Shown: positions 1 through 64,000 of the stretch, one piece after another | How positions within the stretch are numbered: the stretch's first letter is position 1 | How the letters are laid out: every line of letters begins with the position of its first letter | Assembly (NCBI GenBank): GCA_934465535.1 | Contig: CAKSKV010000004.1 | Coordinates: forward strand, 41,715-105,714 | Direction of reading: 5' to 3' | DNA length: 64,000 nucleotides | Source: an uncultured Clostridia bacterium | GTDB taxonomy: Bacteria > Bacillota > Clostridia > Christensenellales > QALW01 | Position numbers and translations under genes: made by a program | Notes under the pieces: generated by a model | Seen by the model: the letters and a program-made list of their open reading frames with translations, nothing else | Told to the model about the DNA's origin: nothing | The model's database searches: none

Positions 1-48
1 ATATCAATCTTTGAAGACAAAAACTTAAGGTTTTCGGATATCAGGTAT

Positions 49-894
49 ATGAACGATCGTTCCGAAATGGCGTTTTTTGTTAAGCGACTAATTGAATTCA
101 TCACCGACAACGGTGAACAGCATCCTTTTTTCCGAGATGCGGTAAATGAACTTCTTGCAGAGAACAAATACAGCCAAATTTTAGATCTGAGTATAAATAA
201 AATTCAATACAAAGATGTCTATGAGCGCAAAATGATGACCCATCGCACTTTTATTTTCTGTACATGCGATAAGCCCGATTTATTAAATATGTGGAACTAT
301 TATGCATCGGGCGGCACATATTCCGGGTATAATATCGGATTTTCCGTTAAAAATTTTCTAAAAACCTTTGATACCGAGCAAGAAAGAAAACTTGACAGCT
401 TCGTAGTATACTACGGGCATGTTCTTTATGATAAAAAGAAGCAATATGAAGCTATTGATGAATTAGCCCGAAAAATTGAAAAACAATTCGGTCGGGATAA
501 AAAAATAAACCATGCAGCCATCACCATCCGGTGGTATATAGAACAGCAGGGAGCATTTTTTAAGGACGACAGTTTCTCTTCCGAAAAAGAGTATAGATTC
601 CTTCTCTCAATAGCTGACAACAGAATTCCGTACAATGAAGAGGATGCGCAAAAGTATTTTGGAAAGTATAATAAGAAATTGTGTGAAAAGTTTTACGACA
701 GAAACGGCGTTATTGTTCCGTATATGCAGGTAGCAATACCGGAAAACTCCGTTAGCCGCATTACCGTATCCCCTATGACGGAATATGAAATCGCGAAGAA
801 CAGTATAAAAGAGTTGTTAAAGGCAAACGGAATTTTCAGCACAACTAATAAAGAGGTTGCAGTCTATAAATCAAACATACCGATAAGATTTTAA
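49..894 (+). CDS. DUF2971-like hypothetical protein
   Basis: 281-aa ORF in visibly AT-rich DNA. The block FIFCTCDKPDLLNMWNYYASGG..GYNIGFS and the later EKEYRFLL match my recollection of the DUF2971 signature. No function can be inferred. Confidence 0.5.
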   Translation: MNDRSEMAFFVKRLIEFITDNGEQHPFFRDAVNELLAENKYSQILDLSINKIQYKDVYERKMMTHRTFIFCTCDKPDLLNMWNYYASGGTYSGYNIGFSVKNFLKTFDTEQERKLDSFVVYYGHVLYDKKKQYEAIDELARKIEKQFGRDKKINHAAITIRWYIEQQGAFFKDDSFSSEKEYRFLLSIADNRIPYNEEDAQKYFGKYNKKLCEKFYDRNGVIVPYMQVAIPENSVSRITVSPMTEYEIAKNSIKELLKANGIFSTTNKEVAVYKSNIPIRF

Positions 895-1179
895 CGCCGA
901 AACAAAAAAGCAGATAATTTTTGCTTATACATAAATCCGTTCCGTTTCGGCCTTTATTGCCCTTTAAGAAGCTGTACCAAAATTCCGCCGCAATGATTAT
1001 TATTAATATCCGACCCCATCGCGCCGTCGCAGCCTGCGCTGCGGCCGGCCCCTCGGCTGCGCCTGCGGGCCCTCCGCCGGCCTTACGGCCGCCCCAAGCC
1101 CCCTTTCGGGCGCTTTGGCCGCAGCTTTCGCCGCCCGCCGCTTTTGTGCGCAAAGCAAACCCATCGCGCCGAGCGCAGC

Positions 1180-1866
1180 TTATTCCCTATCCTGCTTTTC
1201 CTCTGTTTTGTCGTTTGCTTCCGGCTTTTTCTCCTTTGCACGCAGCGCCGTAGCGGTAATGCCGCTTGCAAGCCCTAAAAATACCCCCGCATTCATGCTG
1301 CCCGATATACTGCCGAATACAAAATAGCCTATAAGTCCGCCTATGGCCGCCCCCGCAAGCAGGCATATAACAAACAGCGAGGTTCCCTGCTCCCGCTTGA
1401 GCATAAAGCACCGCTCGTCCTCGTTTTGGCTTTTTTTCTCCGCAAAGCCGCATTCCTTCAAAAAATGCGCCTGCTGCGTGTCCCCGGCAGGGCAAACGGC
1501 AGTCAGCCTGTTCACACCGCTGCTGCGCAGCGCTTCGCCCGTCACCGCTTTGAGGGCTTCAACGGCATACGCCCCGCTTTCCTTAAAGCAGCAGTACACT
1601 TCGGCCTCGCCGCGGCAAAGCTCGCCAAGGCGTATATGCCCCAGCACCTCGCCGTCCTTTGCGGCAGCTATTATCACTCCGGGAAAATGCATTTCCGTGC
1701 TTTCCTCCGGCGCGTACATCTCGGCCAGTATTTTTTTCTCGCTCTCATCAGGGACAGGGCCGTGCAGCCCCTTTGCGGCATAGTAGCCTTGCGTGTTTTC
1801 GGCATATTCCCGCATTTCTTTGCCGCCCGGCTGTATAAGGCGCAGTTCATTTGTATTAAGCTCCAT
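1180..1866 (-). CDS. GNAT-family N-acetyltransferase with C-terminal membrane tail
   Basis: The central region (VLGHIRLGE..AEVYCCF..AVEALKAVTGEAL..FLKECGFAEK) has a GNAT fold pattern. The last ~60 aa are hydrophobic (LFVICLLAGAAIGGLIGYFVFG..) followed by a Lys/Glu-rich tail. Confidence 0.55.
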   Translation of the reverse strand: MELNTNELRLIQPGGKEMREYAENTQGYYAAKGLHGPVPDESEKKILAEMYAPEESTEMHFPGVIIAAAKDGEVLGHIRLGELCRGEAEVYCCFKESGAYAVEALKAVTGEALRSSGVNRLTAVCPAGDTQQAHFLKECGFAEKKSQNEDERCFMLKREQGTSLFVICLLAGAAIGGLIGYFVFGSISGSMNAGVFLGLASGITATALRAKEKKPEANDKTEEKQDRE

Positions 1867-1905
1867 AATTCTTTCGGCTCCTTAAAAAATCCGCATTTTA
1901 ACGCC

Positions 1906-2496
1906 TTATTCTATCATTTGGCGTATTCTCAGCGGTATTCCTATCGATGCGCACAGTCTCTTGCATGCCTCCTGCTCCTCCTCAGGCAGCACATCCACTA
2001 TGCTCATCACCACCTCGGGCACATATTCCTTCACGCTTTTTGCAAACGAAAGCATGGCGTCAAAGCCCGCCTCGCCGTATTTGCAGCGGCAGATGCTCTG
2101 ATACTCCTTTGCATTTGATGCATTCAGGCTTATGCTTACAACATCCACCCCCGCAAACCGCGAAGCCACATCCACCCCCGCAATAAGGGAGGCATGCCCA
2201 TTGGTGTTCACCCGTACTCTGCCGCCCTTGCTTTTTATGTAGGCGACGATTTCCGTCATGGCATCCAGCCTCTCGGTGGGCTCTCCGAAGCCGCAGAACA
2301 CAATCTCGTCATAGGCCTTGGGATCGGGAATAAGGGCTATGACCTCCTTTGGCGACGGCTCGCGCTCCAGCCACAGCTCATAGTCCTCCATTCCGTCGTG
2401 ATTGTTGCGCACACAGAAGGTGCAGCTGTTGCTGCATCTGTTTGTAAGGTTGATATACAGGGATGACCCCAGCTGATAAACAAAGGTATTGCTCAT
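1906..2496 (-). CDS. radical SAM protein, TatD-associated type
   Basis: CxxxCxxC cluster NRCSNSCTFCVR near the N-terminus. It lies directly downstream of tatD, as in the TatD-linked rSAM family (TIGR04038, from memory). Start moved to the internal ATG at 2496 (MSNTFVYQ); the 30 upstream codons are Lys/Arg-rich and unlikely to be coding. Confidence 0.75.
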   Translation of the reverse strand: MSNTFVYQLGSSLYINLTNRCSNSCTFCVRNNHDGMEDYELWLEREPSPKEVIALIPDPKAYDEIVFCGFGEPTERLDAMTEIVAYIKSKGGRVRVNTNGHASLIAGVDVASRFAGVDVVSISLNASNAKEYQSICRCKYGEAGFDAMLSFAKSVKEYVPEVVMSIVDVLPEEEQEACKRLCASIGIPLRIRQMIE

Positions 2497-2671
2497 AAAT
2501 TCTCTCCGTTTTGCCCTAAAAATTTTTCGGCATGTTTTTGATGCGTTTTTTTGATGTTTTTTAATGCTTTTTAACGGTTTTTTCACCGTTTTTCAGCACT
2601 TTTAATTTTTTCAAAACGACACAGACGGCACACTTTTTGCAATTCCGTCAATAAAGCCTTCATTTTCGCCT

Positions 2672-3442
2672 CTATTTTGCGATTCCGAAAAGCCTGCGCG
2701 CGTTTTCGTTTGTAATATCCGCAGCCTCCTGCGGCGATATTCCCCACAGCTCCGCCAGCCTTGCCGCCACCAAAGCCACGCGGGAGGGGTCGTTTCTCTC
2801 CCCGCGGAAGGGCACCGGCGTCATATACGGGCTGTCCGTTTCTATAAGCACGCGGTCCCTGGGCGCGAATTTCGCCGCCTCCGGCGCAAGGCGCGCGCTT
2901 TTGAAGGTAAGCAGCCCCGTAAAGGATATATACAGCCCCATGTCCAGATACTCCCGCGCCGTTTCTTTGCTGCCCGAAAAACAGTGTATAACGCCGTTAT
3001 TTACTCCGCAGCGCCTTAGCAGCGCCAGCATATCGGGCAGCGCGTCCCTTTCATGCAGCACTGCGGGCAGCCCGGTTCGCCGCGCCAGCTCAAGCTGGCT
3101 CTCAAGGGCCGATATCTGCCTTTGCCGCGGCGCTCCCTCATAGTGATAATCCAGCCCTATTTCGCCTATTGCGGCGCATTTCGGCGCTTTTGCAAGCTCC
3201 TCAAGGCGCAACAACGCCTCTGCGCTCATGCTTTCCGTATTGTGCGGAAAAAAGCCGCAGGCAAAGTATATATACCCGAAGCGCCCGGCATAGGAAGCCG
3301 CCTCAAGGCTGCTTTCAAGGTCGGTTCCGCACCAGAGTATTCTGTCCACCCCTTTTTGCGGCAGAGCGGCTATAACCGCTTCTCTGTCGCCGTCAAAGGC
3401 GGCATCGTCCATATGACAGTGTGTATCAAAAAGGTTTATCAT
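2672..3442 (-). CDS. tatD: TatD-family metal-dependent hydrolase (DNase)
   Basis: Canonical TatD blocks: MINLFDTHCHMDD, GEIGLDYHY, VIHCFSGS, LIETDSPYM. Confidence 0.9.
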   Translation of the reverse strand: MINLFDTHCHMDDAAFDGDREAVIAALPQKGVDRILWCGTDLESSLEAASYAGRFGYIYFACGFFPHNTESMSAEALLRLEELAKAPKCAAIGEIGLDYHYEGAPRQRQISALESQLELARRTGLPAVLHERDALPDMLALLRRCGVNNGVIHCFSGSKETAREYLDMGLYISFTGLLTFKSARLAPEAAKFAPRDRVLIETDSPYMTPVPFRGERNDPSRVALVAARLAELWGISPQEAADITNENARRLFGIAK

Positions 3443-4518
3443 TGTCTGATCTTCATATCTCCGTCTTTAATCCAGCCCAGCTTTCTGAAAAGCAGGGTCA
3501 GCGCCCATACCAGCAATCCGGGCAGCAGGAAGTGCAGAATTGCAATTTTTATAAGCACTATCCACCAAATTTCGCCCGCTTCTGTCATAACGGTAAAGGT
3601 TCCGATGCACCCCACCAGCCCGCTCGTTCCCATGCCCGCGCTTATGCCGAAGTTCTTCATTTGGAAAAGCGTGGTGGCAAGCGGCCCCAACACCGCAGAG
3701 ACAATTATGACGGGCAGCCATATTACCGGCTTGCGGCAGATGTTGGGCACCTGAAGCATGCTTGTGCCGATGCCCTGAGAAACAACGCCGCTCCAGCCGT
3801 TATCCTTAAAGGACGCCACGGCAAAGCCCACCATGTTCACACAGCAGCCCACTGTTGCAGCGCCTGCCGCAAGGCCGCTGAGCCCCAGCATTGCGCACAG
3901 CGCGGCGGAAGATATGGGCGCGGTGAGCACCATGCCCACTATAACGGATATTACAACGCCGTAGAATATAGGGTTGCGTTCGCAGGCCATATTTATAAAG
4001 ACGCCAAGCTGTTGGAGCAGCCAGCCGAATACGGGGCTTACAAAGGTTGCAACGGCGCCGCCGGAGAGCAGCACGCCAAGGGGCACAAGTATTATGTCCA
4101 CCTTGGTTTTACCGGCGTACAGGCCGCCGATCTCCGCGCCCACAAGGGCTGCAATAAAGGCTCCGGCAGGGCCTGCCGCCACTGCCGCATCGCCGGCGCC
4201 GTAGGTGGCCACGCAGCCGAGCGCTCCGGTCACGGCGCTTGAAAAAATGACAAGAGGCTTATGCTTCAGACCGTATGCAACCGCAACGCCTATGGCTGCG
4301 CCCACGATCGGGTTGCTCATGGCCATGTTTTTCCCGCCGCTGCTTACGATATCGTTAATAAAGGAGCAATACGGGATCTTGCCCAGCTGCTGAATTATAG
4401 TGCCGATTATCAGGGTGCAGAACAGGCCCAAAGCCATATAGCTCATTCCGTCCAGAAACCATCGGCGCATGAGGCGCACAAACAGGTTTTCTTTTTTTGC
4501 CGTACTGTTTTCCGACAT
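3439..4518 (-). CDS. PTS EIIC-like polytopic membrane protein
   Basis: ~360 aa, Gly-rich, with many hydrophobic helices. By recollection it resembles PTS_EIIC_2-type proteins. Start set at ATG 4518 (MSENSTAKKENLF). Its stop overlaps the tatD start (ATGA). Confidence 0.5.
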   Translation of the reverse strand: MSENSTAKKENLFVRLMRRWFLDGMSYMALGLFCTLIIGTIIQQLGKIPYCSFINDIVSSGGKNMAMSNPIVGAAIGVAVAYGLKHKPLVIFSSAVTGALGCVATYGAGDAAVAAGPAGAFIAALVGAEIGGLYAGKTKVDIILVPLGVLLSGGAVATFVSPVFGWLLQQLGVFINMACERNPIFYGVVISVIVGMVLTAPISSAALCAMLGLSGLAAGAATVGCCVNMVGFAVASFKDNGWSGVVSQGIGTSMLQVPNICRKPVIWLPVIIVSAVLGPLATTLFQMKNFGISAGMGTSGLVGCIGTFTVMTEAGEIWWIVLIKIAILHFLLPGLLVWALTLLFRKLGWIKDGDMKIRQ

Positions 4519-4904
4519 AATACCACCGCCAAATATTTTATTTTTTCGGTCCGCATTCCGGCATTTGTTTTCCGGCTGTCCTCCCGGCGCGGCTGCGCGC
4601 AGGCCTTGCAGACCCCCCATATTATGATATTGCGTTTTTCCGTTTAGTCAAGCGGAATCGCCCCTGTTGCCGGGATATATTTTTTAATGTTTTGCCCTTT
4701 TTGGCATAAGAAGGCGTAATTTCGGGCACTTTGCCGCGGCGGCGCAATTTTTTTGCTTTTTATAACTGCGGCTTCGGGCGGTGAGCGCGGCAGGGGAACG
4801 GTGTTCCCCCGGCACTGCCGTAAGGCAGGAGAAGGGCGCGAGGCTTGCCGAGGGCCCGCCGCGCGCGTAAGCTGCTTTTTGCTGAAAGGTTTGGCACAGC
4901 CCGG

Positions 4905-4933
4905 TTTACAAAGCGTCATAATTATAGTAAAAT
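4905..4933 (+). promoter_or_regulatory. putative sigma-A promoter of the ABC-F gene
   Basis: TTTACA, 17-nt spacer, TAAAAT, about 30 nt upstream of the start codon. Confidence 0.4.
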
Positions 4934-4962
4934 AGGCTTTACTGTTAAGGAGAATGCAAACT

Positions 4963-6843
4963 ATGTTGGAAATTGAGCTTAGGAATCTGTCTTTGGGATT
5001 CGGCGACAGGACGCTGTTTTCCGATGCCCGGTTAAGCATATATACGGGAGATAAGATAGGGCTTATAGGCGCAAACGGCTGCGGCAAGACCACACTGCTT
5101 AGGGCGCTGCTGGAGAAGGAGCCTCAAAACGGGATATACCGTGCGCCCGGTCTGAGCATAGGCTATCTTGAACAGCAGCAGGGGAATTCCTTCACGGGCA
5201 CGGTAAGGCAGGCTGCTTCGGAGGCGTGCAGCGATATTTTTCGCCTTGAAGAGGAGCTTGAGCGTATAAGCGCCGCCATGGCGGAGGCGCAGGGCAGCGA
5301 GCTTGAGCGCATAAGCGAAAAATACAGCCGTATGCACGAGGAATTTGAGCGGCGGGGCGGCTACGGTGTAAACTCCCGTATATTGGGTGTGCTGCGCGGG
5401 ATAGGGCTTACGGATGAGTATTTCGACAGAGATACCTCCGTGCTTTCCGGTGGGGAAAAGGCCCGCCTTGCCATAGCGCGGCTGCTGCTGTCCGGGCATG
5501 ATATTCTTTTGCTGGACGAGCCCACCAACCATTTGGATCTCCGGGCGGCGCAATGGCTTACCGATTTTTTGTGCAGCCTAAAGACCACCGTGCTGGTGGT
5601 ATCCCACGACCGATATCTGCTTGACCGCCTGTGCGGCTCCGTTGCGGAAATATATGCGGGGCGTATGTATTCCTACAAGGGTAATTATACCGCTTTCCGC
5701 GAAAAAACACAGCAGCAGCGCAGACTGCAGGAAAAACAGTATCAGGAGCAGCAGCAGGAGATAAAACGCCAGCAGGAGATAATAAAGCAGTTCCGCTCCT
5801 TTAACCGGGAAAAAAGCATACGCGCCGCGGAAAGCCGGGAAAAGGCCCTTGCACGCATGGAGCTTGTGGAAGCGCCGGAAACCGTAAAGCCCATGACGCT
5901 GCGGTTTACGCCCTTTGTGCACACGGGAAGCGAGGTGCTTGCGCTTAAAGGCATGACGGCGCAGTATCCCGGCAAGCAGCTTATATCCCCCTTCAGCCTT
6001 ACGCTTTTGTCCGCCTCAAGGGTGTGCATAGTGGGGGACAACGGCTGCGGCAAGACCACGCTGCTTGAAAGCCTTTTGGGGCGCAGGGAACATTCGGGCG
6101 AGGTAAAATGGGGCGCAGGGGTAAAAATAGGCTATTATGACCAGCACCATCGCGAGCTGGACCCGGAAAACACGGTGCTGGATGAAATATGGCGCGGCGA
6201 CCGCAGGCTGACGCAGACGCAGGTACGCTCCGCCGCAGCGGCAATGCTGTTTTCGGGGGAGGATGTTTTCAAAAAGGTAAAAACCCTTTCCGGCGGGGAA
6301 AAGGCCCGCACTGCACTTTGCCGGCTGGCACTTTCGGGCTGCAATGTGCTTTTGCTGGACGAGCCCACCAACCATTTGGATATGGACTCCCGCGAGGTGC
6401 TGGAGGAAGCATTGGGCGCATATGAGGGCACCATTATTTGCGTATCGCACGACCGCTATTTTATAAACCGTTTGGCAAGTGAGATATGGCAGATAAAGGA
6501 CGGGGCGCTTACCCGGTATCCGGGCAACTATGACGATTATGTTGCCGCCGTTTCGCCAAAAGCGCAGCAGCAGGAGCAGGCGCCGGTAAACAAAACGGCG
6601 GAAGCAAAAAAGCGGGCCGCCCTTAGGGAAACGCGCCAAGCGCAAAAGCAGCTTAAGCAGCAGAAGGCGGCGCTGGAGGGGGATATTGCCGCCCTCGAGA
6701 AGGAAAAGGGGGAGCTGGAGAATTTGTTTGCCTCCAGTGAAATATATGCCGATACCGACCGTTTAATGAAAAGTCAGGAGCGCTACCGCAGCGTGAATGA
6801 AAGGCTGGAGCAGCTGTACGAAGAATATATGGCACTGGAATAA
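4963..6843 (+). CDS. ABC-F family ATPase (two NBDs, no membrane domain)
   Basis: Two Walker A motifs (GANGCGKTT, GDNGCGKTT), two signatures (LSGGEKAR twice), two Walker B motifs (LLLDEPTNHLD twice), a Gln/Arg/Glu-rich linker and a C-terminal coiled coil. Start set at the second ATG, 9 nt after AAGGAGA. Confidence 0.9.
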   Translation: MLEIELRNLSLGFGDRTLFSDARLSIYTGDKIGLIGANGCGKTTLLRALLEKEPQNGIYRAPGLSIGYLEQQQGNSFTGTVRQAASEACSDIFRLEEELERISAAMAEAQGSELERISEKYSRMHEEFERRGGYGVNSRILGVLRGIGLTDEYFDRDTSVLSGGEKARLAIARLLLSGHDILLLDEPTNHLDLRAAQWLTDFLCSLKTTVLVVSHDRYLLDRLCGSVAEIYAGRMYSYKGNYTAFREKTQQQRRLQEKQYQEQQQEIKRQQEIIKQFRSFNREKSIRAAESREKALARMELVEAPETVKPMTLRFTPFVHTGSEVLALKGMTAQYPGKQLISPFSLTLLSASRVCIVGDNGCGKTTLLESLLGRREHSGEVKWGAGVKIGYYDQHHRELDPENTVLDEIWRGDRRLTQTQVRSAAAAMLFSGEDVFKKVKTLSGGEKARTALCRLALSGCNVLLLDEPTNHLDMDSREVLEEALGAYEGTIICVSHDRYFINRLASEIWQIKDGALTRYPGNYDDYVAAVSPKAQQQEQAPVNKTAEAKKRAALRETRQAQKQLKQQKAALEGDIAALEKEKGELENLFASSEIYADTDRLMKSQERYRSVNERLEQLYEEYMALE

Positions 6844-6897
6844 CGGTTCGTGCCCCGGCTTTGGGGAAGTGCGGCAGAGCCGGACAAAAAGCGCTTT

Positions 6898-6940
6898 AAC
6901 GCCGTCAATGTGCGTCTTTTGCACAGGGACGGCGTTTTTG
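6898..6940 (+). terminator. rho-independent terminator after the ABC-F gene
   Basis: AACGCCGTC..(inner TGTGC/GCACA stem)..GACGGCGTT followed by TTTT. Confidence 0.65.
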
Positions 6941-7184
6941 CGGTTTTATGGGCTGCTTACCGGGAAATATAACAAAAAAATATGCTTTTTTATGCCTTCT
7001 ATATGCGTTTTTTTGTAAAAGTGCGGTGCAAAACGACGGTTTTATAAAGGCGGCCGCAGAGCAGGGCGGGCGCAGCGGGAGAGAAAAAATATATTTTCTT
7101 TTGTCGGGCGGGGGCGCCGCGGACGCCTTTTATATAAAGCTTGCGGTTTTAAGGCTTTTTAACTGTATATACATTAACCATAAA

Positions 7185-8057
7185 TCATACTATGCCCGCT
7201 TTTTTCATAAAGGACTCGGTATTTACAAGGCCGGAGCGGTTATATCTTCCCAGCAGCCACAGCGATTCCGGGTCCCTTGTTACGGTATTGCTTTTTTCGC
7301 TGCAGGAAAGGGATACGGAAAACCCGCATTTTTTTACCGTGTTAAGAGAGCCGCTGCCTATTATGCCGAAGGGGTAGGTGTAGCAGACGGGAACGGTTAT
7401 GCCGTTGTTTTCAAGCTCCTTTTGCAGCTTCATAAGATCGCTGCTTAAGCGTTTATCGTATTGCGCGTCGCTTTCCCCTTTTTTTCTGCCGCTGCCGCGT
7501 ATGGGCTCCAGCTTGTGCATATCGTAGGTATGGTTGCCTATTTCTATACGGCCGCTTGCGTCAAGCAGCCGTATATCGTCATAGGCAAGGTGCGCGTAGT
7601 TGGGGTTTTTATCCCCGCTGTCGGTATAAATGCGCGCAAATTTGCCCACCACCGAAATAAGCGCATTAAAGGAATACTCCTCCAACAGCGGCAGGAGATA
7701 CAGAAGGTTATTGTAGTATCCGTCGTCAAAGGTGAGCATTACGCATTTTTCCGGAAGATCTGCTTCGCCCTTTGCATATTTTACAAGATCCCGCGGCAAT
7801 ACCGAGGTGTAGCCGTGCTTGCGGAGATATTCAAAATCCGCCCTCAGCTGAGCCGGGGTGACTACATATTTACCCGTTCTTGCAGGGTCCTTAAGGATAC
7901 TGTGATACATTATTATGTGCAGCGTTTTCCCGCCGTCCGAGGGCAGATATGCTGCCTGCGTGGTTTCGAAAAGGCTGATGAGCAGCAGCAGTACGGCAAG
8001 CGTCAATACGGCGGCAGGCAGAAACATGCGGCTGAGAATGCAGTGAAATCTTTTCAT
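7185..8057 (-). CDS. polysaccharide deacetylase (NodB-type), membrane anchored
   Basis: N-terminal TM anchor, then NodB motifs MLTFDDGYYN and EIGNHTYDMH. Confidence 0.85.
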   Translation of the reverse strand: MKRFHCILSRMFLPAAVLTLAVLLLLISLFETTQAAYLPSDGGKTLHIIMYHSILKDPARTGKYVVTPAQLRADFEYLRKHGYTSVLPRDLVKYAKGEADLPEKCVMLTFDDGYYNNLLYLLPLLEEYSFNALISVVGKFARIYTDSGDKNPNYAHLAYDDIRLLDASGRIEIGNHTYDMHKLEPIRGSGRKKGESDAQYDKRLSSDLMKLQKELENNGITVPVCYTYPFGIIGSGSLNTVKKCGFSVSLSCSEKSNTVTRDPESLWLLGRYNRSGLVNTESFMKKAGIV

Positions 8058-8359
8058 TTTTCCCTCCGAAGCATAAGGAACAATCCCGGCTGCGCCGCAT
8101 CTGCGGCGCTGTGTGTTTTATTAAAGGCGACTTTATTACGGCAGTTACAGCGGGATTTATAACAGCATTATAACAATATAACAACAAATATATATGCGGA
8201 CGGAAAGACAAATATGCAAGCAAATAATGAATATCCGGCGCGGATAAAACGCATCAAATATAAAAATCAGAAATATAAAAATATAGTGTTGCGCCGCAAT
8301 CATACGATGATTATACAAAAAGCATAAAGCATGCACCGCCGCCCGGCATCCGGCATAAA

Positions 8360-9610
8360 ATGAAAAGCACGCAATACAAAAATATGTATAAGACAGAGCC
8401 TGAATATTTCTTCCGGGAAACGCTGAGAATGCCGGAAGATATCGGGCCCGGAAAGGAGAAGCGCTTGGAGAACATAGGATATTCATACCGTACAACGGGG
8501 CCGGTATGCGCGCTGCTGCAGCTGACGCTTGCGGAGTTGGGCTTTGAACCGGGGCCGCCGGACGGCATATTCGGCCGGCGCACCGAAGCCGCCCTGCGCG
8601 CATATCAGAAAGCCGCCTCCCTGACGGCGGACGGCATTGCGGGCCCTGCCACATGGGAAAGCCTCGAGCCGGTACTGCTGAGCCACGGCGTATATACCTC
8701 TATCCCCTATTCCTCGGCTATATTGCAGTTAAATACAGAGGGCTTGCAGCGGCAGTTTCCGTTTGCGCGCACGGATGCAATAGGCGGCTCGGTGCAGGGC
8801 GTGCCTATTTGGCGCATAAGCCTTGGGGAGGGAGAACGGCGCATAATGATAAACGCCGCGCATCACGCAAACGAATGGATAACCTCCCCTTTGCTTATGC
8901 AGTACATTTTTTCGCTGTGCTCCGGCTTTGAGCAGGACGGCGAAGCGGACGGAGTGCCGGTGCGGGAGCTTTTTGCACGGCTGCGGATGGATTTTGTGCC
9001 CATGGTAAACCCTGACGGGGCGGATCTTGTAACAGGAGAGATACAAAAGGGCAGCCCCGCTTATATGTCGGCACTGGAGATGAACAGGCAGGAGCCGTTT
9101 CCGTCGGGGTGGAAGGCGAACATACGCGGAACGGATCTGAACCTGAATTATCCCGCCATGTGGGAAAGGGCACGCGAGCTTAAGTTTGCAGCCGGCTATA
9201 CCTCGCCCGGCCCCCGCGATTATGTTGGGCCGTTTCCGCTGAGTGAGCCGGAAAGCACGGCCATGGCGGCGCTTACGGTGCAAAGCGGATATTCTCTTTG
9301 CGTAAGCCTGCATACGCAGGGAGAGGTGATATATTGGCAGTTTGAGAATATGGCGCCCCTTCCCCGCAGCCTGGAAATAGGCACCGCCATGGCGGAGGCC
9401 TCCGGATACAGGCTGGATACGCCGGAGGAATTTTCCTCCTATGCCGGCTTTAAGGATTGGTTTATTATGACCTTTGGCCGTCCCGGATACACCCCGGAGT
9501 GCGGGCTTGGAAAAAATCCGCTGCCGATCTCGGATTTTGACGGGATATATGAGCATCTTGCACCGCTGCTTACCGCCGCGCTGCAGGAGGCCGCCTTCGG
9601 AGGAATATAA
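8360..9610 (+). CDS. M14 zinc carboxypeptidase with peptidoglycan-binding domain (gamma-D-Glu-DAP peptidase-like)
   Basis: PG_binding_1-like segment GPPDGIFGRRTEAALRAYQKAASLTADGIAGPATW, then M14 blocks HHANEWIT, MVNPDG, SLHTQGEVIYW. The exact start is uncertain. Confidence 0.8.
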   Translation: MKSTQYKNMYKTEPEYFFRETLRMPEDIGPGKEKRLENIGYSYRTTGPVCALLQLTLAELGFEPGPPDGIFGRRTEAALRAYQKAASLTADGIAGPATWESLEPVLLSHGVYTSIPYSSAILQLNTEGLQRQFPFARTDAIGGSVQGVPIWRISLGEGERRIMINAAHHANEWITSPLLMQYIFSLCSGFEQDGEADGVPVRELFARLRMDFVPMVNPDGADLVTGEIQKGSPAYMSALEMNRQEPFPSGWKANIRGTDLNLNYPAMWERARELKFAAGYTSPGPRDYVGPFPLSEPESTAMAALTVQSGYSLCVSLHTQGEVIYWQFENMAPLPRSLEIGTAMAEASGYRLDTPEEFSSYAGFKDWFIMTFGRPGYTPECGLGKNPLPISDFDGIYEHLAPLLTAALQEAAFGGI

Positions 9611-9654
9611 ATGCTGCTTGCGGGATAATCGGCACGACCGGCAAGGCATAAAGG

Positions 9655-9685
9655 AAAAAGCTCCGAAAAAACTCGGAGCTTTTTT
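9655..9685. terminator. bidirectional terminator between convergent genes
   Basis: AAAAAGCTCCGA / TCGGAGCTTTTT perfect stem flanked by an A-run and a T-run. Confidence 0.7.
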
Positions 9686-9745
9686 GATATATTTGCTTTT
9701 TTGCAGTTTGCATTTTACCTTCTTGCCATCGGGGTTTTGCCCGAC

Positions 9746-10555
9746 TTAATCGGCTATGGCCGGGGGTGTAAAGCCTTTGAAGGTGAAGGAAATGCTGCTT
9801 TGCTGGATTTTTATAAGAGAATTATCCGCCGTGCTGTAATACATATAGGTGGCGGTGCTGGTAAAGGCGGTATTGGGGCGCACTACAACGGCATAGCACT
9901 CCACTTCGTTGTCATTGGCGTCCTTTATGCTGGTTACCTCGGCAACGGTAAGGCACATGCTCTGTACGGAATCGCGATTGGAGGAGGACAGAGTGAAGTT
10001 GAGCTTAAGGTCTTTATAGAGCGACAGGCAGCTGATAACAAAGGGCAGGGTTTCGGAATCGTAATACTGGCTGCTCACATTTACGGTGTAATCGCTGGTG
10101 GTCATTTCGTTGCTGTTATCGGGATACTGCTTTACATGAATCTCGATTTTTCCCTGGTTGAAGAGATGGTCGACATTCACGGAAACATTCTGTTGGGTGT
10201 TATCGTTGTTTTTATAATCCATGCTGACGGACACCGGTGACATTTCGGTGCGCCCGTTTTCCTTCTGACCAAGAAGGATATTGACGGAATCGATGCTTTC
10301 GGCGCCCTTTTCGCCGTGGCTTTCTATGCGTATACGCTCCCTGCCGCTTTCGTCGGTGTATTTTGAAACGGTATAAACGGTGTCGTAATCAGAGGCGACA
10401 TCGCCGTTTACCTGTCTTGTGGCAAAGGTGTATTGACCCTCCTTAAGCTTGGAAACATCCAGCTGAAGCATATCGTTCTCAGGCGCGGCGCAGCCGCAGC
10501 AAAGCACGAGCAGCGCAGAGGTAAGCAGCGCGACAAGGCCGGTTTTCTTTTTCAT
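9746..10555 (-). CDS. hypothetical lipoprotein
   Basis: Signal peptide with a Cys-containing lipobox-like end (LLVLCCGCA). No recognisable catalytic motif. Confidence 0.6.
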   Translation of the reverse strand: MKKKTGLVALLTSALLVLCCGCAAPENDMLQLDVSKLKEGQYTFATRQVNGDVASDYDTVYTVSKYTDESGRERIRIESHGEKGAESIDSVNILLGQKENGRTEMSPVSVSMDYKNNDNTQQNVSVNVDHLFNQGKIEIHVKQYPDNSNEMTTSDYTVNVSSQYYDSETLPFVISCLSLYKDLKLNFTLSSSNRDSVQSMCLTVAEVTSIKDANDNEVECYAVVVRPNTAFTSTATYMYYSTADNSLIKIQQSSISFTFKGFTPPAIAD

Positions 10556-10793
10556 ACGGATCTCCTTTTTGCCGTGCCCGGTAAGGCGCGCCCGAAAGGC
10601 GCTGCACTCGGTAAAACGGCGGGGGAATTATTTATATGGTTTATTATAGCATCAATGCGGCAAAACATAAAGAGAATTTTTTATAAACAGTGCATTTCAG
10701 ATGCCGGAAAACAGAAGCAGAAGCATAAAGCCCGCATTATAAAGCACAGGCCGCGGTTTTTTTCCGCGGCCTGTCGTGAAAAGGGCTTATAAG

Positions 10794-13007
10794 TTATTTT
10801 CTGCGCTTGCGGAAGAACACGGCTATAAGCACGGAGGCGCCGATAACCACCACCGCAATGGGAATAAGCATCCAGTGCAGCCCGAAGGGGACCTGAACCT
10901 GCTCTCCCGGCTCGGCGGTAGGCTGCTGTGTCGGAGGCGGCGTTACGGGATCGGAGGATTTTGCAAGCACGCTTGCCGCATCGGGCTGCCCCACTGCGTC
11001 ATCCACGGTTTTGCGATTGGGCGCGGTGTTGGTGGTTATGAAGGAAACGCCCTTGCGTGCGGTTTCCAGCATGGCCTTGCCGCCGTCCACCGTCCACATA
11101 TTTACAAGGGCGCCCCTGTGGGCAAGCGCGCGTGTTGCAGCGGCGGTCAATGCGCTGCTGGGACTGTATGAGCCGCCTGCGGAGGAGGTTTGGATATAGA
11201 AGGTTTCCAGGGATTTGACGGTGCCGTCGCCCTGAGCGTTTACCAGCAGGGAGGCGCCCACCTCCGGCATTTCCTCGCGGGATTTTTTGATTTGGTTGGG
11301 ATAAAAGCTGATTATTACTATGCGGTCCAGCATGCCCTTCTCGCGGGCAAGCTCGCTTATAAGGCGGGCGCATTTTGCCTTTTTGCTTTTTATTTCTATT
11401 ACCAGCATAAGGTCGTTGTTTTTCATTTCGTCAAAGAACTCGTCAAGGAAGGCGAAGTGCGCGCTGTTGTATTTGCCCACGGTGCGCAGGGTATATTCCT
11501 TGAGCTGCTCCCGCGTAAGGCGCTCCACATTTACATTGTCATTAGAGGTGGTATAGCCGCCCGTGGTGCCGTTATGGTTTATTAACAGATGGCCGTCGGA
11601 GGTTACATATACATCACATTCCACGGCATCGGCGCCTGCGGCTGCCGCTTCGCGCATACCCTCAACGGTGTTTTCCGGAGCAAGGGAGGGAACGCCGCGG
11701 TGCGCCACTATGAAGGGACGGCGCACAAAGGCCTCGCCCTGATCCACGGAGGAGAAAAGCTCATAGGCCTTGGCGTGGTCGGAAACCACAACATGGTTTG
11801 CGCCGCAGTCCAACGCCGCGCGCACTGCGGAATCGTCGGAGGTGTTTTCTTCAGGGCGCAGCATTACGGAGAGGAAGCGCGCCTGAAAATACTCGGCCTG
11901 CTCGCGGGTAACGGAGGACACCACCGCGATGTCGGCGTTTGCGCTGTGCACGGCAAATGCGCCCTCCGCGCCGGTTTTATCGGTTATAAGACCCTTGCGC
12001 ACCCCATTGGCGGATATTTCGCCAAGCACCTCAGCCGATGCGGAAACCACTATGAAATCGGTTTCGCCGCTTTGCTTTATGTATTCCTGAAGCTCCTGAG
12101 CCTGCTGCCGGCTGTCAAGCCGGAGCACGGGTATGATTCTTAAGCGGCAGGCGGCAAATATATCGGAAAGGGAGACGCCCTCAATCTTTGAAAGGTCAAA
12201 CCACGCAGCCTGAGTGGGAGCATCCTTGCTGAGGGAGGCTATGCCCTCCTTTGAGGAGATGTATTCCACAACGCTGGGGGGAGCTATAATGCCGGTTTCC
12301 GGCTCGTACACCATGCGGACGGTATCGCTTGCAGGCTCCTGACGATCCGCTATTTCGGCCGTTTTGGAAATGCGCACGGCATACACGCGCAGAACCGCCG
12401 CATTGGTTTGCAGGGCAAAGCCGCCGGCATCGGTAAGAAGGGCGGAATCGGTATAAAGCAGCTCCTGTCCGTTTATGCTTTGGGTGATCTTGCTGCCATC
12501 GCACACTATTTTGGCCGTATATATCTTATCCGGCGATATGCTTTCCGAAAAAGCGCCCTTGCCGTTATACTGCCAGGAGCCGCCGTTATCCTTGCAGGCG
12601 ATCTCCACGCCGTTTGCGGCCGCAGCGCCCCGCCGTATGCACATTTGCATATAAGGCTTGGGATCGGCGCCGGCGCCCGTCATTCTGTACATAAAGGATA
12701 TCCATCGGGTATCCTCGTTTGCGGAGGCTATGGTGAAATCCACCTCCATGGTGAAATCGGCAAGCTTTTCGCCGTCGGGAAGGTTTATGCTTGCTATACT
12801 GCTCTGTTCAAGCTGTACATAGCCGTTTTGAGCGCTGGCCTTGCCCGTAAGCACCGTAAGGGCCGAGGGCAGTGTATCTCCCGCTTTAAGGGAGGTGAAA
12901 TCGGCGTTAAGACAGTAGTCTTCGTCCTGTGCCGCAGCAGCGAAGCTAAAGCAGCCCAGCAGCATTACCAGTGCCGTCAGTGCACAGAGTAGCTTTGTTT
13001 TTCTCAT
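10794..13007 (-). CDS. glycerophosphodiester phosphodiesterase-family surface protein
   Basis: Signal peptide (start set at ATG 13007, MRKTKLL). GDPD blocks VAHRGVPSLAPENT and VECDVYVTSDGHLLINHN. C-terminal Pro/Thr linker, TM anchor and RKRRK. Confidence 0.8.
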   Translation of the reverse strand: MRKTKLLCALTALVMLLGCFSFAAAAQDEDYCLNADFTSLKAGDTLPSALTVLTGKASAQNGYVQLEQSSIASINLPDGEKLADFTMEVDFTIASANEDTRWISFMYRMTGAGADPKPYMQMCIRRGAAAANGVEIACKDNGGSWQYNGKGAFSESISPDKIYTAKIVCDGSKITQSINGQELLYTDSALLTDAGGFALQTNAAVLRVYAVRISKTAEIADRQEPASDTVRMVYEPETGIIAPPSVVEYISSKEGIASLSKDAPTQAAWFDLSKIEGVSLSDIFAACRLRIIPVLRLDSRQQAQELQEYIKQSGETDFIVVSASAEVLGEISANGVRKGLITDKTGAEGAFAVHSANADIAVVSSVTREQAEYFQARFLSVMLRPEENTSDDSAVRAALDCGANHVVVSDHAKAYELFSSVDQGEAFVRRPFIVAHRGVPSLAPENTVEGMREAAAAGADAVECDVYVTSDGHLLINHNGTTGGYTTSNDNVNVERLTREQLKEYTLRTVGKYNSAHFAFLDEFFDEMKNNDLMLVIEIKSKKAKCARLISELAREKGMLDRIVIISFYPNQIKKSREEMPEVGASLLVNAQGDGTVKSLETFYIQTSSAGGSYSPSSALTAAATRALAHRGALVNMWTVDGGKAMLETARKGVSFITTNTAPNRKTVDDAVGQPDAASVLAKSSDPVTPPPTQQPTAEPGEQVQVPFGLHWMLIPIAVVVIGASVLIAVFFRKRRK

Positions 13008-13300
13008 AATTCCGTTTCCTTTCGTGCCGGCCGTCCAGAAGGAGGCTCGGAAAATACGCGGCAAGCGCGCAAAAAGCGGAACCGCTGTTCCGACAAAATC
13101 GTTAATCCTATTATACTACCCGGCAGGCGCATAGTCAATATTGAAAATTGCGGCGGCGCGGACAAACCTGCAGAAGAGGCGGCTGCTTTCCGCCCGAAAA
13201 CGGCAAAAAATCAAAAGCAAAGCGGGGGCATTATCCCGGGCGCAGCGACATATATTCTAAAAAGCGGCAAGCCGCAAAGGAACGGACGGAGGGCGGAATA

Positions 13301-13969
13301 ATGACACAGCAGGTAAAAACAGAGGAAAAGGACAGAATAACGGAGCCCAGCAGCACAAGCAATTATGTACGCATAACCGGGGTTGTGGACAGCCGGGCGG
13401 AGTACAGCCACGAGGTTTATGCGGAAACCTTTTACTGCTTTAATATAAGAACGCGCAGACTGAGCGGCGCGGAGGATGTGCTGCCGGTGACGGTAAAAGC
13501 GCACATGACGGGGCTTTGCAGGGAGGGGGAAAGGATAACGCTGGAGGGACAGCTGCGCTCCTACAATGTAATGCGCGACGGGCGCAGCCATCTGGTGCTG
13601 AAGATATTTGCGCGGCGTGTTTTTCCCGCAATGCCGGAGGATGCGGATGAAAACCGCGTGCTGCTTCAGGGCTACCTGTGCAAAGCGCCGGTTTACCGCA
13701 CCACTCCGTTTTACCGGGAGATATCGGATATGCTGCTTGCCGTCAACCGCGCCTACGGAAAAAGCGATTATATCCCCTGCATCTGCTGGGGACACAATGC
13801 CAGACTGTGCAGCAGAATGTCGGCGGCGCAGTACCTGATAACGGAGGGCAGGCTGCAAAGCAGGATATATGAAAAACGAACGCCTGACGGAGCGATTGTG
13901 CAGCATGTGGCATACGAAGTGTCGCTCAGCCGTGTTTTGGCAGTGCAGACGGACGGGGACGCCTCATAA
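13301..13969 (+). CDS. SSB-like protein with two tandem OB-fold-like halves
   Basis: Start at ATG 13301 (MTQQVK). Two similar halves (NYVRITGVV..ITLEGQLRSY and VLLQGYLCK..LITEGRLQSRIY) resemble SSB OB folds. There is no acidic C-terminal tail. Confidence 0.45.
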   Translation: MTQQVKTEEKDRITEPSSTSNYVRITGVVDSRAEYSHEVYAETFYCFNIRTRRLSGAEDVLPVTVKAHMTGLCREGERITLEGQLRSYNVMRDGRSHLVLKIFARRVFPAMPEDADENRVLLQGYLCKAPVYRTTPFYREISDMLLAVNRAYGKSDYIPCICWGHNARLCSRMSAAQYLITEGRLQSRIYEKRTPDGAIVQHVAYEVSLSRVLAVQTDGDAS

Positions 13970-14012
13970 AAGAACGCGTAAGACGGGTGCTGACAGCGGC
14001 GTTAAAAAGCGC

Positions 14013-14041
14013 TTGCAATTTGCTGCGGCAGGTGCTATAAT
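14013..14041 (+). promoter_or_regulatory. near-consensus sigma-A promoter
   Basis: TTGCAA, 17-nt spacer ending in TGC, then TATAAT (extended -10, TGnTATAAT). Confidence 0.6.
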
Positions 14042-14077
14042 GAATTTATTGAATAAAAAAGAAAGGAGCCGATAAAA

Positions 14078-14155
14078 ATGACCAAAACCGTATTTGCCAA
14101 AACAGATTTTATTGCAGCAGCGTGCTGTGCGGCTCCTTTTCGCAGCGGGAACTGA
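14078..14155 (+). CDS. 25-aa sORF (candidate leader peptide or small peptide): MTKTVFAKTDFIAAACCAAPFRSGN
   Basis: AAAGGAG lies 9 nt before the ATG. A strong promoter sits upstream and a strong terminator downstream. The RBS segment AAAGGAGCCG (14062-14071) is perfectly complementary to CGGCTCCTTT (14130-14139) inside the ORF. Confidence 0.3.
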   Translation: MTKTVFAKTDFIAAACCAAPFRSGN

Positions 14156-14181
14156 TATTTCCGGTTTTTTACCGGATACGG

Positions 14182-14217
14182 AGGACTCCTGACGCCAAAG
14201 GCGCAGGAGTCTTTTTT
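14182..14217 (+). terminator. strong intrinsic terminator / attenuator upstream of the ABC locus
   Basis: GGACTCCTG..CGCC AAA GGCG..CAGGAGTCT stem followed by TTTTTT, 115 nt before the ABC start codon. Confidence 0.75.
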
Positions 14218-14332
14218 GTTTGCCGCCGTTTTTTGCAAAAAAAGCGGCTTCCGCGCGAAAAGGGCGTAAAAAAGCCGGTATTTAATGCTCGGGCGGAAAA
14301 TAACGGCATATGAAAAGGCAGAAAGGAAGCTT

Positions 14333-16807
14333 ATGACAAAGGAAATGCCGGGGTCGCTTAAGACGGCCCTCAAAAACGACGGCTGTGAGGCCAAGGCGTG
14401 GGCGTGCGCAGACCTCGGGCAGGGAACAGACTGCGGGGAGCACTCCCGTGAAGAAAACATATATACCGTGCTTACGCAGGACAGCCTGCTTATATACAAA
14501 GCGCAAAGACGGGAAAAATGCCGTACATATTCGGGATATTTTGAAAAACGGGCGCATATGAAGGCGGCTATACAGCCGGAAACCCCGGTGCTCAGCGCAC
14601 GGTATATGCTGTCCTCTCTGGGAAACCCCAAAACGGAGAATCTGGTGGCGGGCGGCTGCCTTACGGTGGAAAAGGACGGCGTGCGGCATCTTGTATGCGT
14701 GTTTTCCGGGCAGTATCTGCGCCCGATGACCCGCTTCTGCGCCGCTCTTGAAAAGGTATGCGCGCTTAACAGCGCGGAGGATAAGCCCCAAGACGGGGGT
14801 GCGCCCCGCCCCTCAATGCCCGCAAGACACGGCGGTCCCGGCGGACCAGGTGGTCCGGGTGGTCCGGGAGGACCGGGAGGGCCCGGTGGTCCGGGCGGAC
14901 CCGGGGGGCCGGACGGCGAGGAGGACGATGAGGTGCCCTGCTGCCCCAAATGCGGCATGCCCTACCCCGAACGCGACCGCAGGATATGCCCGCACTGTAT
15001 GGACAGACGCTCGGTATTTATGCGGGTGCTGGGCTATTTTGCCCCGTTTAAGAAGCAGCTGATAATAATGATGATTGCCGTACTGCTGGGCACGGCGATG
15101 TCCCTTGCGCTGCCCTACTTAAGCGGCACGCTGCTGTTTGACCGCGTGCTTTCCAAAAACGAAGCGGCGGCGGCTTTTCTTGAAAGGCTGGGTATTCCCG
15201 GGCAGTACATGACCGCGCTGTGGATAGTGGCGGGGCTGATGCTTGCGGCAAAGCTTATTCAAACGCTGTTTAGCATGGTGCAGGGGCGCATTGTGGCCTC
15301 CATAGTGCCCCGGGTGATGAAAAGCATAAAGACCTCCATATTCGATTCCCTCGGAAGGCTGTCGGTGTCCTTCTTTGCGCGCCGTCAGACGGGCGGACTG
15401 ATGACCCGCATAAACGGGGATGCAAACGAGGTAATGGGCTTCTTTATTGACGGGCTGCCCTTTGTGTTTACTCACGGAGCGTATATTATCTGCTCCATGA
15501 TAATAATGTTCACGCTTTCCTGGAAGCTGGCCCTTGTGTCGGTGGTGCTTGTGCCCGCGCTGTTTTATGTGGGCTTTATGATGATGCCCACGCTTTGGCA
15601 CTACTACGGACGCCGCCACCGCGCCAATCGCTCGCTTAACGCTCAGATAAACGACAATCTTACCGGCGCGAGGGTGGTTAAGGCCTTCGGACGCGAGGAG
15701 GAGGAGGTGCGCCGTTTTCAGAAGGGCAACAGCCGTATGCGCAGGGCGGAGCTGGATCTTGTGGATTTTGACAACCGCTACTATGCCCTGTTTGTAACGG
15801 TGGAGCAGCTGGCGCAGATGGCGGTATGGATAATAGGCTCGATCATGCTGCTGGGCAGCGGCGAGATAACCTACGGCGTATTAGTATCCTTTGTGGGATA
15901 TGTTTCGGCTCTTAGCAATCCGCTTGATTTTATGAGCTTTGCCATGCGCTGGTGGACGGATTCCATGAACAGCGCTCAGCGCATATTTGAGATACTGGAT
16001 GCCGTGCCCGAGGTGACGGAAAAGCCGGATGCAATTGAGCTTAAGGACATAAAGGGACAAGTGGAGATGAGGAATGTCTGCTTTTCCTATGAGCCCAACA
16101 AGCCGGTGCTTAAAAACATTTCCTTTACGGCTCCGGCGGGAAAAATGCTGGGCATAGTGGGACATTCCGGCGCGGGAAAGAGCACGATAGTAAACCTTAT
16201 ATCCCGGCTTTACGATGCCACGGAGGGGCAGGTGCTTATTGACGGCATAAATGTAAAGGATGTGACCATTGCCTCTTTGCGGCGCAGCGTGGCCATGGTA
16301 TCGCAGGAGACATATATATTCATGGGCTCGGTTGCCCAGAACATTGCCTATGCCCGCCCGGACGCTTCCGACGAAGAGATAGTGGCGGCCGCCAAGGCGG
16401 CAAGCGCGCACGAATTCATAATGCGTATGCCGGAGGGCTACAACACCCTTATAGGCGCATCGGGACGCAGCCTTTCCGGCGGCGAGCGCCAGAGGATAAG
16501 CATTGCGCGGGCGATACTTGCAGACCCCAAGATACTTATACTGGACGAAGCCACGGCCAGCGTGGACACGGAAACCGAGCGCAGCATACAGGATGCGATA
16601 GACCGGCTGGTGGTGGGACGCACCACCATAAGCATAGCGCACAGGCTTTCCACGCTGCGTGCGGCGGACAGGCTGATAGTTATTGAAAACGGAGAGGTGG
16701 CGGAAAGCGGCACTCATGCGGAGCTGGCGCGCGCAAAGGGCGTATATTTCCGGCTGCTTCAGCTGCAAAGCAAGGCGCTGTCGGTAAGGGGCCTTGACAA
16801 CAACTGA
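14333..16807 (+). CDS. ABC exporter (TMD-NBD half transporter) with N-terminal soluble module, (GGP)9 linker and zinc ribbon
   Basis: ~165-aa N-terminal module, GGP x9, 4-Cys ribbon CCPKCG..CPHC, six-helix exporter TMD, and an NBD with GHSGAGKST, LSGGERQR, ILILDEATS. Start set at ATG 14333 after GAAAGGAAG. Confidence 0.85.
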   Translation: MTKEMPGSLKTALKNDGCEAKAWACADLGQGTDCGEHSREENIYTVLTQDSLLIYKAQRREKCRTYSGYFEKRAHMKAAIQPETPVLSARYMLSSLGNPKTENLVAGGCLTVEKDGVRHLVCVFSGQYLRPMTRFCAALEKVCALNSAEDKPQDGGAPRPSMPARHGGPGGPGGPGGPGGPGGPGGPGGPGGPDGEEDDEVPCCPKCGMPYPERDRRICPHCMDRRSVFMRVLGYFAPFKKQLIIMMIAVLLGTAMSLALPYLSGTLLFDRVLSKNEAAAAFLERLGIPGQYMTALWIVAGLMLAAKLIQTLFSMVQGRIVASIVPRVMKSIKTSIFDSLGRLSVSFFARRQTGGLMTRINGDANEVMGFFIDGLPFVFTHGAYIICSMIIMFTLSWKLALVSVVLVPALFYVGFMMMPTLWHYYGRRHRANRSLNAQINDNLTGARVVKAFGREEEEVRRFQKGNSRMRRAELDLVDFDNRYYALFVTVEQLAQMAVWIIGSIMLLGSGEITYGVLVSFVGYVSALSNPLDFMSFAMRWWTDSMNSAQRIFEILDAVPEVTEKPDAIELKDIKGQVEMRNVCFSYEPNKPVLKNISFTAPAGKMLGIVGHSGAGKSTIVNLISRLYDATEGQVLIDGINVKDVTIASLRRSVAMVSQETYIFMGSVAQNIAYARPDASDEEIVAAAKAASAHEFIMRMPEGYNTLIGASGRSLSGGERQRISIARAILADPKILILDEATASVDTETERSIQDAIDRLVVGRTTISIAHRLSTLRAADRLIVIENGEVAESGTHAELARAKGVYFRLLQLQSKALSVRGLDNN
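14831..14911 (+). repeat. in-frame 9-nt repeat encoding (Gly-Gly-Pro)x9
   Basis: Read directly: GGC GGT CCC / GGC GGA CCA / GGT GGT CCG and so on, nine units with varied synonymous codons. Confidence 0.95.
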
Positions 16808-16825
16808 AAAGGAAGGACAAATTAT

Positions 16826-17494
16826 ATGGAACAGAATGATATAAGCACGGAAAACACAGGCCTTGAGAATAACGGCGCCGAAAATACCGGCATTGCCTCT
16901 GCGGAGGAGGAAAACACCGCGGCGCAGAAAGGCGCGGGGAAGCAGGAGGACGATTATCAGAGCATAATAGCGGCGCAGAACGCCAAGGTGGAGCAGATGT
17001 TCAGCATATGCTTCCTTACGCCGGAAAACGCCTCCGTGGAGCGCACGGAGGGCGGGCTGCTGCGCGCGAGGATCAACGGCAAGGACTATCCGCGCATACA
17101 CCCGGCGCGCTGCTTCCCCTTTACAAGCCCCGACGAATACATATCCCTGCGCGAGGGCACGGGAAACCAGAGCAAGGAAATAGGAATGCTCAGATATATA
17201 AACTCATTGGGCGAGGAAACGGCAAAAATCATAAAAGAACAGCTGGATATGATATATTTTATGCCGGTAATCGAGCATATAAAGAGCATACGGGAGGAAT
17301 ACGGCTATTCCTACTGGGATACCGTTACCGACAGGGGCGAGATACGCTTTACCGTGACCATGGGAGGCAACAGCATAATAAAGCTGAGCGATGTGCGCCT
17401 GATAATTACCGACCTTGACGGCAACCGCTTTGAAATACCGGATACGGAGCGTCTGAGCGGACGGGAGCTGAAAATGCTGGATCTGTATCTGTAA
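16826..17494 (+). CDS. DUF1854-like protein
   Basis: 222 aa with an acidic, low-complexity N-terminus. The block ARCFPFTSPDEYISLRE and the C-terminal half match my recollection of DUF1854. It sits between two ABC exporter genes, the usual context for that family. Confidence 0.7.
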   Translation: MEQNDISTENTGLENNGAENTGIASAEEENTAAQKGAGKQEDDYQSIIAAQNAKVEQMFSICFLTPENASVERTEGGLLRARINGKDYPRIHPARCFPFTSPDEYISLREGTGNQSKEIGMLRYINSLGEETAKIIKEQLDMIYFMPVIEHIKSIREEYGYSYWDTVTDRGEIRFTVTMGGNSIIKLSDVRLIITDLDGNRFEIPDTERLSGRELKMLDLYL

Positions 17495-17527
17495 TGCTCC
17501 TTATGCCGTCCGTTTCCGTCCGCCGGG

Positions 17528-17566
17528 CTTGCCGTGCGGACTTGCGGTGCGGGCTTGCAGTGCGGA
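17528..17566. repeat. 3 x 13-bp imperfect tandem repeat in the intergenic spacer
   Basis: CTTGCCGTGCGGA / CTTGCGGTGCGGG / CTTGCAGTGCGGA, read directly. Confidence 0.7.
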
Positions 17567-17636
17567 CAAAACAAAGGAATGTACATGAAAAACGCGCAAA
17601 AATATCCGCGTAAAAACAAAAAAATCGGAGAATATT

Positions 17637-19841
17637 ATGAATTTGCTTTATAAGCTGCCCCCGTGCGAGAGCGCGGTGCTGAGCAGCAGCGGGGAGGAGC
17701 CTGTATACTGTATTCCCTGCGATATATCAAACGGCCGCATTGCAAAGGACTGGCTTGCGGTTACAAAAACGCGCGTATTGCTTCTGCGCGGCGGAAAAAT
17801 CGACCGTCAGGTGATGATAAATACGCTTACGGATGCGCGCTGCGAGGCGGGCAATGACTGCGGCATGCTGGTGCTTACCGATAAAAACGGGAAGGAAAGC
17901 CTGTTTTGCTGCATGACCATGCGTCATGTTGCGCGCTGCGCCTATGTGGCGCGGGGCATACGCATGCTTGCTCAGGGAAAGACGGCGCGCATGGAATCCG
18001 CGGAGGCGGAAAAGACCTGCCCCATATGCGGCCGCGCGCTGCCCGGAACAAATGTCTGCCCCCACTGCTCGGGCAAGGGGCGTATGCTGCGCAGGATAGG
18101 CAGCGTGATAAAGCCCTACAAGGGGCAGTTTATCCTGCTTACGCTTTTGATGCTGGCAGTTGCGGGGCTGAACATTTCCCTTGGCTTTATCAACCGATGG
18201 CTGGTGGACGGCGTTCTGCTGGCTCCCGGCGCAGCGGTGGCGGATGCGCTTAAGGTTATAGCCGTTATGGCTGCGGCCACCGCCGCAATGGTGGCGGGCT
18301 ATATTGTGCGGGAAAAGACGGCGGTAAAGCTGGGGTCGGGCATCAGCCTTGATTTAAGAGAGCGGATGTATGTAAAGATCCAGCGCCTGTCCATAAGCTA
18401 TCTTGGGCGCAAGACCCCCGGCGCGCTTATGAACCGTATGATGAACGATACGACGCAGGTGCGCACCTTTATGCAAAACACCTTTGCCTCCATGTTCAAC
18501 CAGCTTATAATAATGCTTTTTTCCGTTATTGCAATGCTGGTAATGGACTGGAAGCTTACCCTTATGTCGGTGGCACTGGTGCCGCTTGTGTTTGTTATAT
18601 CCACGGTAAGCCGTAAGTATTTCGGAAGGATATTCCGCAAGCAATGGATTAAAAGCGACGCGGTGGACGGACGGCTTCAGGATGTGCTTTCGGGCATAAG
18701 AGTGGTTAAAAGCTTCGGCATGGAGCAGCGGGAAAGCGAGGCGTTCCGCCGCGGCAACGAGGAAATCGCCCGCTTGAGCGAAAAGAATGAAAAGGCATGG
18801 AGCACCATTACTCCGCTGTTTTCCTTCTTTTTCTCCATAGGCTCGCTGGTTATAACCGTATACGGCGGCGCGGGGATGTTAAGCGGCACCTTTACGGCGG
18901 GCGAGATATCCATGTTCACCTTCTTTGCCACCTCGCTTTACGGTCAGCTTTTGTGGCTGGGAAACCTGCCCCGCACGCTTGTGCAGATGCTTACAAGCCT
19001 TGAGCGCATATTCGATGTGCTGGAGGAAAATGAAGAGCTGCCCCAAAGCGAAAAGCCGGTAAGCAAAAAAATAGAGGGCGCGGTGGTTTTTGAAAATGTG
19101 GGCTTTGGCTACAAAAGCTATGAGCCGGTGCTGGAGAATTTCTCCCTTGAGGTTAAAAAGGGGGAAATGATAGGCCTTGTCGGGGCATCGGGCGCGGGAA
19201 AGAGCACTCTTATTAACCTTATAATGCGCATGTACGATGTGGACGAGGGGCGTATTCTTATTGACGGCACGGATATACGGGATTTTGATAAGAATTCTCT
19301 GCACCGTCAGATAGGCGTGGTGCTTCAGGAGCCGTTCCTTTTTTCGGGAAGCGTGCTGGACAACATACGCTATTCCAAGCCGGAGGCCTCGCTTGAGGAG
19401 GTCATGCGGGCGGCAAAGCTTGCAAACGCTCACGATTTTATAGTCAGCTTCCCTGACGGCTACAACACCCGCGTGGGAGAAAACGGGCACAATCTTTCCG
19501 GCGGCGAGCGTCAGAGGGTGGCCATAGCCCGCGCGATACTCAACGACCCCAAAATACTTATTTTGGATGAGGCTACAAGCGCGCTGGATACCGAAACGGA
19601 ATATCAGATACAGGAGGCGCTTGCCCGTCTTATAAAGGGCAGAACCACCTTTGCCATAGCGCACAGGCTTTCCACCCTCAGAGGTGCGGACAGGATAGCG
19701 GTGCTTAACGGGCATACCCTTGCGGAGCTGGGCTCCCATGATGAGCTGCTGCGCAAAAAGGGCATATATTACGGCCTTGTTACGGCGCAGCTGAGCATGG
19801 GAAGGGTAAACAGGGACGAAGAACAAAAGACGGCGGTGTAA
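17637..19841 (+). CDS. ABC exporter (TMD-NBD) with N-terminal soluble module and zinc ribbon
   Basis: ~125-aa N-terminal module alignable by eye to that of the first exporter, 4-Cys ribbon CPICG..CPHC, a TMD, and an NBD with GASGAGKST, LSGGERQR, ILILDEATS. Confidence 0.85.
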   Translation: MNLLYKLPPCESAVLSSSGEEPVYCIPCDISNGRIAKDWLAVTKTRVLLLRGGKIDRQVMINTLTDARCEAGNDCGMLVLTDKNGKESLFCCMTMRHVARCAYVARGIRMLAQGKTARMESAEAEKTCPICGRALPGTNVCPHCSGKGRMLRRIGSVIKPYKGQFILLTLLMLAVAGLNISLGFINRWLVDGVLLAPGAAVADALKVIAVMAAATAAMVAGYIVREKTAVKLGSGISLDLRERMYVKIQRLSISYLGRKTPGALMNRMMNDTTQVRTFMQNTFASMFNQLIIMLFSVIAMLVMDWKLTLMSVALVPLVFVISTVSRKYFGRIFRKQWIKSDAVDGRLQDVLSGIRVVKSFGMEQRESEAFRRGNEEIARLSEKNEKAWSTITPLFSFFFSIGSLVITVYGGAGMLSGTFTAGEISMFTFFATSLYGQLLWLGNLPRTLVQMLTSLERIFDVLEENEELPQSEKPVSKKIEGAVVFENVGFGYKSYEPVLENFSLEVKKGEMIGLVGASGAGKSTLINLIMRMYDVDEGRILIDGTDIRDFDKNSLHRQIGVVLQEPFLFSGSVLDNIRYSKPEASLEEVMRAAKLANAHDFIVSFPDGYNTRVGENGHNLSGGERQRVAIARAILNDPKILILDEATSALDTETEYQIQEALARLIKGRTTFAIAHRLSTLRGADRIAVLNGHTLAELGSHDELLRKKGIYYGLVTAQLSMGRVNRDEEQKTAV

Positions 19842-19902
19842 AGAGGCAAGCAGACAGCAAACAGAAAAAAGCATAAAAACATGCATTAAAAGGAGAGGCC
19901 TC

Positions 19903-20457
19903 ATGAACTCACGGTATAACCGGACGGAGCTGGGTGAAATGAAAGCGGCGCAGGGGAAATACCTTTTTTGCCGGGCGGCACATATTCCCCCGACAGAGGC
20001 TGCCCGGAATGGGGCTCCAATCGGGATGCGGATACTTTTTATCCCGGCGATGAGGGCGGAAGCATAGTGCTTTTCTATACCGACGGCACAAGGGCCGAAA
20101 TTTTCCTGATATTCTGCTATACGCTTTGGTACGGCAGCTTTTTTGCGCCCCTTGCCGCACCGTTTTCCGGGCAGGAAAAGCAGGACTGCGCCGCGGAGCT
20201 TTTATCGAGCGCGCTTTACAGCAAATGCGCCGGAAAGCGCGACGGAATTTGAGCTTATTTTCCGTGCAGGCCCCTTTGCAAAGGGAAGCAGCATGGCATG
20301 CAGCATTAACGGCGAAAATGTGCCGTGCGCGGCGGAGGAATACGGAGAGGCGGCATGGGGCAGAATACGCGTTACCGTAAAGCCCGGGGCTGTATATGAA
20401 ATATGCGTTCGCCGCGAAAACGAAAAGGGCAGCGCGGATTTAAGCGCTGCCGTATAG
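19903..20457 (+). pseudogene. possible frameshifted gene (three consecutive protein-like ORF pieces)
   Basis: The ATG 19903 frame (MNSRYNRTELGEMKAAQGKYLF) runs into a T6 run. Protein-like sequence continues in the 19968 frame and then in the 20143 frame (..RIRVTVKPGAVYEICVRRE). Confidence 0.3.
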
Positions 20458-20467
20458 GAAAAACGGC

Positions 20468-21205
20468 ATGGACTATCTTTATCTTGTGAAAAATGAAGAG
20501 GAGCTTGCACGCCTTAAGCGGCAGACGGAGAATATTCCCCCGCTGCTTGAAGAATATCTTATATTTCTTAAGGAGAATTATCAGGTGTACAACCCTCCGC
20601 GCACCGTTGTATGGGCAGATTGCAGCTGCGCAACACATGCAGTAAGCGAGCTTCCGCTGCCCGCATATACAAATGATGTGCGCACGGTGATAACGCCGGA
20701 TGTACAGGTGTGGAAACAGCTTTATCTCCGACAGCCGGAATGCTGCGGGGAAACCTGCGATGCCGTTTGGCTGCGGCAATACTATAACGGCCTTTCGCAG
20801 CGGAATATATTACAGCTGTTAGGGCATGAAATGGCGCACCACAGCGAGCTGTTTATAGAAGAAGCATATGAAACCGCCATGTGGTTTGAAGAAGGCATGG
20901 CGGAATACATAAGCCGTAAATATTTTCTGACTCCGCAGGAATATGCGCTTCAAAAACAGGCAAACGAGCTTATTGTAAAGCTGCATGAGGAAAAACACGG
21001 GCCTTTTTCGCTTAAGGATTTTAATTCTTCGTCATACGGCAGGGATATTGCGTATGTTTTTTACTGCTACTGGAAAAGCTTTTTGGCTGTCGATTCCGCC
21101 GTTCAAAAGCACGGCGGCAATGCAGCCGAGGTGTTTGCCGAATTTAGGCGCTTTTATGAAGGCGGCGCAGAAGAAAGCCCGAAAAGCTGGCTTAACGCAA
21201 ACTGA
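20468..21205 (+). CDS. putative zinc metallopeptidase-like protein (HExxH)
   Basis: LLGHEMAHHSE with a downstream EEGMAEY (HExxH plus a third-ligand Glu pattern). No signal peptide. Confidence 0.5.
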   Translation: MDYLYLVKNEEELARLKRQTENIPPLLEEYLIFLKENYQVYNPPRTVVWADCSCATHAVSELPLPAYTNDVRTVITPDVQVWKQLYLRQPECCGETCDAVWLRQYYNGLSQRNILQLLGHEMAHHSELFIEEAYETAMWFEEGMAEYISRKYFLTPQEYALQKQANELIVKLHEEKHGPFSLKDFNSSSYGRDIAYVFYCYWKSFLAVDSAVQKHGGNAAEVFAEFRRFYEGGAEESPKSWLNAN

Positions 21206-21219
21206 ATACGATATGAAAC

Positions 21220-21247
21220 AAAACCCCGGACAAAAGTCCGGGGTTTT
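21220..21247. terminator. bidirectional terminator
   Basis: AAAACCCCGGAC aaaa GTCCGGGGTTTT, a perfect 12-bp stem between convergent genes. Confidence 0.8.
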
Positions 21248-21269
21248 GCGCTGGGTTATACGCTCATTA

Positions 21270-21662
21270 TCAGTGGCAATGTCCGCAGGAGCACTCCTCA
21301 TGTTCGTGCTCATGCTCATGCTCGCAGCCGCAGTCGTCGTGGTCGTGATCCTCACAGCCGCATCCGCAGCCGCAGGAGGAGCAGGAGCCGCCGCAGGAAT
21401 GACGCTGCTCAAGCCGATTGATAAGGAAGGGGGTAACCGCCTCCATTTCTTCATCGGTAGGCATGGTGAAATCGGCGATCTCGCCGTCCTGAATCACCGG
21501 CTTCATGATATACATTGCCGGCTCTTCGTCCTCGCCCAGATTCTCCTCGGGAGTAACAAAAAGGGCGTAATGATCGTCATTGAAGTCAAAAGCGTCTATC
21601 ATGGCAAGAGGCAGCTCGTTGCCGTTTTCATCCTTGAAGTACATTATCTGATTGTCCTGCAT
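21270..21662 (-). CDS. DUF1292-like protein with Cys/His-rich C-terminal tail
   Basis: Start at ATG 21662 (MQDNQIMYFKDENGNELPLAMIDAFDFNDDHYALFV, DUF1292-like by recollection). The tail is SCGGSCSSCGCGCGCEDHDHDDCGCEHEHEHEHEECSCGHCH. Confidence 0.65.
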   Translation of the reverse strand: MQDNQIMYFKDENGNELPLAMIDAFDFNDDHYALFVTPEENLGEDEEPAMYIMKPVIQDGEIADFTMPTDEEMEAVTPFLINRLEQRHSCGGSCSSCGCGCGCEDHDHDDCGCEHEHEHEHEECSCGHCH

Positions 21663-21826
21663 TGTGGTTATCCTTTCATAACGGCTTTCCGCCGGAATAT
21701 TCATTATTGATTATATTATAACCGCATTTACCGCTTTTGCGCAACTTTTTGGAGCGATTTTATTCTTGTTTTACACACGGTTAACATTTTGCCGCCGTTA
21801 TATGCAGAAAATCGGCGCTGCGGGTG

Positions 21827-23026
21827 TTATTTTTTATCCGCAGTGCTGTCCGCTGCGCCGTCTTTTTCCTCTGCGGCGCATATGCTGCCGTATATGCATG
21901 CCTCCGCGCGTGCATTACTTTCCTCCGCCTGCCCGGTTTGGCCGTTTTGCTCCGGCGTTCGCCGCAGCGCTGCGGGCAGATGCTCCCGTGCCGATCTTGT
22001 AAGCAGAGCAAAGCCCCTCAGTATTAGCCTGCGGGTCTCGGGGTCGGTCTGCTTGAAGGTGCGCAGTATTTTCATAACGCTCTTTCTGCCGGAAAGCTCG
22101 GAAAGCGTAACGGCGTCCGACGAGGACAGCACCATATAGCAGGTGTCAAAAAAGCTTTTTCGCTCCTCAATACCCATGCCGGATATCCAGTCATTAAGCA
22201 TATTCCCCACAAATTCAAGGTTCAGCGATTCCGCCCGCTCCATCTCTCCCGGAGGGACTACGCGCCAGGAATAAAGATCGTGCTGGCGCAGACCGCGCTC
22301 ATCCGACAGCACCGCCACCGACTTCTCTCCCGCAGCAAGCAGCCGCCCTATAACCGAGGACTGCGGCACGAATTTATGTATTCTCGGGGCTATTTCAAGA
22401 TATTGCGCATCGGCGGTTATTTCCTTAATAAAGCCCGGCCCGTCAAAATCGTATACGCCGTCTATACGGTTTTTAAGCCGTTTTCCGCTGAAGGCCGCCG
22501 CATAAACCGCAAGGTTTCCGCCCTTTGAATGCCCTGCGCATATAAGCCTGTGACCGGGCAGCGCCGCCGCCTTCAGGTAGTGCACCGCCTCAAGCTGAGA
22601 GGGCACGCGGCAGAAGCTCATATTGAAATCCTCTTTCCACCCCACAAGGGTGGCATCGGTGCCGCGATAGGCTATAAAAAGCCGCCCGTCCCCAAGAAAT
22701 ATCGTCACAGCGGAAAACTGCTTTTCCGCCGCCGCGTCCGTGCTGCGGCAATAGCCGCACAATTCCAGCTGTGCAAAGCGCTCATGCTCGGACAGCTCTT
22801 CCAGCAGCTGCTTATCGTTTTCCAAAAGGAAGCGCCGCCCCTGCGGGCTTGCAAGAATAGCCTTTGCGGCATCGCGCAGCTTTACGCGGCTGTTAAATTC
22901 CGCAGGCACCGCTCCCTCCATGGGGCAGTATGCAAGGCGGCAAAGTATAAGCGCATCCATCGGGCAAAGCGGCACCGTGCTCATAGGCAGATCGCCGCGC
23001 CATTCTATATAGGAAAAAAGATTCAT
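21827..23026 (-). CDS. DUF2974/Mbeg1-like alpha/beta hydrolase (lipase-like)
   Basis: FIAYRGTD and the nucleophile elbow GHSKGGNLAVYAA (GxSxG). Confidence 0.6.
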   Translation of the reverse strand: MNLFSYIEWRGDLPMSTVPLCPMDALILCRLAYCPMEGAVPAEFNSRVKLRDAAKAILASPQGRRFLLENDKQLLEELSEHERFAQLELCGYCRSTDAAAEKQFSAVTIFLGDGRLFIAYRGTDATLVGWKEDFNMSFCRVPSQLEAVHYLKAAALPGHRLICAGHSKGGNLAVYAAAFSGKRLKNRIDGVYDFDGPGFIKEITADAQYLEIAPRIHKFVPQSSVIGRLLAAGEKSVAVLSDERGLRQHDLYSWRVVPPGEMERAESLNLEFVGNMLNDWISGMGIEERKSFFDTCYMVLSSSDAVTLSELSGRKSVMKILRTFKQTDPETRRLILRGFALLTRSAREHLPAALRRTPEQNGQTGQAEESNARAEACIYGSICAAEEKDGAADSTADKK

Positions 23027-23054
23027 TATATCACCCTTTCTTCAAAAGGCGCGC

Positions 23055-23567
23055 TCAGTAGCCGCGCTGCCCCAAAAGGGATTCGTCCTCGTCTATCCAG
23101 CTCTGAACCTCTATTATGCGGTAATTCTGCACATCGTCCCTTATTATCACCCGCGCAATTCCCGCGTTTATTACCATTCTTTTGCACATGGAGCAGCAGC
23201 AGGCATTGGGCACATAGCTGCCGTCGTTTTCCACCCCTACAAGATACATATCCGCTCCCAGCATCTGATGGCGGGAGGCGCTTATTATTGCGTTTGCCTC
23301 GGCATGCACGCTGCGGCACAGCTCATAGCGCTCCCCCCGCGGTATGGCCAGCTTTTCCCTTATGCAATAGCCTATGTCCGAGCAGTTGCGCCGTCCGCGC
23401 GGCGCTCCGACATAGCCGGTGGATATGACTTCATCGTTTTTTACTATAACGGCGCCGAATTTTCTGCGAAGGCAGGTGCCGCGCTGGCTGACTACCTGCG
23501 CAAGATCCAGATAATAATTTGTTTTGTCTCTGCGTTCCAAAGCCTGGTCCTCCCTTAAACAGGTCAT
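23055..23567 (-). CDS. comEB: dCMP deaminase (ComEB-type)
   Basis: Zinc motifs HAEANAI and [14 protein letters not shown]. Start set at ATG 23567 (MTCLRE..); the longer ORF extends into the divergent promoter region. Confidence 0.85.
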
Positions 23568-23854
23568 GCGGCAAAATGTATGCCGTTTTGCATATATCCC
23601 TTTATTTACAGCCGCTCCTGCGAAGGGCGGCGCTTGCGCGAAAAATATATGCTTTATTGCGGATATTTTATCACATTGCAGGTGCGATTGCAATAAAAAG
23701 CATTGCGCATTCGGCGCAAAATGGGTATAATTACGGTAAATTGATATGCAATCAGCTTGCCCGGCGGCATTGTGAATACCCTGAGTATGCAGGCCTTTCA
23801 CACGGAGCCTTTGTTCGGGCAATTGTACGGCGCTTGCCGGGAGAGGATGAAATT

Positions 23855-25507
23855 ATGTCGGAAATTCAGGAGAGCAAGAATTTTATCGAGGAAAAGGTCG
23901 AGGCCGATATCGCGGCGCACGGCCCCGGCTACACGGTATGCACCCGTTTTCCTCCGGAGCCAAATGGCTATCTTCATATAGGCCATGTGCGTGCGCTCAG
24001 CATTGATTTCGGCATCAAGGAGGAGTACGGCGGACGGTGCAACCTGCGCATGGACGATACAAACCCCGCAAAGGAGGATATGCACTATGTGGAGGCCATA
24101 TGCCGCGATGTGGAATGGCTGGGCTACAAGTGGGATAAGCTTACCTTCGGCTCCGACTATTACGACATCACCTATAAATACGCTGAGGAGCTTATAAACA
24201 AGGGGCTTGCCTATGTGTGCGACCTTTCGCCGGAGGAAATAAAGGAATACCGCGGAACCTTGACCGAGCCGGGAAAGGAAAGCCCCTACCGCAACCGCAC
24301 GCCGCAGGAAAACCTTGACCTTTTCCGCAGGATGAGGGCGGGCGAATTTCCGGACGGCTCCCGCGTGCTGCGGGCAAAGATAGACATGGCTTCCCCCAAC
24401 ATCAACATGCGCGACCCGATAATATACCGTATTCTCCGTGCGGATCACTACCGCACCGGGGATAAATGGTGCATCTATCCCATGTATGATTTTGCGCACC
24501 CCATTCAGGACGCCACCGAGGGGGTTACCCATTCCCTCTGCTCATTGGAATTTGAGGATCACCGTCCCCTTTACAACTGGGTAGTGGAGCATGTTTCGGT
24601 GCCCTGTCACCCCGAGCAGACCGAGTTTGCCCGCCTTAACATCACCCGCACCATAATGAGCAAGCGCTATCTTAAAAAGCTGGTGGAGCAGGGAGCCGTG
24701 AGCGGGTGGGACGATCCCCGTATGCCCACCATTGCCGGGCTGCGGCGCCGCGGCTATACCCCGGAAGCGCTGCGCACCTTCTGCAAGCGCTGCGGCGTAG
24801 CCAAAGCCAACTCCGTAATTGAGGCAAGCTTCCTTGAGCATTGCGTAAGAGAGGATCTTAACGAAAAAACGCTGCGCCGCATGGCGGTTATCGACCCCGT
24901 TTTGGTGGAGATAACCAATTTTGACGGCGAGCAGACGACATATCTTGAAAATCATAACGCCCATGAGGAGATGGGCAAGCGCGCCGTTGCCTTCACGCGC
25001 GAGCTTTATATAGAGCGTGAGGATTTTATGATAGATCCGCCCTCCAAGTTTTTCCGCCTTGCACCGGGACGCGAGGTTCGCCTTAAGGGTGCCTATATTA
25101 TAAAATGCACGGGCTACGATACCGATGAAAACGGACAGGTGAGCAAAATCTACGCCCAGTACGATCCCGAATCCTTCTCCGGCATGGAGGGGGCAAACAG
25201 AAAGGTAAAGGGCACGCTGCACTGGGTAAGCGCAAAATATGCGCTGCCTGCCGAATTCCGTCTGTATGACTATCTTCTGGACGACCGTGACGGCGAAGGA
25301 TTGGATTTTTCCGAAAGGATAAACCCGAATTCCCTTACGGTAAAGCAGGGCTGGTGCGAGCCGGCGCTTGCCGAGGCGGAGGTGGGCGACACCTTCCAGT
25401 TTGTGCGCATGGGCTATTTCCGCAAGGATGAAGACTCCTCGGAGGAAAAGCCGGTGTTCAACCGCGTTGTGGGGCTTAAGGATTCTTGGGCAAAGGCTCA
25501 GAAATAA
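23855..25507 (+). CDS. glnS: glutamine--tRNA ligase
   Basis: [11 protein letters not shown] (HIGH) and IMSKR (KMSKS), ~550 aa. Start at ATG 23855 ([16 protein letters not shown]) after GGAGAGGA. Confidence 0.95.
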
Positions 25508-25530
25508 TAAAAATTCGCTTTCAAAATGCA

Positions 25531-25564
25531 AAACCGGCAGTGAGCACACCGCTCCTGCCGGTTT
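25531..25564. terminator. bidirectional terminator (glnS / GNAT)
   Basis: AAACCGGCAG..CTGCCGGTTT, a 10-bp stem. Confidence 0.6.
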
Positions 25565-25571
25565 CAGATTT

Positions 25572-26168
25572 TCAAAATGATGTTTCCTGATTATTTTTTC
25601 TCGGCGACTGTTTCAATCCGCCCGTATATTCATCATAATCAATATTATAAACGCCTTCAAAAACCGTTTTTACAGCACACAGCGCATCAATTGCAGAGGA
25701 AGACATAAGGGTAAGGGCAACATTTTCATTTTTACACTTCTTATTAAGCTGCGGCTGCATATATGAAATACCGCAGTCGGAAAAGCCGTTTCTTATATAA
25801 AAGGCATGACGGCGCGCAGAAAAATCATCCATATCCTTTTCCGTTTCCAAAATAAGCGGATCAAACATATCCGCTATTTCTTTAAGCATCTCGCTGCCTA
25901 AACCGCTTCCGCGCAAATTCTCCCAAACCGCAAAATGCTCCAAAAATGAAAATCCCGAAAATCTCCATACTGCCGCAGCAGCACACAATTCATCCTCTGC
26001 AAAAGCCCCTAGAAGCTCATATTCCGGCCTTTTAAGCAACTCCCGCTGCCGCAGCCCCTCCCGCATTTCACAGGGGCGAAATGAGGCTGTAAACAGTTTT
26101 TCTGCCTTATTATAATTTTTTGTATCATCAGCGCTGATTTTTTTTATAATATATTTGTTTTCCGACAT
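25572..26168 (-). CDS. GNAT-family N-acetyltransferase
   Basis: FAVWENLRGSGLGSEMLKEI (R/QxxGxG acetyl-CoA motif) and a FYIRNGF C-terminal block. Confidence 0.7.
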   Translation of the reverse strand: MSENKYIIKKISADDTKNYNKAEKLFTASFRPCEMREGLRQRELLKRPEYELLGAFAEDELCAAAAVWRFSGFSFLEHFAVWENLRGSGLGSEMLKEIADMFDPLILETEKDMDDFSARRHAFYIRNGFSDCGISYMQPQLNKKCKNENVALTLMSSSAIDALCAVKTVFEGVYNIDYDEYTGGLKQSPRKNNQETSF

Positions 26169-26193
26169 TTCAGCTTACCGAGCCTATAATTAT

Positions 26194-27276
26194 TTACTCT
26201 TGTGTAACCGTACCGGAGGCCACCCTGAAAACCTCAGAGCCGCTTACCCGCATTTCCGGCAAAAGATGCGTTGTTGTAACAATGGACTGAAGCCCATCAA
26301 GAAAGCTCAAAAGCTGCTTTTGCCGCGCAGGATCCAATTCACTCATAACATCATCCAAAAGCAGCACGGGGCTTTCCCCTATATCCTGCTTCATAAGCTC
26401 AAGCTGTGCCAGCTTAAGCGCAAGAGCCGCCGTCCTCTGCTGCCCCTGAGAACCGTAATACCGCAAATCCGTACCGTTTAGCTTAAGGGCAATATCATCC
26501 TTATGCGGCCCGCATCCGGTAGTTCCCCGTTTTATATCGCTGCTTCTTGAAGCGCGCAGCTGCTCGTATATCTGCTGCTCATCCGGCGCACAGTCCGAAA
26601 TATATACCGCCTCCAGCTTTTCTTTTTCCCCGCTCAGGGAATAATGCACAAAGGAGCATACCGGGCTTAATCTTTTGGCAAAGGCCTGCCTTTCTTTAAT
26701 TACGGGGACAGCACATTGGCTTAACATCCTGTCAAAAACATCAAGGCTGTCCGTATCCCCTTTGCCGAAGGCAAAGGCCTTTATAAGGCCGTTTCTCTGC
26801 TCCAGCACCTTCATATATTTGCTCAGGCTGTAAAAGTACAGCGGCTGCACCTGGGAAAGATCAATATCCATAAACCTGCGCCTTAAAGCCGGGCCGCACT
26901 TTACAAGATCAAGGTCCTCCGGCGAAAAGGTAACGGTTTTTATCTGGCCTATCATCTCTCCCACCCGCCGGCAGGGCAAACCGTTTACGGTTATTCTCTT
27001 TTTTTCATTGCGCGAAATGACGATATCCACAGTATGCACACCGTCTCTTTCCACACAATCCACAGCCGCCTTTGCATACTCGCTTCTAAAGGCTATCATA
27101 TCCTTATCACGGCTTGTTCTGTGACTTCTTGCAGTGGATAAAAGCGAGCAGGCCTCCAGCAAATTCGTCTTCCCTTGGGCGTTTTCGCCCACAAACAGGC
27201 AAATTCCGTCCTGCAATTCTATGCTTAAAGCCTCATAATTACGGAAGTTTTTAAGCTCCAATTTTCTAATATACAT
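26194..27276 (-). CDS. recF: DNA replication/repair protein RecF
   Basis: Walker A GENAQGKTN, signature SQGQQRTAALALKLA, Walker B LLLDDVMSELD. Confidence 0.95.
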   Translation of the reverse strand: MYIRKLELKNFRNYEALSIELQDGICLFVGENAQGKTNLLEACSLLSTARSHRTSRDKDMIAFRSEYAKAAVDCVERDGVHTVDIVISRNEKKRITVNGLPCRRVGEMIGQIKTVTFSPEDLDLVKCGPALRRRFMDIDLSQVQPLYFYSLSKYMKVLEQRNGLIKAFAFGKGDTDSLDVFDRMLSQCAVPVIKERQAFAKRLSPVCSFVHYSLSGEKEKLEAVYISDCAPDEQQIYEQLRASRSSDIKRGTTGCGPHKDDIALKLNGTDLRYYGSQGQQRTAALALKLAQLELMKQDIGESPVLLLDDVMSELDPARQKQLLSFLDGLQSIVTTTHLLPEMRVSGSEVFRVASGTVTQE

Positions 27277-28379
27277 CAGACTTTTACCGGCAGAATCAGA
27301 TAAACCTTTCTGTCGTTATCCACAGGTTTAATAAGACAAGGCGAACGGTTTGTGGTCATGCACAGGCGTATCACCTCATCGTTGATATTTTTAAGGCAAT
27401 CCACAAAATATTTGGCGTTAAAGGCTATCTGCAAATCCTTATTGCAGCCGTTTATATTAACCACCTCATAAACATTTCCGCTTTCGCTGCGGGAGGTTAT
27501 AACCAGCTTTTCTTTATCAATGGAAAAAAGAATATAATTGTTGCGCACATTTTCCCTTGCCATAAGCCATGCTCTGTCTATACTGTCAAGCAGCTCCGCG
27601 CGGCTTACGGTAAATTCAAGATCGTGCACGGTGGGTATAAAGGACTGATATTTAAGATATTCTCCCTCATAAAGCCTTGTAAATACATTTGTGCTGCCCA
27701 CGGAAAAAAGCGCGTTGCTTTTGTTGAAGTAAACCTCAACAGGCGTATCCTCATCGGAAAGTATCTTACTTATTTCATTAAGCGCGCTGCACGGCACCAC
27801 CGCTCTCAAGGGCTCGTTTTCTCCCTCAATTTCGGCACTGCGCATTGCAAGACGCACGGTATCAAGCGCCACTATATTAAAGGTATTGCCGTTTATTTCA
27901 AAAAGACAGCCAGTAAGTATCTGCCGTATAAAGCCCTCCGGAGCCGCGGCAAATATCGTCTGGTTTATCATCTGCTTAAGCAGTCCCTGCGGCAAAGAAT
28001 AGCTTTTCGCCTTTGTAAAATGCGGCAGCTGCGGAAAATCATCCGCCTTCATGCTCATAATGCTTATCTTGCTGCCCTGCCCGGATATCACAACGCCGTC
28101 CTGCTCATTTCCGCTTATGCGTATTTCTCCGTTGGGCATTTTTCTTACTATTTCGCCTATAAGCTTGCCGTTTAATACAATAGGAGTATCATCGGATATT
28201 TCCGCCCCGAAGGAATCCTCTATCGTCATGGAAAGATCGGTACAGCTCAGCTTTACCTTTCCGTCCTGTATCTGAAAAAGTATGCCCTCTATAACGGCCA
28301 CCGCCGTTTTTTGAGGAAGAGCCTTGGTTACGGTGTTTATGCTGTTTAGTATAACAGACTTGTCCGCTGCAAAATTCAT
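27276..28379 (-). CDS. dnaN: DNA polymerase III beta sliding clamp
   Basis: 367 aa with a three-domain clamp pattern. Its stop overlaps the recF start by 1 nt. Confidence 0.95.
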   Translation of the reverse strand: MNFAADKSVILNSINTVTKALPQKTAVAVIEGILFQIQDGKVKLSCTDLSMTIEDSFGAEISDDTPIVLNGKLIGEIVRKMPNGEIRISGNEQDGVVISGQGSKISIMSMKADDFPQLPHFTKAKSYSLPQGLLKQMINQTIFAAAPEGFIRQILTGCLFEINGNTFNIVALDTVRLAMRSAEIEGENEPLRAVVPCSALNEISKILSDEDTPVEVYFNKSNALFSVGSTNVFTRLYEGEYLKYQSFIPTVHDLEFTVSRAELLDSIDRAWLMARENVRNNYILFSIDKEKLVITSRSESGNVYEVVNINGCNKDLQIAFNAKYFVDCLKNINDEVIRLCMTTNRSPCLIKPVDNDRKVYLILPVKV

Positions 28380-28436
28380 AAAAACCCCCGTATATAATAG
28401 TAATAAAAATTATTCTTTAATAATATTCATAATACC

Positions 28437-28541
28437 TGTGGAAAACACGGAAAAAGGCTAAAACCGCCGTTATAAAGGCTTTTTCACGCCTCATATCCTG
28501 TGGAAAACCGTGTGGACAAGCCCTTTATAATATGTGGATTA
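28437..28541. promoter_or_regulatory. cluster of four DnaA-box-like 9-mers upstream of dnaN
   Basis: TGTGGAAAA (28437-28445), TGTGGAAAA (28499-28507), TGTGGACAA (28511-28519), TGTGGATTA (28533-28541). Each is one mismatch from TGTGGATAA. An AT-rich stretch at 28390-28435 lies next to them. Confidence 0.55.
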
Positions 28542-28578
28542 TCTTTTACCGCGCATTTTTCAGGTGTTTTTTGAATAA

Positions 28579-29028
28579 TCAGGCTTCCTTTGCAAGCACC
28601 TTCACCTTAAGAGCGGAGGATACATTCGCATACAGCTTAAGCTCGGCCGTGTATTCTCCCACCGCTTTAATGGAGGGACAGGATATTTTTTTCTTGTCAA
28701 GGCTTATGCCGTGCTGTGCGGCAAGCGCTTCGCTTACTTCCTTTCCCGTTACGGAGCCGAATACGCGGTCATCCTTGCCCGTTTTGATATAACAGGTAAC
28801 GCTCAGCTCCTTAAGCTGCTTTGCAAGGCTTAAAGCCTGCTCCTTTTCCATTTGGGCACGGTGCTCGGCCGCTGCCTGCTGCTGACGGGCAGTGTCTATA
28901 TTGTTTGCGGTAGCCTCGCGCGCGAGCTTTTTAGGAAGAAGAAAATTGCGGGCAAAGCCGTCGCTCACTTCAAGAACCTGACCCTTTTTGCCGGTTCCTT
29001 TAACATCCTGATCCAGAATTACTTTCAT
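28579..29028 (-). CDS. rplI: 50S ribosomal protein L9
   Basis: MKVILDQDVKGTGKKGQVLEVSDGFARNFLLPKKLA, the canonical L9 N-terminus; 149 aa. Confidence 0.95.
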   Translation of the reverse strand: MKVILDQDVKGTGKKGQVLEVSDGFARNFLLPKKLAREATANNIDTARQQQAAAEHRAQMEKEQALSLAKQLKELSVTCYIKTGKDDRVFGSVTGKEVSEALAAQHGISLDKKKISCPSIKAVGEYTAELKLYANVSSALKVKVLAKEA

Positions 29029-29165
29029 ATGTGTTCCTCCTTTAAGCGAAAAAAAGCCTTAATGCCGTTTCGCCGTGTTTATTATACAGTATTTTATACA
29101 ATACAGCGGATTAAAATTGCGTTAAAAGCAAATATTCGGTGTCCGTTTGATTGATTATCTCTTAT

Positions 29166-29867
29166 TTATACAATTCCCGAAAGCACGCCGGATATTATAT
29201 TGTGAGAATAAAACAGGTTTGCAAGCCAGGAATTTTCAATGGAGCTTTGTATAGACGGCAGATCCACCACCGTAAATATAACCGGCACTACGGAAAACAG
29301 AATGGATACTATCATAAACCCGTAGATAAGCCCGAAGGCCGCGCCTATAAGGGAATCCCCTCTTTTAAGCACGGGAAAGGTAAAGGTTTTGTCCAACAGC
29401 TCTATTACAAAGGCGCATATTATCCGCACCGCAAAATAAAGTATCAGGAAGCATATAAGGTTCATGGAAAAATTTATAAGCGTCTGATTGAAATAATCGC
29501 TCATTGTATATATGCCTTGGTCGGCAAAGGTCTGATTAAGTATATTGTATTCCAGCTTTCCCGTTATCTGCGGGGGCAGATTGCTGGAATAAATTATTTC
29601 ATGTATTCTTTCCGCGCTTAAAGATGCGGCATCGACATTTGCAACCGACATATCCGAAAGCTTTTCCGCCCCGGCAGTAAAATAAAGCAGCTTCTGCCCA
29701 AGGTCGGAGGTGGACATTATGGTGCGGGAAAGCGGTACATAAAACATAAGGGCAATAAGCCATGCAAGAAAAAATGAGGCTATGTTGCATATAGTATTCA
29801 GAAAGCCCTTATAATAGCCTATAAGGCAGCCGGTTAATATCAGCAGAATTATAATTAAAACTATCAT
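29166..29867 (-). CDS. cvpA: CvpA-family membrane protein
   Basis: N-terminal MIVLIIILLILTGCLIGYYKGFL.. and a four-to-five TM pattern typical of the CvpA family. Confidence 0.65.
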   Translation of the reverse strand: MIVLIIILLILTGCLIGYYKGFLNTICNIASFFLAWLIALMFYVPLSRTIMSTSDLGQKLLYFTAGAEKLSDMSVANVDAASLSAERIHEIIYSSNLPPQITGKLEYNILNQTFADQGIYTMSDYFNQTLINFSMNLICFLILYFAVRIICAFVIELLDKTFTFPVLKRGDSLIGAAFGLIYGFMIVSILFSVVPVIFTVVDLPSIQSSIENSWLANLFYSHNIISGVLSGIV

Positions 29868-29925
29868 GTATATTTTCCTTTCCGTTTTATGGGGTAAGGC
29901 TTATATCATTTAACAGATATAAAAA

Positions 29926-31035
29926 CTATTTCAGCTCCAGTCTGTATACTTTATCTCCCTTAAGATAGCACAGCCTACCGTTTACATACACCGAGCTTAC
30001 CATTTCCGGCAGCGGATATTCCGTGCGGAAATGCGAGGAGATATCATAGGCGTAAAGCGCGGAAGATGTAAAGGTGTAAAGATATTTATCGGTAACAGCG
30101 GTTGCTATTATTTCGTCCTTTTCCTCAATAAAATACGAAATTCCGCTGTCCGGTATGCAAAGCACGCGCTTTTTTGCCTCAAAAGAGTCGGAAACAGGGC
30201 TTAGCATAAGGGTTTTGGATACATTTCCGTAGTTTATATTTTTGCTTTCATAGCCCACGCAGCGGGTGCGGGAGAGCACCTTGCCGGTGTAATCTATATT
30301 TATTACCTCATGGCTTCCCAAAAGGCTTATGCGGTCCTTAAGAAATACCGGAGCGTAAATTATCTGGTCAAATTCACTGTAAGAAACCGTTATATGCTTT
30401 GTTTCCTCATAGCGGTAGGTAACAAAACGGTAAACCGGGGTTATAGAGGAGGTATCGGCATATATCAGCCATACGGATTTATTATCGGTGGAAAAAATAC
30501 CGTAGGTAAGAAAGGTCTGATTTTCCTGCTGTACTATGGTATCCGTTATATCGCCGTTTTTGTCCGTAATAATAAGGCAGGTCTGTGCGCCTTGGGTCTG
30601 AAGCATTACAACAACATTGTCGCTTACCCTTACATCCCGGATGGGATAATCGTAAACCCGGCTGTACAGCAGCTCTCCCTCGCTTGATATAAGCTGCAGC
30701 TTTGAGGAAACATATACGGCCAATCGGTTATCGCTTGCCTGTGCGCGCATCTGCTGCGTAACTCCGGAAAAGCCCCACAGCTTCTTTGAGCTTTTATCAA
30801 TATAGTAAAGCTCGCCGTTTGTCTTATCTATATATACGCAGCCCTTTGAAAAAGGTATTATCTCGCAGGAGGGGCTTATATCGGTAAGGCTTATGCGGTC
30901 GTCCATTCTTGCCTGAGCCTTGGGACGCAGCAGAAAGTAAAGCCCTATTGATAAGCCGATAACAAGAATAACGGAGAATATTATCCAGTTTCTTATAAGA
31001 CGCCGAGTACGGCGCCGGCTTCTGTACGTCGTCAA
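29926..31035 (-). CDS. hypothetical membrane-anchored protein (repeat/beta-rich ectodomain)
   Basis: Arg-rich N-terminus, a single TM segment (IIFSVILVIGLSIGLYFLL) and a beta-strand-rich remainder. Possibly DUF5711-like (weak recollection). Confidence 0.6.
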   Translation of the reverse strand: MTTYRSRRRTRRLIRNWIIFSVILVIGLSIGLYFLLRPKAQARMDDRISLTDISPSCEIIPFSKGCVYIDKTNGELYYIDKSSKKLWGFSGVTQQMRAQASDNRLAVYVSSKLQLISSEGELLYSRVYDYPIRDVRVSDNVVVMLQTQGAQTCLIITDKNGDITDTIVQQENQTFLTYGIFSTDNKSVWLIYADTSSITPVYRFVTYRYEETKHITVSYSEFDQIIYAPVFLKDRISLLGSHEVINIDYTGKVLSRTRCVGYESKNINYGNVSKTLMLSPVSDSFEAKKRVLCIPDSGISYFIEEKDEIIATAVTDKYLYTFTSSALYAYDISSHFRTEYPLPEMVSSVYVNGRLCYLKGDKVYRLELK

Positions 31036-31069
31036 TTATATTACCCCTTGAATGTATGCAAAATATATG

Positions 31070-31111
31070 TATATATATCGCTTATATATATATCGCTTAT
31101 ATATATCGCTT
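31070..31111. repeat. 3 x ~14-bp AT-rich tandem repeat (ATATATATCGCTT)
   Basis: Read directly in the spacer upstream of the 29926-31035 gene. Confidence 0.6.
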
Positions 31112-31165
31112 TGGCAGCACTTATGCGTGTTTATTCTTGCCGCCTGTTTTCAAAATAAACCGCCT

Positions 31166-32050
31166 TTATTGTTTCTTGGGCATTATGCAGTTAAGGGCGC
31201 CCGGCAGAATGGATATTTCCGCAGGCAGACAGTCAATAAGCTCACCGTCGCAGTTCATGGGTATCTTCGGAGCAACATCAAGGCTCAGCCTTTCGCAGCG
31301 ATAAAAATCCGTGCATTTAAGAGTGAGCAGCTTGCCCTTGAGAAACATTGTAAGCAGATAAGGCAGCTTAAGACGGTTCACCTTTCGTATAACCACAAAA
31401 TCTATCTTGCCGTCGTGCATATCCCCTTCGGGGGCAACCGGCAGCCCGCCGCCGCAGTAACGCCCGTTGGCTATGGAAACCATCATTGCCTGCACGGTTT
31501 TTTTCTCTCCGCCGTCAACGGAAAAGGCACAGGTACGGTTTTTGTAGCACAGTATCGTTACAAACAGCGATATATGATAGGAGGTTTTATCCTTAAAAAA
31601 GCGGCGGTAACGGTTTGCACGGGATAGTATTTCCACATCCAGCCCGGTCCCAAGCACATTAAGGCAGCGGCGTGAGCCGAAAAGTATAATGTCCACGGGC
31701 TTTATTTCGCCGTTTAATACCACCTTTATTGCTTCCACGGGGTCGGCCGGAAGCCCGGAGGCGCGCATAAAATCGTTTCCCGTGCCGCCCGCTATAAAGC
31801 CCACGGGCTTTTTGCTTTCTCCCAGACCGTTTACGGCCTCGTTGAAGGTGCCGTCGCCGCCCAGCACCGCAATACGCGTGCATTCATCATCCTCGGCGCA
31901 TCTTTTACCGTGTTCAATGGATTCCGTGGCATATGTAGATATAAGTAAACGGTAAGGAATGTTTTCTCTCTTAAGATATTCCTCCACGGCAGCCAGATTT
32001 TTTTTGCCTCTTCCTCCGCCGGAGAGCAGATTTGCTATTATGTAAAGCAT
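31166..32050 (-). CDS. diacylglycerol/lipid kinase (YegS/DagK family)
   Basis: GGDGTFNEAVNG and GGTGNDF motifs; ~294 aa. Confidence 0.85.
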   Translation of the reverse strand: MLYIIANLLSGGGRGKKNLAAVEEYLKRENIPYRLLISTYATESIEHGKRCAEDDECTRIAVLGGDGTFNEAVNGLGESKKPVGFIAGGTGNDFMRASGLPADPVEAIKVVLNGEIKPVDIILFGSRRCLNVLGTGLDVEILSRANRYRRFFKDKTSYHISLFVTILCYKNRTCAFSVDGGEKKTVQAMMVSIANGRYCGGGLPVAPEGDMHDGKIDFVVIRKVNRLKLPYLLTMFLKGKLLTLKCTDFYRCERLSLDVAPKIPMNCDGELIDCLPAEISILPGALNCIMPKKQ

Positions 32051-32555
32051 CAGTCACTTACCGTCCGTCTTTTCTTATTTAATACACCCGTAATTAAAAT
32101 ATATCACACTATATTCTAACAGAAAATGCTTCAAAAATAAAGGAAAATTTATATATGTGCAGGTAAAAAATTGTGACAAAATGCCTCCGCACCGCAAAAA
32201 GGCGGTATAATCCCCTAAACTTCGGAATTCATTGCGTTTCCGTGTTTTTTAGCATTTTATTTTGTCCGTTTATATTGAGGGTTATATGCAAAAATTAAAG
32301 AAAAACAGGCCTTTATATTAAACAGTTAACAAAAATTAAATAAGAAAGAAGAGTATTAAGCTAATACAGCACGGCAATGTTATATTCATGTTATAAATAT
32401 GAAAATTTCAAACATAAGCTGTAAAAACACTGTACCGCAAAATAATAATATGCTATAATTTCTTCGTATCGTCTGTAATTCTGTAAGTAAGAAACTAAAG
32501 AAAAACGGGAAAGGATGTTGCGGCGCATAGGGAAAATGAGCCGCACGGGATAAAG

Positions 32556-34448
32556 ATGAAAAAGAAAACAGGCATTGTTACGGTGCTGCTTACGGTGTTT
32601 ATATTGCTGCTTTGCGCCTGCACCCCCGCTCAGACTCCGACGCAGAGCACATCACAGCCATCAGCGCAGCCTGATACGGCGTCCCCGGAGGAAACTGCAA
32701 CAAACGAGCCGGAAAACACGCCCGATACCCGAACGGAGGCGGAAAAGCTGGCGGATTTTTACGGTAACGGCTATAATACCAACACCCTTATAGGCATCGA
32801 TCAGTTCGGCCGCACCTTTGAAGCGGGCGGAGAGGACCGCAAGGGCAAGCAGGTGGGAATATTCTATTGGCCGTGGTTCGGCGAAAAATCCACAACGGGC
32901 GTGTATAACAACACCGAGATTCTCAAAATGAAAAACGGCCTTAAGCTGCTTACAAGCATGGACGATGTGGATCCCGATATCAGCCCTGCTTATCAGGATC
33001 ACTATTGGGGCGAGCCCCTTTTCGGATATTATCACTCTCAGGATAAATGGGTCATCCGCCGGCATCTGCGTATGCTGGGGCTTGCTGGTGTGGATTATAT
33101 CTGCTTTGATGCAACAAACGGCATAGCTTTTTCCTCTGTGGCAAAAACGGTGCTTTCCTGCATTGACGAGCTTCAGAAGGAGGGCTTCAATCCCCCGCGG
33201 CTGACATTTTATACTCACTATAAAAGCATGCAGGTGGTAAAACGCCTCTATAAGGATGTTTACAGCGCAAACTATTGCCCAAATGGCTGGTATACCTATG
33301 AAGGCAAGCCCATGATAATTGCATATACTGACCCCAAGGATGATATAAAGGCCACGGGAGGGCCGTACAAGCCGGCAAAATACAGCGATGAGATTGCAAA
33401 CTTCTTCACCTTTGTAAGACCGGAATGGCCCAATGAATACAGAATGTATGACGACAGCATAGCATGGGTGGAGTGGAAATACCCAATTCCCTATCACAGC
33501 AAGTTCAGCGCCATGACGGTATCTCCCTCTGCACATGTGGGCTGCCCGTATTCCTATTCCCTTACCGGGCGCACCACAAACTGGGGACGGGGATGGGATC
33601 CTCAAAGCGGTAAAAACATAAGCGAAAATGTGGAAAAGGGCACCTTTTTTCAGCTTAATTGGGACAGAGCGCTGGACCGCGACCCGGATATGATATTTGT
33701 GGGCGGCTGGAACGAATGGACAATGACCAAGCAGGAGTGGGGCGGAGAATATGCGTTTGTTGATAATGTAAACATGGAATATTCCCGCGATATAGAGCCT
33801 ATGAAGGGCGGCTACAACGATGCCTTTTATATGCAGATGACGGACAACATCCGCAGGTACAAAAAAACGGAAGTGCCTTCCGGGAAATTCGATTATGTAA
33901 CACCCGGTGCGGATTTTGACTGGAACGGCGTAAAGGCGGTGTTCCGTAAATATGAGGCGGTAAACGAGGCGCGCGACGAGGACGGAAAGCCAAAAACCGT
34001 ACACTATGTTACGGCAGCGGCGCGCAATAACGCAAAGGAAATACGCGTGGTAACCGATAAAGACAATATTTACTTTATGATAAAGTGCGAAAATGCAATT
34101 ACCGCCCGTGAGGAAAAAACCTGGATGAACCTGTTTATCGGCACGGGAGAGCTTTCAGCAAAGGGCTGGGAGGGCTATGAGTATGTAATAAACCGTTCCT
34201 CTCAGGGCAGCGTGGATAAGCTGGATGAAAGCATGAAAATAACCGCCTGCGGGCAGGCCGAGGTTGCGGTAAAGGAGAATGTTATGCTTATAACCGTTGC
34301 CCGCAGCGTGCTGGGGCTTGGGGCAAACGATAACGGCTTCTATTTCAAGCTTGCCGATAATGTGGAAAACAGCGAGGACATAATGGATTATTATGTTACC
34401 GGCTGTTCCCTGCCCATAGGACGCATGAGCTTCCGTTATGTAGGCTGA
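32556..34448 (+). CDS. secreted lipoprotein, possibly glycoside-hydrolase-like
   Basis: Lipobox LLLCAC, a Pro/Thr/Gln linker, then a domain with GIFYWPWFG and VDYICFDATNG that reminds me of TIM-barrel glycosidase-like families. The function is not established. Confidence 0.75.
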   Translation: MKKKTGIVTVLLTVFILLLCACTPAQTPTQSTSQPSAQPDTASPEETATNEPENTPDTRTEAEKLADFYGNGYNTNTLIGIDQFGRTFEAGGEDRKGKQVGIFYWPWFGEKSTTGVYNNTEILKMKNGLKLLTSMDDVDPDISPAYQDHYWGEPLFGYYHSQDKWVIRRHLRMLGLAGVDYICFDATNGIAFSSVAKTVLSCIDELQKEGFNPPRLTFYTHYKSMQVVKRLYKDVYSANYCPNGWYTYEGKPMIIAYTDPKDDIKATGGPYKPAKYSDEIANFFTFVRPEWPNEYRMYDDSIAWVEWKYPIPYHSKFSAMTVSPSAHVGCPYSYSLTGRTTNWGRGWDPQSGKNISENVEKGTFFQLNWDRALDRDPDMIFVGGWNEWTMTKQEWGGEYAFVDNVNMEYSRDIEPMKGGYNDAFYMQMTDNIRRYKKTEVPSGKFDYVTPGADFDWNGVKAVFRKYEAVNEARDEDGKPKTVHYVTAAARNNAKEIRVVTDKDNIYFMIKCENAITAREEKTWMNLFIGTGELSAKGWEGYEYVINRSSQGSVDKLDESMKITACGQAEVAVKENVMLITVARSVLGLGANDNGFYFKLADNVENSEDIMDYYVTGCSLPIGRMSFRYVG

Positions 34449-34921
34449 TAACGGACTTTTTGACGGAGGACGGATCCGTAAAAAAGCATAAAAAAACGGT
34501 AAAAAACAAGTATAAAAAGCGAAAAAAACGGCAAAAAAACGCTGTATTTTTCGCTTTTTTTCGATACCTTTTATGGGGACGCAGAAAAATACGGGTGCAT
34601 AAACAAACAACACTGCGTATGCGCTGCATCCGGCGCGCCGGGGCTGCGCCCCGGCCGTGCGGCCTTCACTTTGTTTCGGCCGTCCGGCTATGCGCTTTTT
34701 CGCCTTCGCAGCCAAGGCTGCTTCGGGCAAAAAAACGCCTGCGGCGCGCCTATGTAAAGCGGCCGTGCTGCCCCTTATGCCGCCCTATCGCTTTTCGCGG
34801 GCAGAGCTAAAAGCGCAGCACACAGCTTATATAAGACACTATGAAAAACAAAAAGCCGTCCGGCGGACGGCGAAAAAGTTAAATATAAAACAGATTCCAA
34901 AAGGCAGCACATATGAAAAAT

Positions 34922-35344
34922 TTACAGCGGACGCATTGCGGGTATAAAATTGCGCAGCACATAGTAAGTCAGCATGGCGCACAGCAGAATATAGCTGAAG
35001 GCGGGCTTTCGCGGATAAAGGCGCAGACGCTTTCCGAAGGCGAAAAATATAAGCTCCATCCAAAATACGCCTGCGATGATTATAAGCACCGCAGGGGTTA
35101 TATTATAGTGAAGCGAGCCGAAAATATCGCCGGCAAGCAGATGCTGCACGGCGCGTGTGTTGCCGCAGGCCGGACACCAGATCCCGAGGCGGGAGTGAAG
35201 AAAGCACTTAGGCAGCAGCGTTCCCAATGCGCTGATATCCCGCGCAAAAATAATGCACAGCAAAGCGGCGGCAATGGGAAAAGCAATAACAAATATCCGC
35301 AGAAAAAGGCTTTTACGGCAGCCGGTATCCGTTGCAACGCGCAT
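34922..35344 (-). CDS. DUF2752-like membrane protein
   Basis: LGIWCPACGNTRAVQHLLAGD motif and 3-4 TM helices. Confidence 0.65.
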   Translation of the reverse strand: MRVATDTGCRKSLFLRIFVIAFPIAAALLCIIFARDISALGTLLPKCFLHSRLGIWCPACGNTRAVQHLLAGDIFGSLHYNITPAVLIIIAGVFWMELIFFAFGKRLRLYPRKPAFSYILLCAMLTYYVLRNFIPAMRPL

Positions 35345-35346
35345 TT

Positions 35347-35946
35347 TTATTCCATGGGCAGCTGGTCGATCCAGGAGTTCCAGAAATCATCCATGCGGTC
35401 AACAAACCCGGTAAGGTACATAATAAGGGTTATAAGCGCGGCCACAACGGAAAGGGAGCCCAGAACAATACCTATTACCGCCATGGTCTTGCTGCCGCCC
35501 TTGGCCTTGAAATGAACGGAAAGTATGCCGAATACGATGGCGGCAGCGCCCGGCAGCAGCGTTACGAAAATGTCCACCCATGTGTTTCCCACATTGAAGC
35601 AGCAGCACAAAAGGAAGGAGAGAATTCCCGTAACAAGGGAAACTATCGATGTCCAGCGCGCCTTGCCTGCCTGCGGATCGGGAGCCTGCGGGGGCGTAAA
35701 GGGCTGAGCCGTGTAATTAGGAATTCCGCCGGTGTACTGCTGTGAATTTCCGCCGGTATAGGCTGCATTGCTGCCGCCTGTATACGGCTGAGAGTTGCCT
35801 CCGGTATAAGAGGCGTTATTGCTTCCGGTATAGGCAGAGCCGGCAGCGGAATCAGGCTGATCCTGAAGCTCCTGTTTGCTTCCGCACTCGGTGCAGAATT
35901 TTGCGTTGTCCTCTACGGGAGCGCCGCAGTGTATGCAATATTTCAT
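35347..35946 (-). CDS. zinc-ribbon protein with YTGG repeats and a DUF4190-like membrane domain
   Basis: MKYCIHCGAPVEDNAKFCTECG ribbon, five or six YTG(G/S)Nxxx repeats, then a TM region (SIVSLVTGILSFLLCCC.., AAIVFGILS..). Confidence 0.65.
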   Translation of the reverse strand: MKYCIHCGAPVEDNAKFCTECGSKQELQDQPDSAAGSAYTGSNNASYTGGNSQPYTGGSNAAYTGGNSQQYTGGIPNYTAQPFTPPQAPDPQAGKARWTSIVSLVTGILSFLLCCCFNVGNTWVDIFVTLLPGAAAIVFGILSVHFKAKGGSKTMAVIGIVLGSLSVVAALITLIMYLTGFVDRMDDFWNSWIDQLPME

Positions 35947-36093
35947 AAGATGCTTCCTTTCTCCGATAAATACGGGGTATGGATATTATGTATGGATATA
36001 ATGACCGCCGGGTATGAAAGCGCGGTATTTTGCGCGCCGTGGGCGGCTGCAGCAATGATTGACGGAATTAAGCGTAAAGGCGCACGGGCAAAT

Positions 36094-36513
36094 TTAAGAT
36101 ATATAAAATATCATGGGCAGCTTATCGGCGGGGGCAATGCCGAAATGGTCAAGAATATCGGCAATAAGCAGCGCTTCTATAACAATGGAAATACATACCG
36201 CCGCAGCGCACAGAATTATTCCGCTTATTGCAAAGCCGCGGCCGGCAGGCTCGTTTGCCTTACCGAAAATGCTGATTATAAGCCCGGTGACAGCAAAAAG
36301 GAAGAATAAAGCGGTAAGCAGCGGTGAGTATGTGCAGCAGGTGGTAAACAGCAGCATATTTGTACATATGCCTATTACCGTGCCGGTTATGCTTAGCCCT
36401 CTTTTCCTCTTTTGGGGAGCGTGTGCGCAAGTCTGCGGCAAAACGGGAGCGCCGCAGCGGGTACAGTACCTTCCGCCGGACAGGGGTGCGCCGCATTTGG
36501 TGCAATAGCTCAT
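36094..36513 (-). CDS. zinc-ribbon membrane protein
   Basis: MSYCTKCGAPLSGGRYCTRCGAP ribbon followed by three hydrophobic helices. Confidence 0.55.
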   Translation of the reverse strand: MSYCTKCGAPLSGGRYCTRCGAPVLPQTCAHAPQKRKRGLSITGTVIGICTNMLLFTTCCTYSPLLTALFFLFAVTGLIISIFGKANEPAGRGFAISGIILCAAAVCISIVIEALLIADILDHFGIAPADKLPMIFYIS

Positions 36514-36762
36514 TAAAAAGCCTCGCTTTCCGTTAAAACAAAAACAAAACCGTATGCTGATTTTAATACACCGCGGTTACTTTGTCAACAGGGAAAACCG
36601 GTGGCGCGGGGTTATGGTTTTTCCTTAGGCGGGGCATAAGCAATGCCGCCGCTTTTCAAATATGCGGTTTTGATATACAATATAACAGCAATATAATGAA
36701 GGAATTTACCGTGCATGGTTTGTCTTGCGGCGCGTATGCGGCAAAAGAAACGGGAGAGATAA

Positions 36763-37701
36763 ATGAAAATAGGCACATTGCAGACAAAAAACAACATATT
36801 TCTTGCGCCGATGGCGGGAGTGACGGATAAACCGTTTCGCGACGAGTGCGTGCGCATGGGAGCCGGGCTTGTTTACAGCGAAATGGTAAGCGCCAAGGGG
36901 CTGGCGTACGGCAATATGCACACAAGGGTGCTGCTGGCATCGGGGGATTATCCCTGCGGAGTGCAGCTTTTCGGAAGCGACCCGGAAACAATAGCGCGTC
37001 AGGCCGCGGCGCCGGAACTTGAAGAATTTGATTTGATAGATATAAATATGGGCTGCCCCGCACGCAAAATAACAGGAAACTGCGAGGGAAGCGCGCTTAT
37101 GCTGCGCCCCGGGCTTGCTTATGCCATCATAAGGGAAACCGTGGCGGCGGTAAAAAAGCCGGTTACGGTGAAGCTGCGTGCGGGCTATGACGAGGCGCAC
37201 AAAAATGTGCTGGAGATAGCCCTGCTTGCACAAAAGGCAGGAGCCGCCGCGGTGACGGTGCACGGCCGCACAAAGGAACAGGGCTATTCCGGAAGCGCGG
37301 ACAGGGAAATTATTGCGCAGGTTGCCCATGCCCTTGATATACCGGTTATAGGCAACGGAGATGTTACGGACGGGCCGTCGGCCGATGATATGCTTTCGCG
37401 CGGCTGCGCCGCCGTTATGGTGGGACGCGCCGCGCAGGGAAACCCGTGGATTTTTGAGGAGATATCGGCCTATCTTGAGGGGCGCAGCTATACTCCGCCG
37501 ACGGCGGAGGAAAAAAAGGAGGTAATACTGCGCCATGCGCAGGCTCTCTGCGAGCTTAAGGGGGAGGCGGCAATGCGGCAGATGCGCCGTCATCTGTGCA
37601 GCTATACGCGGGGAATGAAGGGGGCGGCCGCGCTTCGGGGCGAAATGAATTCCATAGAAACGGTGGAGGATGTGCAGCGCATACTGGAAAAGTTTTTTTA
37701 A
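36763..37701 (+). CDS. dusB: tRNA-dihydrouridine synthase
   Basis: LAPMAGVTDKPFR, IDINMGCP, VTVHGRT blocks. Confidence 0.9.
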   Translation: MKIGTLQTKNNIFLAPMAGVTDKPFRDECVRMGAGLVYSEMVSAKGLAYGNMHTRVLLASGDYPCGVQLFGSDPETIARQAAAPELEEFDLIDINMGCPARKITGNCEGSALMLRPGLAYAIIRETVAAVKKPVTVKLRAGYDEAHKNVLEIALLAQKAGAAAVTVHGRTKEQGYSGSADREIIAQVAHALDIPVIGNGDVTDGPSADDMLSRGCAAVMVGRAAQGNPWIFEEISAYLEGRSYTPPTAEEKKEVILRHAQALCELKGEAAMRQMRRHLCSYTRGMKGAAALRGEMNSIETVEDVQRILEKFF

Positions 37702-37749
37702 CCGCGCCGGATGTTTTTCAGGCGGCTTCCGCCGGGAATATAATACAGC

Positions 37750-37796
37750 AAAGAACGCACCGTATCTGCCGTACAGACACGGTGCGTTCTTTTTAT
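37750..37796 (+). terminator. rho-independent terminator after dusB
   Basis: AAAGAACGCACCGT..ACGGTGCGTTCTTT, a 14-bp stem, followed by TTATT. Confidence 0.75.
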
Positions 37797-37804
37797 TCCG
37801 GGTT

Positions 37805-38135
37805 TCAGGAATCGTAATCGTAGGGGATTTTGTTTTTTCTTTCCCCCTTAAGATTCAGTATATAACCGTCCTCCACCTTGCACCACCAGTTCGGGTCGTG
37901 TCCCGGCAGATCCTCCAGTATATCCTCATCGGTTACATTGGTGGTTCTTACAAATTCGAGATCGCCTACAAAAATCTCAATCTGCGCATAATCCCTGCCG
38001 TCCTTGTCGCTGAAAACCACCTCATAGGTATTAAGCCCTTATTTCGGACAGAATTATAACGCCTATGTCCCCCTTTTTTACACCTTCGTTTTCATATTTG
38101 TCCGTAGTGACCCGGACTTCGTCCAACCACTGCAT
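37805..38135 (-). pseudogene. DUF4926-like small protein, interrupted by a frameshift
   Basis: ATG 38135 (after GGGGAGGAAA) gives MQWLDEVRVTTDKYENEGVKKGDIGVIILSEIRA*. The frame offset by one base, open from 38038, encodes GLNTYEVVFSDKDGRDYAQIEIF... Removing one G from the GGG run at ~38036-38038 fuses them into a ~105-aa protein. Confidence 0.45.
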
Positions 38136-38150
38136 ATGTATTTCCTCCCC

Positions 38151-38729
38151 TTAGTCCTTTATTAACGGTGTGGTGATTTTTATCTTGCCGTACGGCCATG
38201 CCATACAGCCGGTGTGACAGTTAAAGTATTCGCCCGGATGCTCCCGTTTCCCTCTCAGAACTGTTTTTACCGTAAAACGCTGTCCGTGAATGTCCGGTCT
38301 GTTCAGGGTGTAGCCGGAGGATAAATAGCTTTTTTCCGTTTCGCGCTTTATAAGCTCGTATACCTCCTGATAATCATCGGGTATATAGCCCATGGAATGC
38401 ATCATGGCTTTTTTATTTTCATTCTTGAATAAATAATCAGTGATTTTTCTGATCGGAAAATCAAAAACCGCCTTGTTCAGCGTGTACTTCGTGATTTTGC
38501 ACTTGCAATGGGGGTGATAATACTCCGGCTTATTGTCATTGCGAAAAACCGTATTGTTAAGGGCTGCACACAGCGCGCAGGTACGCGTTTTTTCATCTGT
38601 TACGGCAACACCGCTGCTTGTTTCAATATCCTCCGGGCTTTCGTTTTCCCGTATAACGAAATCGTTGTCCGATGCCGCAAAGATATTGGAAACCATCCGA
38701 TTGATATTTTCAAACATATTATACAGCAA
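38151..38729 (-). CDS. toxin-module-like protein (SPP1 gp7/Mu F-type Cys motif plus DUF6883-like C-terminus)
   Basis: TRTCALCAALNNTVFRNDNKPEYYHPHCKCKI resembles the C-terminal motif of phage head-morphogenesis (Mu F) domains often fused to polymorphic toxins. KITDYLFKNENKKAMMHSMGY..GQRFTVKTVL.. resembles DUF6883 (recollection). The DNA is AT-rich. Confidence 0.5.
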   Translation of the reverse strand: MLYNMFENINRMVSNIFAASDNDFVIRENESPEDIETSSGVAVTDEKTRTCALCAALNNTVFRNDNKPEYYHPHCKCKITKYTLNKAVFDFPIRKITDYLFKNENKKAMMHSMGYIPDDYQEVYELIKRETEKSYLSSGYTLNRPDIHGQRFTVKTVLRGKREHPGEYFNCHTGCMAWPYGKIKITTPLIKD

Positions 38730-38896
38730 ATCTCCTTTTATGAAATAATTTAATTAAGGAAAAACTAAGTCACAGAAAAATAATAACGCGTGTTTTGTGC
38801 CGTATAATATATTTGTGCCGTATTTCGGAGTAGGATTTGTTTTTTTGCCGCATTTAAGAACATCGGATTTTTGCCGGGTCATTGTTTACCGCAGAA

Positions 38897-38931
38897 ATTA
38901 AAAAATCCCCCGGCGGGTATGCTCCGGGGGG
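38897..38931 (-). terminator. rho-independent terminator of the MarR-ABC operon
   Basis: On the minus strand, a CCCCCGG..CCGGGGG stem followed by ATTTTTTAATTT. Confidence 0.6.
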
Positions 38932-38982
38932 AAAATACTGCTTTTTCGGCTTTGCCGCAGGGGGTATTTTTGTTTTTACGGC

Positions 38983-40896
38983 TTATTCCAGCTCAAAGGC
39001 GCCGGTGTAAAGCCTGTAATACTGACCCTTCTGGGCTATCAGCTTTTCGTGAGAGCCTTTTTCTATTATATGTCCGTGATCCAGCACCATTATCACATCG
39101 GCGTTCTGCACGGTGGAAAGCCTGTGGGCTATTACAAACACGGTTCTGCCCTTCATAAGGTTATCCATGCCGCGCTGCACAATGGCCTCGGTGCGGGTAT
39201 CAATGGAGCTTGTGGCTTCGTCCAGTATCATAACAGGGGGGTCCGCCACAGCCGCGCGGGCAATGGAGAGCAGCTGGCGCTGACCCTGAGAAAGCCCGGA
39301 GCCGTCGCCGGAGAGCATGGTCTGATAACCGTTTGGCAGCATACGGATAAAGCCGTCCGCGTCCACGAGCTTTGCCGCGGCAATACATTCTTCATCGGTG
39401 GCATCCAGCCGTCCGTAGCGAATGTTTTCCATAACGGTGCCGGTAAAGAGGTTTACATCCTGAAGCACCACGCCCAGCGACCGCCGCAGATCCGGCTTGC
39501 GTATTTTGTTTATGTTTATGCCGTCATAGCGTATCTTGCCGTCCGCAATATCGTAAAAACGGTTTATAAGGTTGGTGATGGTGGTTTTGCCCGCGCCGGT
39601 CGCGCCCACAAAGGCCACCTTCTGTCCGGGCTCTGCATACACGCTTACATCGTGAAGCACGATTTTATCCGGCGTGTAGCCGAAGTCAACATCCACAAGA
39701 CGCACATCGCCCGTAAGGGGGGTGTAGGTAAGAGTGCCGTCCCCGTGGGGATGCTTCCATGCCCACAGACCCGTGCGCTCCGAGGTTTCCGTAAGAGTGC
39801 CGTTTTCGTTTTTGACATTTACAAGGGTAACATAGCCCTCGTCCTTCTCCGACGGCTCATCCATAAGCGCAAATATACGCTCGGCTCCGGCAAGCGCCAT
39901 GATTATGGAGGACATCTGGGAGGACACCTGGCTTATGGGCTGCGTGAAGGAGCGGGACAGCTGCAAAAACGCCGCTACACCGCCCAGAGTCAGCCCGCCG
40001 ACGCCGCCCAGCACCATAGAGCCGCCGATTATGGCAAGCAGCACATACTGCAAATGCCCAAGGTTGCCCATTATGGGCATAAGAATGTTGGCAAACACAT
40101 TCGCCTTTGTGGCGTTGCGGCAAAGCTCGTCGTTCTTTTCGTCAAACTCTTTGCGGCATACATCCTCGTGGCAGAACACCTTTACTACCTTCTGGCCGTT
40201 CATCATCTCTTCGATGTAGCCGTTTACATCGCCCAGGGATTTCTGCTGCTGCACGAAGAATTTGCCGCTCTTGCCGCCGATCACCTTGGCTATCCACATG
40301 GTGCCTGCCGTCATAAGCAGCACGATAAGGGTCATCCATATGTTGGTGATGCACATGGTTATAAACACCGATATTACCGTTACCGCCGAGGAGAACAGCT
40401 GCGGCACGGACTGCGATATAAGCTGGCGCAGCGTATCGGTATCGTTGGTGTAGCAGCTCATGACATCGCCGTGGGCGTGAGTGTCAAAATATTTTATGGG
40501 CAGGGTCTGCATGTGCTCAAACATGCCGTCGCGCACCTTTTTCTGTACGCCCTGAGCCACCGTTACCATCAGCCGGTTGTAGCCGAAGGTGCAAAGCAGA
40601 CCTATCAGGTATATGCACGCCATGCGTATTATGGCAAGCACCATGTTAGTATAGTCCGGCGCAATGCCGTTTTTCACCCCGTCAAGCAGCGGGTCGATAT
40701 AGGTGTCTATCATGGTTTTGATAAAGGTGGAGCCGATAACGCCGGTTACCGCGCTTATGATTATCCCCAGCGCCACCAGTATCAGATGAAGCTTGTATTC
40801 CTTCATATAGGAAAGCAGGCGCACTATTGTTTTTTTGTCGGCCTTTTTGCCTTTCGCGCCCATGCCGGGGCCGGGCCGTCTTCCGCCGTGCATCAT
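38983..40896 (-). CDS. ABC exporter permease/ATPase (heterodimer partner B)
   Basis: Six-helix TMD and an NBD with GATGAGKTT, LSQGQRQL, MILDEATS. 4-nt start/stop overlap with the upstream ABC gene. Confidence 0.9.
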   Translation of the reverse strand: MMHGGRRPGPGMGAKGKKADKKTIVRLLSYMKEYKLHLILVALGIIISAVTGVIGSTFIKTMIDTYIDPLLDGVKNGIAPDYTNMVLAIIRMACIYLIGLLCTFGYNRLMVTVAQGVQKKVRDGMFEHMQTLPIKYFDTHAHGDVMSCYTNDTDTLRQLISQSVPQLFSSAVTVISVFITMCITNIWMTLIVLLMTAGTMWIAKVIGGKSGKFFVQQQKSLGDVNGYIEEMMNGQKVVKVFCHEDVCRKEFDEKNDELCRNATKANVFANILMPIMGNLGHLQYVLLAIIGGSMVLGGVGGLTLGGVAAFLQLSRSFTQPISQVSSQMSSIIMALAGAERIFALMDEPSEKDEGYVTLVNVKNENGTLTETSERTGLWAWKHPHGDGTLTYTPLTGDVRLVDVDFGYTPDKIVLHDVSVYAEPGQKVAFVGATGAGKTTITNLINRFYDIADGKIRYDGININKIRKPDLRRSLGVVLQDVNLFTGTVMENIRYGRLDATDEECIAAAKLVDADGFIRMLPNGYQTMLSGDGSGLSQGQRQLLSIARAAVADPPVMILDEATSSIDTRTEAIVQRGMDNLMKGRTVFVIAHRLSTVQNADVIMVLDHGHIIEKGSHEKLIAQKGQYYRLYTGAFELE

Positions 40897-42632
40897 TTCT
40901 GCTCGCCTCCTCTGTTCTGCGAGGTGTAGACCTCTTTATATATAGCACAGCTCTGCATCAGCTGGTCGTGAGTTCCCACGGCGTCAACCGCGCCCTCGTT
41001 CATAACCACTATCATATCGGCATCCTGCACCGAGGAAAGGCGCTGCGCAATGATTATCTTGGTGGTTTTGGGCAGCTCGTTTACAAAGGCCTGGCGTATC
41101 ATGGCGTCGGTGTGGGTGTCCACCGCCGAGGTGGAATCGTCCATTATAAGCACCTTGGGCTTGGCCAGCAGCGCGCGGGCTATGCACAGACGCTGCTTCT
41201 GCCCGCCGGAGACATTGGTGCCGCCCTGCTCAATGTAGGTGTCGTAGCCGTCGGGGAAGGTTTTTATGAATTCATCCGCGCAGGCCACCTTGCAGGCGTG
41301 CTCTATCTCCTCATCGGTAGCCTCCGCATTGCCCCAGCGCAGGTTTTCCTTTATGGTGCCGCTGAAGAGGACATTTTTCTGAAGCACCATAGCCACGCCG
41401 TGGCGGAGCGCATCAAGGTCGTAAGCCCGTACATCCACATCGCCCACCTTAACGCAGCCCTCTTTGGCATCGTACAGGCGGGGAATAAGCTGCACAAGGC
41501 TGGATTTCGAGCTGCCCGTGCCGCCGATTATGCCTACAGTCTGCCCCTCCTTTATGTGCAGGTTTATATTTTTAAGCACCTGCGTGTCGCGCTCTTTGGA
41601 ATAGGAAAAGCATACATTTTCAAAATCCACATCGCCGTTTGCCACTGTCTTTAACGCGTTTTCGGGGGATACTATATCGGATTGCTCATCCAGCACCTCC
41701 ACTATACGCTCGGCGCTTGCCCGGCTCATGGTTATCATAACAAACACCATGGAAAGCATCATAAGGCTCATAAGTATCTGCATGGTATAGGTCATAAGGC
41801 TCATAAGCTGACCCGTAGTCATAACGGTGGAGCCGCTGCCCACTATAAGCTTTGCGCCGAAGTAGCATATAAGCAGCATGCAGGCGTATACGGCAAGCTG
41901 CATAAGGGGCATGTTGAAGGCCAGAATCTTTTCCGCCTTTACAAAATCGGTGTATATCTCGCCGGATACCTTCTTGAACTTTTTATCCTCAAAATCCTCG
42001 CGGACATAGGATTTTACCACCCTTATGCCGCGCAGATTCTCCTGTACCACGCTGTTTAGCTTATCGTACTTTTTGAAGCCGCGGGTGAAAACCGGGTGCA
42101 CGCGGGTCATTATAAAGTAAAGCCCCACGCCCAGTACGGGCAGCGCCGCCACAAACACGAGGGACAGCTCTACATTTATCCTGAAGGACATCACCATTGC
42201 AAATATCAGCATCATCGGGCAGCGCACCGCGATGCGGGTTATCATCTGAAACGAGTTCTGCACATTGGTAACATCGGTGGTCAGCCTTGTTATAAGGCTG
42301 GAGGTGGAGTATTTATCAATGTTTGAAAAGGAAAAGTCCTGTATTTTATTGAAAATATCGTGCCTGAGGTTGCGCGCAAAGCCCGCCGACGCCTCCGAGG
42401 CAAACTTGCCCGCCAATGCGCCGAAGGTAAGGGACAGCGCGCAGCAGCCCACCAGAATAAGCCCCATTTTAAGTATATAGTTCATGTCCCCGCCCTCGAC
42501 GCCTTTATCAATGAGCGCCGCCATAAGGGTGGGTATGACCACCTCCATTATAACCTCAAAGGTTACGGTTATCGGGGTGGCTATTGCAGCGGCCTTGAAT
42601 TCCCGCACGCTGCGTGCCAGTTTTTTTATCAT
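40893..42632 (-). CDS. ABC exporter permease/ATPase (heterodimer partner A)
   Basis: TMD and an NBD with GGTGSSKSS, VSGGQKQR, LIMDDSTS. 4-nt overlap with marR. Confidence 0.9.
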   Translation of the reverse strand: MIKKLARSVREFKAAAIATPITVTFEVIMEVVIPTLMAALIDKGVEGGDMNYILKMGLILVGCCALSLTFGALAGKFASEASAGFARNLRHDIFNKIQDFSFSNIDKYSTSSLITRLTTDVTNVQNSFQMITRIAVRCPMMLIFAMVMSFRINVELSLVFVAALPVLGVGLYFIMTRVHPVFTRGFKKYDKLNSVVQENLRGIRVVKSYVREDFEDKKFKKVSGEIYTDFVKAEKILAFNMPLMQLAVYACMLLICYFGAKLIVGSGSTVMTTGQLMSLMTYTMQILMSLMMLSMVFVMITMSRASAERIVEVLDEQSDIVSPENALKTVANGDVDFENVCFSYSKERDTQVLKNINLHIKEGQTVGIIGGTGSSKSSLVQLIPRLYDAKEGCVKVGDVDVRAYDLDALRHGVAMVLQKNVLFSGTIKENLRWGNAEATDEEIEHACKVACADEFIKTFPDGYDTYIEQGGTNVSGGQKQRLCIARALLAKPKVLIMDDSTSAVDTHTDAMIRQAFVNELPKTTKIIIAQRLSSVQDADMIVVMNEGAVDAVGTHDQLMQSCAIYKEVYTSQNRGGEQK

Positions 42633-43216
42633 ATTGCCTTCCGATCCGCCTTTTCGGATCTCTCCTTTCCGTTGTCTGCGTCCTTTGCCGAAAGCGTGCT
42701 TTTTGTTTTACCGTTTTTGCATTCGATGCAAGGGCGGGGCGAAGCTTCGTCCTCTGCTGCGCCGAAAGAGCGCAGATTTTCCCGTATTGCCGTTATAACC
42801 GAGAAAAAGGTCTGCATATCCTCGGGCGGAATGTCCCGGCACATGCTGCGCTCCATCTCCTCTATATCGTTTATAACGCACAGATGCAGCTCCCGTCCGC
42901 GCGGAGTAAGCTTAAGCTGCTTAAGGCGCGCATCGTCCTTTACCCCCACGCGCTCTATAAGACCGTTTTTTTCCATAAGCTGCACAAGCTTTGTAACGGT
43001 GGAGCGCCGCACGCCGAAATCCCGCTCCATATCGCGCTGGTATACCGCTTTGTTTTCCTGCTCCCGGCTGTACATATACCCCAGTACCCAGCCGTGCACC
43101 CCCGTAAGCTCATCGGCGTATTTCTTGGAGGAATACTCATCCATGGTGCGCCGTATCATGTTTGCAAGCGTGCGCACCTGAAAGCCTACGGTGTTCTCTC
43201 TTTCCACTAAAGTCAC
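42629..43216 (-). CDS. MarR-family transcriptional regulator
   Basis: Winged-helix pattern (RRSTVTKLVQLMEKNGLIERV..DDARLKQLKLTPRG). First gene of the three-gene operon. Confidence 0.85.
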   Translation of the reverse strand: MTLVERENTVGFQVRTLANMIRRTMDEYSSKKYADELTGVHGWVLGYMYSREQENKAVYQRDMERDFGVRRSTVTKLVQLMEKNGLIERVGVKDDARLKQLKLTPRGRELHLCVINDIEEMERSMCRDIPPEDMQTFFSVITAIRENLRSFGAAEDEASPRPCIECKNGKTKSTLSAKDADNGKERSEKADRKAI

Positions 43217-43272
43217 CTCCCGGAATCACTGCCCGAAACCGTGTGCGGGCGGATTTTGTTTCCGTAAAAACA

Positions 43273-43288
43273 TGTTAGCTTGCTAACA
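43273..43288. promoter_or_regulatory. candidate MarR operator palindrome
   Basis: TGTTAGC-TT-GCTAACA, perfect 7-bp arms, lying between a minus-strand TATAAT (43301-43306) and the marR start. Confidence 0.45.
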
Positions 43289-43579
43289 GATTCATTGCAT
43301 ATTATATTCATTTGAAAATATATGTCAACCGTCTTTTTGCAAGTTTCGGGCTGCGCCGGAACATTTCACATTTTATTAATTTTTGCTGCGTTTTATGTAA
43401 TTCGGGCGTTAAACGGCGCGCTCTCATGCGCGCGGGCTGCGCCGCAGGCGGAAAAAATAAATTGTATAATCCGGCAAAAAGGGAACAATAATCCTTACAG
43501 CAAAAATACACAGCAAAATACTGCCGGGACATATCCGGCAAACGCTTTTTACGGCAAAGCATTTATAACGGAGGCGGCA

Positions 43580-44971
43580 ATGGGCTTTTATAAGGATATA
43601 AACAAAAACCTTGCCTTTTTGCGGGAGTATATGGCGCGCGCGTCGGACTGCAAGCTGCGCCGCATATACAGCGGAAACACGGAATGCGCCGTGGTTTTCA
43701 CGGAAACCACTGTTTCCCAGCAGCTGCTGGAGCAGAATGTGATAGCCCGGCTTATGCATATTGCGGTGCGGGATAAGGATCTTGACCAGGTGCGCCGCAG
43801 CGCTACCTCGGCGGGGCAGATAACCGTGCTGTCCTCTCTTGATCAGGCACCCGCGGAGCTGGCGGGCGGCATGACGCTTTTGTTTGTGGACGGCGTAGCG
43901 GGCTGTCTGTCGGTGGATGTGCGGAAGCTGCCCTCAAGAAGCGTGGAGGAGCCCGCCATAGACAAAACCATACTGGGCGCGAGGGACGGCTTTACCGAAT
44001 CGGTGGGGGAAAACCTGGGGCTTATCCGTAAGCGCATACGCTCCGAGCTGCTGGGAGTGCGCACCGTGTTTGCCGGCAGCGGAAGAACCAAGTGCTATCT
44101 TCTGTGGATGGATGACGATATGCTCCCCCTTGTGGACAAGCTTACAAAAACCATTGAAAAGCTGGACGGCGGACTGTGCCTTACCGTGCGCGACATACTG
44201 CCCGCCGTAAGCCCGCGTTCGGTGTTTCCCACGCAGAAGCTGACCGAGCGCCCCGATACCGTATGCTCCCTTTTGCCCAAAGGACGGGTGGTGCTGCTTA
44301 TGGACGGTCAGCCCGTGGCGGTCTGCTTCCCCACTACGCTGTGGGAGCTGTTTGAATCCCCAAACGACGCCTCCATAGCCTCGGCGCTTGCCCGCGCCAT
44401 GACCCTTCTGCGGTTTATCGGCGCGCTTTTGTGCATAACCCTGCCCGGGCTGTATGTGGCGCTGCTGAATTATAACCGCGCGCTTCTGCCCCCGGAGGTA
44501 ACCTCCCTTGTGATAGAGGCGGAAAGCAAGATTGCCCTTTCCCTGCTGCCGGAGGTGCTTATAACATGGGTGCTGGTGGCGCTTATATTTCAGGTGGGGG
44601 TGGCGCTGCCCTCCACCGTGGGCGGCACCATCGGCATTTTCGGCTCCATAGTGCTGGGGCAGGCGCTGGTAACTGCCGGGGTGGCAAGCGAGCTGACGCT
44701 GCTGGTGGTGATAACCTCATCGGTAAGCGGCTATGCCGTGCCGAATTATCCGCTTAATATCGCGCTTCGCCATGTGAGCCTTATAGTGCTTATGTTTTCT
44801 GCGGCGCTGGGGCTTATAGGCACCGGGCTTGCCCTTGTTGCGCTTTTTGCGCGCCTGCTTGCCCTTACCTCGGCATCGTACCCCTATTTGCCCATACGCG
44901 CAAAGCGGGGCTGCGTAACGGCGGATGAGCTGGCCCTGAAAATGTCAAAAAGAACCGGGTCGCGCCGTTAA
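43580..44971 (+). CDS. spore germination protein, GerA-family A subunit
   Basis: Start at ATG 43580 (MGFYKDINKNLAFLREYM). Typical GerAA soluble N-domain followed by a C-terminal multi-TM region. Confidence 0.85.
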   Translation: MGFYKDINKNLAFLREYMARASDCKLRRIYSGNTECAVVFTETTVSQQLLEQNVIARLMHIAVRDKDLDQVRRSATSAGQITVLSSLDQAPAELAGGMTLLFVDGVAGCLSVDVRKLPSRSVEEPAIDKTILGARDGFTESVGENLGLIRKRIRSELLGVRTVFAGSGRTKCYLLWMDDDMLPLVDKLTKTIEKLDGGLCLTVRDILPAVSPRSVFPTQKLTERPDTVCSLLPKGRVVLLMDGQPVAVCFPTTLWELFESPNDASIASALARAMTLLRFIGALLCITLPGLYVALLNYNRALLPPEVTSLVIEAESKIALSLLPEVLITWVLVALIFQVGVALPSTVGGTIGIFGSIVLGQALVTAGVASELTLLVVITSSVSGYAVPNYPLNIALRHVSLIVLMFSAALGLIGTGLALVALFARLLALTSASYPYLPIRAKRGCVTADELALKMSKRTGSRR

Positions 44972-45081
44972 TGGCGAAAGAGCGTCAGCGCCGGGCCGTG
45001 GGCGGAACGCGTACGGCGGGCAGAAGCCGGCGCCGGCGCACGGGACTTTGCATACATTATATTTATATCCGGAGATGAAAA

Positions 45082-45969
45082 ATGAAAGAACACGGAGCGG
45101 GCTTCTTTTCCCTTTTCGGAACGCTGCTGGGAAGCGGCATATTTTTGGTGCCCTCGTTTGCCGCAAGGGCGGGCAGCGGCGGATGGCTTGTGCCAGTTAT
45201 GGTGCTGCCGCTGCTTGCGGCGGTATTTCTGTTTTTGTACCACGCCGCCCTTATAAGGCTGCCCGGTACCCTTATGCAGTGCCTTCGCGTGGCTTATGCG
45301 GTGCTGTGCGCCTTTCTTGCCGCCTGTGCGCTTTGCCTTGCGTCCGTGCTGTGCCGGGACCTTATGCTTCCCGGGGCGGAGCCTGTGCTGCTTATTGCGG
45401 TGTCGGCGGGGGTGCTGTATTTCTGTATTGCCACCGAGCATACCGTGTGCGGGCTGAATCTGATGTTTTTTGCCTGCCTTGCCGTTATAACCCTTATGCA
45501 GCTGCTAAGCCTTACGCAGGGGCGCACCGAACGGCTGTCGGCAAGCCTGTCGGAGCCGCTTGAGGCGGGGCTTGGCATGCTCCCGTTTTTTTCCGGCATA
45601 ATGACGGTGCCCGCCCTTGTCCGGCGCGGCGTAAAAAAACGCTCCATGCTGCTGGCGCTGGTGCTGTCCTGCGCCGTTTATGCCCTTATAACCGCCGTAT
45701 GCATTGCGGTGCTTGGTGACAAGGCCTGCGCCGGAGAGAGCTATGCGGCCCTTATCGTGCTTAAAAGCGGCACGGTGCTGCTTAACATGCGCCTGTTTTT
45801 TGCAAGCATAAGCTTCAGCTTGGTCATGCTCAAGCCCGCCGTCAATCTCGGCTGGGCGGCGCTTGCCTCGGCGGAGGAGGTAATAAAAAGCAAGTGGCTG
45901 CGCCCCGGAATATGCGCCTTCGTGCTGGCGGCGGCGCTGCTTATGCGCGGCATTATACAAAGCTTCTGA
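45082..45969 (+). CDS. spore germination protein, GerAB-like permease subunit
   Basis: Polytopic membrane protein directly after the A subunit. Shorter (295 aa) than typical B subunits. Confidence 0.55.
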   Translation: MKEHGAGFFSLFGTLLGSGIFLVPSFAARAGSGGWLVPVMVLPLLAAVFLFLYHAALIRLPGTLMQCLRVAYAVLCAFLAACALCLASVLCRDLMLPGAEPVLLIAVSAGVLYFCIATEHTVCGLNLMFFACLAVITLMQLLSLTQGRTERLSASLSEPLEAGLGMLPFFSGIMTVPALVRRGVKKRSMLLALVLSCAVYALITAVCIAVLGDKACAGESYAALIVLKSGTVLLNMRLFFASISFSLVMLKPAVNLGWAALASAEEVIKSKWLRPGICAFVLAAALLMRGIIQSF

Positions 45970-46044
45970 TAAACGGCAAGGCCGCCCGTTCATATGCCCG
46001 ATGCGCTTCGGGGGCATACGCGCGCTTTGCAAAAAGGAGAAAAT

Positions 46045-46965
46045 ATGATGAAAGCATTGCAAAAAGCTGCCTCGGCGGGCCTGTGCGCCCTGCTTTTTCT
46101 GCTGTCGTGCTCGTTTTGCGCCTGCGGCGCTCAGCCCATTGAAAAAAGCGCGCATCCCGTAACGGTGGGAATAGACCTTGACCCGTCAAGCGGGCTGTAC
46201 ACCGAAAGCGGTCTTTATTATATGTATGACGGCGAAAGCATTTCCTTCAAGGAGCTTTCGGCGCAGGGGGTGAATATCGGGGATGCCACCGGCAAAAAGG
46301 CGGGGTACAGCTATGAAACGGTAAATTATTCCCTTCTGGGCGCAGTGGTGCTGGGGAAGGAGGTGCTCTCAAACGGCATAGGCGACCCCATGTTCACCTT
46401 TCTTGAGTGGCCGCTGCCCTCCGGCGATGTGCTGCTGTGCGCTGCCGATAACGCCGCGGTAATGGTAAAGGATCAGACCCTGCCCACGCTGCTTGCCAAT
46501 TCCTCATCCAAGACCTACAACCCGCGCGCTTCCCTTTCCGATTGCCTCACCGCCCTTTATGACGGCACTCCCCTTGTGCTGCCCCATGTTACGGACAATA
46601 ACGGCGCATATCTGGACGGCGCGGTGATCCTGAAGGACGGCGTGCTTGTGCAGCAGCTGGATGCGGCGCAGACGGCGCTGTGGGCAATGCTGTTTTATCC
46701 CTCCGGCTCCGGCTCCGTCACGGCGGGGGGCATAAGCGCGCAGCTTCAGACGGTGCGCCGCTTCAGCCTGGAAAACAGGTGCATAACCGTGGAGGCCGAA
46801 GCGCTTTTCACCTCCCCAGGCAGCCCGGAGGACTATGCGGCCGCCCTTGAGCAGGAGCTTTATAAGCTGCTTTCCGGCTTTGAGTGCGACGCCCTGCTTA
46901 TTGACAGGGTTATCGGCTGCCCCTATTCTCAGCTTACGGTGCAGCTTACGGTGCGCCGCTATTGA
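46045..46965 (+). CDS. spore germination lipoprotein, GerAC-like
   Basis: Start at ATG 46045 after AAGGAGA. Signal peptide with Cys lipobox (LLSCSFCACG). Third gene of the ger operon. Confidence 0.55.
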   Translation: MMKALQKAASAGLCALLFLLSCSFCACGAQPIEKSAHPVTVGIDLDPSSGLYTESGLYYMYDGESISFKELSAQGVNIGDATGKKAGYSYETVNYSLLGAVVLGKEVLSNGIGDPMFTFLEWPLPSGDVLLCAADNAAVMVKDQTLPTLLANSSSKTYNPRASLSDCLTALYDGTPLVLPHVTDNNGAYLDGAVILKDGVLVQQLDAAQTALWAMLFYPSGSGSVTAGGISAQLQTVRRFSLENRCITVEAEALFTSPGSPEDYAAALEQELYKLLSGFECDALLIDRVIGCPYSQLTVQLTVRRY

Positions 46966-47171
46966 GGCACCGCAAGGCACAAGCTTGCTGTCATGCGCTG
47001 TTTTTCGGGCTTTGCGCGCCCGTTTTTCCCTCTTTGCCGCCGGCTCTTTTCTTTTCCGCAGCCGCTTTTTTGCCCGTTTGCTTTTTTTGCCGGCGCCGCG
47101 CCGGTTTATTTTTGTTCACACAAAATACACGCAATATTTACAAAAGTCGTGATTTTAATTATATAAATTGC

Positions 47172-47200
47172 TTGACAAATTATATAAACGGGCGTACAAT
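47172..47200 (+). promoter_or_regulatory. near-consensus sigma-A promoter
   Basis: TTGACA, 17-nt spacer, TACAAT. Flanked by an 11-bp direct repeat TTTGTTCACAC (47111-47121 and 47200-47210). Confidence 0.55.
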
Positions 47201-47227
47201 TTGTTCACACTGAAAGGCGGGAGAAAG

Positions 47228-47860
47228 ATGAAAAAAGAGGTATATTCACTGGTGCTTTCGGAAAATGTCGTGGCGGCGGTGGATAAGATGGCAAAGGAGC
47301 GCGGAGCCAACAGGTCCGCCCTTATAAACCAGATACTTGCCGAATATGTCAGCTATGTCACTCCCGAAATGCGCATGAAGAACACGCTTGCCCTTGTCGG
47401 CGAGCAGCTTCGCGCGCAGGCGGCCTTCCGTGTGGGAGAGCAAGCCTCCCCGGCAATACTGCGCACGGTTTCTTCACTGGATTACAAATATAATCCCGAT
47501 GTTCATTACCGTGTGGAGCTTTACCGCGAGGCAAAGGGATATTTGGGCGAGCTTAAGGTGTGGCTGCGCACGCAGAACTCCGGGCTGCTGCTTTATATTA
47601 ACGGCTTTTACAGGCTGTGGAGCGAAAATGAAGGCGCCAATATGCCGGGCCGGTCATATGCGGTGGACGGAGGAAGATTTGTGCGCAAGCTGGAAAACCC
47701 GCAGGGCGGAGAGGCCGGCAGGCTCATATCGGCCTATGTCACCGGCTTTGATGCCGCCCTTAAGGCTTATTTCGGCGCGATAGGCGCCTCTGCCGATGCA
47801 GCGTCGGCGGTAAAAAACGCATATTGCAAATATATTTTGGGGCGCGGAGTAACGCTGTAA
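47228..47860 (+). CDS. ribbon-helix-helix (CopG-like) domain protein
   Basis: The N-terminus MKKEVYSLVLSENVVAAVDKMAKERGANRSALINQILAEYV fits a beta-strand/helix/helix RHH pattern. The remaining ~160 aa are unknown. Confidence 0.5.
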   Translation: MKKEVYSLVLSENVVAAVDKMAKERGANRSALINQILAEYVSYVTPEMRMKNTLALVGEQLRAQAAFRVGEQASPAILRTVSSLDYKYNPDVHYRVELYREAKGYLGELKVWLRTQNSGLLLYINGFYRLWSENEGANMPGRSYAVDGGRFVRKLENPQGGEAGRLISAYVTGFDAALKAYFGAIGASADAASAVKNAYCKYILGRGVTL

Positions 47861-47956
47861 CATGCAGCCGCTTCCTGCGGGGCGCGGCGCCGGTCCGAGA
47901 AGGATCAAACAACAATATAAACCGCTCTGCTGTTTATAAATTAAGGAGTGATTTTT

Positions 47957-50551
47957 ATGGATGCAAGGAAATTTACGCAAAAAAGCCTTTCCGCAATAGA
48001 GGATGCGAGCAACATAGCAAAGGATAAGGGAAACCAGTACATCGAGCAGGCGCATCTGCTGCTTGCGCTGCTGCGCCAGCAGGACGGCCTTGCCGGCGAG
48101 CTGTGGAAAAGCATGAAGGCGGATGAACGCCTTACGGTGTCCGGTCTTGAAAGAGCCGTGGACGGCTTTCCGCGGGTAAGCGGAGCCGGAAGCGAGGTTT
48201 ATCTTTCCCAGAATGCGGACCGCGCTTTAAGAGAGGCGCAGAATGAGGCCGCGGCCATGCAGGACGACTTCATTTCGGTGGAGCACATACTGCTTGCGCT
48301 TGTAAAGAACCCCGACAGCACGGTAAGAGAGGTGCTTAGGTCCGCCGGAGTAACGCAGGAAAAGCTGCTTAATGCAATAAAGGAGGTACGGGGCACTCAG
48401 CATGTGCGCAGCGACGATCCGGAGGGCACTTATAACGCCCTTAAAAAATACGGTCAGGATCTTACCGCACTTGCACGGGAGCAGAAGCTGGACCCGGTAA
48501 TAGGCCGTGATGAGGAGATACGCAACTGCATAAGGATACTTACCCGTAAATCCAAAAACAACCCCTGTCTTATCGGTGAGCCGGGCGTAGGCAAAACGGC
48601 AATAGCCGAGGGGCTTGCCCAGCGTATCGCCAAGGGCGATGTGCCGGAAAACCTCAAGGACCGCACCCTGTTTTCTTTGGATATGGGCGCGCTGATAGCG
48701 GGCGCAAAGTTCCGCGGCGAGTTTGAGGAGCGTCTTAAGGCGGTGCTTAACGAGGTAAAGGCTTCGCAGGGCAAAATACTGCTGTTTATAGACGAGCTGC
48801 ACACCATTGTGGGCGCGGGGCGCACCGAGGGCTCAATGGACGCGGGCAACCTGCTCAAGCCCATGCTTGCCCGGGGCGAGCTGCACTGCATAGGCGCTAC
48901 CACTCTGGACGAATACAGAAAATATATCGAAAAGGATCCGGCTCTGGAGCGCCGTTTTCAGCCGGTAACAGTGCCGGAGCCCAGCGTGGAGGACACCATT
49001 TCCATACTGCGCGGGCTTAAGGAGCGCTATGAGGTGTTCCACGGCGTAAAAATACACGACCGCGCGCTGATAGCTGCGGCTACCCTTTCCAATAGGTATA
49101 TAAGCGACCGTTTCCTGCCCGATAAGGCCATTGACCTTGTGGACGAGGCCTGCGCCATGATAAAAACCGAAATGAACTCCATGCCTACCGAGATGGACGA
49201 CATACGGCGCAAAATCATGCAGCTGGAGATCGAGGAGGCGGCTCTTAAGAAGGAGACGGATAAAATATCCGCCGAGCATCTCGGCGAGATCACAAAGCAG
49301 CTTTCCGAGCTGCGGGAAACCTTCCGCGGCATGCAGGCAAAGCTTGCAAACGAAAAGCAGGATATAGAAAAGGTGCAGCAGCTGCGCCGGGAGATCGAGC
49401 AGGTAAATGCCGCCATTGAAAAGGCGGAAAACGAGTATGACCTCAACAAGGCGGCGGAGCTTAAATACGGCAGGCTGCCCAAGCTGCAAAAGGAGCTGGC
49501 CGCCTGCGAGGCGGAGCAGCCGCAGAGGAAAAACACGCTTTTGCGCAACACGGTGGACGAGGAGGAGATAGCACGCATAGTGGCGCGGTGGACCGGCATT
49601 CCGGTTTCCCGCCTTATGGAGGGCGAGCGGGATAAGCTGCTGCGCCTTGACGAGATACTGCACAAGCGCGTAGTGGGTCAGGATGAGGCGGTAAGCCGCG
49701 TATGCGATGCCATACTGCGCTCCCGCGCCGGAATTCAGGACCCCCGCCGTCCGATAGGATCGTTTTTGTTCCTCGGACCTACGGGCGTGGGCAAAACCGA
49801 GCTTGCAAAGGCACTGGCAGAGGCGCTCTTTGACGATGAGCACAACATGGTGCGTATCGATATGACGGAATATATGGAAAAATACTCCGTGTCCCGTCTG
49901 ATAGGAGCCCCTCCGGGATATGTGGGCTATGACGAGGGCGGTCAGCTTACCGAGGCGGTGCGCCGCAGACCGTACTCCGTCGTGCTCTTTGACGAGGTGG
50001 AAAAGGCGCATCCCGATGTGTTCAACATCCTGCTTCAGGTGCTGGACGACGGCCGTATAACCGACAGTCAGGGACGCACGGTGGATTTCCGCAACACCAT
50101 AATAATCCTCACCTCCAACCTCGGCTCCGATATAATTCTTGGCGGCATAAAGAACGGCGAAATATCCGAGGCGGCGCGCAGCGAGGTAAGCGATCTGCTC
50201 AAGCGCAGCTTCCGCCCCGAATTCCTTAACCGTCTTGATGAAATAGTGTTCTATAAGCCGCTTACGCAGGATAATATCGGCAGAATCCTTGAGCTTCAGC
50301 TTCAGGATCTCAGAAAACGCCTTGCCGATAAGCAGCTGGATATCACTCTGAGCGATAAGGCCAAGGCCTATATCATAGATAACGGCTATGACCCGGTATA
50401 CGGCGCGCGTCCGCTTAAGCGCTTTCTGCAATCCAAGGTGGAAACGCTGGCTGCACGCATCATAATTGCGCGCGACCCGGCTCCCGGCTCCGTTATAACG
50501 GTGGACTGCGATGAAAACGGCCTTACCGCCGACCTTAAGCAGCCGGAATAA
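47957..50551 (+). CDS. clpB: ATP-dependent chaperone ClpB
   Basis: Two AAA+ modules ([16 protein letters not shown]) and a long coiled-coil middle domain. Start at ATG 47957, 8 nt after AAGGAG. Confidence 0.95.
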
Positions 50552-50595
50552 TATAAAAATGCAATAAAAAGCCGGGATAGCCCGGCATAAACAAA

Positions 50596-50640
50596 AGGAA
50601 GCGTTCTTTGCCGCAAAGCGGCTCGGACGCTTCCTTTTTT
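50596..50640 (+). terminator. terminator after clpB
   Basis: AGGAAGCGT..ACGCTTCCT stem followed by TTTTT. Confidence 0.6.
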
Positions 50641-50677
50641 AATAATTAAGTAATTAAATCGGGCGGAAAACGGGGGT

Positions 50678-51628
50678 TCAGCTTTCTGCGTCTCCGTTTG
50701 AGCCGCCGTTTCCCATAACAAAGGCGAACTGCTTCAGGGAGGCGGCGTTCTTCTGCTCCAGCTGAAGCATGCGCCCCGTGTATATGCACATGCTTATTCC
50801 CGCCAGCATGGTCTGCACAAGCGCGGCGGCGCCCCAGCCTGCAACGGCCCAGGACGAGCCGGAAAGGGAAAGAATGACGGCGCCAGCGGCGGGCAGGGCG
50901 GAAACAACGCTGCATGCGGCGCATATTATCGTGTAATAAACAACGGTTTTAATAAAATTTCCGCGCAGCAGCAGGCGGGAATACAGCAGGGAAAACATAA
51001 AGCGCACCCGCCCCAGCGCGGTGGAGGCTATAAGCGCGGAGGAGTAGCTGTCCACAAGCGCGGTGGAAACGGCAGTGAGCGCAAAGGCCAAAAGCACGGC
51101 GGCGGGCAGCGCGATGTATATAACGGGCAGCAGCAGCGCCATTGCGCAAACAGAAAGGGAAAGCTGCATCAGCAGGCTTTGTATAAAGGAGGAAAGATAA
51201 AGAATAAGAAACACCGCGGGCAGCCGCCGTATTATGGTTTTGGCCATGGCGGAGGCATCGGGCTTTCTTTCGGGATGAGCGGCGGCTTCACCGGTAAAAA
51301 CAGCGGCAAAAATAAACATTGCGCACTGTAAAAAGGCGGTAAGAAGGGATAAAAGATAGTCTGCCGCGCTTTGCTGCGAGGCGTTCGCAAGGGCGGAGAG
51401 CAGCTGCTCTGCCGCATTTGACGAGGCAAGATCAAGCTCCGGCAGCACGCTTACCGCCGCCTGAGCAAGACGGTTGTAGTTTACCGCGTTTACCGCCGCA
51501 GCGGGCAGGGCAAAAAGCAGCAGCAGCCCCAAAAGGCGCAGAAATCGCCCCTTGTAGGCCTCCCGCAGGCCGCGGAACAGCCGCCCGAATTCATAAAAAT
51601 ATCCGTTGCAGTCCTTCTGAGAGTGCAT
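50678..51628 (-). CDS. hypothetical polytopic membrane protein
   Basis: 316 aa with about 6-7 hydrophobic helices and no recognisable motif. Confidence 0.55.
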   Translation of the reverse strand: MHSQKDCNGYFYEFGRLFRGLREAYKGRFLRLLGLLLLFALPAAAVNAVNYNRLAQAAVSVLPELDLASSNAAEQLLSALANASQQSAADYLLSLLTAFLQCAMFIFAAVFTGEAAAHPERKPDASAMAKTIIRRLPAVFLILYLSSFIQSLLMQLSLSVCAMALLLPVIYIALPAAVLLAFALTAVSTALVDSYSSALIASTALGRVRFMFSLLYSRLLLRGNFIKTVVYYTIICAACSVVSALPAAGAVILSLSGSSWAVAGWGAAALVQTMLAGISMCIYTGRMLQLEQKNAASLKQFAFVMGNGGSNGDAES

Positions 51629-52047
51629 AGTTATAACCGCTTTCCCGAAGCATAAGGCTTCGCAGAGTAAGAATAAAACCGTTTCGGGCGCATAAAAAGC
51701 GCTTCGGCGGCATTTTTACGGTATGAATTTTATCATAAATAAGCCGTAAAAGAATGTGCAATCTGTAAACAATGCCGTTTTGCCCGATATTTTGGGCAAA
51801 AGACGAGCAAAAACATGCGCAAAAACGCAAAAAGCAGGGTTTATGTGCAGTTTGCACATTGAATACGCAAAGGAAATGAGTTATTATTATAATTGAATAA
51901 GTATGCCGGAGAACCGATTTACCGGTAGGAGCGCCACCGGGAATGCAGCAGCAAAAATGCGCAAAAACGCAGCGGCCGCCCATGCGCGGTTCCGTTTTGG
52001 GGAGCGGACGGGCACGGCAAAAAGAAAAGAGAAGGAAAGAAAACAAA

Positions 52048-54141
52048 ATGAAGCAAGGAAAAAAACTGCTGAGCATTATGCTGGCGATGCTTATCGCGGC
52101 CTTGGCCTGCGGGCTTACCGGCTGCATTAAGGCGCCGGGAGAGAGCGTAAGCGCAGAGGCAACACAGACTCCCGATACCGCCTTAAGCCCGGAGGCCACA
52201 CTTGACACAACTCCGTATACAACTCCCGGCGATACTCCCGATATAACGCCCGGCCCCACTCCGGCGCAAAGCGAAACCGTGCAGCCGCAGGATACCGAAT
52301 CTCCCGCGCCCACGCCCACGCCCGCTCCGGGAGATACCGGCGCGCCCGCACCGGGACCCACGGTATCCCATGCGCCGGTCAGCAAGTGGGATTATTATGT
52401 AACCTACGGCTCCGCCTCGATACGCACCGTTGCGCTTACCCGCTTTAACGACGGCACGCAGGGCGGCGGCGAAGGCAGCTTTACCTTTACCGGCGACGGG
52501 CTTTTAATAAAGCAGCAAAACGGCGCCTATGCCGATACCTACGGCATATATTCCGGGGCGAATCTGGGGTCGGCTGATTATTCCAAAGTGCGCTATGTGG
52601 GAATAACGGTTAAAAACCTTGAAAGCCACGATGTGCTTTTCGGGCTTCAGGGAACAGACAAAAATAGAAAGAATATATTTCTCTATCCCGAGGGCGATCC
52701 GATAGCTCTTGCTTATGACAACGGCGATATAAAGGCGGCCGGCGGTCAGGGCGGCGTGAACGGGCGCTATTGCATAGTGCTGCCCGCGGGCTTCTCCGGC
52801 AGCGTGTTTATCCCGCTTAACCGCATAGCGGACAGTCACGAAAAGGACAAGGCAAAGCAGTGGGCCAAAACCCCCATAACAAGCCCCGGCTTCCATTTAA
52901 GCGACGGCGGCAGCAAGGGAGTGCTGGTTTCGGCGCTGTTTATCTGCTCCTCTGCCCTGAAGGCTCCCGATGAGGCGGCGGGCGGCATTACAAACAAGGA
53001 CTACACCTATACCGAGGCTCAGCGCATTGCGGCCTTCTGGAAGAATTCCACAATGTACAACGAGTCCATCACCATGATGAAGCGTTCAAACGGCGAAATA
53101 TATGCAAAGACCCTGTTTGTGCCCACCAAGATAAACGCGGTGGTGGATGTGTACCTCCAGAAGGAATACAAGGAGGGCGTGGACTGGGAATGGGTAAAGG
53201 GCACAAACAAAATAAAGTGGCTCTCCGGCTCCTCCATTCCCTATTTTACGGATAACGACCTTTCCGGCAAGGATTCAAAGGGCAATTATATTCCGGAATT
53301 CCCCACATGGTCGGACGGCGGACGCAGCCGCTTCGGAAACGCGCTGTACTGCGTAAGCTCCTTCCTTTATGAAAAGCAGATATGCATAAGCTACACCTAC
53401 GATACGGCGCAGGTGGCAAAGCAGGGCATAAAATACACGCAGTATCAGGGCGATAAGCTGAAAAACACGGTGAACAAGCTTAAAAACGGCGAAAACCTGA
53501 AGGTGCTGTTCTACGGGGATTCCATATTCTCCGGCTGCGACGCCTCCGGCATGTATAACAGGGAGCCGTATATGCCCTATATGCACAAGCTTATACAGCA
53601 GGAGCTTTCCCGCAATACCAAGGGCAAGGTGCAGGTGGACAACTTGGCCGTGGGCGGCTGGACCGTGGAAAACGGACGGGACGCGCTTTCCGGCGAGGTG
53701 GGCGGATATAATTACTCTAATAAATACAAGGGCTACGACCTGCTTATACTCTCCTTCGGCATGAACAACGCGAGCACCCCCAAGGAGGAATATAATCCCG
53801 TAACCAAGGAATATGAAGGATATGTTCCGGCGACCAAGGCCATTGTGGATAAAATAAAGGCGGCAAACCCGAACCTTGAGGTGATACTGGTTTCCTGCAT
53901 GAACCCAAACCCCCGCGTGGGCTGGGATGTAAACCAGAAGAATCAGGGCGGATGGCTTAAGGAAATAGCGGCGCAAAGCCCGTATTCCTCCTATACTGCG
54001 GTGGTGGATTTCTATGCGGTGCACAAGAGCATACTTGCCTATAAGGATTTCAGCGCCACTACGGGCAACAACATAAACCATCCCAATGACTGGCTTATAC
54101 GCGTGTATGCGCAGAATATTCTTGCGGCGATGATAAAATAA
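52048..54141 (+). CDS. SGNH/GDSL hydrolase-family lipoprotein
   Basis: Start at ATG 52048. Lipobox LTGC, long Pro/Thr linker, then SGNH blocks FYGDSIFSG (block I), GMNN (block III), NINHPND (block V). Confidence 0.8.
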   Translation: MKQGKKLLSIMLAMLIAALACGLTGCIKAPGESVSAEATQTPDTALSPEATLDTTPYTTPGDTPDITPGPTPAQSETVQPQDTESPAPTPTPAPGDTGAPAPGPTVSHAPVSKWDYYVTYGSASIRTVALTRFNDGTQGGGEGSFTFTGDGLLIKQQNGAYADTYGIYSGANLGSADYSKVRYVGITVKNLESHDVLFGLQGTDKNRKNIFLYPEGDPIALAYDNGDIKAAGGQGGVNGRYCIVLPAGFSGSVFIPLNRIADSHEKDKAKQWAKTPITSPGFHLSDGGSKGVLVSALFICSSALKAPDEAAGGITNKDYTYTEAQRIAAFWKNSTMYNESITMMKRSNGEIYAKTLFVPTKINAVVDVYLQKEYKEGVDWEWVKGTNKIKWLSGSSIPYFTDNDLSGKDSKGNYIPEFPTWSDGGRSRFGNALYCVSSFLYEKQICISYTYDTAQVAKQGIKYTQYQGDKLKNTVNKLKNGENLKVLFYGDSIFSGCDASGMYNREPYMPYMHKLIQQELSRNTKGKVQVDNLAVGGWTVENGRDALSGEVGGYNYSNKYKGYDLLILSFGMNNASTPKEEYNPVTKEYEGYVPATKAIVDKIKAANPNLEVILVSCMNPNPRVGWDVNQKNQGGWLKEIAAQSPYSSYTAVVDFYAVHKSILAYKDFSATTGNNINHPNDWLIRVYAQNILAAMIK

Positions 54142-54381
54142 AAACGGCGAAGGGTATTGCCCTTTGCGCATTGCGCAAAATACGGCGGGGCGGCTGCACT
54201 GCCTCTCACTTAAGCGGCGCGGTATTTTTGCGATTTTCGCGCAAGACTCCGCGCCGATTTTACGCTTTTTATTGCACCGAAGAATAAAAGTGTGATAAAA
54301 TAAAGAAAACCGGCAGGGAATTTTTACGCCGGCAGGACTTGTTAAACACGGCCCGAGGGCTGTCTGAAAGGAAGATACTGT

Positions 54382-56121
54382 ATGAAAAACATCAGAAGCG
54401 GCGCATTTTTCGCGCCCTGCGGAAAAAAGAGCGGAAAAAGCGGAATAAAGCTGGATTATGTGGAGCCCACCGACCCCAAGGCGGGCAATACCGTGGCGCA
54501 TGCCGCCGTAAGCAAGTGGGATCAGACCTTTTCCTACGGCGATGCCTCGATAAAATGCACCGCACTTACCCGTTTTAACGACGGACAAATCGCTGCGGGC
54601 GAAAAAAGCGAGCAGGGGCTGCGCCTTACGGGCAGCGGCTTAAAGAAGGGCATAATAACCGGCGCAAACCTTGATTATGATTGCAGCGAGGCGGAGTATT
54701 ATGCAATATCGCTGTGCAATAACGGCAAAAAAGCGCTTATAGGCCTTGATGCGGATATTGAGGCGGACAAAGCAGTGCTGGCGCCGGAAAACGGAGAGCC
54801 GGAGGCGGTGCAGGCCGAAAAATGCGAAGGGATAAATGCCGCAGTGCTGCCCGAGGGCTTTAAGGGCTGCGTGCTTTTCCCGGTTAAAAACGCAAGGGAG
54901 AGCTTCGGCAGCGTTGATATAGCCTGGAGCGGCGATGTTACGCTGTGCGCACTGCTTATGTGCGATACGCCCCTTGAAATGCCGGGGCAGGGCAGCAAAA
55001 TAACAAACCCGCTGTACAGCTACACCGACAAACAGCGTATGCAGCCGTTTTGGGAGTGCTCCACCATGTATAATGAATCCATGGGCATGATGAAGCGGGA
55101 GGACGGCAGCATATGGGGCAAGCTGCTGTTTGTACCCACCCGCATAAACGCAGTGGTGGATGTATATCAGAAAAAGGAATATAAAGAGGGCAAGGACTGG
55201 CAGTGGATAGAGGGCACGAACCGAATAGTGCGCCCCGAAGGCTCGGATATTCCGTACTTTACGGAAGAAGGTCTTTCCGGCAAGGAGGAAAACGGCGAGT
55301 TCATTCCGGAATTCCCGACATGGACGGACGGCAGAAGCCGCTTCGGCGCCTGCCTGTACTGCGTGACGGATTTCATATATGAAAAGCAGATATGCGTATC
55401 CTATGAGTATGATTTAAGTCAGGTAAAGAGCGAGGGCATTGCAAGCACGCCGTGCCAGAGCGAGCGCCTTGTGCGCACAAATGCACGCCTTAAAGAGGGC
55501 CGCGACCTGAAGGTGCTGTTCTACGGGGATTCCATATTCTCCGGCTGTGACGCCTCCAGCATGTATAACAGAGAGCCTTTTATGCCCTATATGCATAAGC
55601 TTATAGAAAGCGCACTGGCCTCAAGAAGCACAGGGCGGGTGCGGGTGGACAACTTGGCCGTGGGCGGCTGGACCGTGGAAAACGGACGGGACGCACTTTT
55701 CGGCGATGTGGGCGGACACGATTATTCCAAGAGCTACAAGGGCTACGACCTTATGATACTTTCCTACGGCATGAACAATGCCTATACCCCCGAGGAGGAA
55801 TTCAAGGCGGCCACCCAAAAGATAATGGAAACGGTAAAAGAGGCAAACCCTGATATTGAAATAGTGCTGGTTTCCTGCATGAACCCCAACCCCCGCGTGG
55901 GCTGGGATGTAAACCAGAAATATCAGGGGCAGTGGCTTAAGGACATTGCCCAAATGCCTGCATGGCAGGAGCGCACGGCGCTTGTGGATTTCTATCAGGT
56001 GCATAAGAGCATACTGGTCTATAAGGATTTCAGCTCCACTACGGGCAACAACATAAACCACCCCAACGATTGGCTCATACGCGTGTATGCGCAGAATATA
56101 GTGCGGGCCATAACAGAATAG
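54382..56121 (+). CDS. SGNH/GDSL hydrolase-family protein (paralog lacking a signal peptide)
   Basis: Collinear with the upstream gene from VSKWD..ALTRFNDG to ..NINHPNDWLIRVYAQNI, with the same SGNH blocks. No lipobox or linker. Confidence 0.8.
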   Translation: MKNIRSGAFFAPCGKKSGKSGIKLDYVEPTDPKAGNTVAHAAVSKWDQTFSYGDASIKCTALTRFNDGQIAAGEKSEQGLRLTGSGLKKGIITGANLDYDCSEAEYYAISLCNNGKKALIGLDADIEADKAVLAPENGEPEAVQAEKCEGINAAVLPEGFKGCVLFPVKNARESFGSVDIAWSGDVTLCALLMCDTPLEMPGQGSKITNPLYSYTDKQRMQPFWECSTMYNESMGMMKREDGSIWGKLLFVPTRINAVVDVYQKKEYKEGKDWQWIEGTNRIVRPEGSDIPYFTEEGLSGKEENGEFIPEFPTWTDGRSRFGACLYCVTDFIYEKQICVSYEYDLSQVKSEGIASTPCQSERLVRTNARLKEGRDLKVLFYGDSIFSGCDASSMYNREPFMPYMHKLIESALASRSTGRVRVDNLAVGGWTVENGRDALFGDVGGHDYSKSYKGYDLMILSYGMNNAYTPEEEFKAATQKIMETVKEANPDIEIVLVSCMNPNPRVGWDVNQKYQGQWLKDIAQMPAWQERTALVDFYQVHKSILVYKDFSSTTGNNINHPNDWLIRVYAQNIVRAITE

Positions 56122-56289
56122 GCATTACGGGGCATTGGAGCCAAGCAATTTCAATCGGAAAACATATGACCGGTCATGCTGCAAAAGGCGATCTTTCCGT
56201 ACAAGCGGAAAGGCCGCCTTTTTATTGTAAAGGGGCGGCATAATACCTTTTGTTTTCGGTATAAAAGGGCCGTACTTAAAATAAAATGC

Positions 56290-56317
56290 TTGACAAAGGC
56301 GCAATATCTGATATAAT
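56290..56317 (+). promoter_or_regulatory. consensus sigma-A promoter of the tRNA gene
   Basis: TTGACA, 16-nt spacer, TATAAT, ending 10 nt before the tRNA 5' end. Confidence 0.6.
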
Positions 56318-56327
56318 ACCATCGTTC

Positions 56328-56403
56328 GGGGGTGTAGCTCAACTGGTAGAGCGCTTGAATGGCATTCAAGAGGTAAGGGGTTCGACCCCCCTCATCTCCA
56401 CCA
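56328..56403 (+). tRNA. tRNA-Ala (anticodon GGC)
   Basis: Folded by hand: acceptor GGGGGTG/CATCTCC with the G3:U70 Ala identity pair, D-arm GCTC-AACTGGTA-GAGC, anticodon arm CTTGA-ATGGCAT-TCAAG, variable loop AGGTA, T-arm AGGGG-TTCGACC-CCCCT, discriminator A and an encoded CCA. Confidence 0.9.
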
Positions 56404-56476
56404 AACAGGTATTGGACGAACACCTATTTCTTCAGCGGCGGTTTCGCCGTAAAGGTGATGCTCTAATACGAAACAG

Positions 56477-56514
56477 AAACCGCCATCTTAGATTAGGTTC
56501 TAAGGTGGCGGTTT
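56477..56514 (+). terminator. hairpin terminator after the tRNA
   Basis: AAACCGCCATCTTAG..CTAAGGTGGCGGTTT, a 15-bp stem with one G-U pair. The T residues lie partly within the stem. Confidence 0.5.
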
Positions 56515-56608
56515 TACATATAAGCAAGTCATTTGAAAATCAAGCCAATATCTGTAGTAATAAAATACAGAATAGTATTGAGTGTACACGAAATAAGGAG
56601 AACTATTT

Positions 56609-56869
56609 ATGTGGGAAAATATTGATATTGATAGGCATTACACGGGAGTGTTTCAAATTTTAGATGAACCAATATCGGGAGAATTGATTTATAATAAGCA
56701 AAATGGTACTATACTTTTAAGTCTAATAAAGGAAGTAAACTCGAAATCATTTTTCGGAAAAAGTTATGGCACACAACCGATTATTACCGGCAAGCTGAAC
56801 ACAGGTGCGGTAGTGACTCTTTTTAACAATCGGTGCAGTAACAACCATATTCATTGGTTACAAGACTAG
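56609..56869 (+). CDS. hypothetical 86-aa protein, probably a 5' gene fragment
   Basis: Good RBS (AAGGAGA). The sequence ends abruptly after ..VTLFNNRCSNNHIHWLQD and is followed by non-coding AT-rich DNA. Confidence 0.35.
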   Translation: MWENIDIDRHYTGVFQILDEPISGELIYNKQNGTILLSLIKEVNSKSFFGKSYGTQPIITGKLNTGAVVTLFNNRCSNNHIHWLQD

Positions 56870-56965
56870 TACGTTTTTTCTTTCTCGTTTTTTTTGTACA
56901 GGTCAAGATAAACACAAATATTCCGCTCTGATTTTATACTTATTTAAAGATTAGACAAAAAAGTC

Positions 56966-56994
56966 TTGACAAATACAGATGCGCCCATCATAAT
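56966..56994 (+). promoter_or_regulatory. candidate promoter at the head of the island
   Basis: TTGACA, 17-nt spacer, CATAAT. Confidence 0.4.
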
Positions 56995-57194
56995 ATACTT
57001 AAGAAATAAACTATCAAAAGACTTGGCCTTTTAAAAAAGAAGACAAAATCATATAGTTGCGTGATCGAGTGTCATAAAAAACATATTATTATACTGTAGT
57101 TTATTTTGATATATGAAATAATTCTTTAAAAGAGTTATGTGTAGTATAAAGCAAGAAAACAAAACTAATAAGTTTGGCATTGGAGAAACATATT

Positions 57195-57314
57195 ATGTTA
57201 AAGCAATGGCAAATATCGTTTGATGATGGATTATCGCCCTCATTATGTCTTTACGCAAATTTGAATAATGATAAGTTTAAAGCACACAATTATGTTGATC
57301 CGGTTACGGACTAA
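57195..57314 (+). CDS. 39-aa sORF MLKQWQISFDDGLSPSLCLYANLNNDKFKAHNYVDPVTD
   Basis: GGAGA lies 8 nt before the ATG. The 3' end of the ORF sits inside a long hairpin. Coding status is uncertain. Confidence 0.2.
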   Translation: MLKQWQISFDDGLSPSLCLYANLNNDKFKAHNYVDPVTD

Positions 57315-57338
57315 CATAATGGTGTGCTTTTTGTGTTT
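57279..57338 (+). terminator. terminator/attenuator-like hairpin upstream of the cluster
   Basis: AAAGCACACAATTATG (57279-57294) pairs with CATAATGGTGTGCTTT (57315-57330): 16 bp with one mismatch and a 20-nt loop, followed by TTGTGTTT. Confidence 0.45.
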
Positions 57339-57452
57339 AAAAATTACTTGCTGTTTTAGTTACTCAAGAGTGATGCTTAGGCAGCTTCGCAGCGTGCAGA
57401 GGTAGCGGGAAGCAGGATGGGTTCGCAGTATTATATGTGAGGAGAACGGTAT

Positions 57453-57950
57453 GTGGATGCAATTGAATGTATAAAGACAAGGCGCAGCGTTCGGCGCTAT
57501 ACCGATCAGCCGATTGACAAACAGGCAATACATCAAATTCTTGAAGCCGGCATCAGCGCTCCGTCCGGTAAAAACGGTCAGCCATGGAAATTCAAAGTTG
57601 TAACCGATAAAGAATTGATAAACAACATATCTGATTTATCGATTCATGGTTCATGGATGAAAACGGCACCGCTGATTATTGTGATATTTCTTGATAACGC
57701 CTGTTCATATGACCGACTGAAAGATATTCAATCCTGTGGAGCGGTTATGCAAAATATGATGTTAACCGCACACTCTCTTGATATCGGAAGCTGTTGGATT
57801 GGCGAAATACTGCCTAAGTCAAAAGAAGTAAAGCAAGTTTTGAAACTTAATGATGAAAGCCTTGAACTCATGGGAATTGTACTATTCGGACATAAATCGA
57901 GCCGAATGATTGATCCGGGGCGAAAGAGAATTGAATCGTTTCTGTTGTAA
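57453..57950 (+). CDS. nitroreductase-family flavoprotein
   Basis: RRSVRRYTDQPI and SAPSGKNGQPWKF motifs. GTG start 8 nt after GAGGAG. Confidence 0.85.
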   Translation: MDAIECIKTRRSVRRYTDQPIDKQAIHQILEAGISAPSGKNGQPWKFKVVTDKELINNISDLSIHGSWMKTAPLIIVIFLDNACSYDRLKDIQSCGAVMQNMMLTAHSLDIGSCWIGEILPKSKEVKQVLKLNDESLELMGIVLFGHKSSRMIDPGRKRIESFLL

Positions 57951-57962
57951 CGGCGGTATGGT

Positions 57963-59303
57963 ATGAGCAGAATTGCTTTGATTGGCGAGAACTCTATTGA
58001 ATATGTAAGTACACTGCTTGATATATGGAATTCTGGAGATTGCGCAGTATTGATAGACTGGCGGATACCGATTCAGACTGCAGTAGAAATGATGAATGAA
58101 GCCGAAGTGCATGTCTGTTACATCGAGAAAAAATATTACGGCAAAGTTTCCGGCGCGCGGTCTCAATGCATTACATTTATTCCTTTTGAGAAAAAGGCAA
58201 CTGCCGCAGGGCATCTGCCGGAATCAGTATATGATAGGTTCAAACCAAACTACAGCAAAAACGAAGCGGTTGTTTTATACAGTTCCGGAACAACAGGAAA
58301 ATCCAAAGGAATAATTCTTTCGCACTTTGCAATTAACACAAATGCCGATGCAATCATTGACTATATGAAACCCAATGCGGGAGATTGTATTTATATCGCA
58401 AAAACATTCTCTCATTCATCAACACTTACAGGAGAATTGCTGGTATCGCTTAAAACTCAAACCAAGCTTGTAATCGCGCCAACGATTGTTCCTCCGAGAT
58501 ATATGCTGGGAAAGATAAGAGAATTCAATGTTACAATAATATGTTTGAATCCGACATTACTTTCAATGCTTGCGAATGAAGTGCAACGAGACAAGTATGA
58601 CATTCCTTCGCTCAGAACGATATATGTCAGCGGCTCCATCTTGAACAATACGACCTATGTAAAAGCTCATGACACATTTAGAGATATACCGGTTTACAAT
58701 GTATACGGCTTGTCCGAAGCAGGGCCGAGAGTTGCAGCGCAGCGTGAAGGATGTTGCTCATCAAATTCAGTTGGAAGTCCGATTCTGGGCGTAGAAATAG
58801 TCATTGTCGATGAAAATGGAACACCGGTTACTGATGGGGAGCGCGGAACCGTTCATGTGACTACACCGAGTCAATTCTGCGGCTATATATCCGGACAAGT
58901 AAAGCAGCAGTCCATGTACAGGGATTGGCTGAATACCGGCGACATCGGGTATATCAACGATAACGGTGAATTGCATATTACCGGTCGTGTTGATGATGTA
59001 ATTGTTTTGGATGCACACAAAATTTATCCGTGCAAAATTGAAAATACTATCCTTGAATCGACTAATGTTTCTGAATGCGTCGTCGTAAAGGTTGAGTATA
59101 AGGATAACGAGTTTATTGGTTGCTTATATGTCGGGAATGATATTTCAGAGCAAGAAATAAGGGACAAGCTAAAAAACAAGCTCCCAACCTACGAAATCCC
59201 GAGGCGCTTTATACGATGCAATACAATTCCTCGAACATTAAACGGCAAAATATCCAACGCAGATATAAGAGAGAAAATAGTAAATGCTATAGAAATGGAG
59301 TAA
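57963..59303 (+). CDS. AMP-forming acyl/aminoacyl ligase (ANL superfamily)
   Basis: LYSSGTTGKSKGI (A3), YGLSEAGP (A5), TGDIGY and ITGRVDDVI (A7/A8), LNGK (A10). Confidence 0.85.
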   Translation: MSRIALIGENSIEYVSTLLDIWNSGDCAVLIDWRIPIQTAVEMMNEAEVHVCYIEKKYYGKVSGARSQCITFIPFEKKATAAGHLPESVYDRFKPNYSKNEAVVLYSSGTTGKSKGIILSHFAINTNADAIIDYMKPNAGDCIYIAKTFSHSSTLTGELLVSLKTQTKLVIAPTIVPPRYMLGKIREFNVTIICLNPTLLSMLANEVQRDKYDIPSLRTIYVSGSILNNTTYVKAHDTFRDIPVYNVYGLSEAGPRVAAQREGCCSSNSVGSPILGVEIVIVDENGTPVTDGERGTVHVTTPSQFCGYISGQVKQQSMYRDWLNTGDIGYINDNGELHITGRVDDVIVLDAHKIYPCKIENTILESTNVSECVVVKVEYKDNEFIGCLYVGNDISEQEIRDKLKNKLPTYEIPRRFIRCNTIPRTLNGKISNADIREKIVNAIEME

Positions 59304-59307
59304 AGAA

Positions 59308-59592
59308 ATGACAACAGAAGAGATAAAAACAGAAGTAATTGATTTGATTTCCGAATTGTTCGGGGACAAGGGTTTTGACACCGACATCATTGAATATGCC
59401 GATTTAGTCGATGACATGGGCATGGATTCAATAACCTTCATTTCGATTGTCGTCGAGCTTGAGGTAAAGTTTGATATTACTGTGTCGGATGATATGTTGC
59501 TGATAGATAACTTCAAGAAAGTCGATGATATTGTAGCTGTTGTCGAAAATGAACTGGCGAAAGGAGCTGAAAACGGCGATGGCTGTAAATGA
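59308..59592 (+). CDS. acyl/peptidyl carrier protein
   Basis: 94 aa. DMGMDSITFISIVVELE contains the phosphopantetheine Ser in a D-S-(I/L) context. Confidence 0.8.
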   Translation: MTTEEIKTEVIDLISELFGDKGFDTDIIEYADLVDDMGMDSITFISIVVELEVKFDITVSDDMLLIDNFKKVDDIVAVVENELAKGAENGDGCK

Positions 59593-60820
59593 AGAAAAGC
59601 TTGTTAAGATGCTAAGATATGTATCTGAGTATAACGATTTTTACAAGAACAGAATAAAAGAATACGGAATAACAAATCCGTTGGATATTACGCAATGGCC
59701 TGTTCTGACAAGGAAAGAGTTGCAAGAAAACCGGTATAATATGTTCTCGGATGGGTATAAGTCAAAGTATTTTAATCAGCAGCTCCGCAGACAGTCATCA
59801 TCCGGTTCATCCGGAATGCCGGTTAACGTCTATTGGGATTACAAAGACTGGTATGCATCAAATATGTCATTATGGCGCAAAAGGTGGCAGTGGTATGGTA
59901 TTAAGCCGGGCGACAAATATGTTATGTTTACATTGAATGCATTCAATGTAAAAGTGAACGGCGAGACTGTCTACTATATCAAAAAACCCGAGAATGTTCT
60001 GTCGGTCAATGTTTCTTTGATTCAAAATGAAGAGCAGTACAAAAATCTTGTTGATATCATGAACGATTTTAATCCTGCGTGGCTATATATTCAGCCTTTT
60101 GTACTTAATAAACTGATTCAAATCTACAAGAAATATGATTTGAAAAAGCCGACTGCTCTTAGATATATTGAATCCGTTGGTGAATTGCTATCATCAGATT
60201 TAAGAAGGCGGGCAATTGAATTCTTTGATGTTGCATTTGCCAATATGTATGGCTCAGAAGAAATGAACGGTATTGCGTATGAGTGTCCAGAATACCATAT
60301 GCAGGTGCTTAATGATAACATATATATTGAGGTTCAGAATAATAATGGCATTAGTCTAAGCGGAGACGGTGAGGCGATTATAACTAATTTGAATAATTTT
60401 GCTATGCCACTTATACGGTATAATCAATGCGATTGTATTGTTGTAGATAATTCTCAACCATATTCATGTGTAAATAACAGAAACATTATTTGTCATATCA
60501 ACGGAAGATCTTCTGATTGTATTGCACTGGGTGATAAAGAAATCAACAGCTATTTTTTAGTTGAAATACTATCAGAAACAAATAATCATTATAATGGTAT
60601 AATTGATTTTTATCGTTATGTGTATAAAAAATCTCAAAGAAAAATTGAATGTATGATAAATACAAAGAAAACTGAGTGGTATAGCAATATTAAAAAAACT
60701 TTGGAGGACATCTTTATAAAACAAGTCTTGCCTGATACCGATATTAGTTTTGAGGTCAAATTGGACAAAGAGGCTTTGCTTTATGGAGAGAAACCTCAAA
60801 TACTAACAATAGTTGATTAA
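59579..60820 (+). CDS. PaaK/F390-synthetase-like adenylate-forming enzyme
   Basis: SSGSSGMPV P-loop-like motif and YGSEE.., with the overall length and pattern of the phenylacetate-CoA ligase/CapK family. The start is uncertain (TTG 59540, ATG 59549 or ATG 59579) and overlaps the carrier gene end. Confidence 0.75.
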   Translation: MAVNEEKLVKMLRYVSEYNDFYKNRIKEYGITNPLDITQWPVLTRKELQENRYNMFSDGYKSKYFNQQLRRQSSSGSSGMPVNVYWDYKDWYASNMSLWRKRWQWYGIKPGDKYVMFTLNAFNVKVNGETVYYIKKPENVLSVNVSLIQNEEQYKNLVDIMNDFNPAWLYIQPFVLNKLIQIYKKYDLKKPTALRYIESVGELLSSDLRRRAIEFFDVAFANMYGSEEMNGIAYECPEYHMQVLNDNIYIEVQNNNGISLSGDGEAIITNLNNFAMPLIRYNQCDCIVVDNSQPYSCVNNRNIICHINGRSSDCIALGDKEINSYFLVEILSETNNHYNGIIDFYRYVYKKSQRKIECMINTKKTEWYSNIKKTLEDIFIKQVLPDTDISFEVKLDKEALLYGEKPQILTIVD

Positions 60821-60906
60821 TCAATTGATCAAATCTATTTCAATTACTATTTAACGTACAATAAAATTGTATGTTAAAGATATAACTAAAACACAAGGAG
60901 AGTAGT

Positions 60907-62256
60907 ATGAGTGTCTTTGAAAATGATACCCCTGTTGTTAAGACATTCGTGTACAAGAATAAATGTTATTTATATGATACATATAATAATCAGCTCTTTT
61001 CTGTACACAGTAGACTTTATTACGAAATTTGCAAAATGCAAACAATAGGTATTTGTAAATATATGCATTTAAATTGTAATGATAATTACTATAAAGATGT
61101 GTTAACATTAATGAATAAGGGGTACTTACGCCATGGATTCATTGACAAAGTCCAGCATCAGTCAACACCTTATATAGAGTATCTAACAGAGCGTTGTATG
61201 AGTCATTTAGTTCTTGAGGTAACAAATTCATGCAATTTTAAATGTAGATATTGTCACCAAGCGAGTAATCAAACTATAAATAAAAAAGTAATGAACACAA
61301 ATGTAGCATATCGCAGTATTGACTTGTTTTATGAACATTCAAAGGATGCGAATGATTTAGTATTGACCTTTTATGGCGGTGAGCCACTTATTAATTTCAA
61401 TTTAATAAAAGAAATGGTTATGTATGCGAAAGATAAGTTCAAGACAAAAAGGGTTTCATTTAATATAACAACAAATGCATCCTTAATTGATGAGGAAATA
61501 ATCGATTTTTTATATAGTAATGGCTTTTCAATTTTAATAAGTTTAGACGGAGATGAAGTGATTCAAAACAGTCATCGAAAGTTTCTAATAGATGGTGGAG
61601 ATACTTTTGATATTGTATGGAATAATATTCTTAAAATTCGCGCCAAATATCCCTCGTTTTTCAACTCGAATGTAAGTTTCAATTCTGTAAGATTGCAAGA
61701 CGAATCAAGAAGAAAAGTAGTAGAGTTTTTTAGAAAAAATGGTATATCTGATTCGTCAATTAGTATTCGTGATGCAGATATGGACGGCATTGATTATATA
61801 TATTCGCCGTTGTTTATAGATGCCAATAATAGAGATGATGACAGTATTAACAAAGATGATTTTTCTAACGTATTAAAGTTATATAACAACAAAAGTAAGA
61901 TACCAAAGGTATGGCATCATAATGGACCTTGTATACCAGCAGTAAATCGTCTGTTTGTCAGCACGGAAGGAAAGTTTTATCCATGCGAAAAAGTAGAACA
62001 AGATGATGCGTGTTCCATTGGAGACTTAGCAACAGGTGTTGATATTGACAAAGTGGTGCGAATCTTAAACATTGGCCAGATTACGAGTAATGATTGTCCG
62101 AATTGTTGGGCTTTAAGATTTTGCTCGATATGTGTGCATCGTTGCGTTGATAACGGGAGTTTATCGTACGATAAAAAAGTTAGATCTTGTAAAAAAACAA
62201 AAGAAGATGCAATAAGATTTTTTAAATATCTTATAGATAATAAACAGGTGAAGTAA
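60907..62256 (+). CDS. radical SAM peptide maturase with SPASM-type C-terminal domain
   Basis: SCNFKCRYC (CxxxCxxC), FYGGEPL, and a C-terminal Cys cluster GPCIPAV..GKFYPCEK..CPNCWALRFCSICVHRC. RBS AAGGAGA. Confidence 0.9.
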   Translation: MSVFENDTPVVKTFVYKNKCYLYDTYNNQLFSVHSRLYYEICKMQTIGICKYMHLNCNDNYYKDVLTLMNKGYLRHGFIDKVQHQSTPYIEYLTERCMSHLVLEVTNSCNFKCRYCHQASNQTINKKVMNTNVAYRSIDLFYEHSKDANDLVLTFYGGEPLINFNLIKEMVMYAKDKFKTKRVSFNITTNASLIDEEIIDFLYSNGFSILISLDGDEVIQNSHRKFLIDGGDTFDIVWNNILKIRAKYPSFFNSNVSFNSVRLQDESRRKVVEFFRKNGISDSSISIRDADMDGIDYIYSPLFIDANNRDDDSINKDDFSNVLKLYNNKSKIPKVWHHNGPCIPAVNRLFVSTEGKFYPCEKVEQDDACSIGDLATGVDIDKVVRILNIGQITSNDCPNCWALRFCSICVHRCVDNGSLSYDKKVRSCKKTKEDAIRFFKYLIDNKQVK

Positions 62257-62299
62257 ATAGTAAATATCTGTAATAAAGAAGGAAGGGATAGCTTTGCAA

Positions 62300-63172
62300 A
62301 TGGAAAATATAGGTTTGCTAACTAATTCGATTACGGCTCGTATGTTAATGTATCAAATTGATTATGTGTTAAACATACCTGTGAAAAATATCTATGTTTT
62401 ATCTGAAAACCATAATAAAAGCGAAATATTTCCTACTAGCGGCGCAAAAGTAACTATATGTGACTCATATGATGAGTTCATACAAAAAAGTGAATTGATA
62501 ATTACTTCAAACAAGCAAGAAACGTTAGCGCATATTGACAACAGAAAACTTCTATTTATTGATAGCCCTTGGAATGGTTATGAAAATCATAGCATGAATG
62601 GTTGTTTAACTAAAAAGCTTAATTATTCGAATGCTCCTGTTGTTTTTATATTATCAATTGGCGATTTTACCGATCAATATCACATTGAAATACTTGTCAA
62701 TAAAATCGTAGCCTCGAAAACAAAAAGAATAGCACAAATTTTTACCCCGGAAACAAAAGCATTACTAGATAGTATCGCTAAATCAAAAAACATAAATCCC
62801 AATTTAGTAAATGCATGCAATAATAATGATGGTGATGTAATTATTATTTCTGCAAATAATATATCGAATGATTTAGAATTGATACAAATTATAAAAGAAA
62901 TATCTCCGGATTACTTTATCTTATGTGTTGATTACTCATTTAACGGATTAAATGAGGTTGAGTTATTCTTTTCAAATATTTGTAAAATAAATATTGTTGT
63001 CCAATCTCCCTATATTACAAATAAATTGTTGGAAGGAAAACAATGGTCTGTTTATTGTAATGTAGAAAAATCCAATGTCTTCCATAATACATTGGAAAAA
63101 GATTTCGAAAACTACTTGGAATTACACATTATGCAGAAAATATTCATGCCTAACAGTATTGGCTTTGTATAA
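62300..63172 (+). CDS. hypothetical protein of the peptide-maturation cluster (possibly TIGR04066-like)
   Basis: 290 aa with no motif I recognise. Its position between the rSAM and precursor genes matches my recollection of the clostridial TIGR04066 family. ATG 62300 follows GAAGGAAGGG. Confidence 0.6.
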   Translation: MENIGLLTNSITARMLMYQIDYVLNIPVKNIYVLSENHNKSEIFPTSGAKVTICDSYDEFIQKSELIITSNKQETLAHIDNRKLLFIDSPWNGYENHSMNGCLTKKLNYSNAPVVFILSIGDFTDQYHIEILVNKIVASKTKRIAQIFTPETKALLDSIAKSKNINPNLVNACNNNDGDVIIISANNISNDLELIQIIKEISPDYFILCVDYSFNGLNEVELFFSNICKINIVVQSPYITNKLLEGKQWSVYCNVEKSNVFHNTLEKDFENYLELHIMQKIFMPNSIGFV

Positions 63173-63198
63173 CATTTGAAAATTGAAAAGCGGAATAG
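63170..63198. repeat. left arm of a perfect 29-bp inverted repeat
   Basis: TAACATTTGAAAATTGAAAAGCGGAATAG. It begins with the stop codon of the upstream gene. Confidence 0.9.
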
Positions 63199-63215
63199 TG
63201 GAAGGAGGTGAAAAA

Positions 63216-63386
63216 ATGTTTTTGAAGTCTGATAACAACAATGATTTTATAACAAGATCGTGTTGTTCTCCTACCTGCCAGTGTGGTACTTGTGGTGGTG
63301 TTTCAACTGCAGAATCAAAGGGGCGTAGCGGAGCTACTAGCAGTGGTGGAACCGTTGTTTCTGCCCAAAGCCCAACGTCTGCATAA
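63216..63386 (+). CDS. 56-aa Cys-rich RiPP precursor candidate
   Basis: MFLKSDNNNDFITRSCCSPTCQCGTCGGVSTAESKGRSGATSSGGTVVSAQSPTSA. GGAAGGAGGTG lies 7 nt upstream. It sits beside the rSAM/SPASM enzyme and an exporter. Confidence 0.65.
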   Translation: MFLKSDNNNDFITRSCCSPTCQCGTCGGVSTAESKGRSGATSSGGTVVSAQSPTSA

Positions 63387-63423
63387 GCAGACTAATAGCA
63401 TTATGATAAGTATAGTTTATTAC

Positions 63424-63452
63424 CTATTCCGCTTTTCAATTTTCAAATGTTA
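63424..63452. repeat. right arm of the perfect 29-bp inverted repeat
   Basis: CTATTCCGCTTTTCAATTTTCAAATGTTA, the exact reverse complement of 63170-63198. Confidence 0.9.
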
Positions 63453-63478
63453 ATAATAAGTGAAAGCGTGGCGAAATA

Positions 63479-64000
63479 ATGAAGGATAAAATAAATCATT
63501 TCCTTAAAGCCGAATGGTTTTGCCTAAAACAGATTTTTAAAACAGATTTTTTAAACGGCTTGGTTTTTTTAATTATTACTGGGATAAAATATGCAATTCC
63601 GCTTATCAGCGTGTGGTTATGGAAAATAATACTTGATGAATTGACCTTAATCTACCAAACAAAAGCAGCAAGCAATGATATATGGATATATCTCGGAATA
63701 TATCTTGTGATTCAAATGTTTTCGTCTGTCATTGTTCAAGTGAACTCAGTTATTTACGCAAAAGTAAGGCGAAAAGCATCATATGAGCTTGACATGGCAA
63801 TCATGCGGAAGATGGCGCAAATTGATTCCGCTTTCTTTGACGATCCGGAAAACAAGGATGTAACAGAAGCGGCACGGACAAGCGAAGGATATATCGCACT
63901 TAATATGCCGTGGGCGATTGATACGATTATCCGGATCATTACCTTTATTTCGGGTCTTGTTATGTTTCTTTCCTATGACTGGATTGTCGGGTTGATTTAC
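63479..64000 (+). CDS. ABC exporter permease/ATPase, 5' part (truncated by the window end)
   Basis: Open frame from ATG 63479 to the window edge (MKDKINHFLKAEWF..). It has exporter TMD features (hydrophobic helices, ..MRKMAQIDSAFFDDPE..) and no C39 peptidase-like N-terminus. Confidence 0.75.
   Translation, partial: MKDKINHFLKAEWFCLKQIFKTDFLNGLVFLIITGIKYAIPLISVWLWKIILDELTLIYQTKAASNDIWIYLGIYLVIQMFSSVIVQVNSVIYAKVRRKASYELDMAIMRKMAQIDSAFFDDPENKDVTEAARTSEGYIALNMPWAIDTIIRIITFISGLVMFLSYDWIVGLIY

Follow-up and report, generated by a model that had tools for sequence, protein, structure and literature searches.

The analysed stretch of uncultured Clostridia DNA (64,000 nt, here called the window) revealed a tRNA-Ala(GGC) gene (56,328–56,403, + strand; detected by ARAGORN, Rfam tRNA 62.7 bits) at the junction of host DNA and an AT-rich island, the GC content dropping at about 56.3 kb from about 53% to 30–40%. 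Further downstream, a terminator-like hairpin (57,279–57,330, + strand; inverted repeat with 24-nt arms, a 4-nt loop, and a T-rich tail) lies upstream of an operon of eight co-directional open reading frames on the + strand (57,453–64,000), all of which were found in AT-rich DNA where an earlier note on this sequence had placed them. Neighboring genes are separated by −14 to +92 nt. The core consists, in this order, of genes for an ANL ligase, a carrier protein, a PaaK-like ligase, a radical SAM (rSAM)/SPASM enzyme, a protein of about 290 aa, a small Cys-rich peptide, and an ABC exporter. Colinear arrangements were identified in 17 distinct loci. These derive without exception from metagenome-assembled genomes of uncultured gut or rumen Clostridia, and their rSAM enzymes are 37–50% identical to that of the window. 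The first gene of the operon, encoding a nitroreductase-family flavoprotein (57,453–57,950, + strand, 165 aa, GTG start; PF00881 115 bits), had also been counted as a cluster member, but it lies outside the conserved core: full-length copies are confined to the window type and L011 (55% identity), next to fragments in L008 and L021 and a truncated copy in L001. It is an accessory gene.

The ANL-superfamily adenylate-forming enzyme (57,963–59,303, + strand, 446 aa; PF00501 158 bits, PF13193) displays the conserved motifs SSGTTGKSKG and GLSE and the C-terminal NGK lysine, is 49–61% identical to its copies in 11 related loci, and carries an LSHSS motif whose histidine was invariant in the related loci compared. 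Its gene is followed by that of a phosphopantetheine carrier protein (59,308–59,592, + strand, 94 aa; PF00550 31.9 bits), whose attachment serine, Ser41 in a GMDS motif, was found in 15 of 15 loci. The carrier gene overlaps by 14 nt with the gene for a PaaK/F390-synthetase-like ligase (59,579–60,820, + strand, 413 aa if read from the ATG matching its homologs). A Pfam search with this ligase remained without a match, and NCBIfam listed FlxY, PaaK, and F390 synthetase, each below cut-off; in the PDB, it was similar to phenylacetate-CoA ligases (E 5e-17) and to AjiA1 (4e-13). No other protein of the cassette is as well conserved (44–66% identity across loci). Scanning species-representative genomes revealed this subfamily exclusively in the cassette (14 of 14 confirmed loci), and none was found in a scan of viral contigs.

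The rSAM/SPASM enzyme (60,907–62,256, + strand, 449 aa) harbors a CNFKCRYC motif at residue 109 and, in its C-terminal part, CX12GX4C plus CX2CX5CX2C; the CX3CX2C rSAM and SPASM cysteine motifs were present in 15 of 15 loci. The earlier note had matched the gene set to the CcpM system (TIGR04065, TIGR04066, TIGR04068, and TIGR04069), which the curated models did not support: the enzyme reached 362 bits on TIGR04068 (cut-off 500; ten relatives 335–383 bits) and did not reach the curated cut-off for any named family, the carrier scored 17.4 bits on TIGR04069 (cut-off 70), and the 290-aa protein and the peptide gave no match. Homology at a remote level, in contrast, was recovered. The enzyme is CcpM-like, with 33% full-length identity to one canonical CcpM, and its closest solved relative is CteB (5wgg, E 7e-28). 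Its classification as a peptide maturase and not an anaerobic sulfatase maturase was borne out, CcpM being its best-scoring family with 362 bits versus 71 bits for the sulfatase maturase. The 290-aa protein, here called U292 (62,294 or 62,300 to 63,172, + strand, 292 or 290 aa), belongs to a family whose members are uniformly about 300 aa long and form about 200 clusters at 50% identity. In hhalign, this family aligned with a TIGR04066 protein (probability 95.6%, E 1.3e-8), which makes U292 a remote homolog of TIGR04066. Its AF2 model (pLDDT 92.5; best fold match 2g0t, TMq 0.43) revealed two alpha/beta domains without a Walker A motif, and its position is conserved in all loci.

The precursor peptide, MFLKSDNNNDFITRSCCSPTCQCGTCGGVSTAESKGRSGATSSGGTVVSAQSPTSA (63,216–63,386, + strand), has 56 aa with five cysteines. 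In line with the earlier interpretation, such an ORF is kept beside the homologous rSAM genes: every complete related locus has one, so that it is not a chance ORF, and altogether 18 Cys-containing ORFs of 43–73 aa were found between the genes for U292 and the ABC protein in the 17 loci. Most of the 18 start with an M-x-F-x-K-type sequence; behind this short N-terminal region come the cysteines, clustered centrally, and then a long hydrophilic tail. Number and spacing of the cysteines vary widely between loci. Gene calls on 24 contigs contained the identical peptide gene, which had the orientation of its neighbors in all ten placements shown.

An inverted repeat, missed by the earlier note, brackets the precursor gene. 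Its left arm (63,170–63,198, + strand, 29 nt) begins at the stop codon of the gene for U292, leaves 17 nt up to the start codon of the precursor, and is 100% complementary to the right arm (63,424–63,452, + strand), which begins 37 nt past the precursor stop codon. The stem is present in the minimum-free-energy fold (z = −7.4). Among the relatives, 14 of 18 precursor genes are flanked by a significant inverted repeat, conserved in position and with arm sequences unrelated between loci, and in 17 of 18 the duplex of the sense strand exceeds that of the antisense strand in stability. In a composition control of this sense-versus-antisense difference, the real value exceeded all 60 shuffles, base composition alone explaining about half of it. 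Most likely, the repeat forms a stem in the mRNA. Such a 5′/3′ stem would enclose the precursor ORF, and probably a small precursor mRNA is excised from the operon transcript or stabilized, by which the precursor could outnumber the enzymes.

The first ABC exporter gene (63,479–64,000, + strand; N-terminal 174 aa) is cut by the window end. In L002, which shares the genomic context, this gene is complete and is followed by a second ABC gene and by genes for two paralogous uncharacterized proteins of 321 and 313 aa, which only some loci possess; the earlier note does not mention these additional genes. The complete ABC proteins of L002 (601 and 594 aa) each comprise an ABC_tran and an ABC_membrane domain and lack a C39 peptidase domain at the N terminus. 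The cluster does not encode a leader peptidase, unless the 321-aa and 313-aa proteins serve as one. Comparison of L007 with L009 revealed 87% nucleotide identity in the upstream genes through the middle of the PaaK-like gene, followed by complete divergence that extends into the ABC gene and ends at its 3′ part. In this comparison, the PaaK-like gene travels, with its 3′ part, together with the genes for rSAM, U292, the precursor, and the ABC membrane domain. In L015, two tandem sets of PaaK-like, rSAM, precursor, and ABC genes were identified, with U292 detected in the first set only; between the sets, neither the ANL gene nor the carrier gene is repeated.

The cluster is located on a mobile island, a feature absent from the earlier note. 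Contigs with three different left flanks share a segment of about 13 kb (L002 coordinates 5470 to 18,859; 56,376–64,000 within the window) at 99.6–99.8% nucleotide identity, and it was found beside tRNA-Ala(GGC), a tmRNA gene, and tRNA-Ala(CGC). Homology to the L001 copy, which abuts the tmRNA gene, begins at position 56,376 of the window, within the 3′ part of the tRNA. The island does not encode a phosphopantetheinyl transferase, a condensation-type enzyme, or a known acyltransferase. It also contains a truncated integrase gene.

Altogether, we consider it probable (roughly 60%), judging from sequence, that the locus is a biosynthetic operon for a ribosomal, Cys-rich, rSAM-modified peptide, that it diverged from the CcpM/CLI_3235 system as a sister, and that the integrative island carrying it targets the 3′ ends of tRNA-Ala and tmRNA genes. 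Of the earlier interpretation, rSAM peptide maturation, the Cys ORF, and the ligase-carrier-ligase trio are retained; the match by curated TIGR models and the nitroreductase as a core gene are not. The rSAM enzyme would recognise the N-terminal precursor region and, as we assume from its resemblance to the nearest families, install thioether cross-links that start from Cys residues, as in sacti- or ranthipeptides, with U292 as a presumably obligatory partner in view of their strict co-occurrence. The ANL enzyme would adenylate a carboxylic acid, probably not an alpha-amino acid, and load it onto Ser41 of the carrier; both proteins are intact and co-conserved, and the carrier module is predicted to be functional here, unusually for such peptide clusters. 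The PaaK-like ligase may then link the carrier-borne group to the peptide or activate a peptide carboxylate. The one observation pointing to its action on the peptide is the single recombination breakpoint, beyond which its gene shares the fate of the peptide-side genes. The nitroreductase may act as an optional tailoring enzyme. Export of the product would, judging by domain content, fall to the two ABC half-transporters, which lack a peptidase domain. Weighing against this scheme are the rSAM scores under all curated cut-offs and the missing genes for a phosphopantetheinyl transferase, a condensation-type enzyme, a known acyltransferase, and a leader peptidase.

The carrier might instead be non-catalytic and serve the rSAM/TIGR04066 pair as a chaperone or for docking, with the adenylating enzymes acting directly on the peptide, e.g., by adenylating a side-chain or C-terminal carboxylate that closes a lactam, ester, or thioester ring with Lys or Cys. 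A structural role is conceivable, since canonical CcpM loci retain a protein of ACP fold without the serine and without a ligase, which is evidently non-catalytic there; some PaaK-type enzymes are stand-alone ligases that form amides or esters (AjiA1; BagE/FevW, DdaG), and many precursors offer Asp or Glu, besides the conserved Lys of the N-terminal motif. An invariant GMDS serine would nevertheless be unexpected in a purely structural protein, the ANL gene directly upstream at gaps of few nucleotides makes this the classic loading pair, and the best NCBIfam match of the carrier is a true ACP, AmcB, so that we regard this explanation as unlikely. Even less probable is that the peptide merely serves as a scaffold or supplies a modified residue and that the true product is a released small molecule, activated and carrier-borne, in a pearlin-like or RiPP-to-carrier hand-over. 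Two activating enzymes and a carrier without an obvious transferase back to the peptide, hypervariable precursor cores beside strongly conserved ligases, and a reported case in which a ribosomal peptide feeds into a non-ribosomal pathway (bioRxiv 10.1101/2024.07.12.603347) would fit this idea; against it, no peptidase, condensation enzyme, or thioesterase is there to release or pass on such a product, and the varying Cys pattern is easier to reconcile with a peptide than with one small molecule as product. Moreover, the ABC exporters resemble those of peptides and lipids, and the stretch of the ABC gene for the membrane domain diverges along with the precursor between L007 and L009, which argues for the peptide as cargo.

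That the trio is an unrelated pathway merely adjoining a CcpM-like cluster appears hardly credible; its sole attraction is that canonical CcpM loci work without a trio. As the earlier note had suspected, the trio belongs to the cassette: it is conserved and colinear, with tight or overlapping spacing in all 17 loci despite very different genomic contexts, its PaaK-like subfamily was never met outside the cassette in either scan, and the recombination breakpoint lies inside the PaaK-like gene, not between the two parts. Concerning the inverted repeat, arms of 13–33 nt at a spacing of about 225–290 nt are typical of invertons, and with the truncated integrase gene one could imagine a recombinase flipping a segment of about 280 bp to switch peptide production on and off. 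We hold this to be very improbable: the precursor gene reads in the direction of the operon in all 18 related genes and in 10 of 10 further assemblies of this element (no inverted copy in 28 of 28), no recombinase is conserved with the cassette, the arms are unrelated in sequence between loci, and the helix is extended by G-U pairs, preferentially on the sense strand.

Returning to the peptide operon with its trio, our literature search found no published description of a ligase-carrier-ligase set combined with an rSAM peptide cassette. The earlier statement that the trio is unlike any characterised member agrees with our comparison, as three canonical CcpM loci lack it: they possess no ligases, while the cassette has two together with a carrier. 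Ligase genes are likewise absent from the SacP23 cluster (PMC10731318). The carrier-like proteins of two canonical CcpM loci are devoid of the phosphopantetheine serine that is invariant here. Since homology to the CcpM system is remote but real, with scores under the cut-offs, the cassette seems to represent a sister system and not a member, and the ligases and the invariant serine suggest a diverged sister with a functional carrier module.

[quoted passage not shown] The set starts with a gene for a nitroreductase (57453-57950, +; PF00881), followed by genes for an ANL ligase (57963-59303, +; PF00501, PF13193), a carrier protein of 94 aa (59308-59592, +; PF00550), a PaaK/F390-like ligase (59579-60820, +), which was recognized by NCBIfam and PDB matches to PaaK-type enzymes and had no match in Pfam, and a radical SAM (rSAM) enzyme (60907-62256, +) with the motif CNFKCRYC and a SPASM region of the form CX12GX4C ... 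CX2CX5CX2C. Further downstream, the window encodes a protein of 290–292 aa without any family match (62294/62300-63172, +), a peptide of 56 aa with five cysteines (63216-63386, +), and an ABC exporter that starts at 63479 (+) and runs past the window end. Gaps between these genes range from -14 to +92 nt. The GC content drops from about 53% to 30–40% at c. 56.3 kb, the site of a tRNA-Ala(GGC) gene. Upstream of the operon, we also detected a terminator-like hairpin with 24-nt arms and a T-rich tail (57279-57330), about 120 nt before the nitroreductase gene, and a near-consensus promoter-like site, TTGACA-17-CATAAT (56966-56994), about 300 nt farther upstream than the hairpin; together, they may form a leader or attenuator region of the operon.

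The remainder of the cluster is seen in contig L002, which carries a near-identical copy of the island with the same left flank as the window. There, two ABC proteins of 601 aa (ABC1) and 594 aa (ABC2), both lacking a C39 peptidase domain, are followed by genes for two paralogous proteins of 321 and 313 aa and by a truncated integrase gene on the opposite strand. Searches for the paralogs in Pfam, NCBIfam, and PDB resulted in no hits. Four related loci (L009, L017, L018, and L020) also encode relatives, and a larger protein of 736 aa in L007 is probably another. A BtrH-like reading was considered and dropped, as the single BtrH_N match (E 0.14, one of eight members) lies at noise level. The pairs (L002 16267-18157; L003 16267-16599; L005 13912-15604, the latter two contigs carrying further island copies) share the motif NExYIPxK...HDxLLYGY, of which the histidine is kept in only one paralog per pair, and some island copies, otherwise identical, have truncated or partly deleted versions of these genes. 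No gene for a phosphopantetheinyl transferase, a transferase, or a leader peptidase was found in the island.

An rSAM protein identical to that of the window is encoded on at least 23 public contigs, and a segment of about 13 kb is 99.6–99.8% identical across contigs with three different left flanks. In the window and in L002, the island adjoins the tRNA-Ala(GGC) gene (56328-56403), with island homology from 56376 onward. In L001 (5140-5491), another contig with an island copy, it adjoins a tmRNA gene and homology begins inside the 3' end of that gene, and in L003 (102-178) it is located in the region of tRNA-Ala(CGC). Since a near-identical segment thus occurs in different contexts, the cluster is carried by an integrative island spreading between genomes, and these junctions suggest an integrative element targeting common tRNA-like 3' ends. 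Between the tRNA gene and the cluster, we also found an ORF of 86 aa (56609-56869), a gene remnant matching only the ApeA N-terminal domain (PF18862, 35 bits), and the GC-rich host DNA before the tRNA gene encodes two paralogous large proteins with GDSL/SGNH-lipase domains (51943-54141 and 54382-56121; 732 and 579 aa).

Beyond these copies, the closest relatives of the rSAM protein are only 53% identical, with many more at 40–50%. The related loci L007, L008, and L009 all revealed the gene order ANL ligase, carrier, PaaK-like ligase, rSAM enzyme, protein of about 290 aa, small Cys-containing ORF, and ABC exporter, referred to here as the cassette. A locus scan covering one genome per species, with conserved motifs of the PaaK-like enzyme as query (the alignment of the ~290-aa family having no conserved stretch), yielded 14 further loci, all with the same cassette and, with one exception labelled Selenomonadales, all from metagenome-assembled genomes (MAGs) of uncultured Clostridia from gut or rumen. 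Across the related loci, identities to the window proteins were 44–66% for the PaaK-like enzyme, about 50–61% for the ANL enzyme, 41–77% for the carrier, 37–50% for the rSAM enzyme, and 16–38% for the ~290-aa protein. Neither the one-genome-per-species scan nor a scan of viral contigs revealed the PaaK-like subfamily outside the cassette. While the nitroreductase, counted by the earlier note as part of the set, is indeed present in the window, it turned out to be accessory, with full-length genes only in the window type and the related locus L011 and fragments in L008 and L021. In L035, a relative of 83% identity, the contig ends before the precursor gene.

Two further observations concern individual loci. 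L008 (1-16982) and L021 (2253-19224) are 99.0% identical over 17 kb; one source assigns the rSAM protein of L008 to Christensenellaceae, and the MAG containing L021 is labelled Selenomonadales. This near-identity could reflect recent transfer or a binning error. In L007 (798-4759) and L009 (739-4697), and only in these, the cassette is immediately preceded by the gene for a protein of 1015–1020 aa, which has a partner of 300 aa and contains the domain of a eukaryote-type RNA-dependent RNA polymerase (PF05183, 52.6 and 58.6 bits; gathering score 23.8).

The carrier matched PF00550 with 31.9 bits (gathering score 20.8), and its phosphopantetheine serine (GMDS, at the start of helix II) is invariant in all 15 loci; against TIGR04069, it scored 17.4 bits and did not reach the cut-off of 70. 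The ANL enzyme (PF00501, 158 bits; PF13193, 35.6 bits) displayed invariant SSGTTGK, YGLSE, TGD, and NGK residues and an invariant histidine in the motif LSHSS. Read as ANL motif A4, LSHSS would place the enzyme with those that act on acyl or aryl acids, and not with the amino-acid-activating enzymes that have an Asp in this motif; the enzyme would then load a non-amino acid on the carrier. For the PaaK-like enzyme, PaaK was matched in PDB with an E value of 5e-17 (residues 13-375), and the NCBIfam matches to FlxY, DVU_1553, PaaK, and F390 were all below the equivalog cut-offs. Judged by its sequence, it belongs to the PaaK/F390-synthetase fold group and to no named family. It is better conserved than any other protein of the cassette, has an invariant C-terminal lysine, and is predicted to act in coupling.

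The best family for the rSAM enzyme was CcpM (TIGR04068), with 362.3 bits for the window protein and 334.7–382.6 bits for ten relatives, all below the cut-off of 500. The assignment to the peptide maturases in the earlier note was borne out, as CcpM scored 362 bits versus 71 bits for the family of anaerobic sulfatase maturases (anSME). Correspondingly, the best relative with a solved structure was the SCIFF maturase CteB (PDB 5wgg; E 7e-28, residues 87-413), versus 1e-10 for anSME. The cysteine motifs CX3CX2C and, for SPASM, CX9-15GX4C and CX2CX5CX2-3C were located at residues 109, 342, and 397 and were also detected in 14 relatives. The rSAM domain PF04055 was found with 61.6 bits; PF13186 did not match the window protein in Pfam and is on record for some homologs.

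That the small Cys-containing ORF is a regular neighbor of the rSAM gene, as the earlier note had implied, is supported by 18 such ORFs at the same position in 17 loci. In every complete locus, an ORF of 43–73 aa lies between the genes for the ~290-aa protein and the ABC exporter. Most of these putative precursors start with M-x-F-x-K (MFLK, MTFEK, MIFEK, MNFTK, etc.), continue after 15–20 residues with 2–6 cysteines (CxC, CxxC, or CxxxC), and end in a hydrophilic tail of 20–35 residues rich in S, G, N, and Q, with a terminal cysteine in one subgroup. The TIGR04065 (CLI_3235) model did not match any of 10 precursors at E values up to 10. The rSAM/SPASM enzyme would introduce Cys S-to-C thioether cross-links, as in sactipeptides or ranthipeptides, into the precursor, and the modified peptide would be exported by the ABC transporters.

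For the ~290-aa partner protein (U292), word-index searches for homologs returned near-identical copies only, even with an alignment of 14 sequences as query, and an exhaustive profile search retrieved about 200 clusters at 50% identity, all of about 300 aa. Modeling with AF2 from the single sequence gave a pLDDT of 36; with 114 clusters aligned, it resulted in two alpha/beta domains with a pLDDT of 92.5 and a pTM of 0.92. The top fold match was TM0796 (2g0t, "putative nucleotide binding protein"; E 3.9e-5, TMq 0.43), followed by Mur ligases and SRP-type GTPase domains with lower TM-scores. Literature searched on DUF1611 / DgcN offered nothing usable. The Walker A motif GK[ST] is absent from the family, the equivalent loop reading LSxGxxxQxY, and only E38, P115, E132, D206, S238, and P286 are near-invariant. 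Since the fold matches are weak (TMq at most 0.43) and the Walker A motif is missing, an assignment of U292 as an NTPase or ligase was dropped. Comparison of the family with Pfam, NCBIfam, and PDB sequences gave noise apart from weak matches to TIGR04066, a model that the window protein did not match and that was hit weakly by two of 14 family members (E 1.2e-4). Profile alignment with the TIGR04066 protein of plasmid pCLOPA01 gave a hhalign probability of 95.6% (E 1.3e-8, 202 columns), with U292 being shorter and outside the model. The strict pairing of its gene with the rSAM gene in both types of systems suggests that U292 is an obligatory partner of the rSAM enzyme.

A feature overlooked in the earlier note is a perfect inverted repeat of 29 nt (63170-63198 / 63424-63452) that encloses the precursor ORF. 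Its left arm extends from the stop codon of the upstream gene to 17 nt short of the precursor's start codon, so that the ribosome-binding site lies inside the loop, and its right arm begins 37 nt past the precursor stop codon. The stem is present in the minimum-free-energy fold (z = -7.4). This bracket recurs in relatives with entirely different arm sequences (L007 10554-10569/10804-10819; L008 10233-10265/10505-10537; the related locus L016 4682-4711/4932-4961; and others), and the best flank-to-flank repeat outscored at least 199 of 200 shuffles for 14 of the 18 precursor genes. No Rfam family matches it.

Most likely, the bracket is an RNA stem enclosing the precursor message. Pairing of the flanks gives a more stable duplex on the sense than on the antisense strand in 17 of 18 cases; about half of this excess derives from base composition, and the remainder exceeds all 60 composition-preserving shuffles. 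Since composition explains about half of the strand difference, the strand test is supportive only. Inverted arms on both sides of an ORF might instead mark a DNA inverton, which is possible but unlikely, as the precursor gene was found in forward orientation only, sharing the operon's direction in each of the 18 related genes and in another 10 assemblies that contain the element of the window. Nor is the cassette accompanied by a conserved recombinase. Acting as an RNA stem, the bracket would probably process or stabilize the precursor mRNA and thereby provide an excess of precursor despite the location of its gene within the operon.

Comparison of related loci also revealed exchange of modules within the cassette. 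Locus L015 harbors tandem sets of PaaK-like, rSAM, precursor, and ABC genes (123-5713 and 5769-11018), with a U292 homolog detected in the first set only and neither a second ANL nor a second carrier gene between the sets. L007 (715-7504) and L009 (657-7484) share 87% nucleotide identity from the upstream genes through the ANL and carrier genes and part of the PaaK gene; similarity is lost after a recombination breakpoint inside the PaaK gene and returns in the 3' part of the ABC gene (L007 12075-12986). The exchangeable unit defined in this way comprises the 3' portion of the PaaK gene, the genes for the rSAM enzyme, the ~290-aa protein, and the precursor, and, of the ABC gene, the region coding for the membrane domain. 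Both the tandem sets and the breakpoint link the PaaK-like enzyme with the half of the cassette that is specific to the peptide. Such a pattern fits a division of labor in which a common donor would come from the ANL enzyme and the carrier, while the variable peptide would be handled by the PaaK-like enzyme together with the rSAM enzyme and the exporter.

The earlier note had equated the gene set with the CcpM system (TIGR04065, TIGR04066, TIGR04068, and TIGR04069). Of this, CcpM as the best rSAM family and a remote homology stood, but no curated cut-off was reached, and the four corresponding components of the cassette score below the cut-offs or have no match. In Clostridium pasteurianum BC1, plasmid pCLOPA01 carries the genes in the order CLI_3235 precursor, ccpM, TIGR04066, a 98-aa protein, and an S8 peptidase, and C. 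tagluense pCM008-A carries ABC, ccpM, and TIGR04066 genes and repeated pairs of precursor and ACP-related protein. The SacP23 cluster of P. polymyxa has the same CcpM core and was expressed heterologously without a product structure (PMC10731318); elsewhere in the literature searched, CcpM was mentioned merely as an annotated family (PMC9062424). An agr-type quorum-sensing set (LytTR regulator, kinase, autoinducer peptide, and AgrB) precedes the CcpM locus on the pCM008-A contig (L037 2053-4758).

Both systems share the cysteine motifs of rSAM and SPASM, and the rSAM enzyme of the window is 33% identical to CcpM of pCLOPA01 over its full length. Where CcpM loci have TIGR04066 after the rSAM gene, the cassette has a remote homolog outside the model. 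Both have a small protein of ACP fold, an ABC exporter, and precursors built of a short N-terminal region, a central Cys cluster, and a long tail, with related N-terminal motifs (MSNFGKK / MKLLGKK in CcpM precursors versus MxFxK in the cassette). In contrast, the cassette has two additional adenylate-forming enzymes, an ANL or PaaK-like gene being found in none of three canonical CcpM loci (pCLOPA01, pCM008-A, and SacP23 of PMC10731318), and it keeps the carrier serine, whereas no serine occurs at the GxDS site of the two canonical ACP-related proteins examined. Furthermore, its partner protein has about 290 aa instead of about 360–370 aa, and the S8 peptidase is missing. Its precursor gene lies mid-operon within the stem, while that of pCLOPA01 opens the gene series, with a terminator-like hairpin behind it, and the precursor copies of pCM008-A lie downstream. 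Measured by the curated models, the cassette falls outside the CcpM system, and from these comparisons we conclude that it probably represents a diverged sister of that system with a functional carrier module.

Observed directly are the gene set with its homologies, the serine of the carrier, the exchange of modules, and the structure of the bracket, whereas the chemistry of this biosynthetic cluster, the export of its peptide, and the processing of the precursor mRNA are predicted. Taken jointly, and with a rough probability of 0.3, the cassette would make a new class of hybrid ribosomal peptides, in which an rSAM-cross-linked, Cys-rich core is combined with an ANL-activated acid by means of a dedicated phosphopantetheinyl carrier and PaaK-type coupling; the CcpM system would be a reduced descendant or precursor form whose carrier has turned non-catalytic, and the bracketing stem would excise or stabilize the precursor mRNA. 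As a rule, radical-SAM peptides and carrier-protein (thiotemplate) chemistry do not meet in one pathway. A conserved cassette of seven genes that joins the two would open a compact, well-defined path to a new type of hybrid between peptide and small molecule. The cassette would further inform the purely bioinformatic CcpM system and could explain the retention of its "acyl carrier-related" protein. If the reading is true, the ratio of precursor to enzyme would be set by the bracketing stem, a mechanism not known from such gene clusters; once confirmed, the stem would provide a simple rule for raising precursor mRNA within an operon, useful in genome mining and heterologous expression. Based on island copies more than 99.6% identical between genomes and the confinement of the cassette to uncultured gut and rumen Clostridia, the product is likely relevant to competition or signalling in the gut.

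Stems of the RNase III type bracket functional RNA in longer transcripts, such as the flanks of 16S and 23S rRNA and the early mRNAs of phage T7. The bracket resembles them in its long helix between both sides and a wholly enclosed unit, but here the unit is a small peptide ORF in a biosynthetic operon and the stem is one that may be cleaved. In the literature searched, no rSAM peptide cassette that combines a carrier with two adenylating enzymes was described. CteB and the PapB-type ranthipeptide maturases are SPASM enzymes, which bond the sulfur of a Cys to a carbon atom in a different residue. The rSAM enzyme scored 182 bits for PapB (cut-off 340) and 124 bits for SCIFF (cut-off 425), both well under, and those systems have no carrier, ligases, or TIGR04066-type partner. 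With respect to the carrier module, AmcB of the cispentacin pathway was the best NCBIfam match of the carrier (38.5 bits, cut-off 80), and the ANL enzyme scored 116 bits against AmcH (cut-off 370). In AmcB/AmcH and DltA/DltC, as in the cassette, an adenylating enzyme is encoded directly upstream of a free-standing carrier, but these systems serve small molecules or the modification of teichoic acid and involve neither a ribosomal peptide nor an rSAM enzyme. Lipolanthines, goadvionins, and selidamides are acylated hybrid RiPPs made with PKS/FAS-type modules and GNAT-type acyltransferases, and they are not known to involve radical SAM cross-linking. Like these hybrids, the cassette would combine a ribosomal peptide with an acyl group from separate machinery, but PKS/FAS modules and GNAT acyltransferases are absent from it.

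Follow-up and report, generated by a model that had tools for sequence, protein, structure and literature searches.

Two adenylate-forming enzymes and a carrier protein in a CcpM-like radical-SAM peptide cassette: a possible route to an acylated or hybrid ribosomal peptide

The CcpM-type Cys-rich peptide maturation system is made up of a TIGR04065 precursor, a TIGR04066 protein, a TIGR04068 radical-SAM enzyme and a TIGR04069 acyl carrier protein (ACP)-related protein. Examples are found on the C. pasteurianum plasmid pCLOPA01, in C. tagluense and in the P. polymyxa SacP23 cluster (PMC10731318). We found no paper determining the structure of any CcpM-type peptide product. The window analysed here, a 64,000-nt stretch of DNA from an uncultured Clostridia bacterium, contains a row of genes that lie entirely on the + strand and encode a nitroreductase, an ANL ligase, an ACP, a PaaK-like ligase, a radical-SAM/SPASM maturase, a 292-aa protein, a 56-aa Cys-rich precursor and ABC exporters. 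The ANL, ACP and PaaK-like genes are referred to below as the trio. The features of the locus are as follows.

56328..56403, + strand: tRNA-Ala(GGC), the insertion site of a low-GC mobile island
56966..56994, + strand: best match to a sigma-70-like promoter 5' of the gene row, TTGACA-17-CATAAT (11/12; a consensus match only)
57453..57950, + strand: small nitroreductase-family (FMN) protein, 165 aa, an optional accessory
57963..59303, + strand: ANL adenylate-forming ligase, 446 aa; PF00501 (E 3.4e-46) and PF13193
59308..59592, + strand: stand-alone acyl carrier protein, 94 aa, with predicted phosphopantetheine Ser41 in DDxGMDS; PF00550
59579 (ATG; alternative TTG at 59540)..60820, + strand: PaaK-fold adenylate-forming ligase, 413 aa; AAAGGAG upstream of the ATG
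60907..62256, + strand: radical-SAM/SPASM peptide maturase, 449 aa; best family CcpM (TIGR04068)
62294..63172, + strand: two-domain alpha/beta protein, 292 aa, remotely homologous to TIGR04066 ('peptide maturation system protein')
63170..63198: 5' arm of an inverted repeat (29 nt, perfect) with the precursor ORF between its arms
63216..63386, + strand: precursor peptide, 56 aa, reading MFLKSDNNNDFITRS, then CCSPTCQCGTCGG, then a polar Ser/Thr/Gly tail; GGAGG a few bases 5' of the ATG
63424..63452: 3' arm of that repeat
63479..64000, + strand: 5' part of an ABC exporter gene, the first of a pair, cut by the end of the window

The maturase gave its best match to TIGR04068 (362 bits, E 4e-108, against a curated cut-off of 500), and the CX3CX2C and SPASM Cys motifs are legible in its translation. 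Comparison by hhalign of the family of the 292-aa protein with the TIGR04066 protein WP_015617868 of C. pasteurianum gave a probability of 95.9% (E 6.3e-9). Two of 18 family members match TIGR04066 directly and the window protein itself falls below the model cut-off; the partner encoded beside the maturase is best described, at this level of similarity, as a remote homologue of the TIGR04066 family. The TIGR04066-like family comprises 139 clusters at 50% identity. The AF2 model of the 292-aa protein had a pLDDT of 92 and its P-loop-like segment has no Lys. A fold could not be assigned from Foldseek against the PDB, where the resemblance, to Mur ligases and SRP GTPases, was limited to the level of domains. 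The precursor matched no NCBIfam model, the CLI_3235-family model TIGR04065 included, and its architecture is that of the TIGR04065 type, with a leader of 15-21 aa, at least three Cys and a tail. The two ABC exporters are 601 and 594 aa long and have no Pfam peptidase-domain match.

The window therefore shares with the CcpM system a maturase whose best family is CcpM, a remote TIGR04066 homologue, ABC export, a small ACP-fold protein and the same precursor layout of short leader, Cys cluster and tail. In contrast, every window component scores under the curated cut-offs for the CcpM system, and the ACP gene lies upstream of the radical-SAM gene rather than after the TIGR04066 gene. An S8 protease is encoded in one of the two canonical loci that we examined, whereas none was seen in the window cassette. 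Neither canonical locus has an ANL or a PaaK-like ligase, whereas the window has both. The three ACP-related proteins of these loci carry Ala or Val in the column of the modifiable Ser, whereas the window protein has the canonical DS. The joint lack of ligases and of this Ser in the canonical loci (n=2) suggests that the ligases and an intact Ser occur together. Judged by its family matches, the locus belongs, as a divergent member, to the CcpM/TIGR04066/TIGR04069 'Cys-rich peptide maturation system'. The link to CcpM was not made in the initial annotation of this DNA; the ACP-related protein is an already catalogued component of that system.

The RiPP gene row is carried by a low-GC element. 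Identity to other copies of the element begins at 56376, within the tRNA-Ala gene, and this tRNA was the sole match above the gathering score in an Rfam scan of the island. The cassette that contains the trio is thus on an integrative element inserted in tRNA-Ala. No terminator-like site was predicted on the + strand from 56400 to 64000. Nitroreductase homologues or fragments lie directly 5' of the ANL gene in the window and in loci L012 and L025. In L001-L010, the ABC genes are followed by two paralogues (321 and 313 aa) and then by mobile-element genes.

The order ANL-ACP-PaaK-like-radical-SAM, followed by an ORF like that of the 292-aa protein, a precursor and an ABC gene, was found in 15 of 22 divergent genome loci (36-66% PaaK-like identity), with hosts that include Oscillospiraceae, Lachnospiraceae and one Selenomonadales MAG. 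Synteny holds among relatives of 44-66% identity. The same core order recurs in the further metagenome loci L001-L010 and L037-L040. Genes of the cassette abut or overlap, the PaaK-like and radical-SAM genes doing so in several loci. The PaaK-like family as a whole gave 431 matches at 90% clustering. This recurrence across divergent loci indicates that the trio belongs to the RiPP cassette and, with the motifs intact, it upholds the initial placement of the three genes inside a RiPP locus. The variant is common in gut and rumen anaerobes and travels on mobile elements. A literature search, incomplete in its coverage, found no description of the ANL-ACP-PaaK-like-radical-SAM arrangement. L018 was considered as a natural cassette without a carrier and set aside: its first PaaK-like copy is cut by the contig end, the second has an in-frame stop, and the locus looks decayed. 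The PaaK-like gene of L030 has lost its P-loop and also looks decayed.

Homologous ANL, ACP and PaaK-like genes also occur in non-RiPP clusters, as adjacent genes on C. perfringens plasmids and within five consecutive genes on a B. cereus plasmid, which suggests a reusable acyl-building module. These clusters have neither a precursor nor a radical-SAM gene, so a trio of this kind can make products independent of any peptide, and they fit an explanation in which the trio makes a separate small molecule (an N-acyl/aryl amide or ester, or a co-substrate of the radical-SAM enzyme) that is co-expressed with the RiPP and not attached to it. The products of ClxA-type ligases, discussed below, are free small molecules (PMC9400959), and no transferase to the peptide was seen in the cassettes. 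However, the trio is syntenic and coupled with the radical-SAM gene across many lineages, no substrate-supply genes, thioesterase or release enzyme accompany it, and few other genes of the cassettes could make use of what it produced. We regard a separate product as unlikely; were it made, the operon would be a two-product locus.

The Ser of the DDMGMDSI motif is invariant in all 18 carrier homologues, which share 22-68% identity with the window protein. The alignment agrees with the stand-alone carrier and phosphopantetheine Ser (GMDSI) proposed from the sequence at the outset, as does the PF00550 match, and it disposes of the objection, raised at the same time, that the carrier might have no modifiable Ser. 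On these two grounds the protein is classed as a true acyl carrier protein, with a predicted holo form. The TIGR04069 model gave 17 bits with the window ACP, against a cut-off of 70, and matched 16 of the 18 carriers weakly. Orthology of the trio ACP to TIGR04069 was rejected, as the hhalign probability of 79% over 50 columns reflects generic ACP similarity. Those weak matches, and the retention in canonical CcpM systems of an ACP-like protein that has lost the Ser and has no ligases beside it, would suit a carrier that serves as a non-catalytic chaperone or scaffold, with the ligases as evolutionary passengers. This is very unlikely given that the Ser and the DDxGMDS motif do not vary and that purifying selection has preserved all catalytic motifs of both ligases in relatives whose PaaK-like identity is as low as 44%. 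No assignment was obtained for the 81-aa and 331-aa ORFs of locus L032.

The ANL ligase has the complete set of core motifs that the initial annotation had read in it: A3 (YSSGTTGKSKG), A5 (YGLSEAG), A7 (NTGDIGY), A8 (GRVDDV...HKIYP) and A10 (PRTLNGK), all on the + strand within 57963..59303. They are kept with minor substitutions in 11 homologues, the A10 Lys included. About 45 N-terminal residues of standard ANLs are missing from the window protein. Its A4 motif is SHSS, with Ser at the position of Asp235, the residue that binds the alpha-amino group. The enzyme therefore resembles carboxylic-acid ligases and not amino-acid activating enzymes.

An ANL gene beside a small carrier gene is also the arrangement of DltA and DltC. 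A Dlt-like system in which the producer is shielded by acylation of a cell-wall polymer through the ANL and the carrier was examined for this reason, D-alanylation or another role in primary metabolism having been named beforehand as what would speak against a RiPP function. Matches to the Dlt models were weak, at 121 bits for DltA against the ANL (cut-off 476) and 24 bits for DltC against the ACP (cut-off 68). An MBOAT protein (DltB) and DltD were both missing from the island and from the Pfam lists for L001-L010, and the GDSL genes upstream of the island belong to the host flank and are not co-inherited with the element. Dlt systems have no PaaK-like partner. The window trio lies in a mobile RiPP operon, and its ANL does not have the amino-binding Asp. 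DltA/DltC identity was rejected, and envelope modification or self-immunity of this kind is scarcely plausible.

Public gene calls start the PaaK-like gene at the ATG, which gives a 413-aa protein and a 14-nt overlap with the carrier gene; that the two genes overlap had been noticed earlier. The protein has no Pfam match. In NCBIfam it matches FlxY, the DVU_1553 family and PaaK, each with a score far under the cut-off. Identity with the phenylacetate-CoA ligase PaaK was rejected: TIGR02155 gave 51.6 bits against a cut-off of 646, no paa genes surround the ligase, and only the fold is common to the two (Foldseek TM ~0.6). The family keeps a P-loop (SSGSSG), A5-like (YGSEEMNG), A7-like (PLIRY) and A8-like (GR) motifs and a C-terminal Lys. 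The best sequence match in the PDB was the amide/ester ligase ClxA (83 bits over the full length, ~20% identity), and Foldseek against ClxA/NatL2-type ligases gave E-values of ~1e-19 to 1e-22. ClxA forms amide and ester bonds straight from acyl-adenylates (PMC9400959, PMC12519233). More generally, the PaaK-fold enzymes ClxA, NatL2 and AjiA1 of benzoxazole pathways join an acyl-adenylate straight to an amine or a hydroxyl (PMC9400959). The second, direct ATP-dependent joining step that the initial annotation proposed would, by analogy, have a precedent in ClxA, the closest solved relative by sequence. The window ligase has in common with these enzymes the fold and the core motifs. In contrast, theirs act on free aromatic acids with no carrier (PMC9400959), and the window has no genes for AHBA synthesis or an amidohydrolase.

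The part played by the PaaK-like enzyme bears on a further explanation, in which it would adenylate the C-terminal carboxylate of the precursor or an Asp/Glu side chain and couple it to the carrier thiol or to a tethered nucleophile, the ANL supplying the partner unit. The peptide would end up as a peptidyl-thioester, or would be extended or cyclised at its C-terminus. The radical-SAM gene is linked more tightly to the PaaK-like gene than to the other two trio genes, and the two often overlap. In L031, the PaaK-like gene stays with the ACP gene and no ANL is seen in the 614 nt upstream of the latter. The C-termini of the precursors are mostly small residues (S, A, G or C), many with a Cys 0-6 residues from the end, and ClxC, a relative of ClxA, activates a larger pathway intermediate rather than a small building block (PMC9400959). 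On the other hand, all characterised PaaK-fold enzymes found here act on small acids, the C-terminal residues are not strictly conserved, small C-termini would follow from nothing more than the composition of the Ser-rich tails, and the core of L011 has neither Asp nor Glu. Activation of the peptide itself is therefore improbable. L031 also means that an order in which the ANL loads the carrier and the PaaK-like enzyme joins the unit, as first suggested, is not secure. Lys, one of the acceptors then envisaged, is absent from the precursor cores of L021 and L025 and so cannot be the universal acceptor. Residues that could accept an acyl group in all family members are the Ser/Thr hydroxyls, the Cys thiols and the N-terminus freed by leader removal.

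No PPTase or condensation domain had been seen in the window at the outset, and this holds for the island. By Pfam, the island and four other loci contain neither a condensation domain nor a GNAT or thioesterase. Nor was a PPTase seen in them, on the strength of tblastn alone with approximate AcpS and Sfp queries. No GNAT or PKS/FAS family was found by Pfam among the window genes or in L001-L010 and L037-L040, and the cassettes have no recognisable acyl-ACP:peptide transferase (GNAT, C domain, BtrH or TE). The 313- and 321-aa paralogues were considered as BtrH-type acyl-ACP transferases, which the comparisons did not support: only one homologue has a weak BtrH_N match (E 0.0075), hhalign against a real BtrH_N protein gave a probability of 28% over C-terminal helices only, and there is no conserved Cys. 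Candidates for the transfer catalyst are the PaaK-like enzyme and the 292-aa protein.

Together, these results are best explained by a CcpM-type radical-SAM RiPP cassette in which the trio serves as a dedicated tailoring module. In our main reading, to which we give a probability of about 0.45, an acyl unit assembled on the carrier is attached to the Cys-rich peptide. We infer every chemical step of this scheme, as well as the order of the ligases, the acid, the acceptor and the transfer catalyst. A host PPTase would convert the carrier to its holo form at Ser41. The two adenylate-forming enzymes would spend ATP to build the acyl unit on it, the ANL activating a carboxylic acid other than an alpha-amino acid, and the PaaK/ClxA-like ligase either loading the carrier or making an amide or ester bond directly (compare ClxA, NatL2 and DdaG). 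The carrier-bound unit would then be joined to the Cys-rich peptide, which would also be modified by the radical-SAM/SPASM enzyme and its TIGR04066-like partner, and the ABC pumps would export the acylated or hybrid product. We count in favour of acylation the synteny, the gene overlap with no predicted + strand terminator, the invariant Ser, the conserved ligase motifs, the ANL without an amino-binding Asp, the likeness to ClxA, the joint lack of ligases and Ser in the two canonical CcpM loci, and the sign of a reusable acyl-building module in the non-RiPP clusters. We count against it the lack of a transferase, the lack of a PPTase in the element, L031 without an ANL and the peptide-free occurrence of the trio elsewhere, together with the uninformative structural matches of the modelled 292-aa protein (TM 0.22-0.30).

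A broader proposal, which we hold tentatively and with more doubt, is that these loci form a widespread family of RiPPs in gut and rumen Clostridia. A unit built on a carrier by two adenylate-forming enzymes would be joined to a radical-SAM-crosslinked Cys-rich peptide by the ClxA-like ligase or the TIGR04066-like protein, giving a RiPP-thiotemplate hybrid whose making involves neither a GNAT nor a C domain nor a PKS. In canonical CcpM systems, the Ser-less ACP-like protein would be a degenerate remnant of such a pathway. If the trio does acylate the peptide, it would explain why canonical CcpM systems keep this protein. It would also amount to a new tailoring pathway, compact at six or seven genes, and one could reconstitute it and use it again to place non-ribosomal acids on ribosomal peptides.

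Pairs of enzymes that work on a stand-alone carrier are known from VinN/VinL/VinM, streptothricin ORF5/ORF19 and butirosin BtrI/BtrJ, in which loading of the carrier by one enzyme is followed by extension of the tethered unit by another that depends on ATP. These pathways tether amino acids and feed PKS, aminoglycoside or nucleoside scaffolds. In contrast, the window ANL has no amino-binding Asp and the scaffold is a ribosomal peptide; no BtrH-type transferase was confirmed at loci of the window type. Acylated RiPPs are known as well. Goadvionins and lipolanthines are made with PKS/FAS and GNAT enzymes, the acyl donor of goadvionins being an acyl-ACP, and selidamides and nostolysamides with GNATs. 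A further route to lipidated RiPPs uses the lipoprotein pathway (PMC12636315). The outcome here would likewise be an acyl-bearing ribosomal peptide. However, the window system has no GNAT, PKS/FAS or Lgt-type gene, and in their place two stand-alone adenylate-forming enzymes accompany a radical-SAM-modified Cys-rich peptide. As far as gene content can indicate, the trio may link a non-ribosomal acyl unit to a ribosomal peptide by a route that has not been described.

The initial annotation placed two adenylate-forming ligases and a carrier protein within a RiPP locus and proposed that they acylate its ribosomal peptide. The genes lie in the following row:

57453-57950, + strand, nitroreductase-family protein (gene call, domain matches)
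57963-59303, + strand, ANL ligase (PF00501, PF13193)
59308-59592, + strand, carrier protein, ACP (PF00550)
59579-60820, + strand, PaaK-like ligase (motifs, PaaK fold)
60907-62256, + strand, radical-SAM/SPASM maturase (best family match CcpM, below cut-off)
62294-63172, + strand, U292, a 292-aa protein (predicted remote homologue of TIGR04066)
63216-63386, + strand, Cys-rich ORF of 56 aa, the RiPP precursor
63479 to window end, + strand, 5′ part of an ABC exporter gene (gene call, domain matches)

The ANL ligase matched both of its Pfam domains and contains the A3, A5, A7, A8 and A10 motifs as first read, including the A10 Lys; 11 homologues retain them with slight substitutions. The modifiable Ser ascribed to the carrier, Ser41 of DDMGMDSI, is invariant in 18 homologues of 22-68% identity. 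The PaaK-like gene does start within the carrier gene: ATG 59579, the start in public gene calls, is preceded by AAAGGAG and gives a 14-nt overlap, and the TTG at 59540 chosen in the initial annotation is likewise open. No Pfam match was found for the PaaK-like protein, and its NCBIfam matches (FlxY, DVU_1553 family, PaaK and F390 synthetase) were weak and far under the cut-offs. A PDB search with the family profile returned PaaK-fold structures, and the AlphaFold model (pLDDT 79.5) aligned to PaaK1/2, BT_0428, NatL2, AjiA1 and ClxA with a TM of ~0.6. The family keeps the P-loop (SSGSSG), the YGSEEMNG, PLIRY and GR motifs and a C-terminal Lys. Some related loci have damaged copies: the second cassette of L018 is a duplicate in decay, its PaaK-like gene interrupted by an in-frame stop, and the PaaK-like gene of L030 has lost its P-loop. 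That the carrier and ligases of the window are non-catalytic relics is highly improbable, as motif conservation contradicts it.

Relatives of the PaaK-like protein numbered 431 at E ≤ 1e-3 in a 90%-clustered collection, the best 120 of the 431 being 53-99% identical. A genome survey with one genome per species gave 22 loci, all from MAG or uncultured-isolate records, whose ORFs were searched with the window proteins as queries. Most were from Clostridia (Oscillospiraceae, Ruminococcaceae and Lachnospiraceae among them), with one labelled Selenomonadales and one Mollicutes. The order ANL, ACP, PaaK-like and radical-SAM genes, with a U292-like ORF, then a small Cys-rich ORF and then an ABC gene downstream, was found in 15 of the 22, spanning 36-66% PaaK-like identity. 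In L012 and L026, where phmmer missed U292, a ~300-aa ORF with a family-like N-terminal sequence occupies the same place. The same core is carried by conjugative or integrative elements in four further metagenome loci (L037-L040), and in several loci the PaaK-like and radical-SAM genes overlap by a few bases. The contexts of L028 and L029 were unrelated. The trio belongs to the RiPP locus.

The G+C content is 30-40% in the final 7.6 kb of the window compared to 52-57% over most of the remainder, and the low-G+C stretch starts within a tRNA-Ala(GGC) gene (56328-56403). Since positions 56376-64000 are 99.7% identical to the metagenome locus L001 with a different left flank, and since copies in other metagenomes (99.6-99.8% identical, left flanks again different) carry extra cargo at ~56850 (Band_7, Fic, TnpV and Y1 transposase), we infer that the cluster is carried by an integrative element targeting the 3′ end of tRNA-Ala. 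No + strand terminator-like site was predicted in 56400-64000, and the top match to a promoter-like sequence was at 56966-56994. In the ten loci encoding an identical radical-SAM protein (L001-L010), the sequence downstream of the window encodes two ABC exporters (601 and 594 aa) with no Pfam match to a peptidase domain, then two paralogues of 321 and 313 aa, then integrase, plasmid-partition and conjugation-type genes. The paralogues (L001 16267-18157, past the window end) share the motif GNYVxGxxNE...HDxLLYGYDD, matched no family and have homologues in L020, L022, L027 and L032; a BtrH-like role was considered and found unsupported.

Several further features were observed. At the island edge, an 86-aa ORF (56609-56869) matches only the beginning of ApeA N-terminal domain 1 (PF18862) and has the appearance of a truncated gene; the corresponding position in other copies of the element is occupied by ORFs of 95-155 aa. 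The 580-nt gap from the island edge to the nitroreductase gene holds a 39-codon ORF, read by eye (MLKQWQISFDDGLSPSLCLYANLNNDKFKAHNYVDPVTD, 57196-57315), overlapping a sub-threshold Rfam match to Ref64 (26.8 bits against 44.3). Across the tRNA from the island, in host DNA, 51943-56121 encodes a pair of large secreted paralogues (732 and 579 aa) that both carry a GDSL/SGNH lipase-like domain at the C-terminus; neither is a DltD. A perfect 29-nt inverted repeat flanks the entire precursor ORF (arms 63170-63198 and 63424-63452, 225 nt apart), and exact inverted repeats of 14-20 nt surround the precursor ORFs of L011, L012, L014, L016, L019, L020 and L025. This bracketing, present in at least seven divergent loci with sequences that differ between loci, suggests that the RNA forms a conserved long-range stem, which could serve to stabilise the precursor transcript or to process it.

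When the ANL ligase was aligned to LgrA adenylation domains, Ser replaced the Asp responsible for alpha-amino binding. Because this Asp is lacking, the conserved A4 motif is SHSS and the top NCBIfam matches are CoA ligases (fatty-acid, o-succinylbenzoate and malonyl, all below cut-off), the enzyme looks like a carboxylic-acid ligase rather than an amino-acid activating enzyme. The missing Asp, the family scores and the lack of DltB and DltD also contradict a Dlt-like envelope modification, to which we attach the least credence of all. Like its whole family, the ANL ligase is shorter than standard ANL enzymes by ~45 residues at the N-terminus. A Cys-Cys pair follows A5 in 9 of 12 family members (AQRxxCCxSNSVG; residues ~264-265 in the window).

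We propose, at a probability of roughly 0.45, that the trio builds an acyl unit on the holo-carrier and that the product is an acylated or hybrid RiPP. The two ligases would assemble the unit, which would be joined to the Cys-rich peptide, and the radical-SAM maturase and U292 would also modify this peptide. Either ligase may load the carrier: the ANL gene adjoins the ACP gene, but the latter overlaps the PaaK-like gene, and these two are kept in L031 without an apparent upstream ANL gene. There, the ~490 nt before the ACP gene have no same-strand ORF of at least 60 aa and no ANL match, and an ABC gene ends just before them. The absence of a PPTase and C domain noted initially extends to the island and related loci, which also lack GNAT and thioesterase genes (L037-L040 included), the PPTase screen being a rough one with approximate AcpS and Sfp queries.

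The best PDB sequence match of the PaaK-like protein was ClxA of Clostridium cavendishii (83 bits, full length), at only ~20% identity, an analogy and not membership. ClxA activates aromatic acids and, needing neither CoA nor a carrier, couples them straight to an amine, and in vitro also to a phenol (PMC9400959; PMC12519233). NatL2 joins directly in the same way but forms an ester (PMC9400959). The second ATP-dependent joining step of the initial annotation, still a proposal for this locus, thus has precedent in the PaaK fold. Precursor cores of L021 and L025 lack Lys and that of L011 lacks Asp and Glu; across the precursors, the only shared sites are the hydroxyls of Ser/Thr, the thiols of Cys, the C-terminal carboxylate and, once the leader is removed, the N-terminus. 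A rival reading, held unlikely, has the PaaK-like enzyme activating one of the peptide's own carboxylates.

Adjacent ANL, ACP and PaaK-like genes also occur in plasmid clusters of C. perfringens that have neither a precursor nor a radical-SAM gene, and a B. cereus plasmid has all three within five consecutive genes; the ANLs of these plasmids are 28-30% identical to that of the window. The trio has the look of a module that can be reused to build something on a carrier, and the C. perfringens cluster may use the same carrier chemistry. Synthesis of a separate small molecule or co-substrate, as such precursor-free clusters might suggest, is doubtful for a trio residing in a RiPP locus. The homologous C. 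perfringens trio (L036, pCPCPI53k-r1_2 5172-11815, and ~30 similar plasmids) is flanked by a BtrH_N protein on one side and a HAD hydrolase and an NRPS-type adenylation protein on the other. For acylation of the peptide, U292 is the sole conserved protein of uncharacterised role that could be a scaffold or transferase. Its model is very confident (pLDDT 92, pTM 0.92), its Foldseek resemblances were weak and confined to individual domains, of Mur ligases and SRP-type GTPases (TM 0.22-0.30), and its P-loop-like segment lacks Lys.

The radical-SAM maturase matched CcpM (TIGR04068) best, at 362 bits under a cut-off of 500. The U292 family profile (18 members) matched the C. pasteurianum TIGR04066 protein with 95.9% probability (E 6e-9), and 2 of the 18 matched the NCBIfam model directly; by profile comparison, U292 and TIGR04066 are remotely homologous. 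The precursors have in common a leader of 15-21 residues, often starting MxFEK, a cluster of 3-6 Cys and a long tail. Given the maturase match, the U292 homology and this common layout, we infer that the locus is a divergent CcpM-type system, an identity absent from the initial annotation. CcpM, TIGR04066 and TIGR04069 are a known kind, defined bioinformatically, and we found no paper giving the structure of any product. The acylated RiPPs known so far depend on GNATs, on PKS/FAS assembly or on the lipoprotein pathway, none of which is present in the window locus. We found no radical-SAM RiPP cluster, CcpM-type or other, with a stand-alone ACP, an ANL and a PaaK-like ligase in an incomplete search of the open literature, so an earlier description is possible.

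The canonical systems compared were two annotated plasmid loci, C. pasteurianum pCLOPA01 and C. tagluense. Both have a precursor, CcpM, a TIGR04066 protein, an ACP-related protein and an ABC exporter, and neither has ANL or PaaK-like genes; annotation of the precursor as CLI_3235-family and an additional S8 protease gene are found only in C. pasteurianum. The SacP23 cluster of Paenibacillus is described with the same gene set as these loci (PMC10731318). In the C. tagluense plasmid pCM008-A (L034, 11687-12954), three Cys-rich ORFs of 67 aa, hypothetical proteins by annotation, are interleaved with two Ser-less ACP-related genes directly downstream of an agr-type quorum-sensing set; the alternation hints at a possible one-to-one partnership of peptide and ACP-like protein. 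The window-family ACP and the canonical ACP-related protein aligned in hhalign with a probability of only 79% over 50 columns, and their genes differ in operon position. The main difference from the canonical systems is in the carrier: in their ACP-related proteins the phosphopantetheine Ser is replaced by Ala or Val, whereas the window family retains the canonical DDxGMDS, and in the loci examined the intact carrier Ser co-occurs with adenylate-forming enzymes.

Follow-up and report, generated by a model that had tools for sequence, protein, structure and literature searches.

An inverted repeat around the precursor gene of a radical SAM peptide operon most likely works as an RNA helix isolating the precursor message

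Why is the gene for a 56-aa precursor peptide enclosed, within a biosynthetic operon, by two perfectly complementary sequences, and does this repeat act as DNA or as RNA? The question is raised by a locus near the end of the 64,000-nucleotide stretch of DNA analysed here (the window). The initial annotation described a perfect 29-bp inverted repeat around the precursor gene and proposed an RNA duplex, an invertible DNA switch or the ends of a swappable cassette as its possible nature. The features of the locus are listed in Table 1. A repeat search of the window confirmed that the arms are exact reverse complements (29 nt, 100% complementarity, spacer of 225 nt). The sequence also agrees with the rest of that description: the left arm opens with the three bases of the 292-aa ORF's stop codon, and the bounded 225 nt hold a leader with the Shine–Dalgarno sequence (SD), the 56-codon ORF and a trailer, and nothing else.

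Table 1. Features of the precursor locus and its neighbors (positions in the window).
Feature	Position	Strand	Remarks
Radical SAM/SPASM peptide maturase, CcpM-like	60907..62256	+	PF04055, Fer4_12
292-aa protein, unknown family	62294..63172	+	ORF list; stop TAA 63170-63172
Left (5′) arm of helix	63170..63198	+	A-rich, TAACATTTGAAAATTGAAAAGCGGAATAG
Leader inside loop, 17 nt, outside helix	63199..63215	+	SD AGGAGG 63203-63208, 7 nt before ATG
Precursor peptide ORF, 56 aa + stop, Cys-rich core MFLKSDNNNDFITRSCCSPTCQCGTCGG...	63216..63386	+	
Trailer inside loop, 37 nt	63387..63423	+	sequence
Right (3′) arm	63424..63452	+	U-rich, CTATTCCGCTTTTCAATTTTCAAATGTTA; inner core CTATTCCGC, then TTTTCAATTT
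First of two downstream ABC-transporter genes, runs off window	63479..64000	+	weak NCBIfam ABC matches

The annotation had judged a chance origin of the repeat very unlikely, and the statistics bear this out. Among ungapped inverted repeats with 60-700 nt between their arms, scanned for over the whole 64-kb window, this pair had the top score of 29, with the runner-up at 14, and none of 100 dinucleotide shuffles matched the arm. The arm sequence occurs at two sites only in the window, with up to three mismatches permitted. Folding of the RNA from 63150 to 63480 gave −110.9 kcal/mol (z = −7.4 versus shuffles), with the arms forming the closing helix at an ensemble pairing probability of 0.99. 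The helix is extendable to about 32 pairs (63168-63200 with 63423-63455). A small 6-bp hairpin at 63377-63392, with the stop codon in its loop, was present in the MFE structures of the window and of the related contig L015. Rfam covariance models matched nothing in positions 62400-64000 at E ≤ 1. Consensus scans detected neither promoters nor terminators at the arms and no promoter-like site between them; stems with 3-8-nt loops were absent from the arms in the terminator scan.

The maturase is best matched in NCBIfam by TIGR04068 CcpM (E = 4e-108) and is named CcpM-like only, because its score of 362 bits falls short of the 500-bit cut-off. The 292-aa protein matched no Pfam or NCBIfam family. 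In near-identical contigs, complete ABC_tran genes of 601 aa and 594 aa follow downstream of the helix. The operon is part of a low-GC island, gained by horizontal transfer, that adjoins tRNA-Ala. The host is a spore-forming Firmicute, as judged from a GerXA-like gene. The RNase III gene rnc is near-universal among spore-forming Firmicutes.

A homologue search with the 292-aa protein returned only near-identical proteins and one at 83%, whose contigs break off 17 nt beyond the gene; related clusters were found with the maturase as the anchor. The related contigs (L-numbers) encode radical SAM proteins with 37-53% identity, and all of them keep the order of radical SAM gene, ~290-aa gene and small Cys-rich ORF, followed in most by an ABC transporter. 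In every relative, the 292-aa protein follows the maturase and precedes the precursor; homologues with 24-38% identity occupy this position in L017-L022, L097 and L101-L103. Contigs L018, L096 and L104, which stop before the precursor region, and the degraded L100 were excluded. RNAduplex z-scores with long flanks discriminated poorly for the shorter helices, and local alignment versus mismatched-flank controls was used instead. A helix at the same place encloses the precursor cistron in 11 of 13 independent lineages (window/L015, L017/L177/L097, L019, L020/L102, L021, L101, L103, L182, L186, L189 and L190). Sense-strand RNA scoring gave p ≤ 0.02 in 11 of the 13, and under strand-symmetric scoring 10 matched or exceeded the maximum of 262 mismatched-flank controls. 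L022 and L188 have no significant helix under either scoring.

The helices of these lineages are 11-33 bp long with loops of 204-490 nt and have arm–arm pairing probabilities of 0.89-1.00 in the ensemble. The arms are mostly dissimilar between lineages and share a short inner core, AAAG-Y-GG-R / Y-CC-R-CUUU. In the 13 lineages, 15-32 nt of leader separate the left arm from the start codon and always include an SD, 4-20 nt from the arm (4 nt in the window). The left arm begins at the upstream stop codon or up to about 26 nt from it (0-9 nt in six lineages), the distance from the precursor stop to the right arm is mostly 30-90 nt, and in every case the SD and the AUG are outside the conserved helix.

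The arms of the window are perfect with zero G·U pairs, and those of 12 near-identical contigs are likewise perfect at the DNA level. The latter (L001-L012) are uninformative on selection, because these contigs are more than 99% identical. Taken alone, the perfect G·U-free arms suit a DNA-level mechanism equally well, so the argument for RNA depends on the relatives. In L015/L016, 89-94% identical overall, the only arm change in 58 nt is C-to-U, with the pairing to G retained. The L017 group has CG to UA and AU to GC double changes together with six one-sided switches (G·U/A-U or G·U/G-C), and L020/L102 has an AU to GC change, the alignment of L102 being ambiguous. Among interior transition mismatches detected in a strand-symmetric way, 13-14 were of the G·U type versus 3-4 of the A·C type (one-sided binomial 0.006-0.025), in a small tally with some events de-duplicated manually. 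The sense-strand score was higher than the antisense score in nine lineages and lower in two. Judged by these substitutions, the helix is selected for sense-strand pairing across this group of related operons. The comparison of homologous loci recommended in the initial annotation, for arm conservation with compensatory changes, was positive: the helix recurs in most lineages and its changes preserve pairs.

Similar helices were found near other radical SAM genes, where 15 of 122 Cys-rich small ORFs exceeded the 99th percentile of controls. Six PapB-like loci, with arms AAAAAGUGGGUAG ... CUACCCACUUUUU, feature a closing helix in which 9 of 19 pairs are altered on both sides; the covariation score was 0.393 versus 0.241 ± 0.042 for shuffled alignments (0/500) and 0.07-0.17 when the arms were slid. 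At L068, the helix is placed before the maturase gene. By such comparative evidence, the design, hereafter the clamp, recurs around the precursors of other radical SAM peptide clusters. One further candidate, L032, was rejected as an artefact, its high score being caused by an identical local hairpin present in both flanks.

Most likely, the inverted repeat works as an RNA helix isolating the precursor message and not as a DNA flip-switch. In the sense-strand operon transcript the arms are predicted to pair over 29-32 bp, and the 225-nt loop would be exactly the precursor cistron with its SD, ORF and short trailer, which would set the precursor message off as a unit of its own, with the maturase genes on one side and the exporter genes on the other. 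In B. subtilis, RNase III sites have been located in long-range duplexes within single mRNAs, with 10-36 bp formed by segments as much as 505 nt apart (Taggart et al., NAR 2025, PMC11780869). The window duplex, with its 29-32 bp and 225-nt loop, is inside this range of 10-36 bp and a few hundred nt, and in the relatives the pairing has been maintained in evolution, with compensatory changes and G·U pairs accepted in the sense strand; the PapB-like sister family shows covariation as well. Since the size and span of the duplex match mapped Bacillus substrates, excision or stabilisation of the precursor mRNA is probable. A near-perfect duplex of this kind would be cut by RNase III. The cut would free a short precursor mRNA with both ends base-paired and so shielded from exonucleases acting at either end. 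The enzyme mRNA on the 5′ side and the exporter mRNA on the 3′ side would each decay at their own rate, and the abundance of the precursor would be uncoupled from that of the enzymes. Read-through across the arms is plausible, because no local terminator or promoter consensus is found there. We put the probability of this whole reading, an RNA helix with excision or stabilisation by RNase III, at roughly 0.55. The duplex once proposed for this locus has held up, with pairing kept while the arm sequence turns over, compensatory and G·U changes, sense bias and suitable geometry, whereas the RNase III step is a predicted one.

The main rival to the RNA-processing reading is a Rho-independent terminator split by the gene, in which the inner GC-richer core (GCGGAAUAG / CUAUUCCGC) and the U-rich run UUUUCAAUUU (7 U in 10) would terminate transcription past the precursor gene and yield surplus precursor transcripts, the 5′ half of the hairpin lying upstream of the SD. 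The left arm could be masked by ribosomes at the stop codon of the preceding gene or at the precursor SD, which would allow read-through to the exporter genes. This is rather unlikely. Of 15 lineages, 13 combine an A-rich left arm with a U-rich right arm (p = 0.004), most but not all have a U-rich run after the GC-richer core (L189, L190 and L019 have none), and the PapB-like arms count in the same direction, as do the overlap of the left arm with the upstream stop codon and the proximity of the SD. This polarity and the order of core and U-run are terminator-like and are not needed by RNase III. A leaky terminator after the precursor gene is the usual design of peptide natural-product operons, and Yarnell and Roberts reportedly found in 1999 that oligonucleotides supplied in trans can take the place of the upstream strand in a terminator hairpin. 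However, loops of 204-490 nt are well beyond those of known intrinsic terminators (225 nt in the window, and not the few nt of a compact one), the terminator scan was empty at the arms, and the window core is weak, with 5 G/C of 9 core bases. Moreover, complementarity is kept across all 29-33 bp, including the outer part, which would be absent from the terminated RNA. A translation-sensing version, in which ribosomes between the upstream stop and the SD set the formation of the long-range helix at the U-rich right arm, is unlikely too, a shade more so; if true, the precursor ORF would act as a leader peptide, and transcription into exporter/immunity genes would be gated in many ranthipeptide-type operons. 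It is improbable that the helix is a translational device, either a closed loop that keeps the two ends of the short ORF close for efficient re-initiation, or a form of translational coupling in which access of 30S subunits is hindered until ribosomes completing the upstream gene melt the left arm. The short distances from the left arm to the upstream stop (0 to ~26 nt) and to the start codon, those from the precursor stop to the right arm and the low probability, 0.07-0.6, with which the SD is predicted to be unpaired would fit such a device, but the SD and AUG are never within the conserved helix, the clamp of L068 precedes a maturase gene (a locus viewed from the clamp onward), and we know of no precedent for ribosome recycling via such a helix. 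With the window SD only 4 nt from the helix, an effect on translation is possible.

At the DNA level, a site-specific recombinase could flip the 225-bp segment, so that the precursor gene becomes antisense to the operon. A perfect 29-bp repeat pair around a segment of this length agrees with the 100-700 bp criterion for invertons. The initial annotation stated that no recombinase is in the window; this is correct for the window itself, but a truncated tyrosine-recombinase-like (Phage_int-like) ORF lies just outside it in near-identical contigs, about 5.7 kb downstream. Contigs L013 and L014 break off at an identical position, 17 nt beyond the stop codon of the upstream gene, as an orientation polymorphism could cause, but equally an ordinary assembly break. 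On the other side, the precursor is co-oriented with the operon in 41 of 41 inspected contigs from ~13 lineages, so at the level of assemblies the orientation check suggested with this reading turned up no inverted configuration. An exact search of metagenome contigs for the inverted junction gave 0 matches, a result that is weak alone as it had no native-junction positive control. A homologue of the recombinase fragment is absent from every relative's locus (the loci being the regions searched), the lean of arm mismatches to sense-strand G·U is unexpected for DNA recombination sites, and the segment holds a complete SD and ORF without a promoter consensus. An invertible switch is therefore very improbable. 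Equally remote is a functionless by-product of DNA events, either the ends of a mobile or swappable (MITE-like) cassette or a quasipalindrome maintained by template switching. The DNA-level perfection of the arms in the window and 12 near-identical contigs and the position on an acquired island are compatible with it; the single copy in the 64-kb window and the lack of a target-site duplication (outer flanks GTA and ATA) argue against it, and covariation and strand bias point to selection. One operon position bears largely different arms in 11 lineages, for which independent insertions do not account. Hence, neither a MITE nor the swappable cassette proposed in the annotation was retained.

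Several known systems share parts of the RNA-processing design. Like the duplexes cut by RNase III in B. subtilis, the clamps (11-33 bp, loops of 204-490 nt) belong to Firmicute mRNA. Unlike them, the B. subtilis sites were experimentally mapped, lie in unrelated genes (priA, atpA, asnB and others) and are not reported as whole-cistron brackets or as a conserved operon design (PMC11780869), whereas we infer cleavage of the clamps. A search of the B. subtilis supplementary tables gave no match for sboA, skfA, yydF, sunA or albA. The stalks around 16S and 23S rRNA in rrn operons are also formed by distant complementary segments that bracket a functional unit, their pairing outlasts sequence drift, and their cleavage frees that unit from a longer polycistronic RNA, as proposed for the clamp; here, in contrast, the proposed unit is the translated mRNA of a 56-aa peptide in a biosynthetic operon, and the loop is hundreds, not thousands, of nt long. 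The attenuators of lantibiotic, sactipeptide, lasso-peptide and microcin C operons have the same presumed aim, more precursor than enzyme message from one operon, and the right arm of the clamp may resemble them in its terminator-like core and, in most lineages, its U-run. They are compact local hairpins 3′ of the ORF, whereas the 5′ strand of the clamp lies before the SD and the loop comprises the whole cistron.

Selective RNA processing and stabilisation is further exemplified by the puf, pap and cellulosome operons. It has also been described for operons in, e.g., the E. coli targetome (PMC10667835). As in the clamp reading, the stability of segments within one transcript sets protein stoichiometry and end stems block exonucleases, but these stems are separate local stem-loops at the segment ends, while the clamp is a single helix made from both ends. 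Invertons of gut Firmicutes and others (RecV switches of Clostridioides difficile, invertible promoters of Bacteroides) have similar paired repeats of 20-30 bp around 150-300 bp; in contrast to these, the clamp has no orientation polymorphism, conserved recombinase or segment promoter, and its arms have a sense-strand G·U bias. In the fold-back (fbi) of hok mRNA, from a type I toxin–antitoxin system, the message for a short peptide is likewise stabilised by pairing of its 5′ end with its 3′ end over the whole length. The hok pairing silences translation until 3′ trimming, whereas the clamp leaves the SD free of the conserved helix and belongs to a biosynthetic operon with no toxin.

No description of a clamp-like element was found in full-text literature searches or Rfam. 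If the RNA-processing reading is true, many Firmicute radical SAM peptide operons carry a cis-acting RNA module delimiting the precursor message. Refactored or codon-optimised clusters usually drop such flanks, and the natural precursor:enzyme ratio may then be lost. A long-range helix around a small ORF beside a radical SAM gene could serve as a simple signature for unannotated precursor genes, and the clamp as a compact natural part for stoichiometry control in synthetic operons. The clamp family would also be a conserved system, open to comparative analysis, for testing Bacillus-type long-range RNase III duplexes and for distinguishing processing from long-range termination.

The locus itself was found in samples including SRR25571904, ERR14205665, SRR29133708, ERZ27287162 and ERZ1034917. 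The exact precursor protein occurs on 24 read contigs, and gene order and orientation are the same in all of the 10 that were listed.

Comparison of related loci shows that the precursor cistron is closed by a predicted long-range helix, formed by the sense-strand RNA and held under selection. The perfect inverted repeat around the precursor gene, reported in the initial annotation, was recovered by a repeat search at exactly the position claimed; its two arms are here termed the clamp. The left arm starts with the TAA stop codon of the upstream 292-aa ORF, and the loop holds a leader, the precursor ORF and a trailer. The arm sequence has no further copy in the window with up to three mismatches allowed, and 0 of 100 shuffles gave a match. 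In a window-wide scan for inverted repeats spaced by 60–700 nt, the arm pair reached 29 and the second best 14. Folding of the region as RNA predicts −110.9 kcal/mol (z = −7.4) and a structure closed by the paired arms, at an ensemble arm–arm pairing probability of 0.99. The precursor stop codon lies in the loop of a 6-bp hairpin, GUCUGC-AUAA-GCAGAC, seen in the window and in the related contig L015.

Coordinates of features in the window and at related loci (L-numbers are contigs with related radical SAM (rSAM) clusters, each in its own coordinates; ranges beside clamp-closed precursor ORFs are those of the helix-closed segment)
Locus	Feature	Coordinates	Remarks
Window	Paralogous large ORFs	51943-54141; 54382-56121	732 and 579 aa
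Window	tRNA-Ala gene	56328-56403
Window	Low-GC region	56400-64000	30–39% GC
Window	ApeA_NTD1-like fragment	56609-56869
Window	Four genes preceding the maturase	57453-60820
Window	292-aa ORF	62294-63172
Window	Clamp arms	63170-63198 / 63424-63452	29 nt, 100% complementary, 225 nt between
Window	Leader, in loop		17 nt; SD AGGAGG at 63203-63208
Window	Precursor ORF, in loop	63216-63386	56 codons; Cys-rich peptide
Window	Trailer, in loop		37 nt
Window	Stop-codon hairpin	63377-63392	6 bp
L017 / L177	Helix	10206-10238 / 10477-10509 (L017)	29–33 bp
L097	Helix		~30 bp; inner part differs from L017 on both strands
L019	Helix	4685-4711 / 4932-4958	26/27 paired
L020	Helix	6643-6660 / 6959-6977	two G·U pairs and a bulge
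L102	Helix		present; relative of L020
L021	Helix		20/21 paired, one bulge
L021	Local 3′ hairpin	3712-3751
L103	Helix		21 bp and a bulge
L101	Helix		15 bp, perfect
L182	Helix	6054-6069 / 6304-6319	16 bp, perfect; encloses second of two precursors only
L182	Tandem precursor genes	5853-6029; 6087-6257
L186	Helix	5219-5245 / 5736-5762	27 bp, two G·U; loop 490 nt
L189	Helix		13–14 bp
L190	Helix		11 bp
L145	Clamp-closed precursor ORF	5252-5543
L145	Local 3′ hairpin	~5545-5565
L049	Clamp-closed precursor ORF	~9295-9600
L134	Clamp-closed precursor ORF	5233-5536
L063	Clamp-closed precursor ORF	1430-1719
L063	Local 3′ hairpin	~1738-1790
L120	Clamp-closed precursor ORF	2820-3090
L120	Local 3′ hairpin	~3091-3113
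L155	Clamp-closed precursor ORF	3480-3745
L068	Clamp-closed precursor ORF	7415-7708
L072	Clamp-closed precursor ORF	10882-11290
L159	Clamp-closed precursor ORF	6452-6811
L027, L033, L060	Clamp-closed precursor ORFs

In twelve contigs with the same proteins, sequence identity exceeds 99% and the arms are perfect; such contigs are uninformative on the helix, and the moderately diverged relatives are the informative ones. Contigs L015 and L016, 89–94% identical overall, carry one change across the 58 arm positions, a C-to-U replacement in the left arm that retains RNA pairing with G. L013 and L014, two contigs of a relative with 86% identity that come from different assemblies, end at the identical base, 17 nt past the stop of the 292-aa gene, at the expected left-arm site. 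Either assembly broke at the repeat there, or the shared end may mark the point where variants branch.

Loci of distant relatives were fetched from genomes and metagenomes (the contigs being metagenome assemblies) via an alignment of maturase homologues, with extra homologues added by contig look-up. All relatives with a homologue of the 292-aa protein show the order maturase, gene of ~290–314 aa and Cys-rich ORF of 44–60 aa, mostly followed by an ABC transporter. The small ORF is exactly closed by a long-range helix in 11 of 13 independent lineages. The arm sequences are mostly unlike between lineages, and the inner core motif AAAG-Y-GG-R / Y-CC-R-CUUU alone recurs, in many of them. Within each locus the 5′ flank was scored against the reverse-complemented 3′ flank, with 262 mismatched flank pairs across lineages as controls. 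Ten lineages score at or above the control maximum, L022 and L188 show no significant helix in this flank scoring, and scoring of the sense-strand RNA gives p ≤ 0.02 in 11 of the 13. The SD is always in the loop, never in the conserved helix, and 15–32 nt of leader follow the left arm. L182 has tandem precursor genes, and the loop of L186 includes ~300 nt past the precursor ORF with no obvious coding capacity. Compact local hairpins stand directly 3′ of the right arm in L021, L120, L145 and L063, and because of them the clamp may act in concert with an ordinary stem-loop downstream.

A scan of 1.34 Mb of other rSAM loci fetched with the same alignment yielded about 17 spaced inverted repeats with a score of at least 16, five of which bracket a Cys-rich small ORF adjoining the maturase. 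The 99th percentile of mismatched-flank controls is exceeded by 15 of 122 Cys-rich small ORFs, versus about one expected. Folding confirmed the closing helices of all loci tabulated as having clamp-closed precursor ORFs. These precursors include a PapB/ranthipeptide-like form, 'MK[IV][IV]NP...C.C.C', and the clamped rSAM/SPASM clusters occur in Peptoniphilus, Peptostreptococcus, Fontibacillus, Sporosalibacterium and uncultured Clostridia. The high score of L032 was discarded as an artefact of an identical local hairpin in both flanks. Six PapB-like loci, from a sister group of rSAM peptide clusters, are alignable by sequence because all have the arm motif AAAAAG(U)GGGUAG / CUACCC(A)CUUUUU. The main consensus feature of their alignment is the closing helix, in which 89.5% of cells pair and 9 of 19 pairs are altered on both sides. 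Covariation in the helix scores 0.393, versus 0.241 ± 0.042 for shuffles (0/500) and 0.07–0.17 for slid partners.

At the level of sequence comparison, pairing in the sense transcript is favoured by four observations: pair-preserving changes, strand bias, fixed orientation and the lack of a travelling recombinase. RNAalifold retains the closing stem in the L017 group, where pairs change from CG to UA and from AU to GC and six one-sided G·U switches occur; an AU to GC change separates L020 and L102. With both kinds of transition mismatch weighted equally in the alignment, the interior ones comprise 13–14 sense-strand G·U and 3–4 A·C, equivalent to antisense G·U. The one-sided binomial value is 0.006–0.025, a range that reflects alternative counts for the ambiguous L102 alignment, for a count that is small and partly hand-curated. 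Sense scores exceed antisense scores in nine lineages and fall below them in two. An RNase III-type RNA duplex had been among the readings initially offered; the retained pairing and the strand bias bear out the sense-strand duplex, and its cleavage is a step that we infer. An invertible DNA switch had also been proposed and is not supported: precursor and operon are co-oriented in 41 of 41 inspected contigs (~13 lineages). A search for exact inverted junctions found none, in a collection offering no positive control for the native junction, and no relative's locus has a counterpart of the recombinase fragment of the window lineage. Rare flipping is compatible with the data because assembly contigs give the majority orientation alone; nothing positive supports DNA inversion. 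The third proposal, that the arms are the ends of a swappable cassette, was rejected along with a mobile cassette or MITE, since the repeat is single-copy in the window, lacks a target-site duplication and has arms that vary among lineages at a constant operon position.

Being a perfect duplex of 29 bp, the clamp helix has the form of a textbook RNase III substrate and would probably be cut by this enzyme. In B. subtilis, RNase III sites occur in long-range intramolecular mRNA duplexes of 10–36 bp with strands up to 505 nt apart (PMC11780869), a range that includes the clamps (11–33 bp, loops of 204–490 nt). Cleavage would leave a ~250-nt precursor mRNA with 5′ and 3′ ends still paired, and the paired ends would shield it from exonucleases on either side, of the RNase J1 type at the 5′ end and from 3′ exonucleolytic decay at the other. 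The enzyme and exporter messages on either side would decay independently, and the precursor would be in excess over the enzymes, as such pathways need. Other peptide operons obtain precursor excess through a local attenuator hairpin 3′ of the precursor gene, whereas here the clamp surrounds the whole cistron.

The main rival is a long-range split intrinsic terminator with the whole cistron as its loop, which is conceivable and could respond to ribosomes on the upstream stop codon or the SD. Its geometry is matched by a GC-richer inner core followed by a U-rich run on the 3′ side, and 13 of 15 lineages (p = 0.004) combine an A-rich left with a U-rich right arm; however, no known terminator has a loop approaching this size, the window has a weak core and the U-run is missing in some lineages. 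Complementarity is also retained across the outer 20 bp, which would be absent from the terminated RNA. RNase III processing and a split terminator are not mutually exclusive. Translational roles, such as coupling to the upstream gene or closed-loop formation, are conceivable but have no specific support.

Long-range mRNA duplexes are a known kind of element, as is selective processing or stabilisation within operons. Rfam has no model for the clamp, and no account of precursor genes flanked by such helices or repeats turned up in a full-text literature search; what appears to be new is that CcpM-like and PapB-like peptide clusters systematically enclose their precursor cistron in this way.

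The GC-content drops from ~53% to 30–39% immediately past the tRNA-Ala gene, so the cluster lies on an acquired island. The host is a spore-forming Firmicute, since its chromosome has a GerXA-like germination gene. The island genes are ordered nitroreductase, acyl-AMP ligase, carrier protein, PaaK-like ligase, rSAM/SPASM maturase, 292-aa protein, precursor and ABC transporters. The first four, conserved in relatives, suggest further tailoring of the Cys-rich peptide, by acylation or in some other way. The top match of the maturase is CcpM (TIGR04068), with a score under the family cut-off. The 292-aa protein belongs to no Pfam or NCBIfam family and has 24–38% identity among relatives, in every one of which its gene lies between maturase and precursor; a word-indexed protein search returned only 14 near-identical proteins. 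In near-identical contigs the precursor is followed by two ABC genes and two unknown genes, and a truncated tyrosine-recombinase-like ORF lies outside the window at the far end of the island, ~5.7 kb from the precursor. The island also carries an ApeA_NTD1-like fragment. Across the boundary, on the host side, two adjacent paralogous large ORFs with very similar C-terminal halves immediately precede the tRNA-Ala gene.
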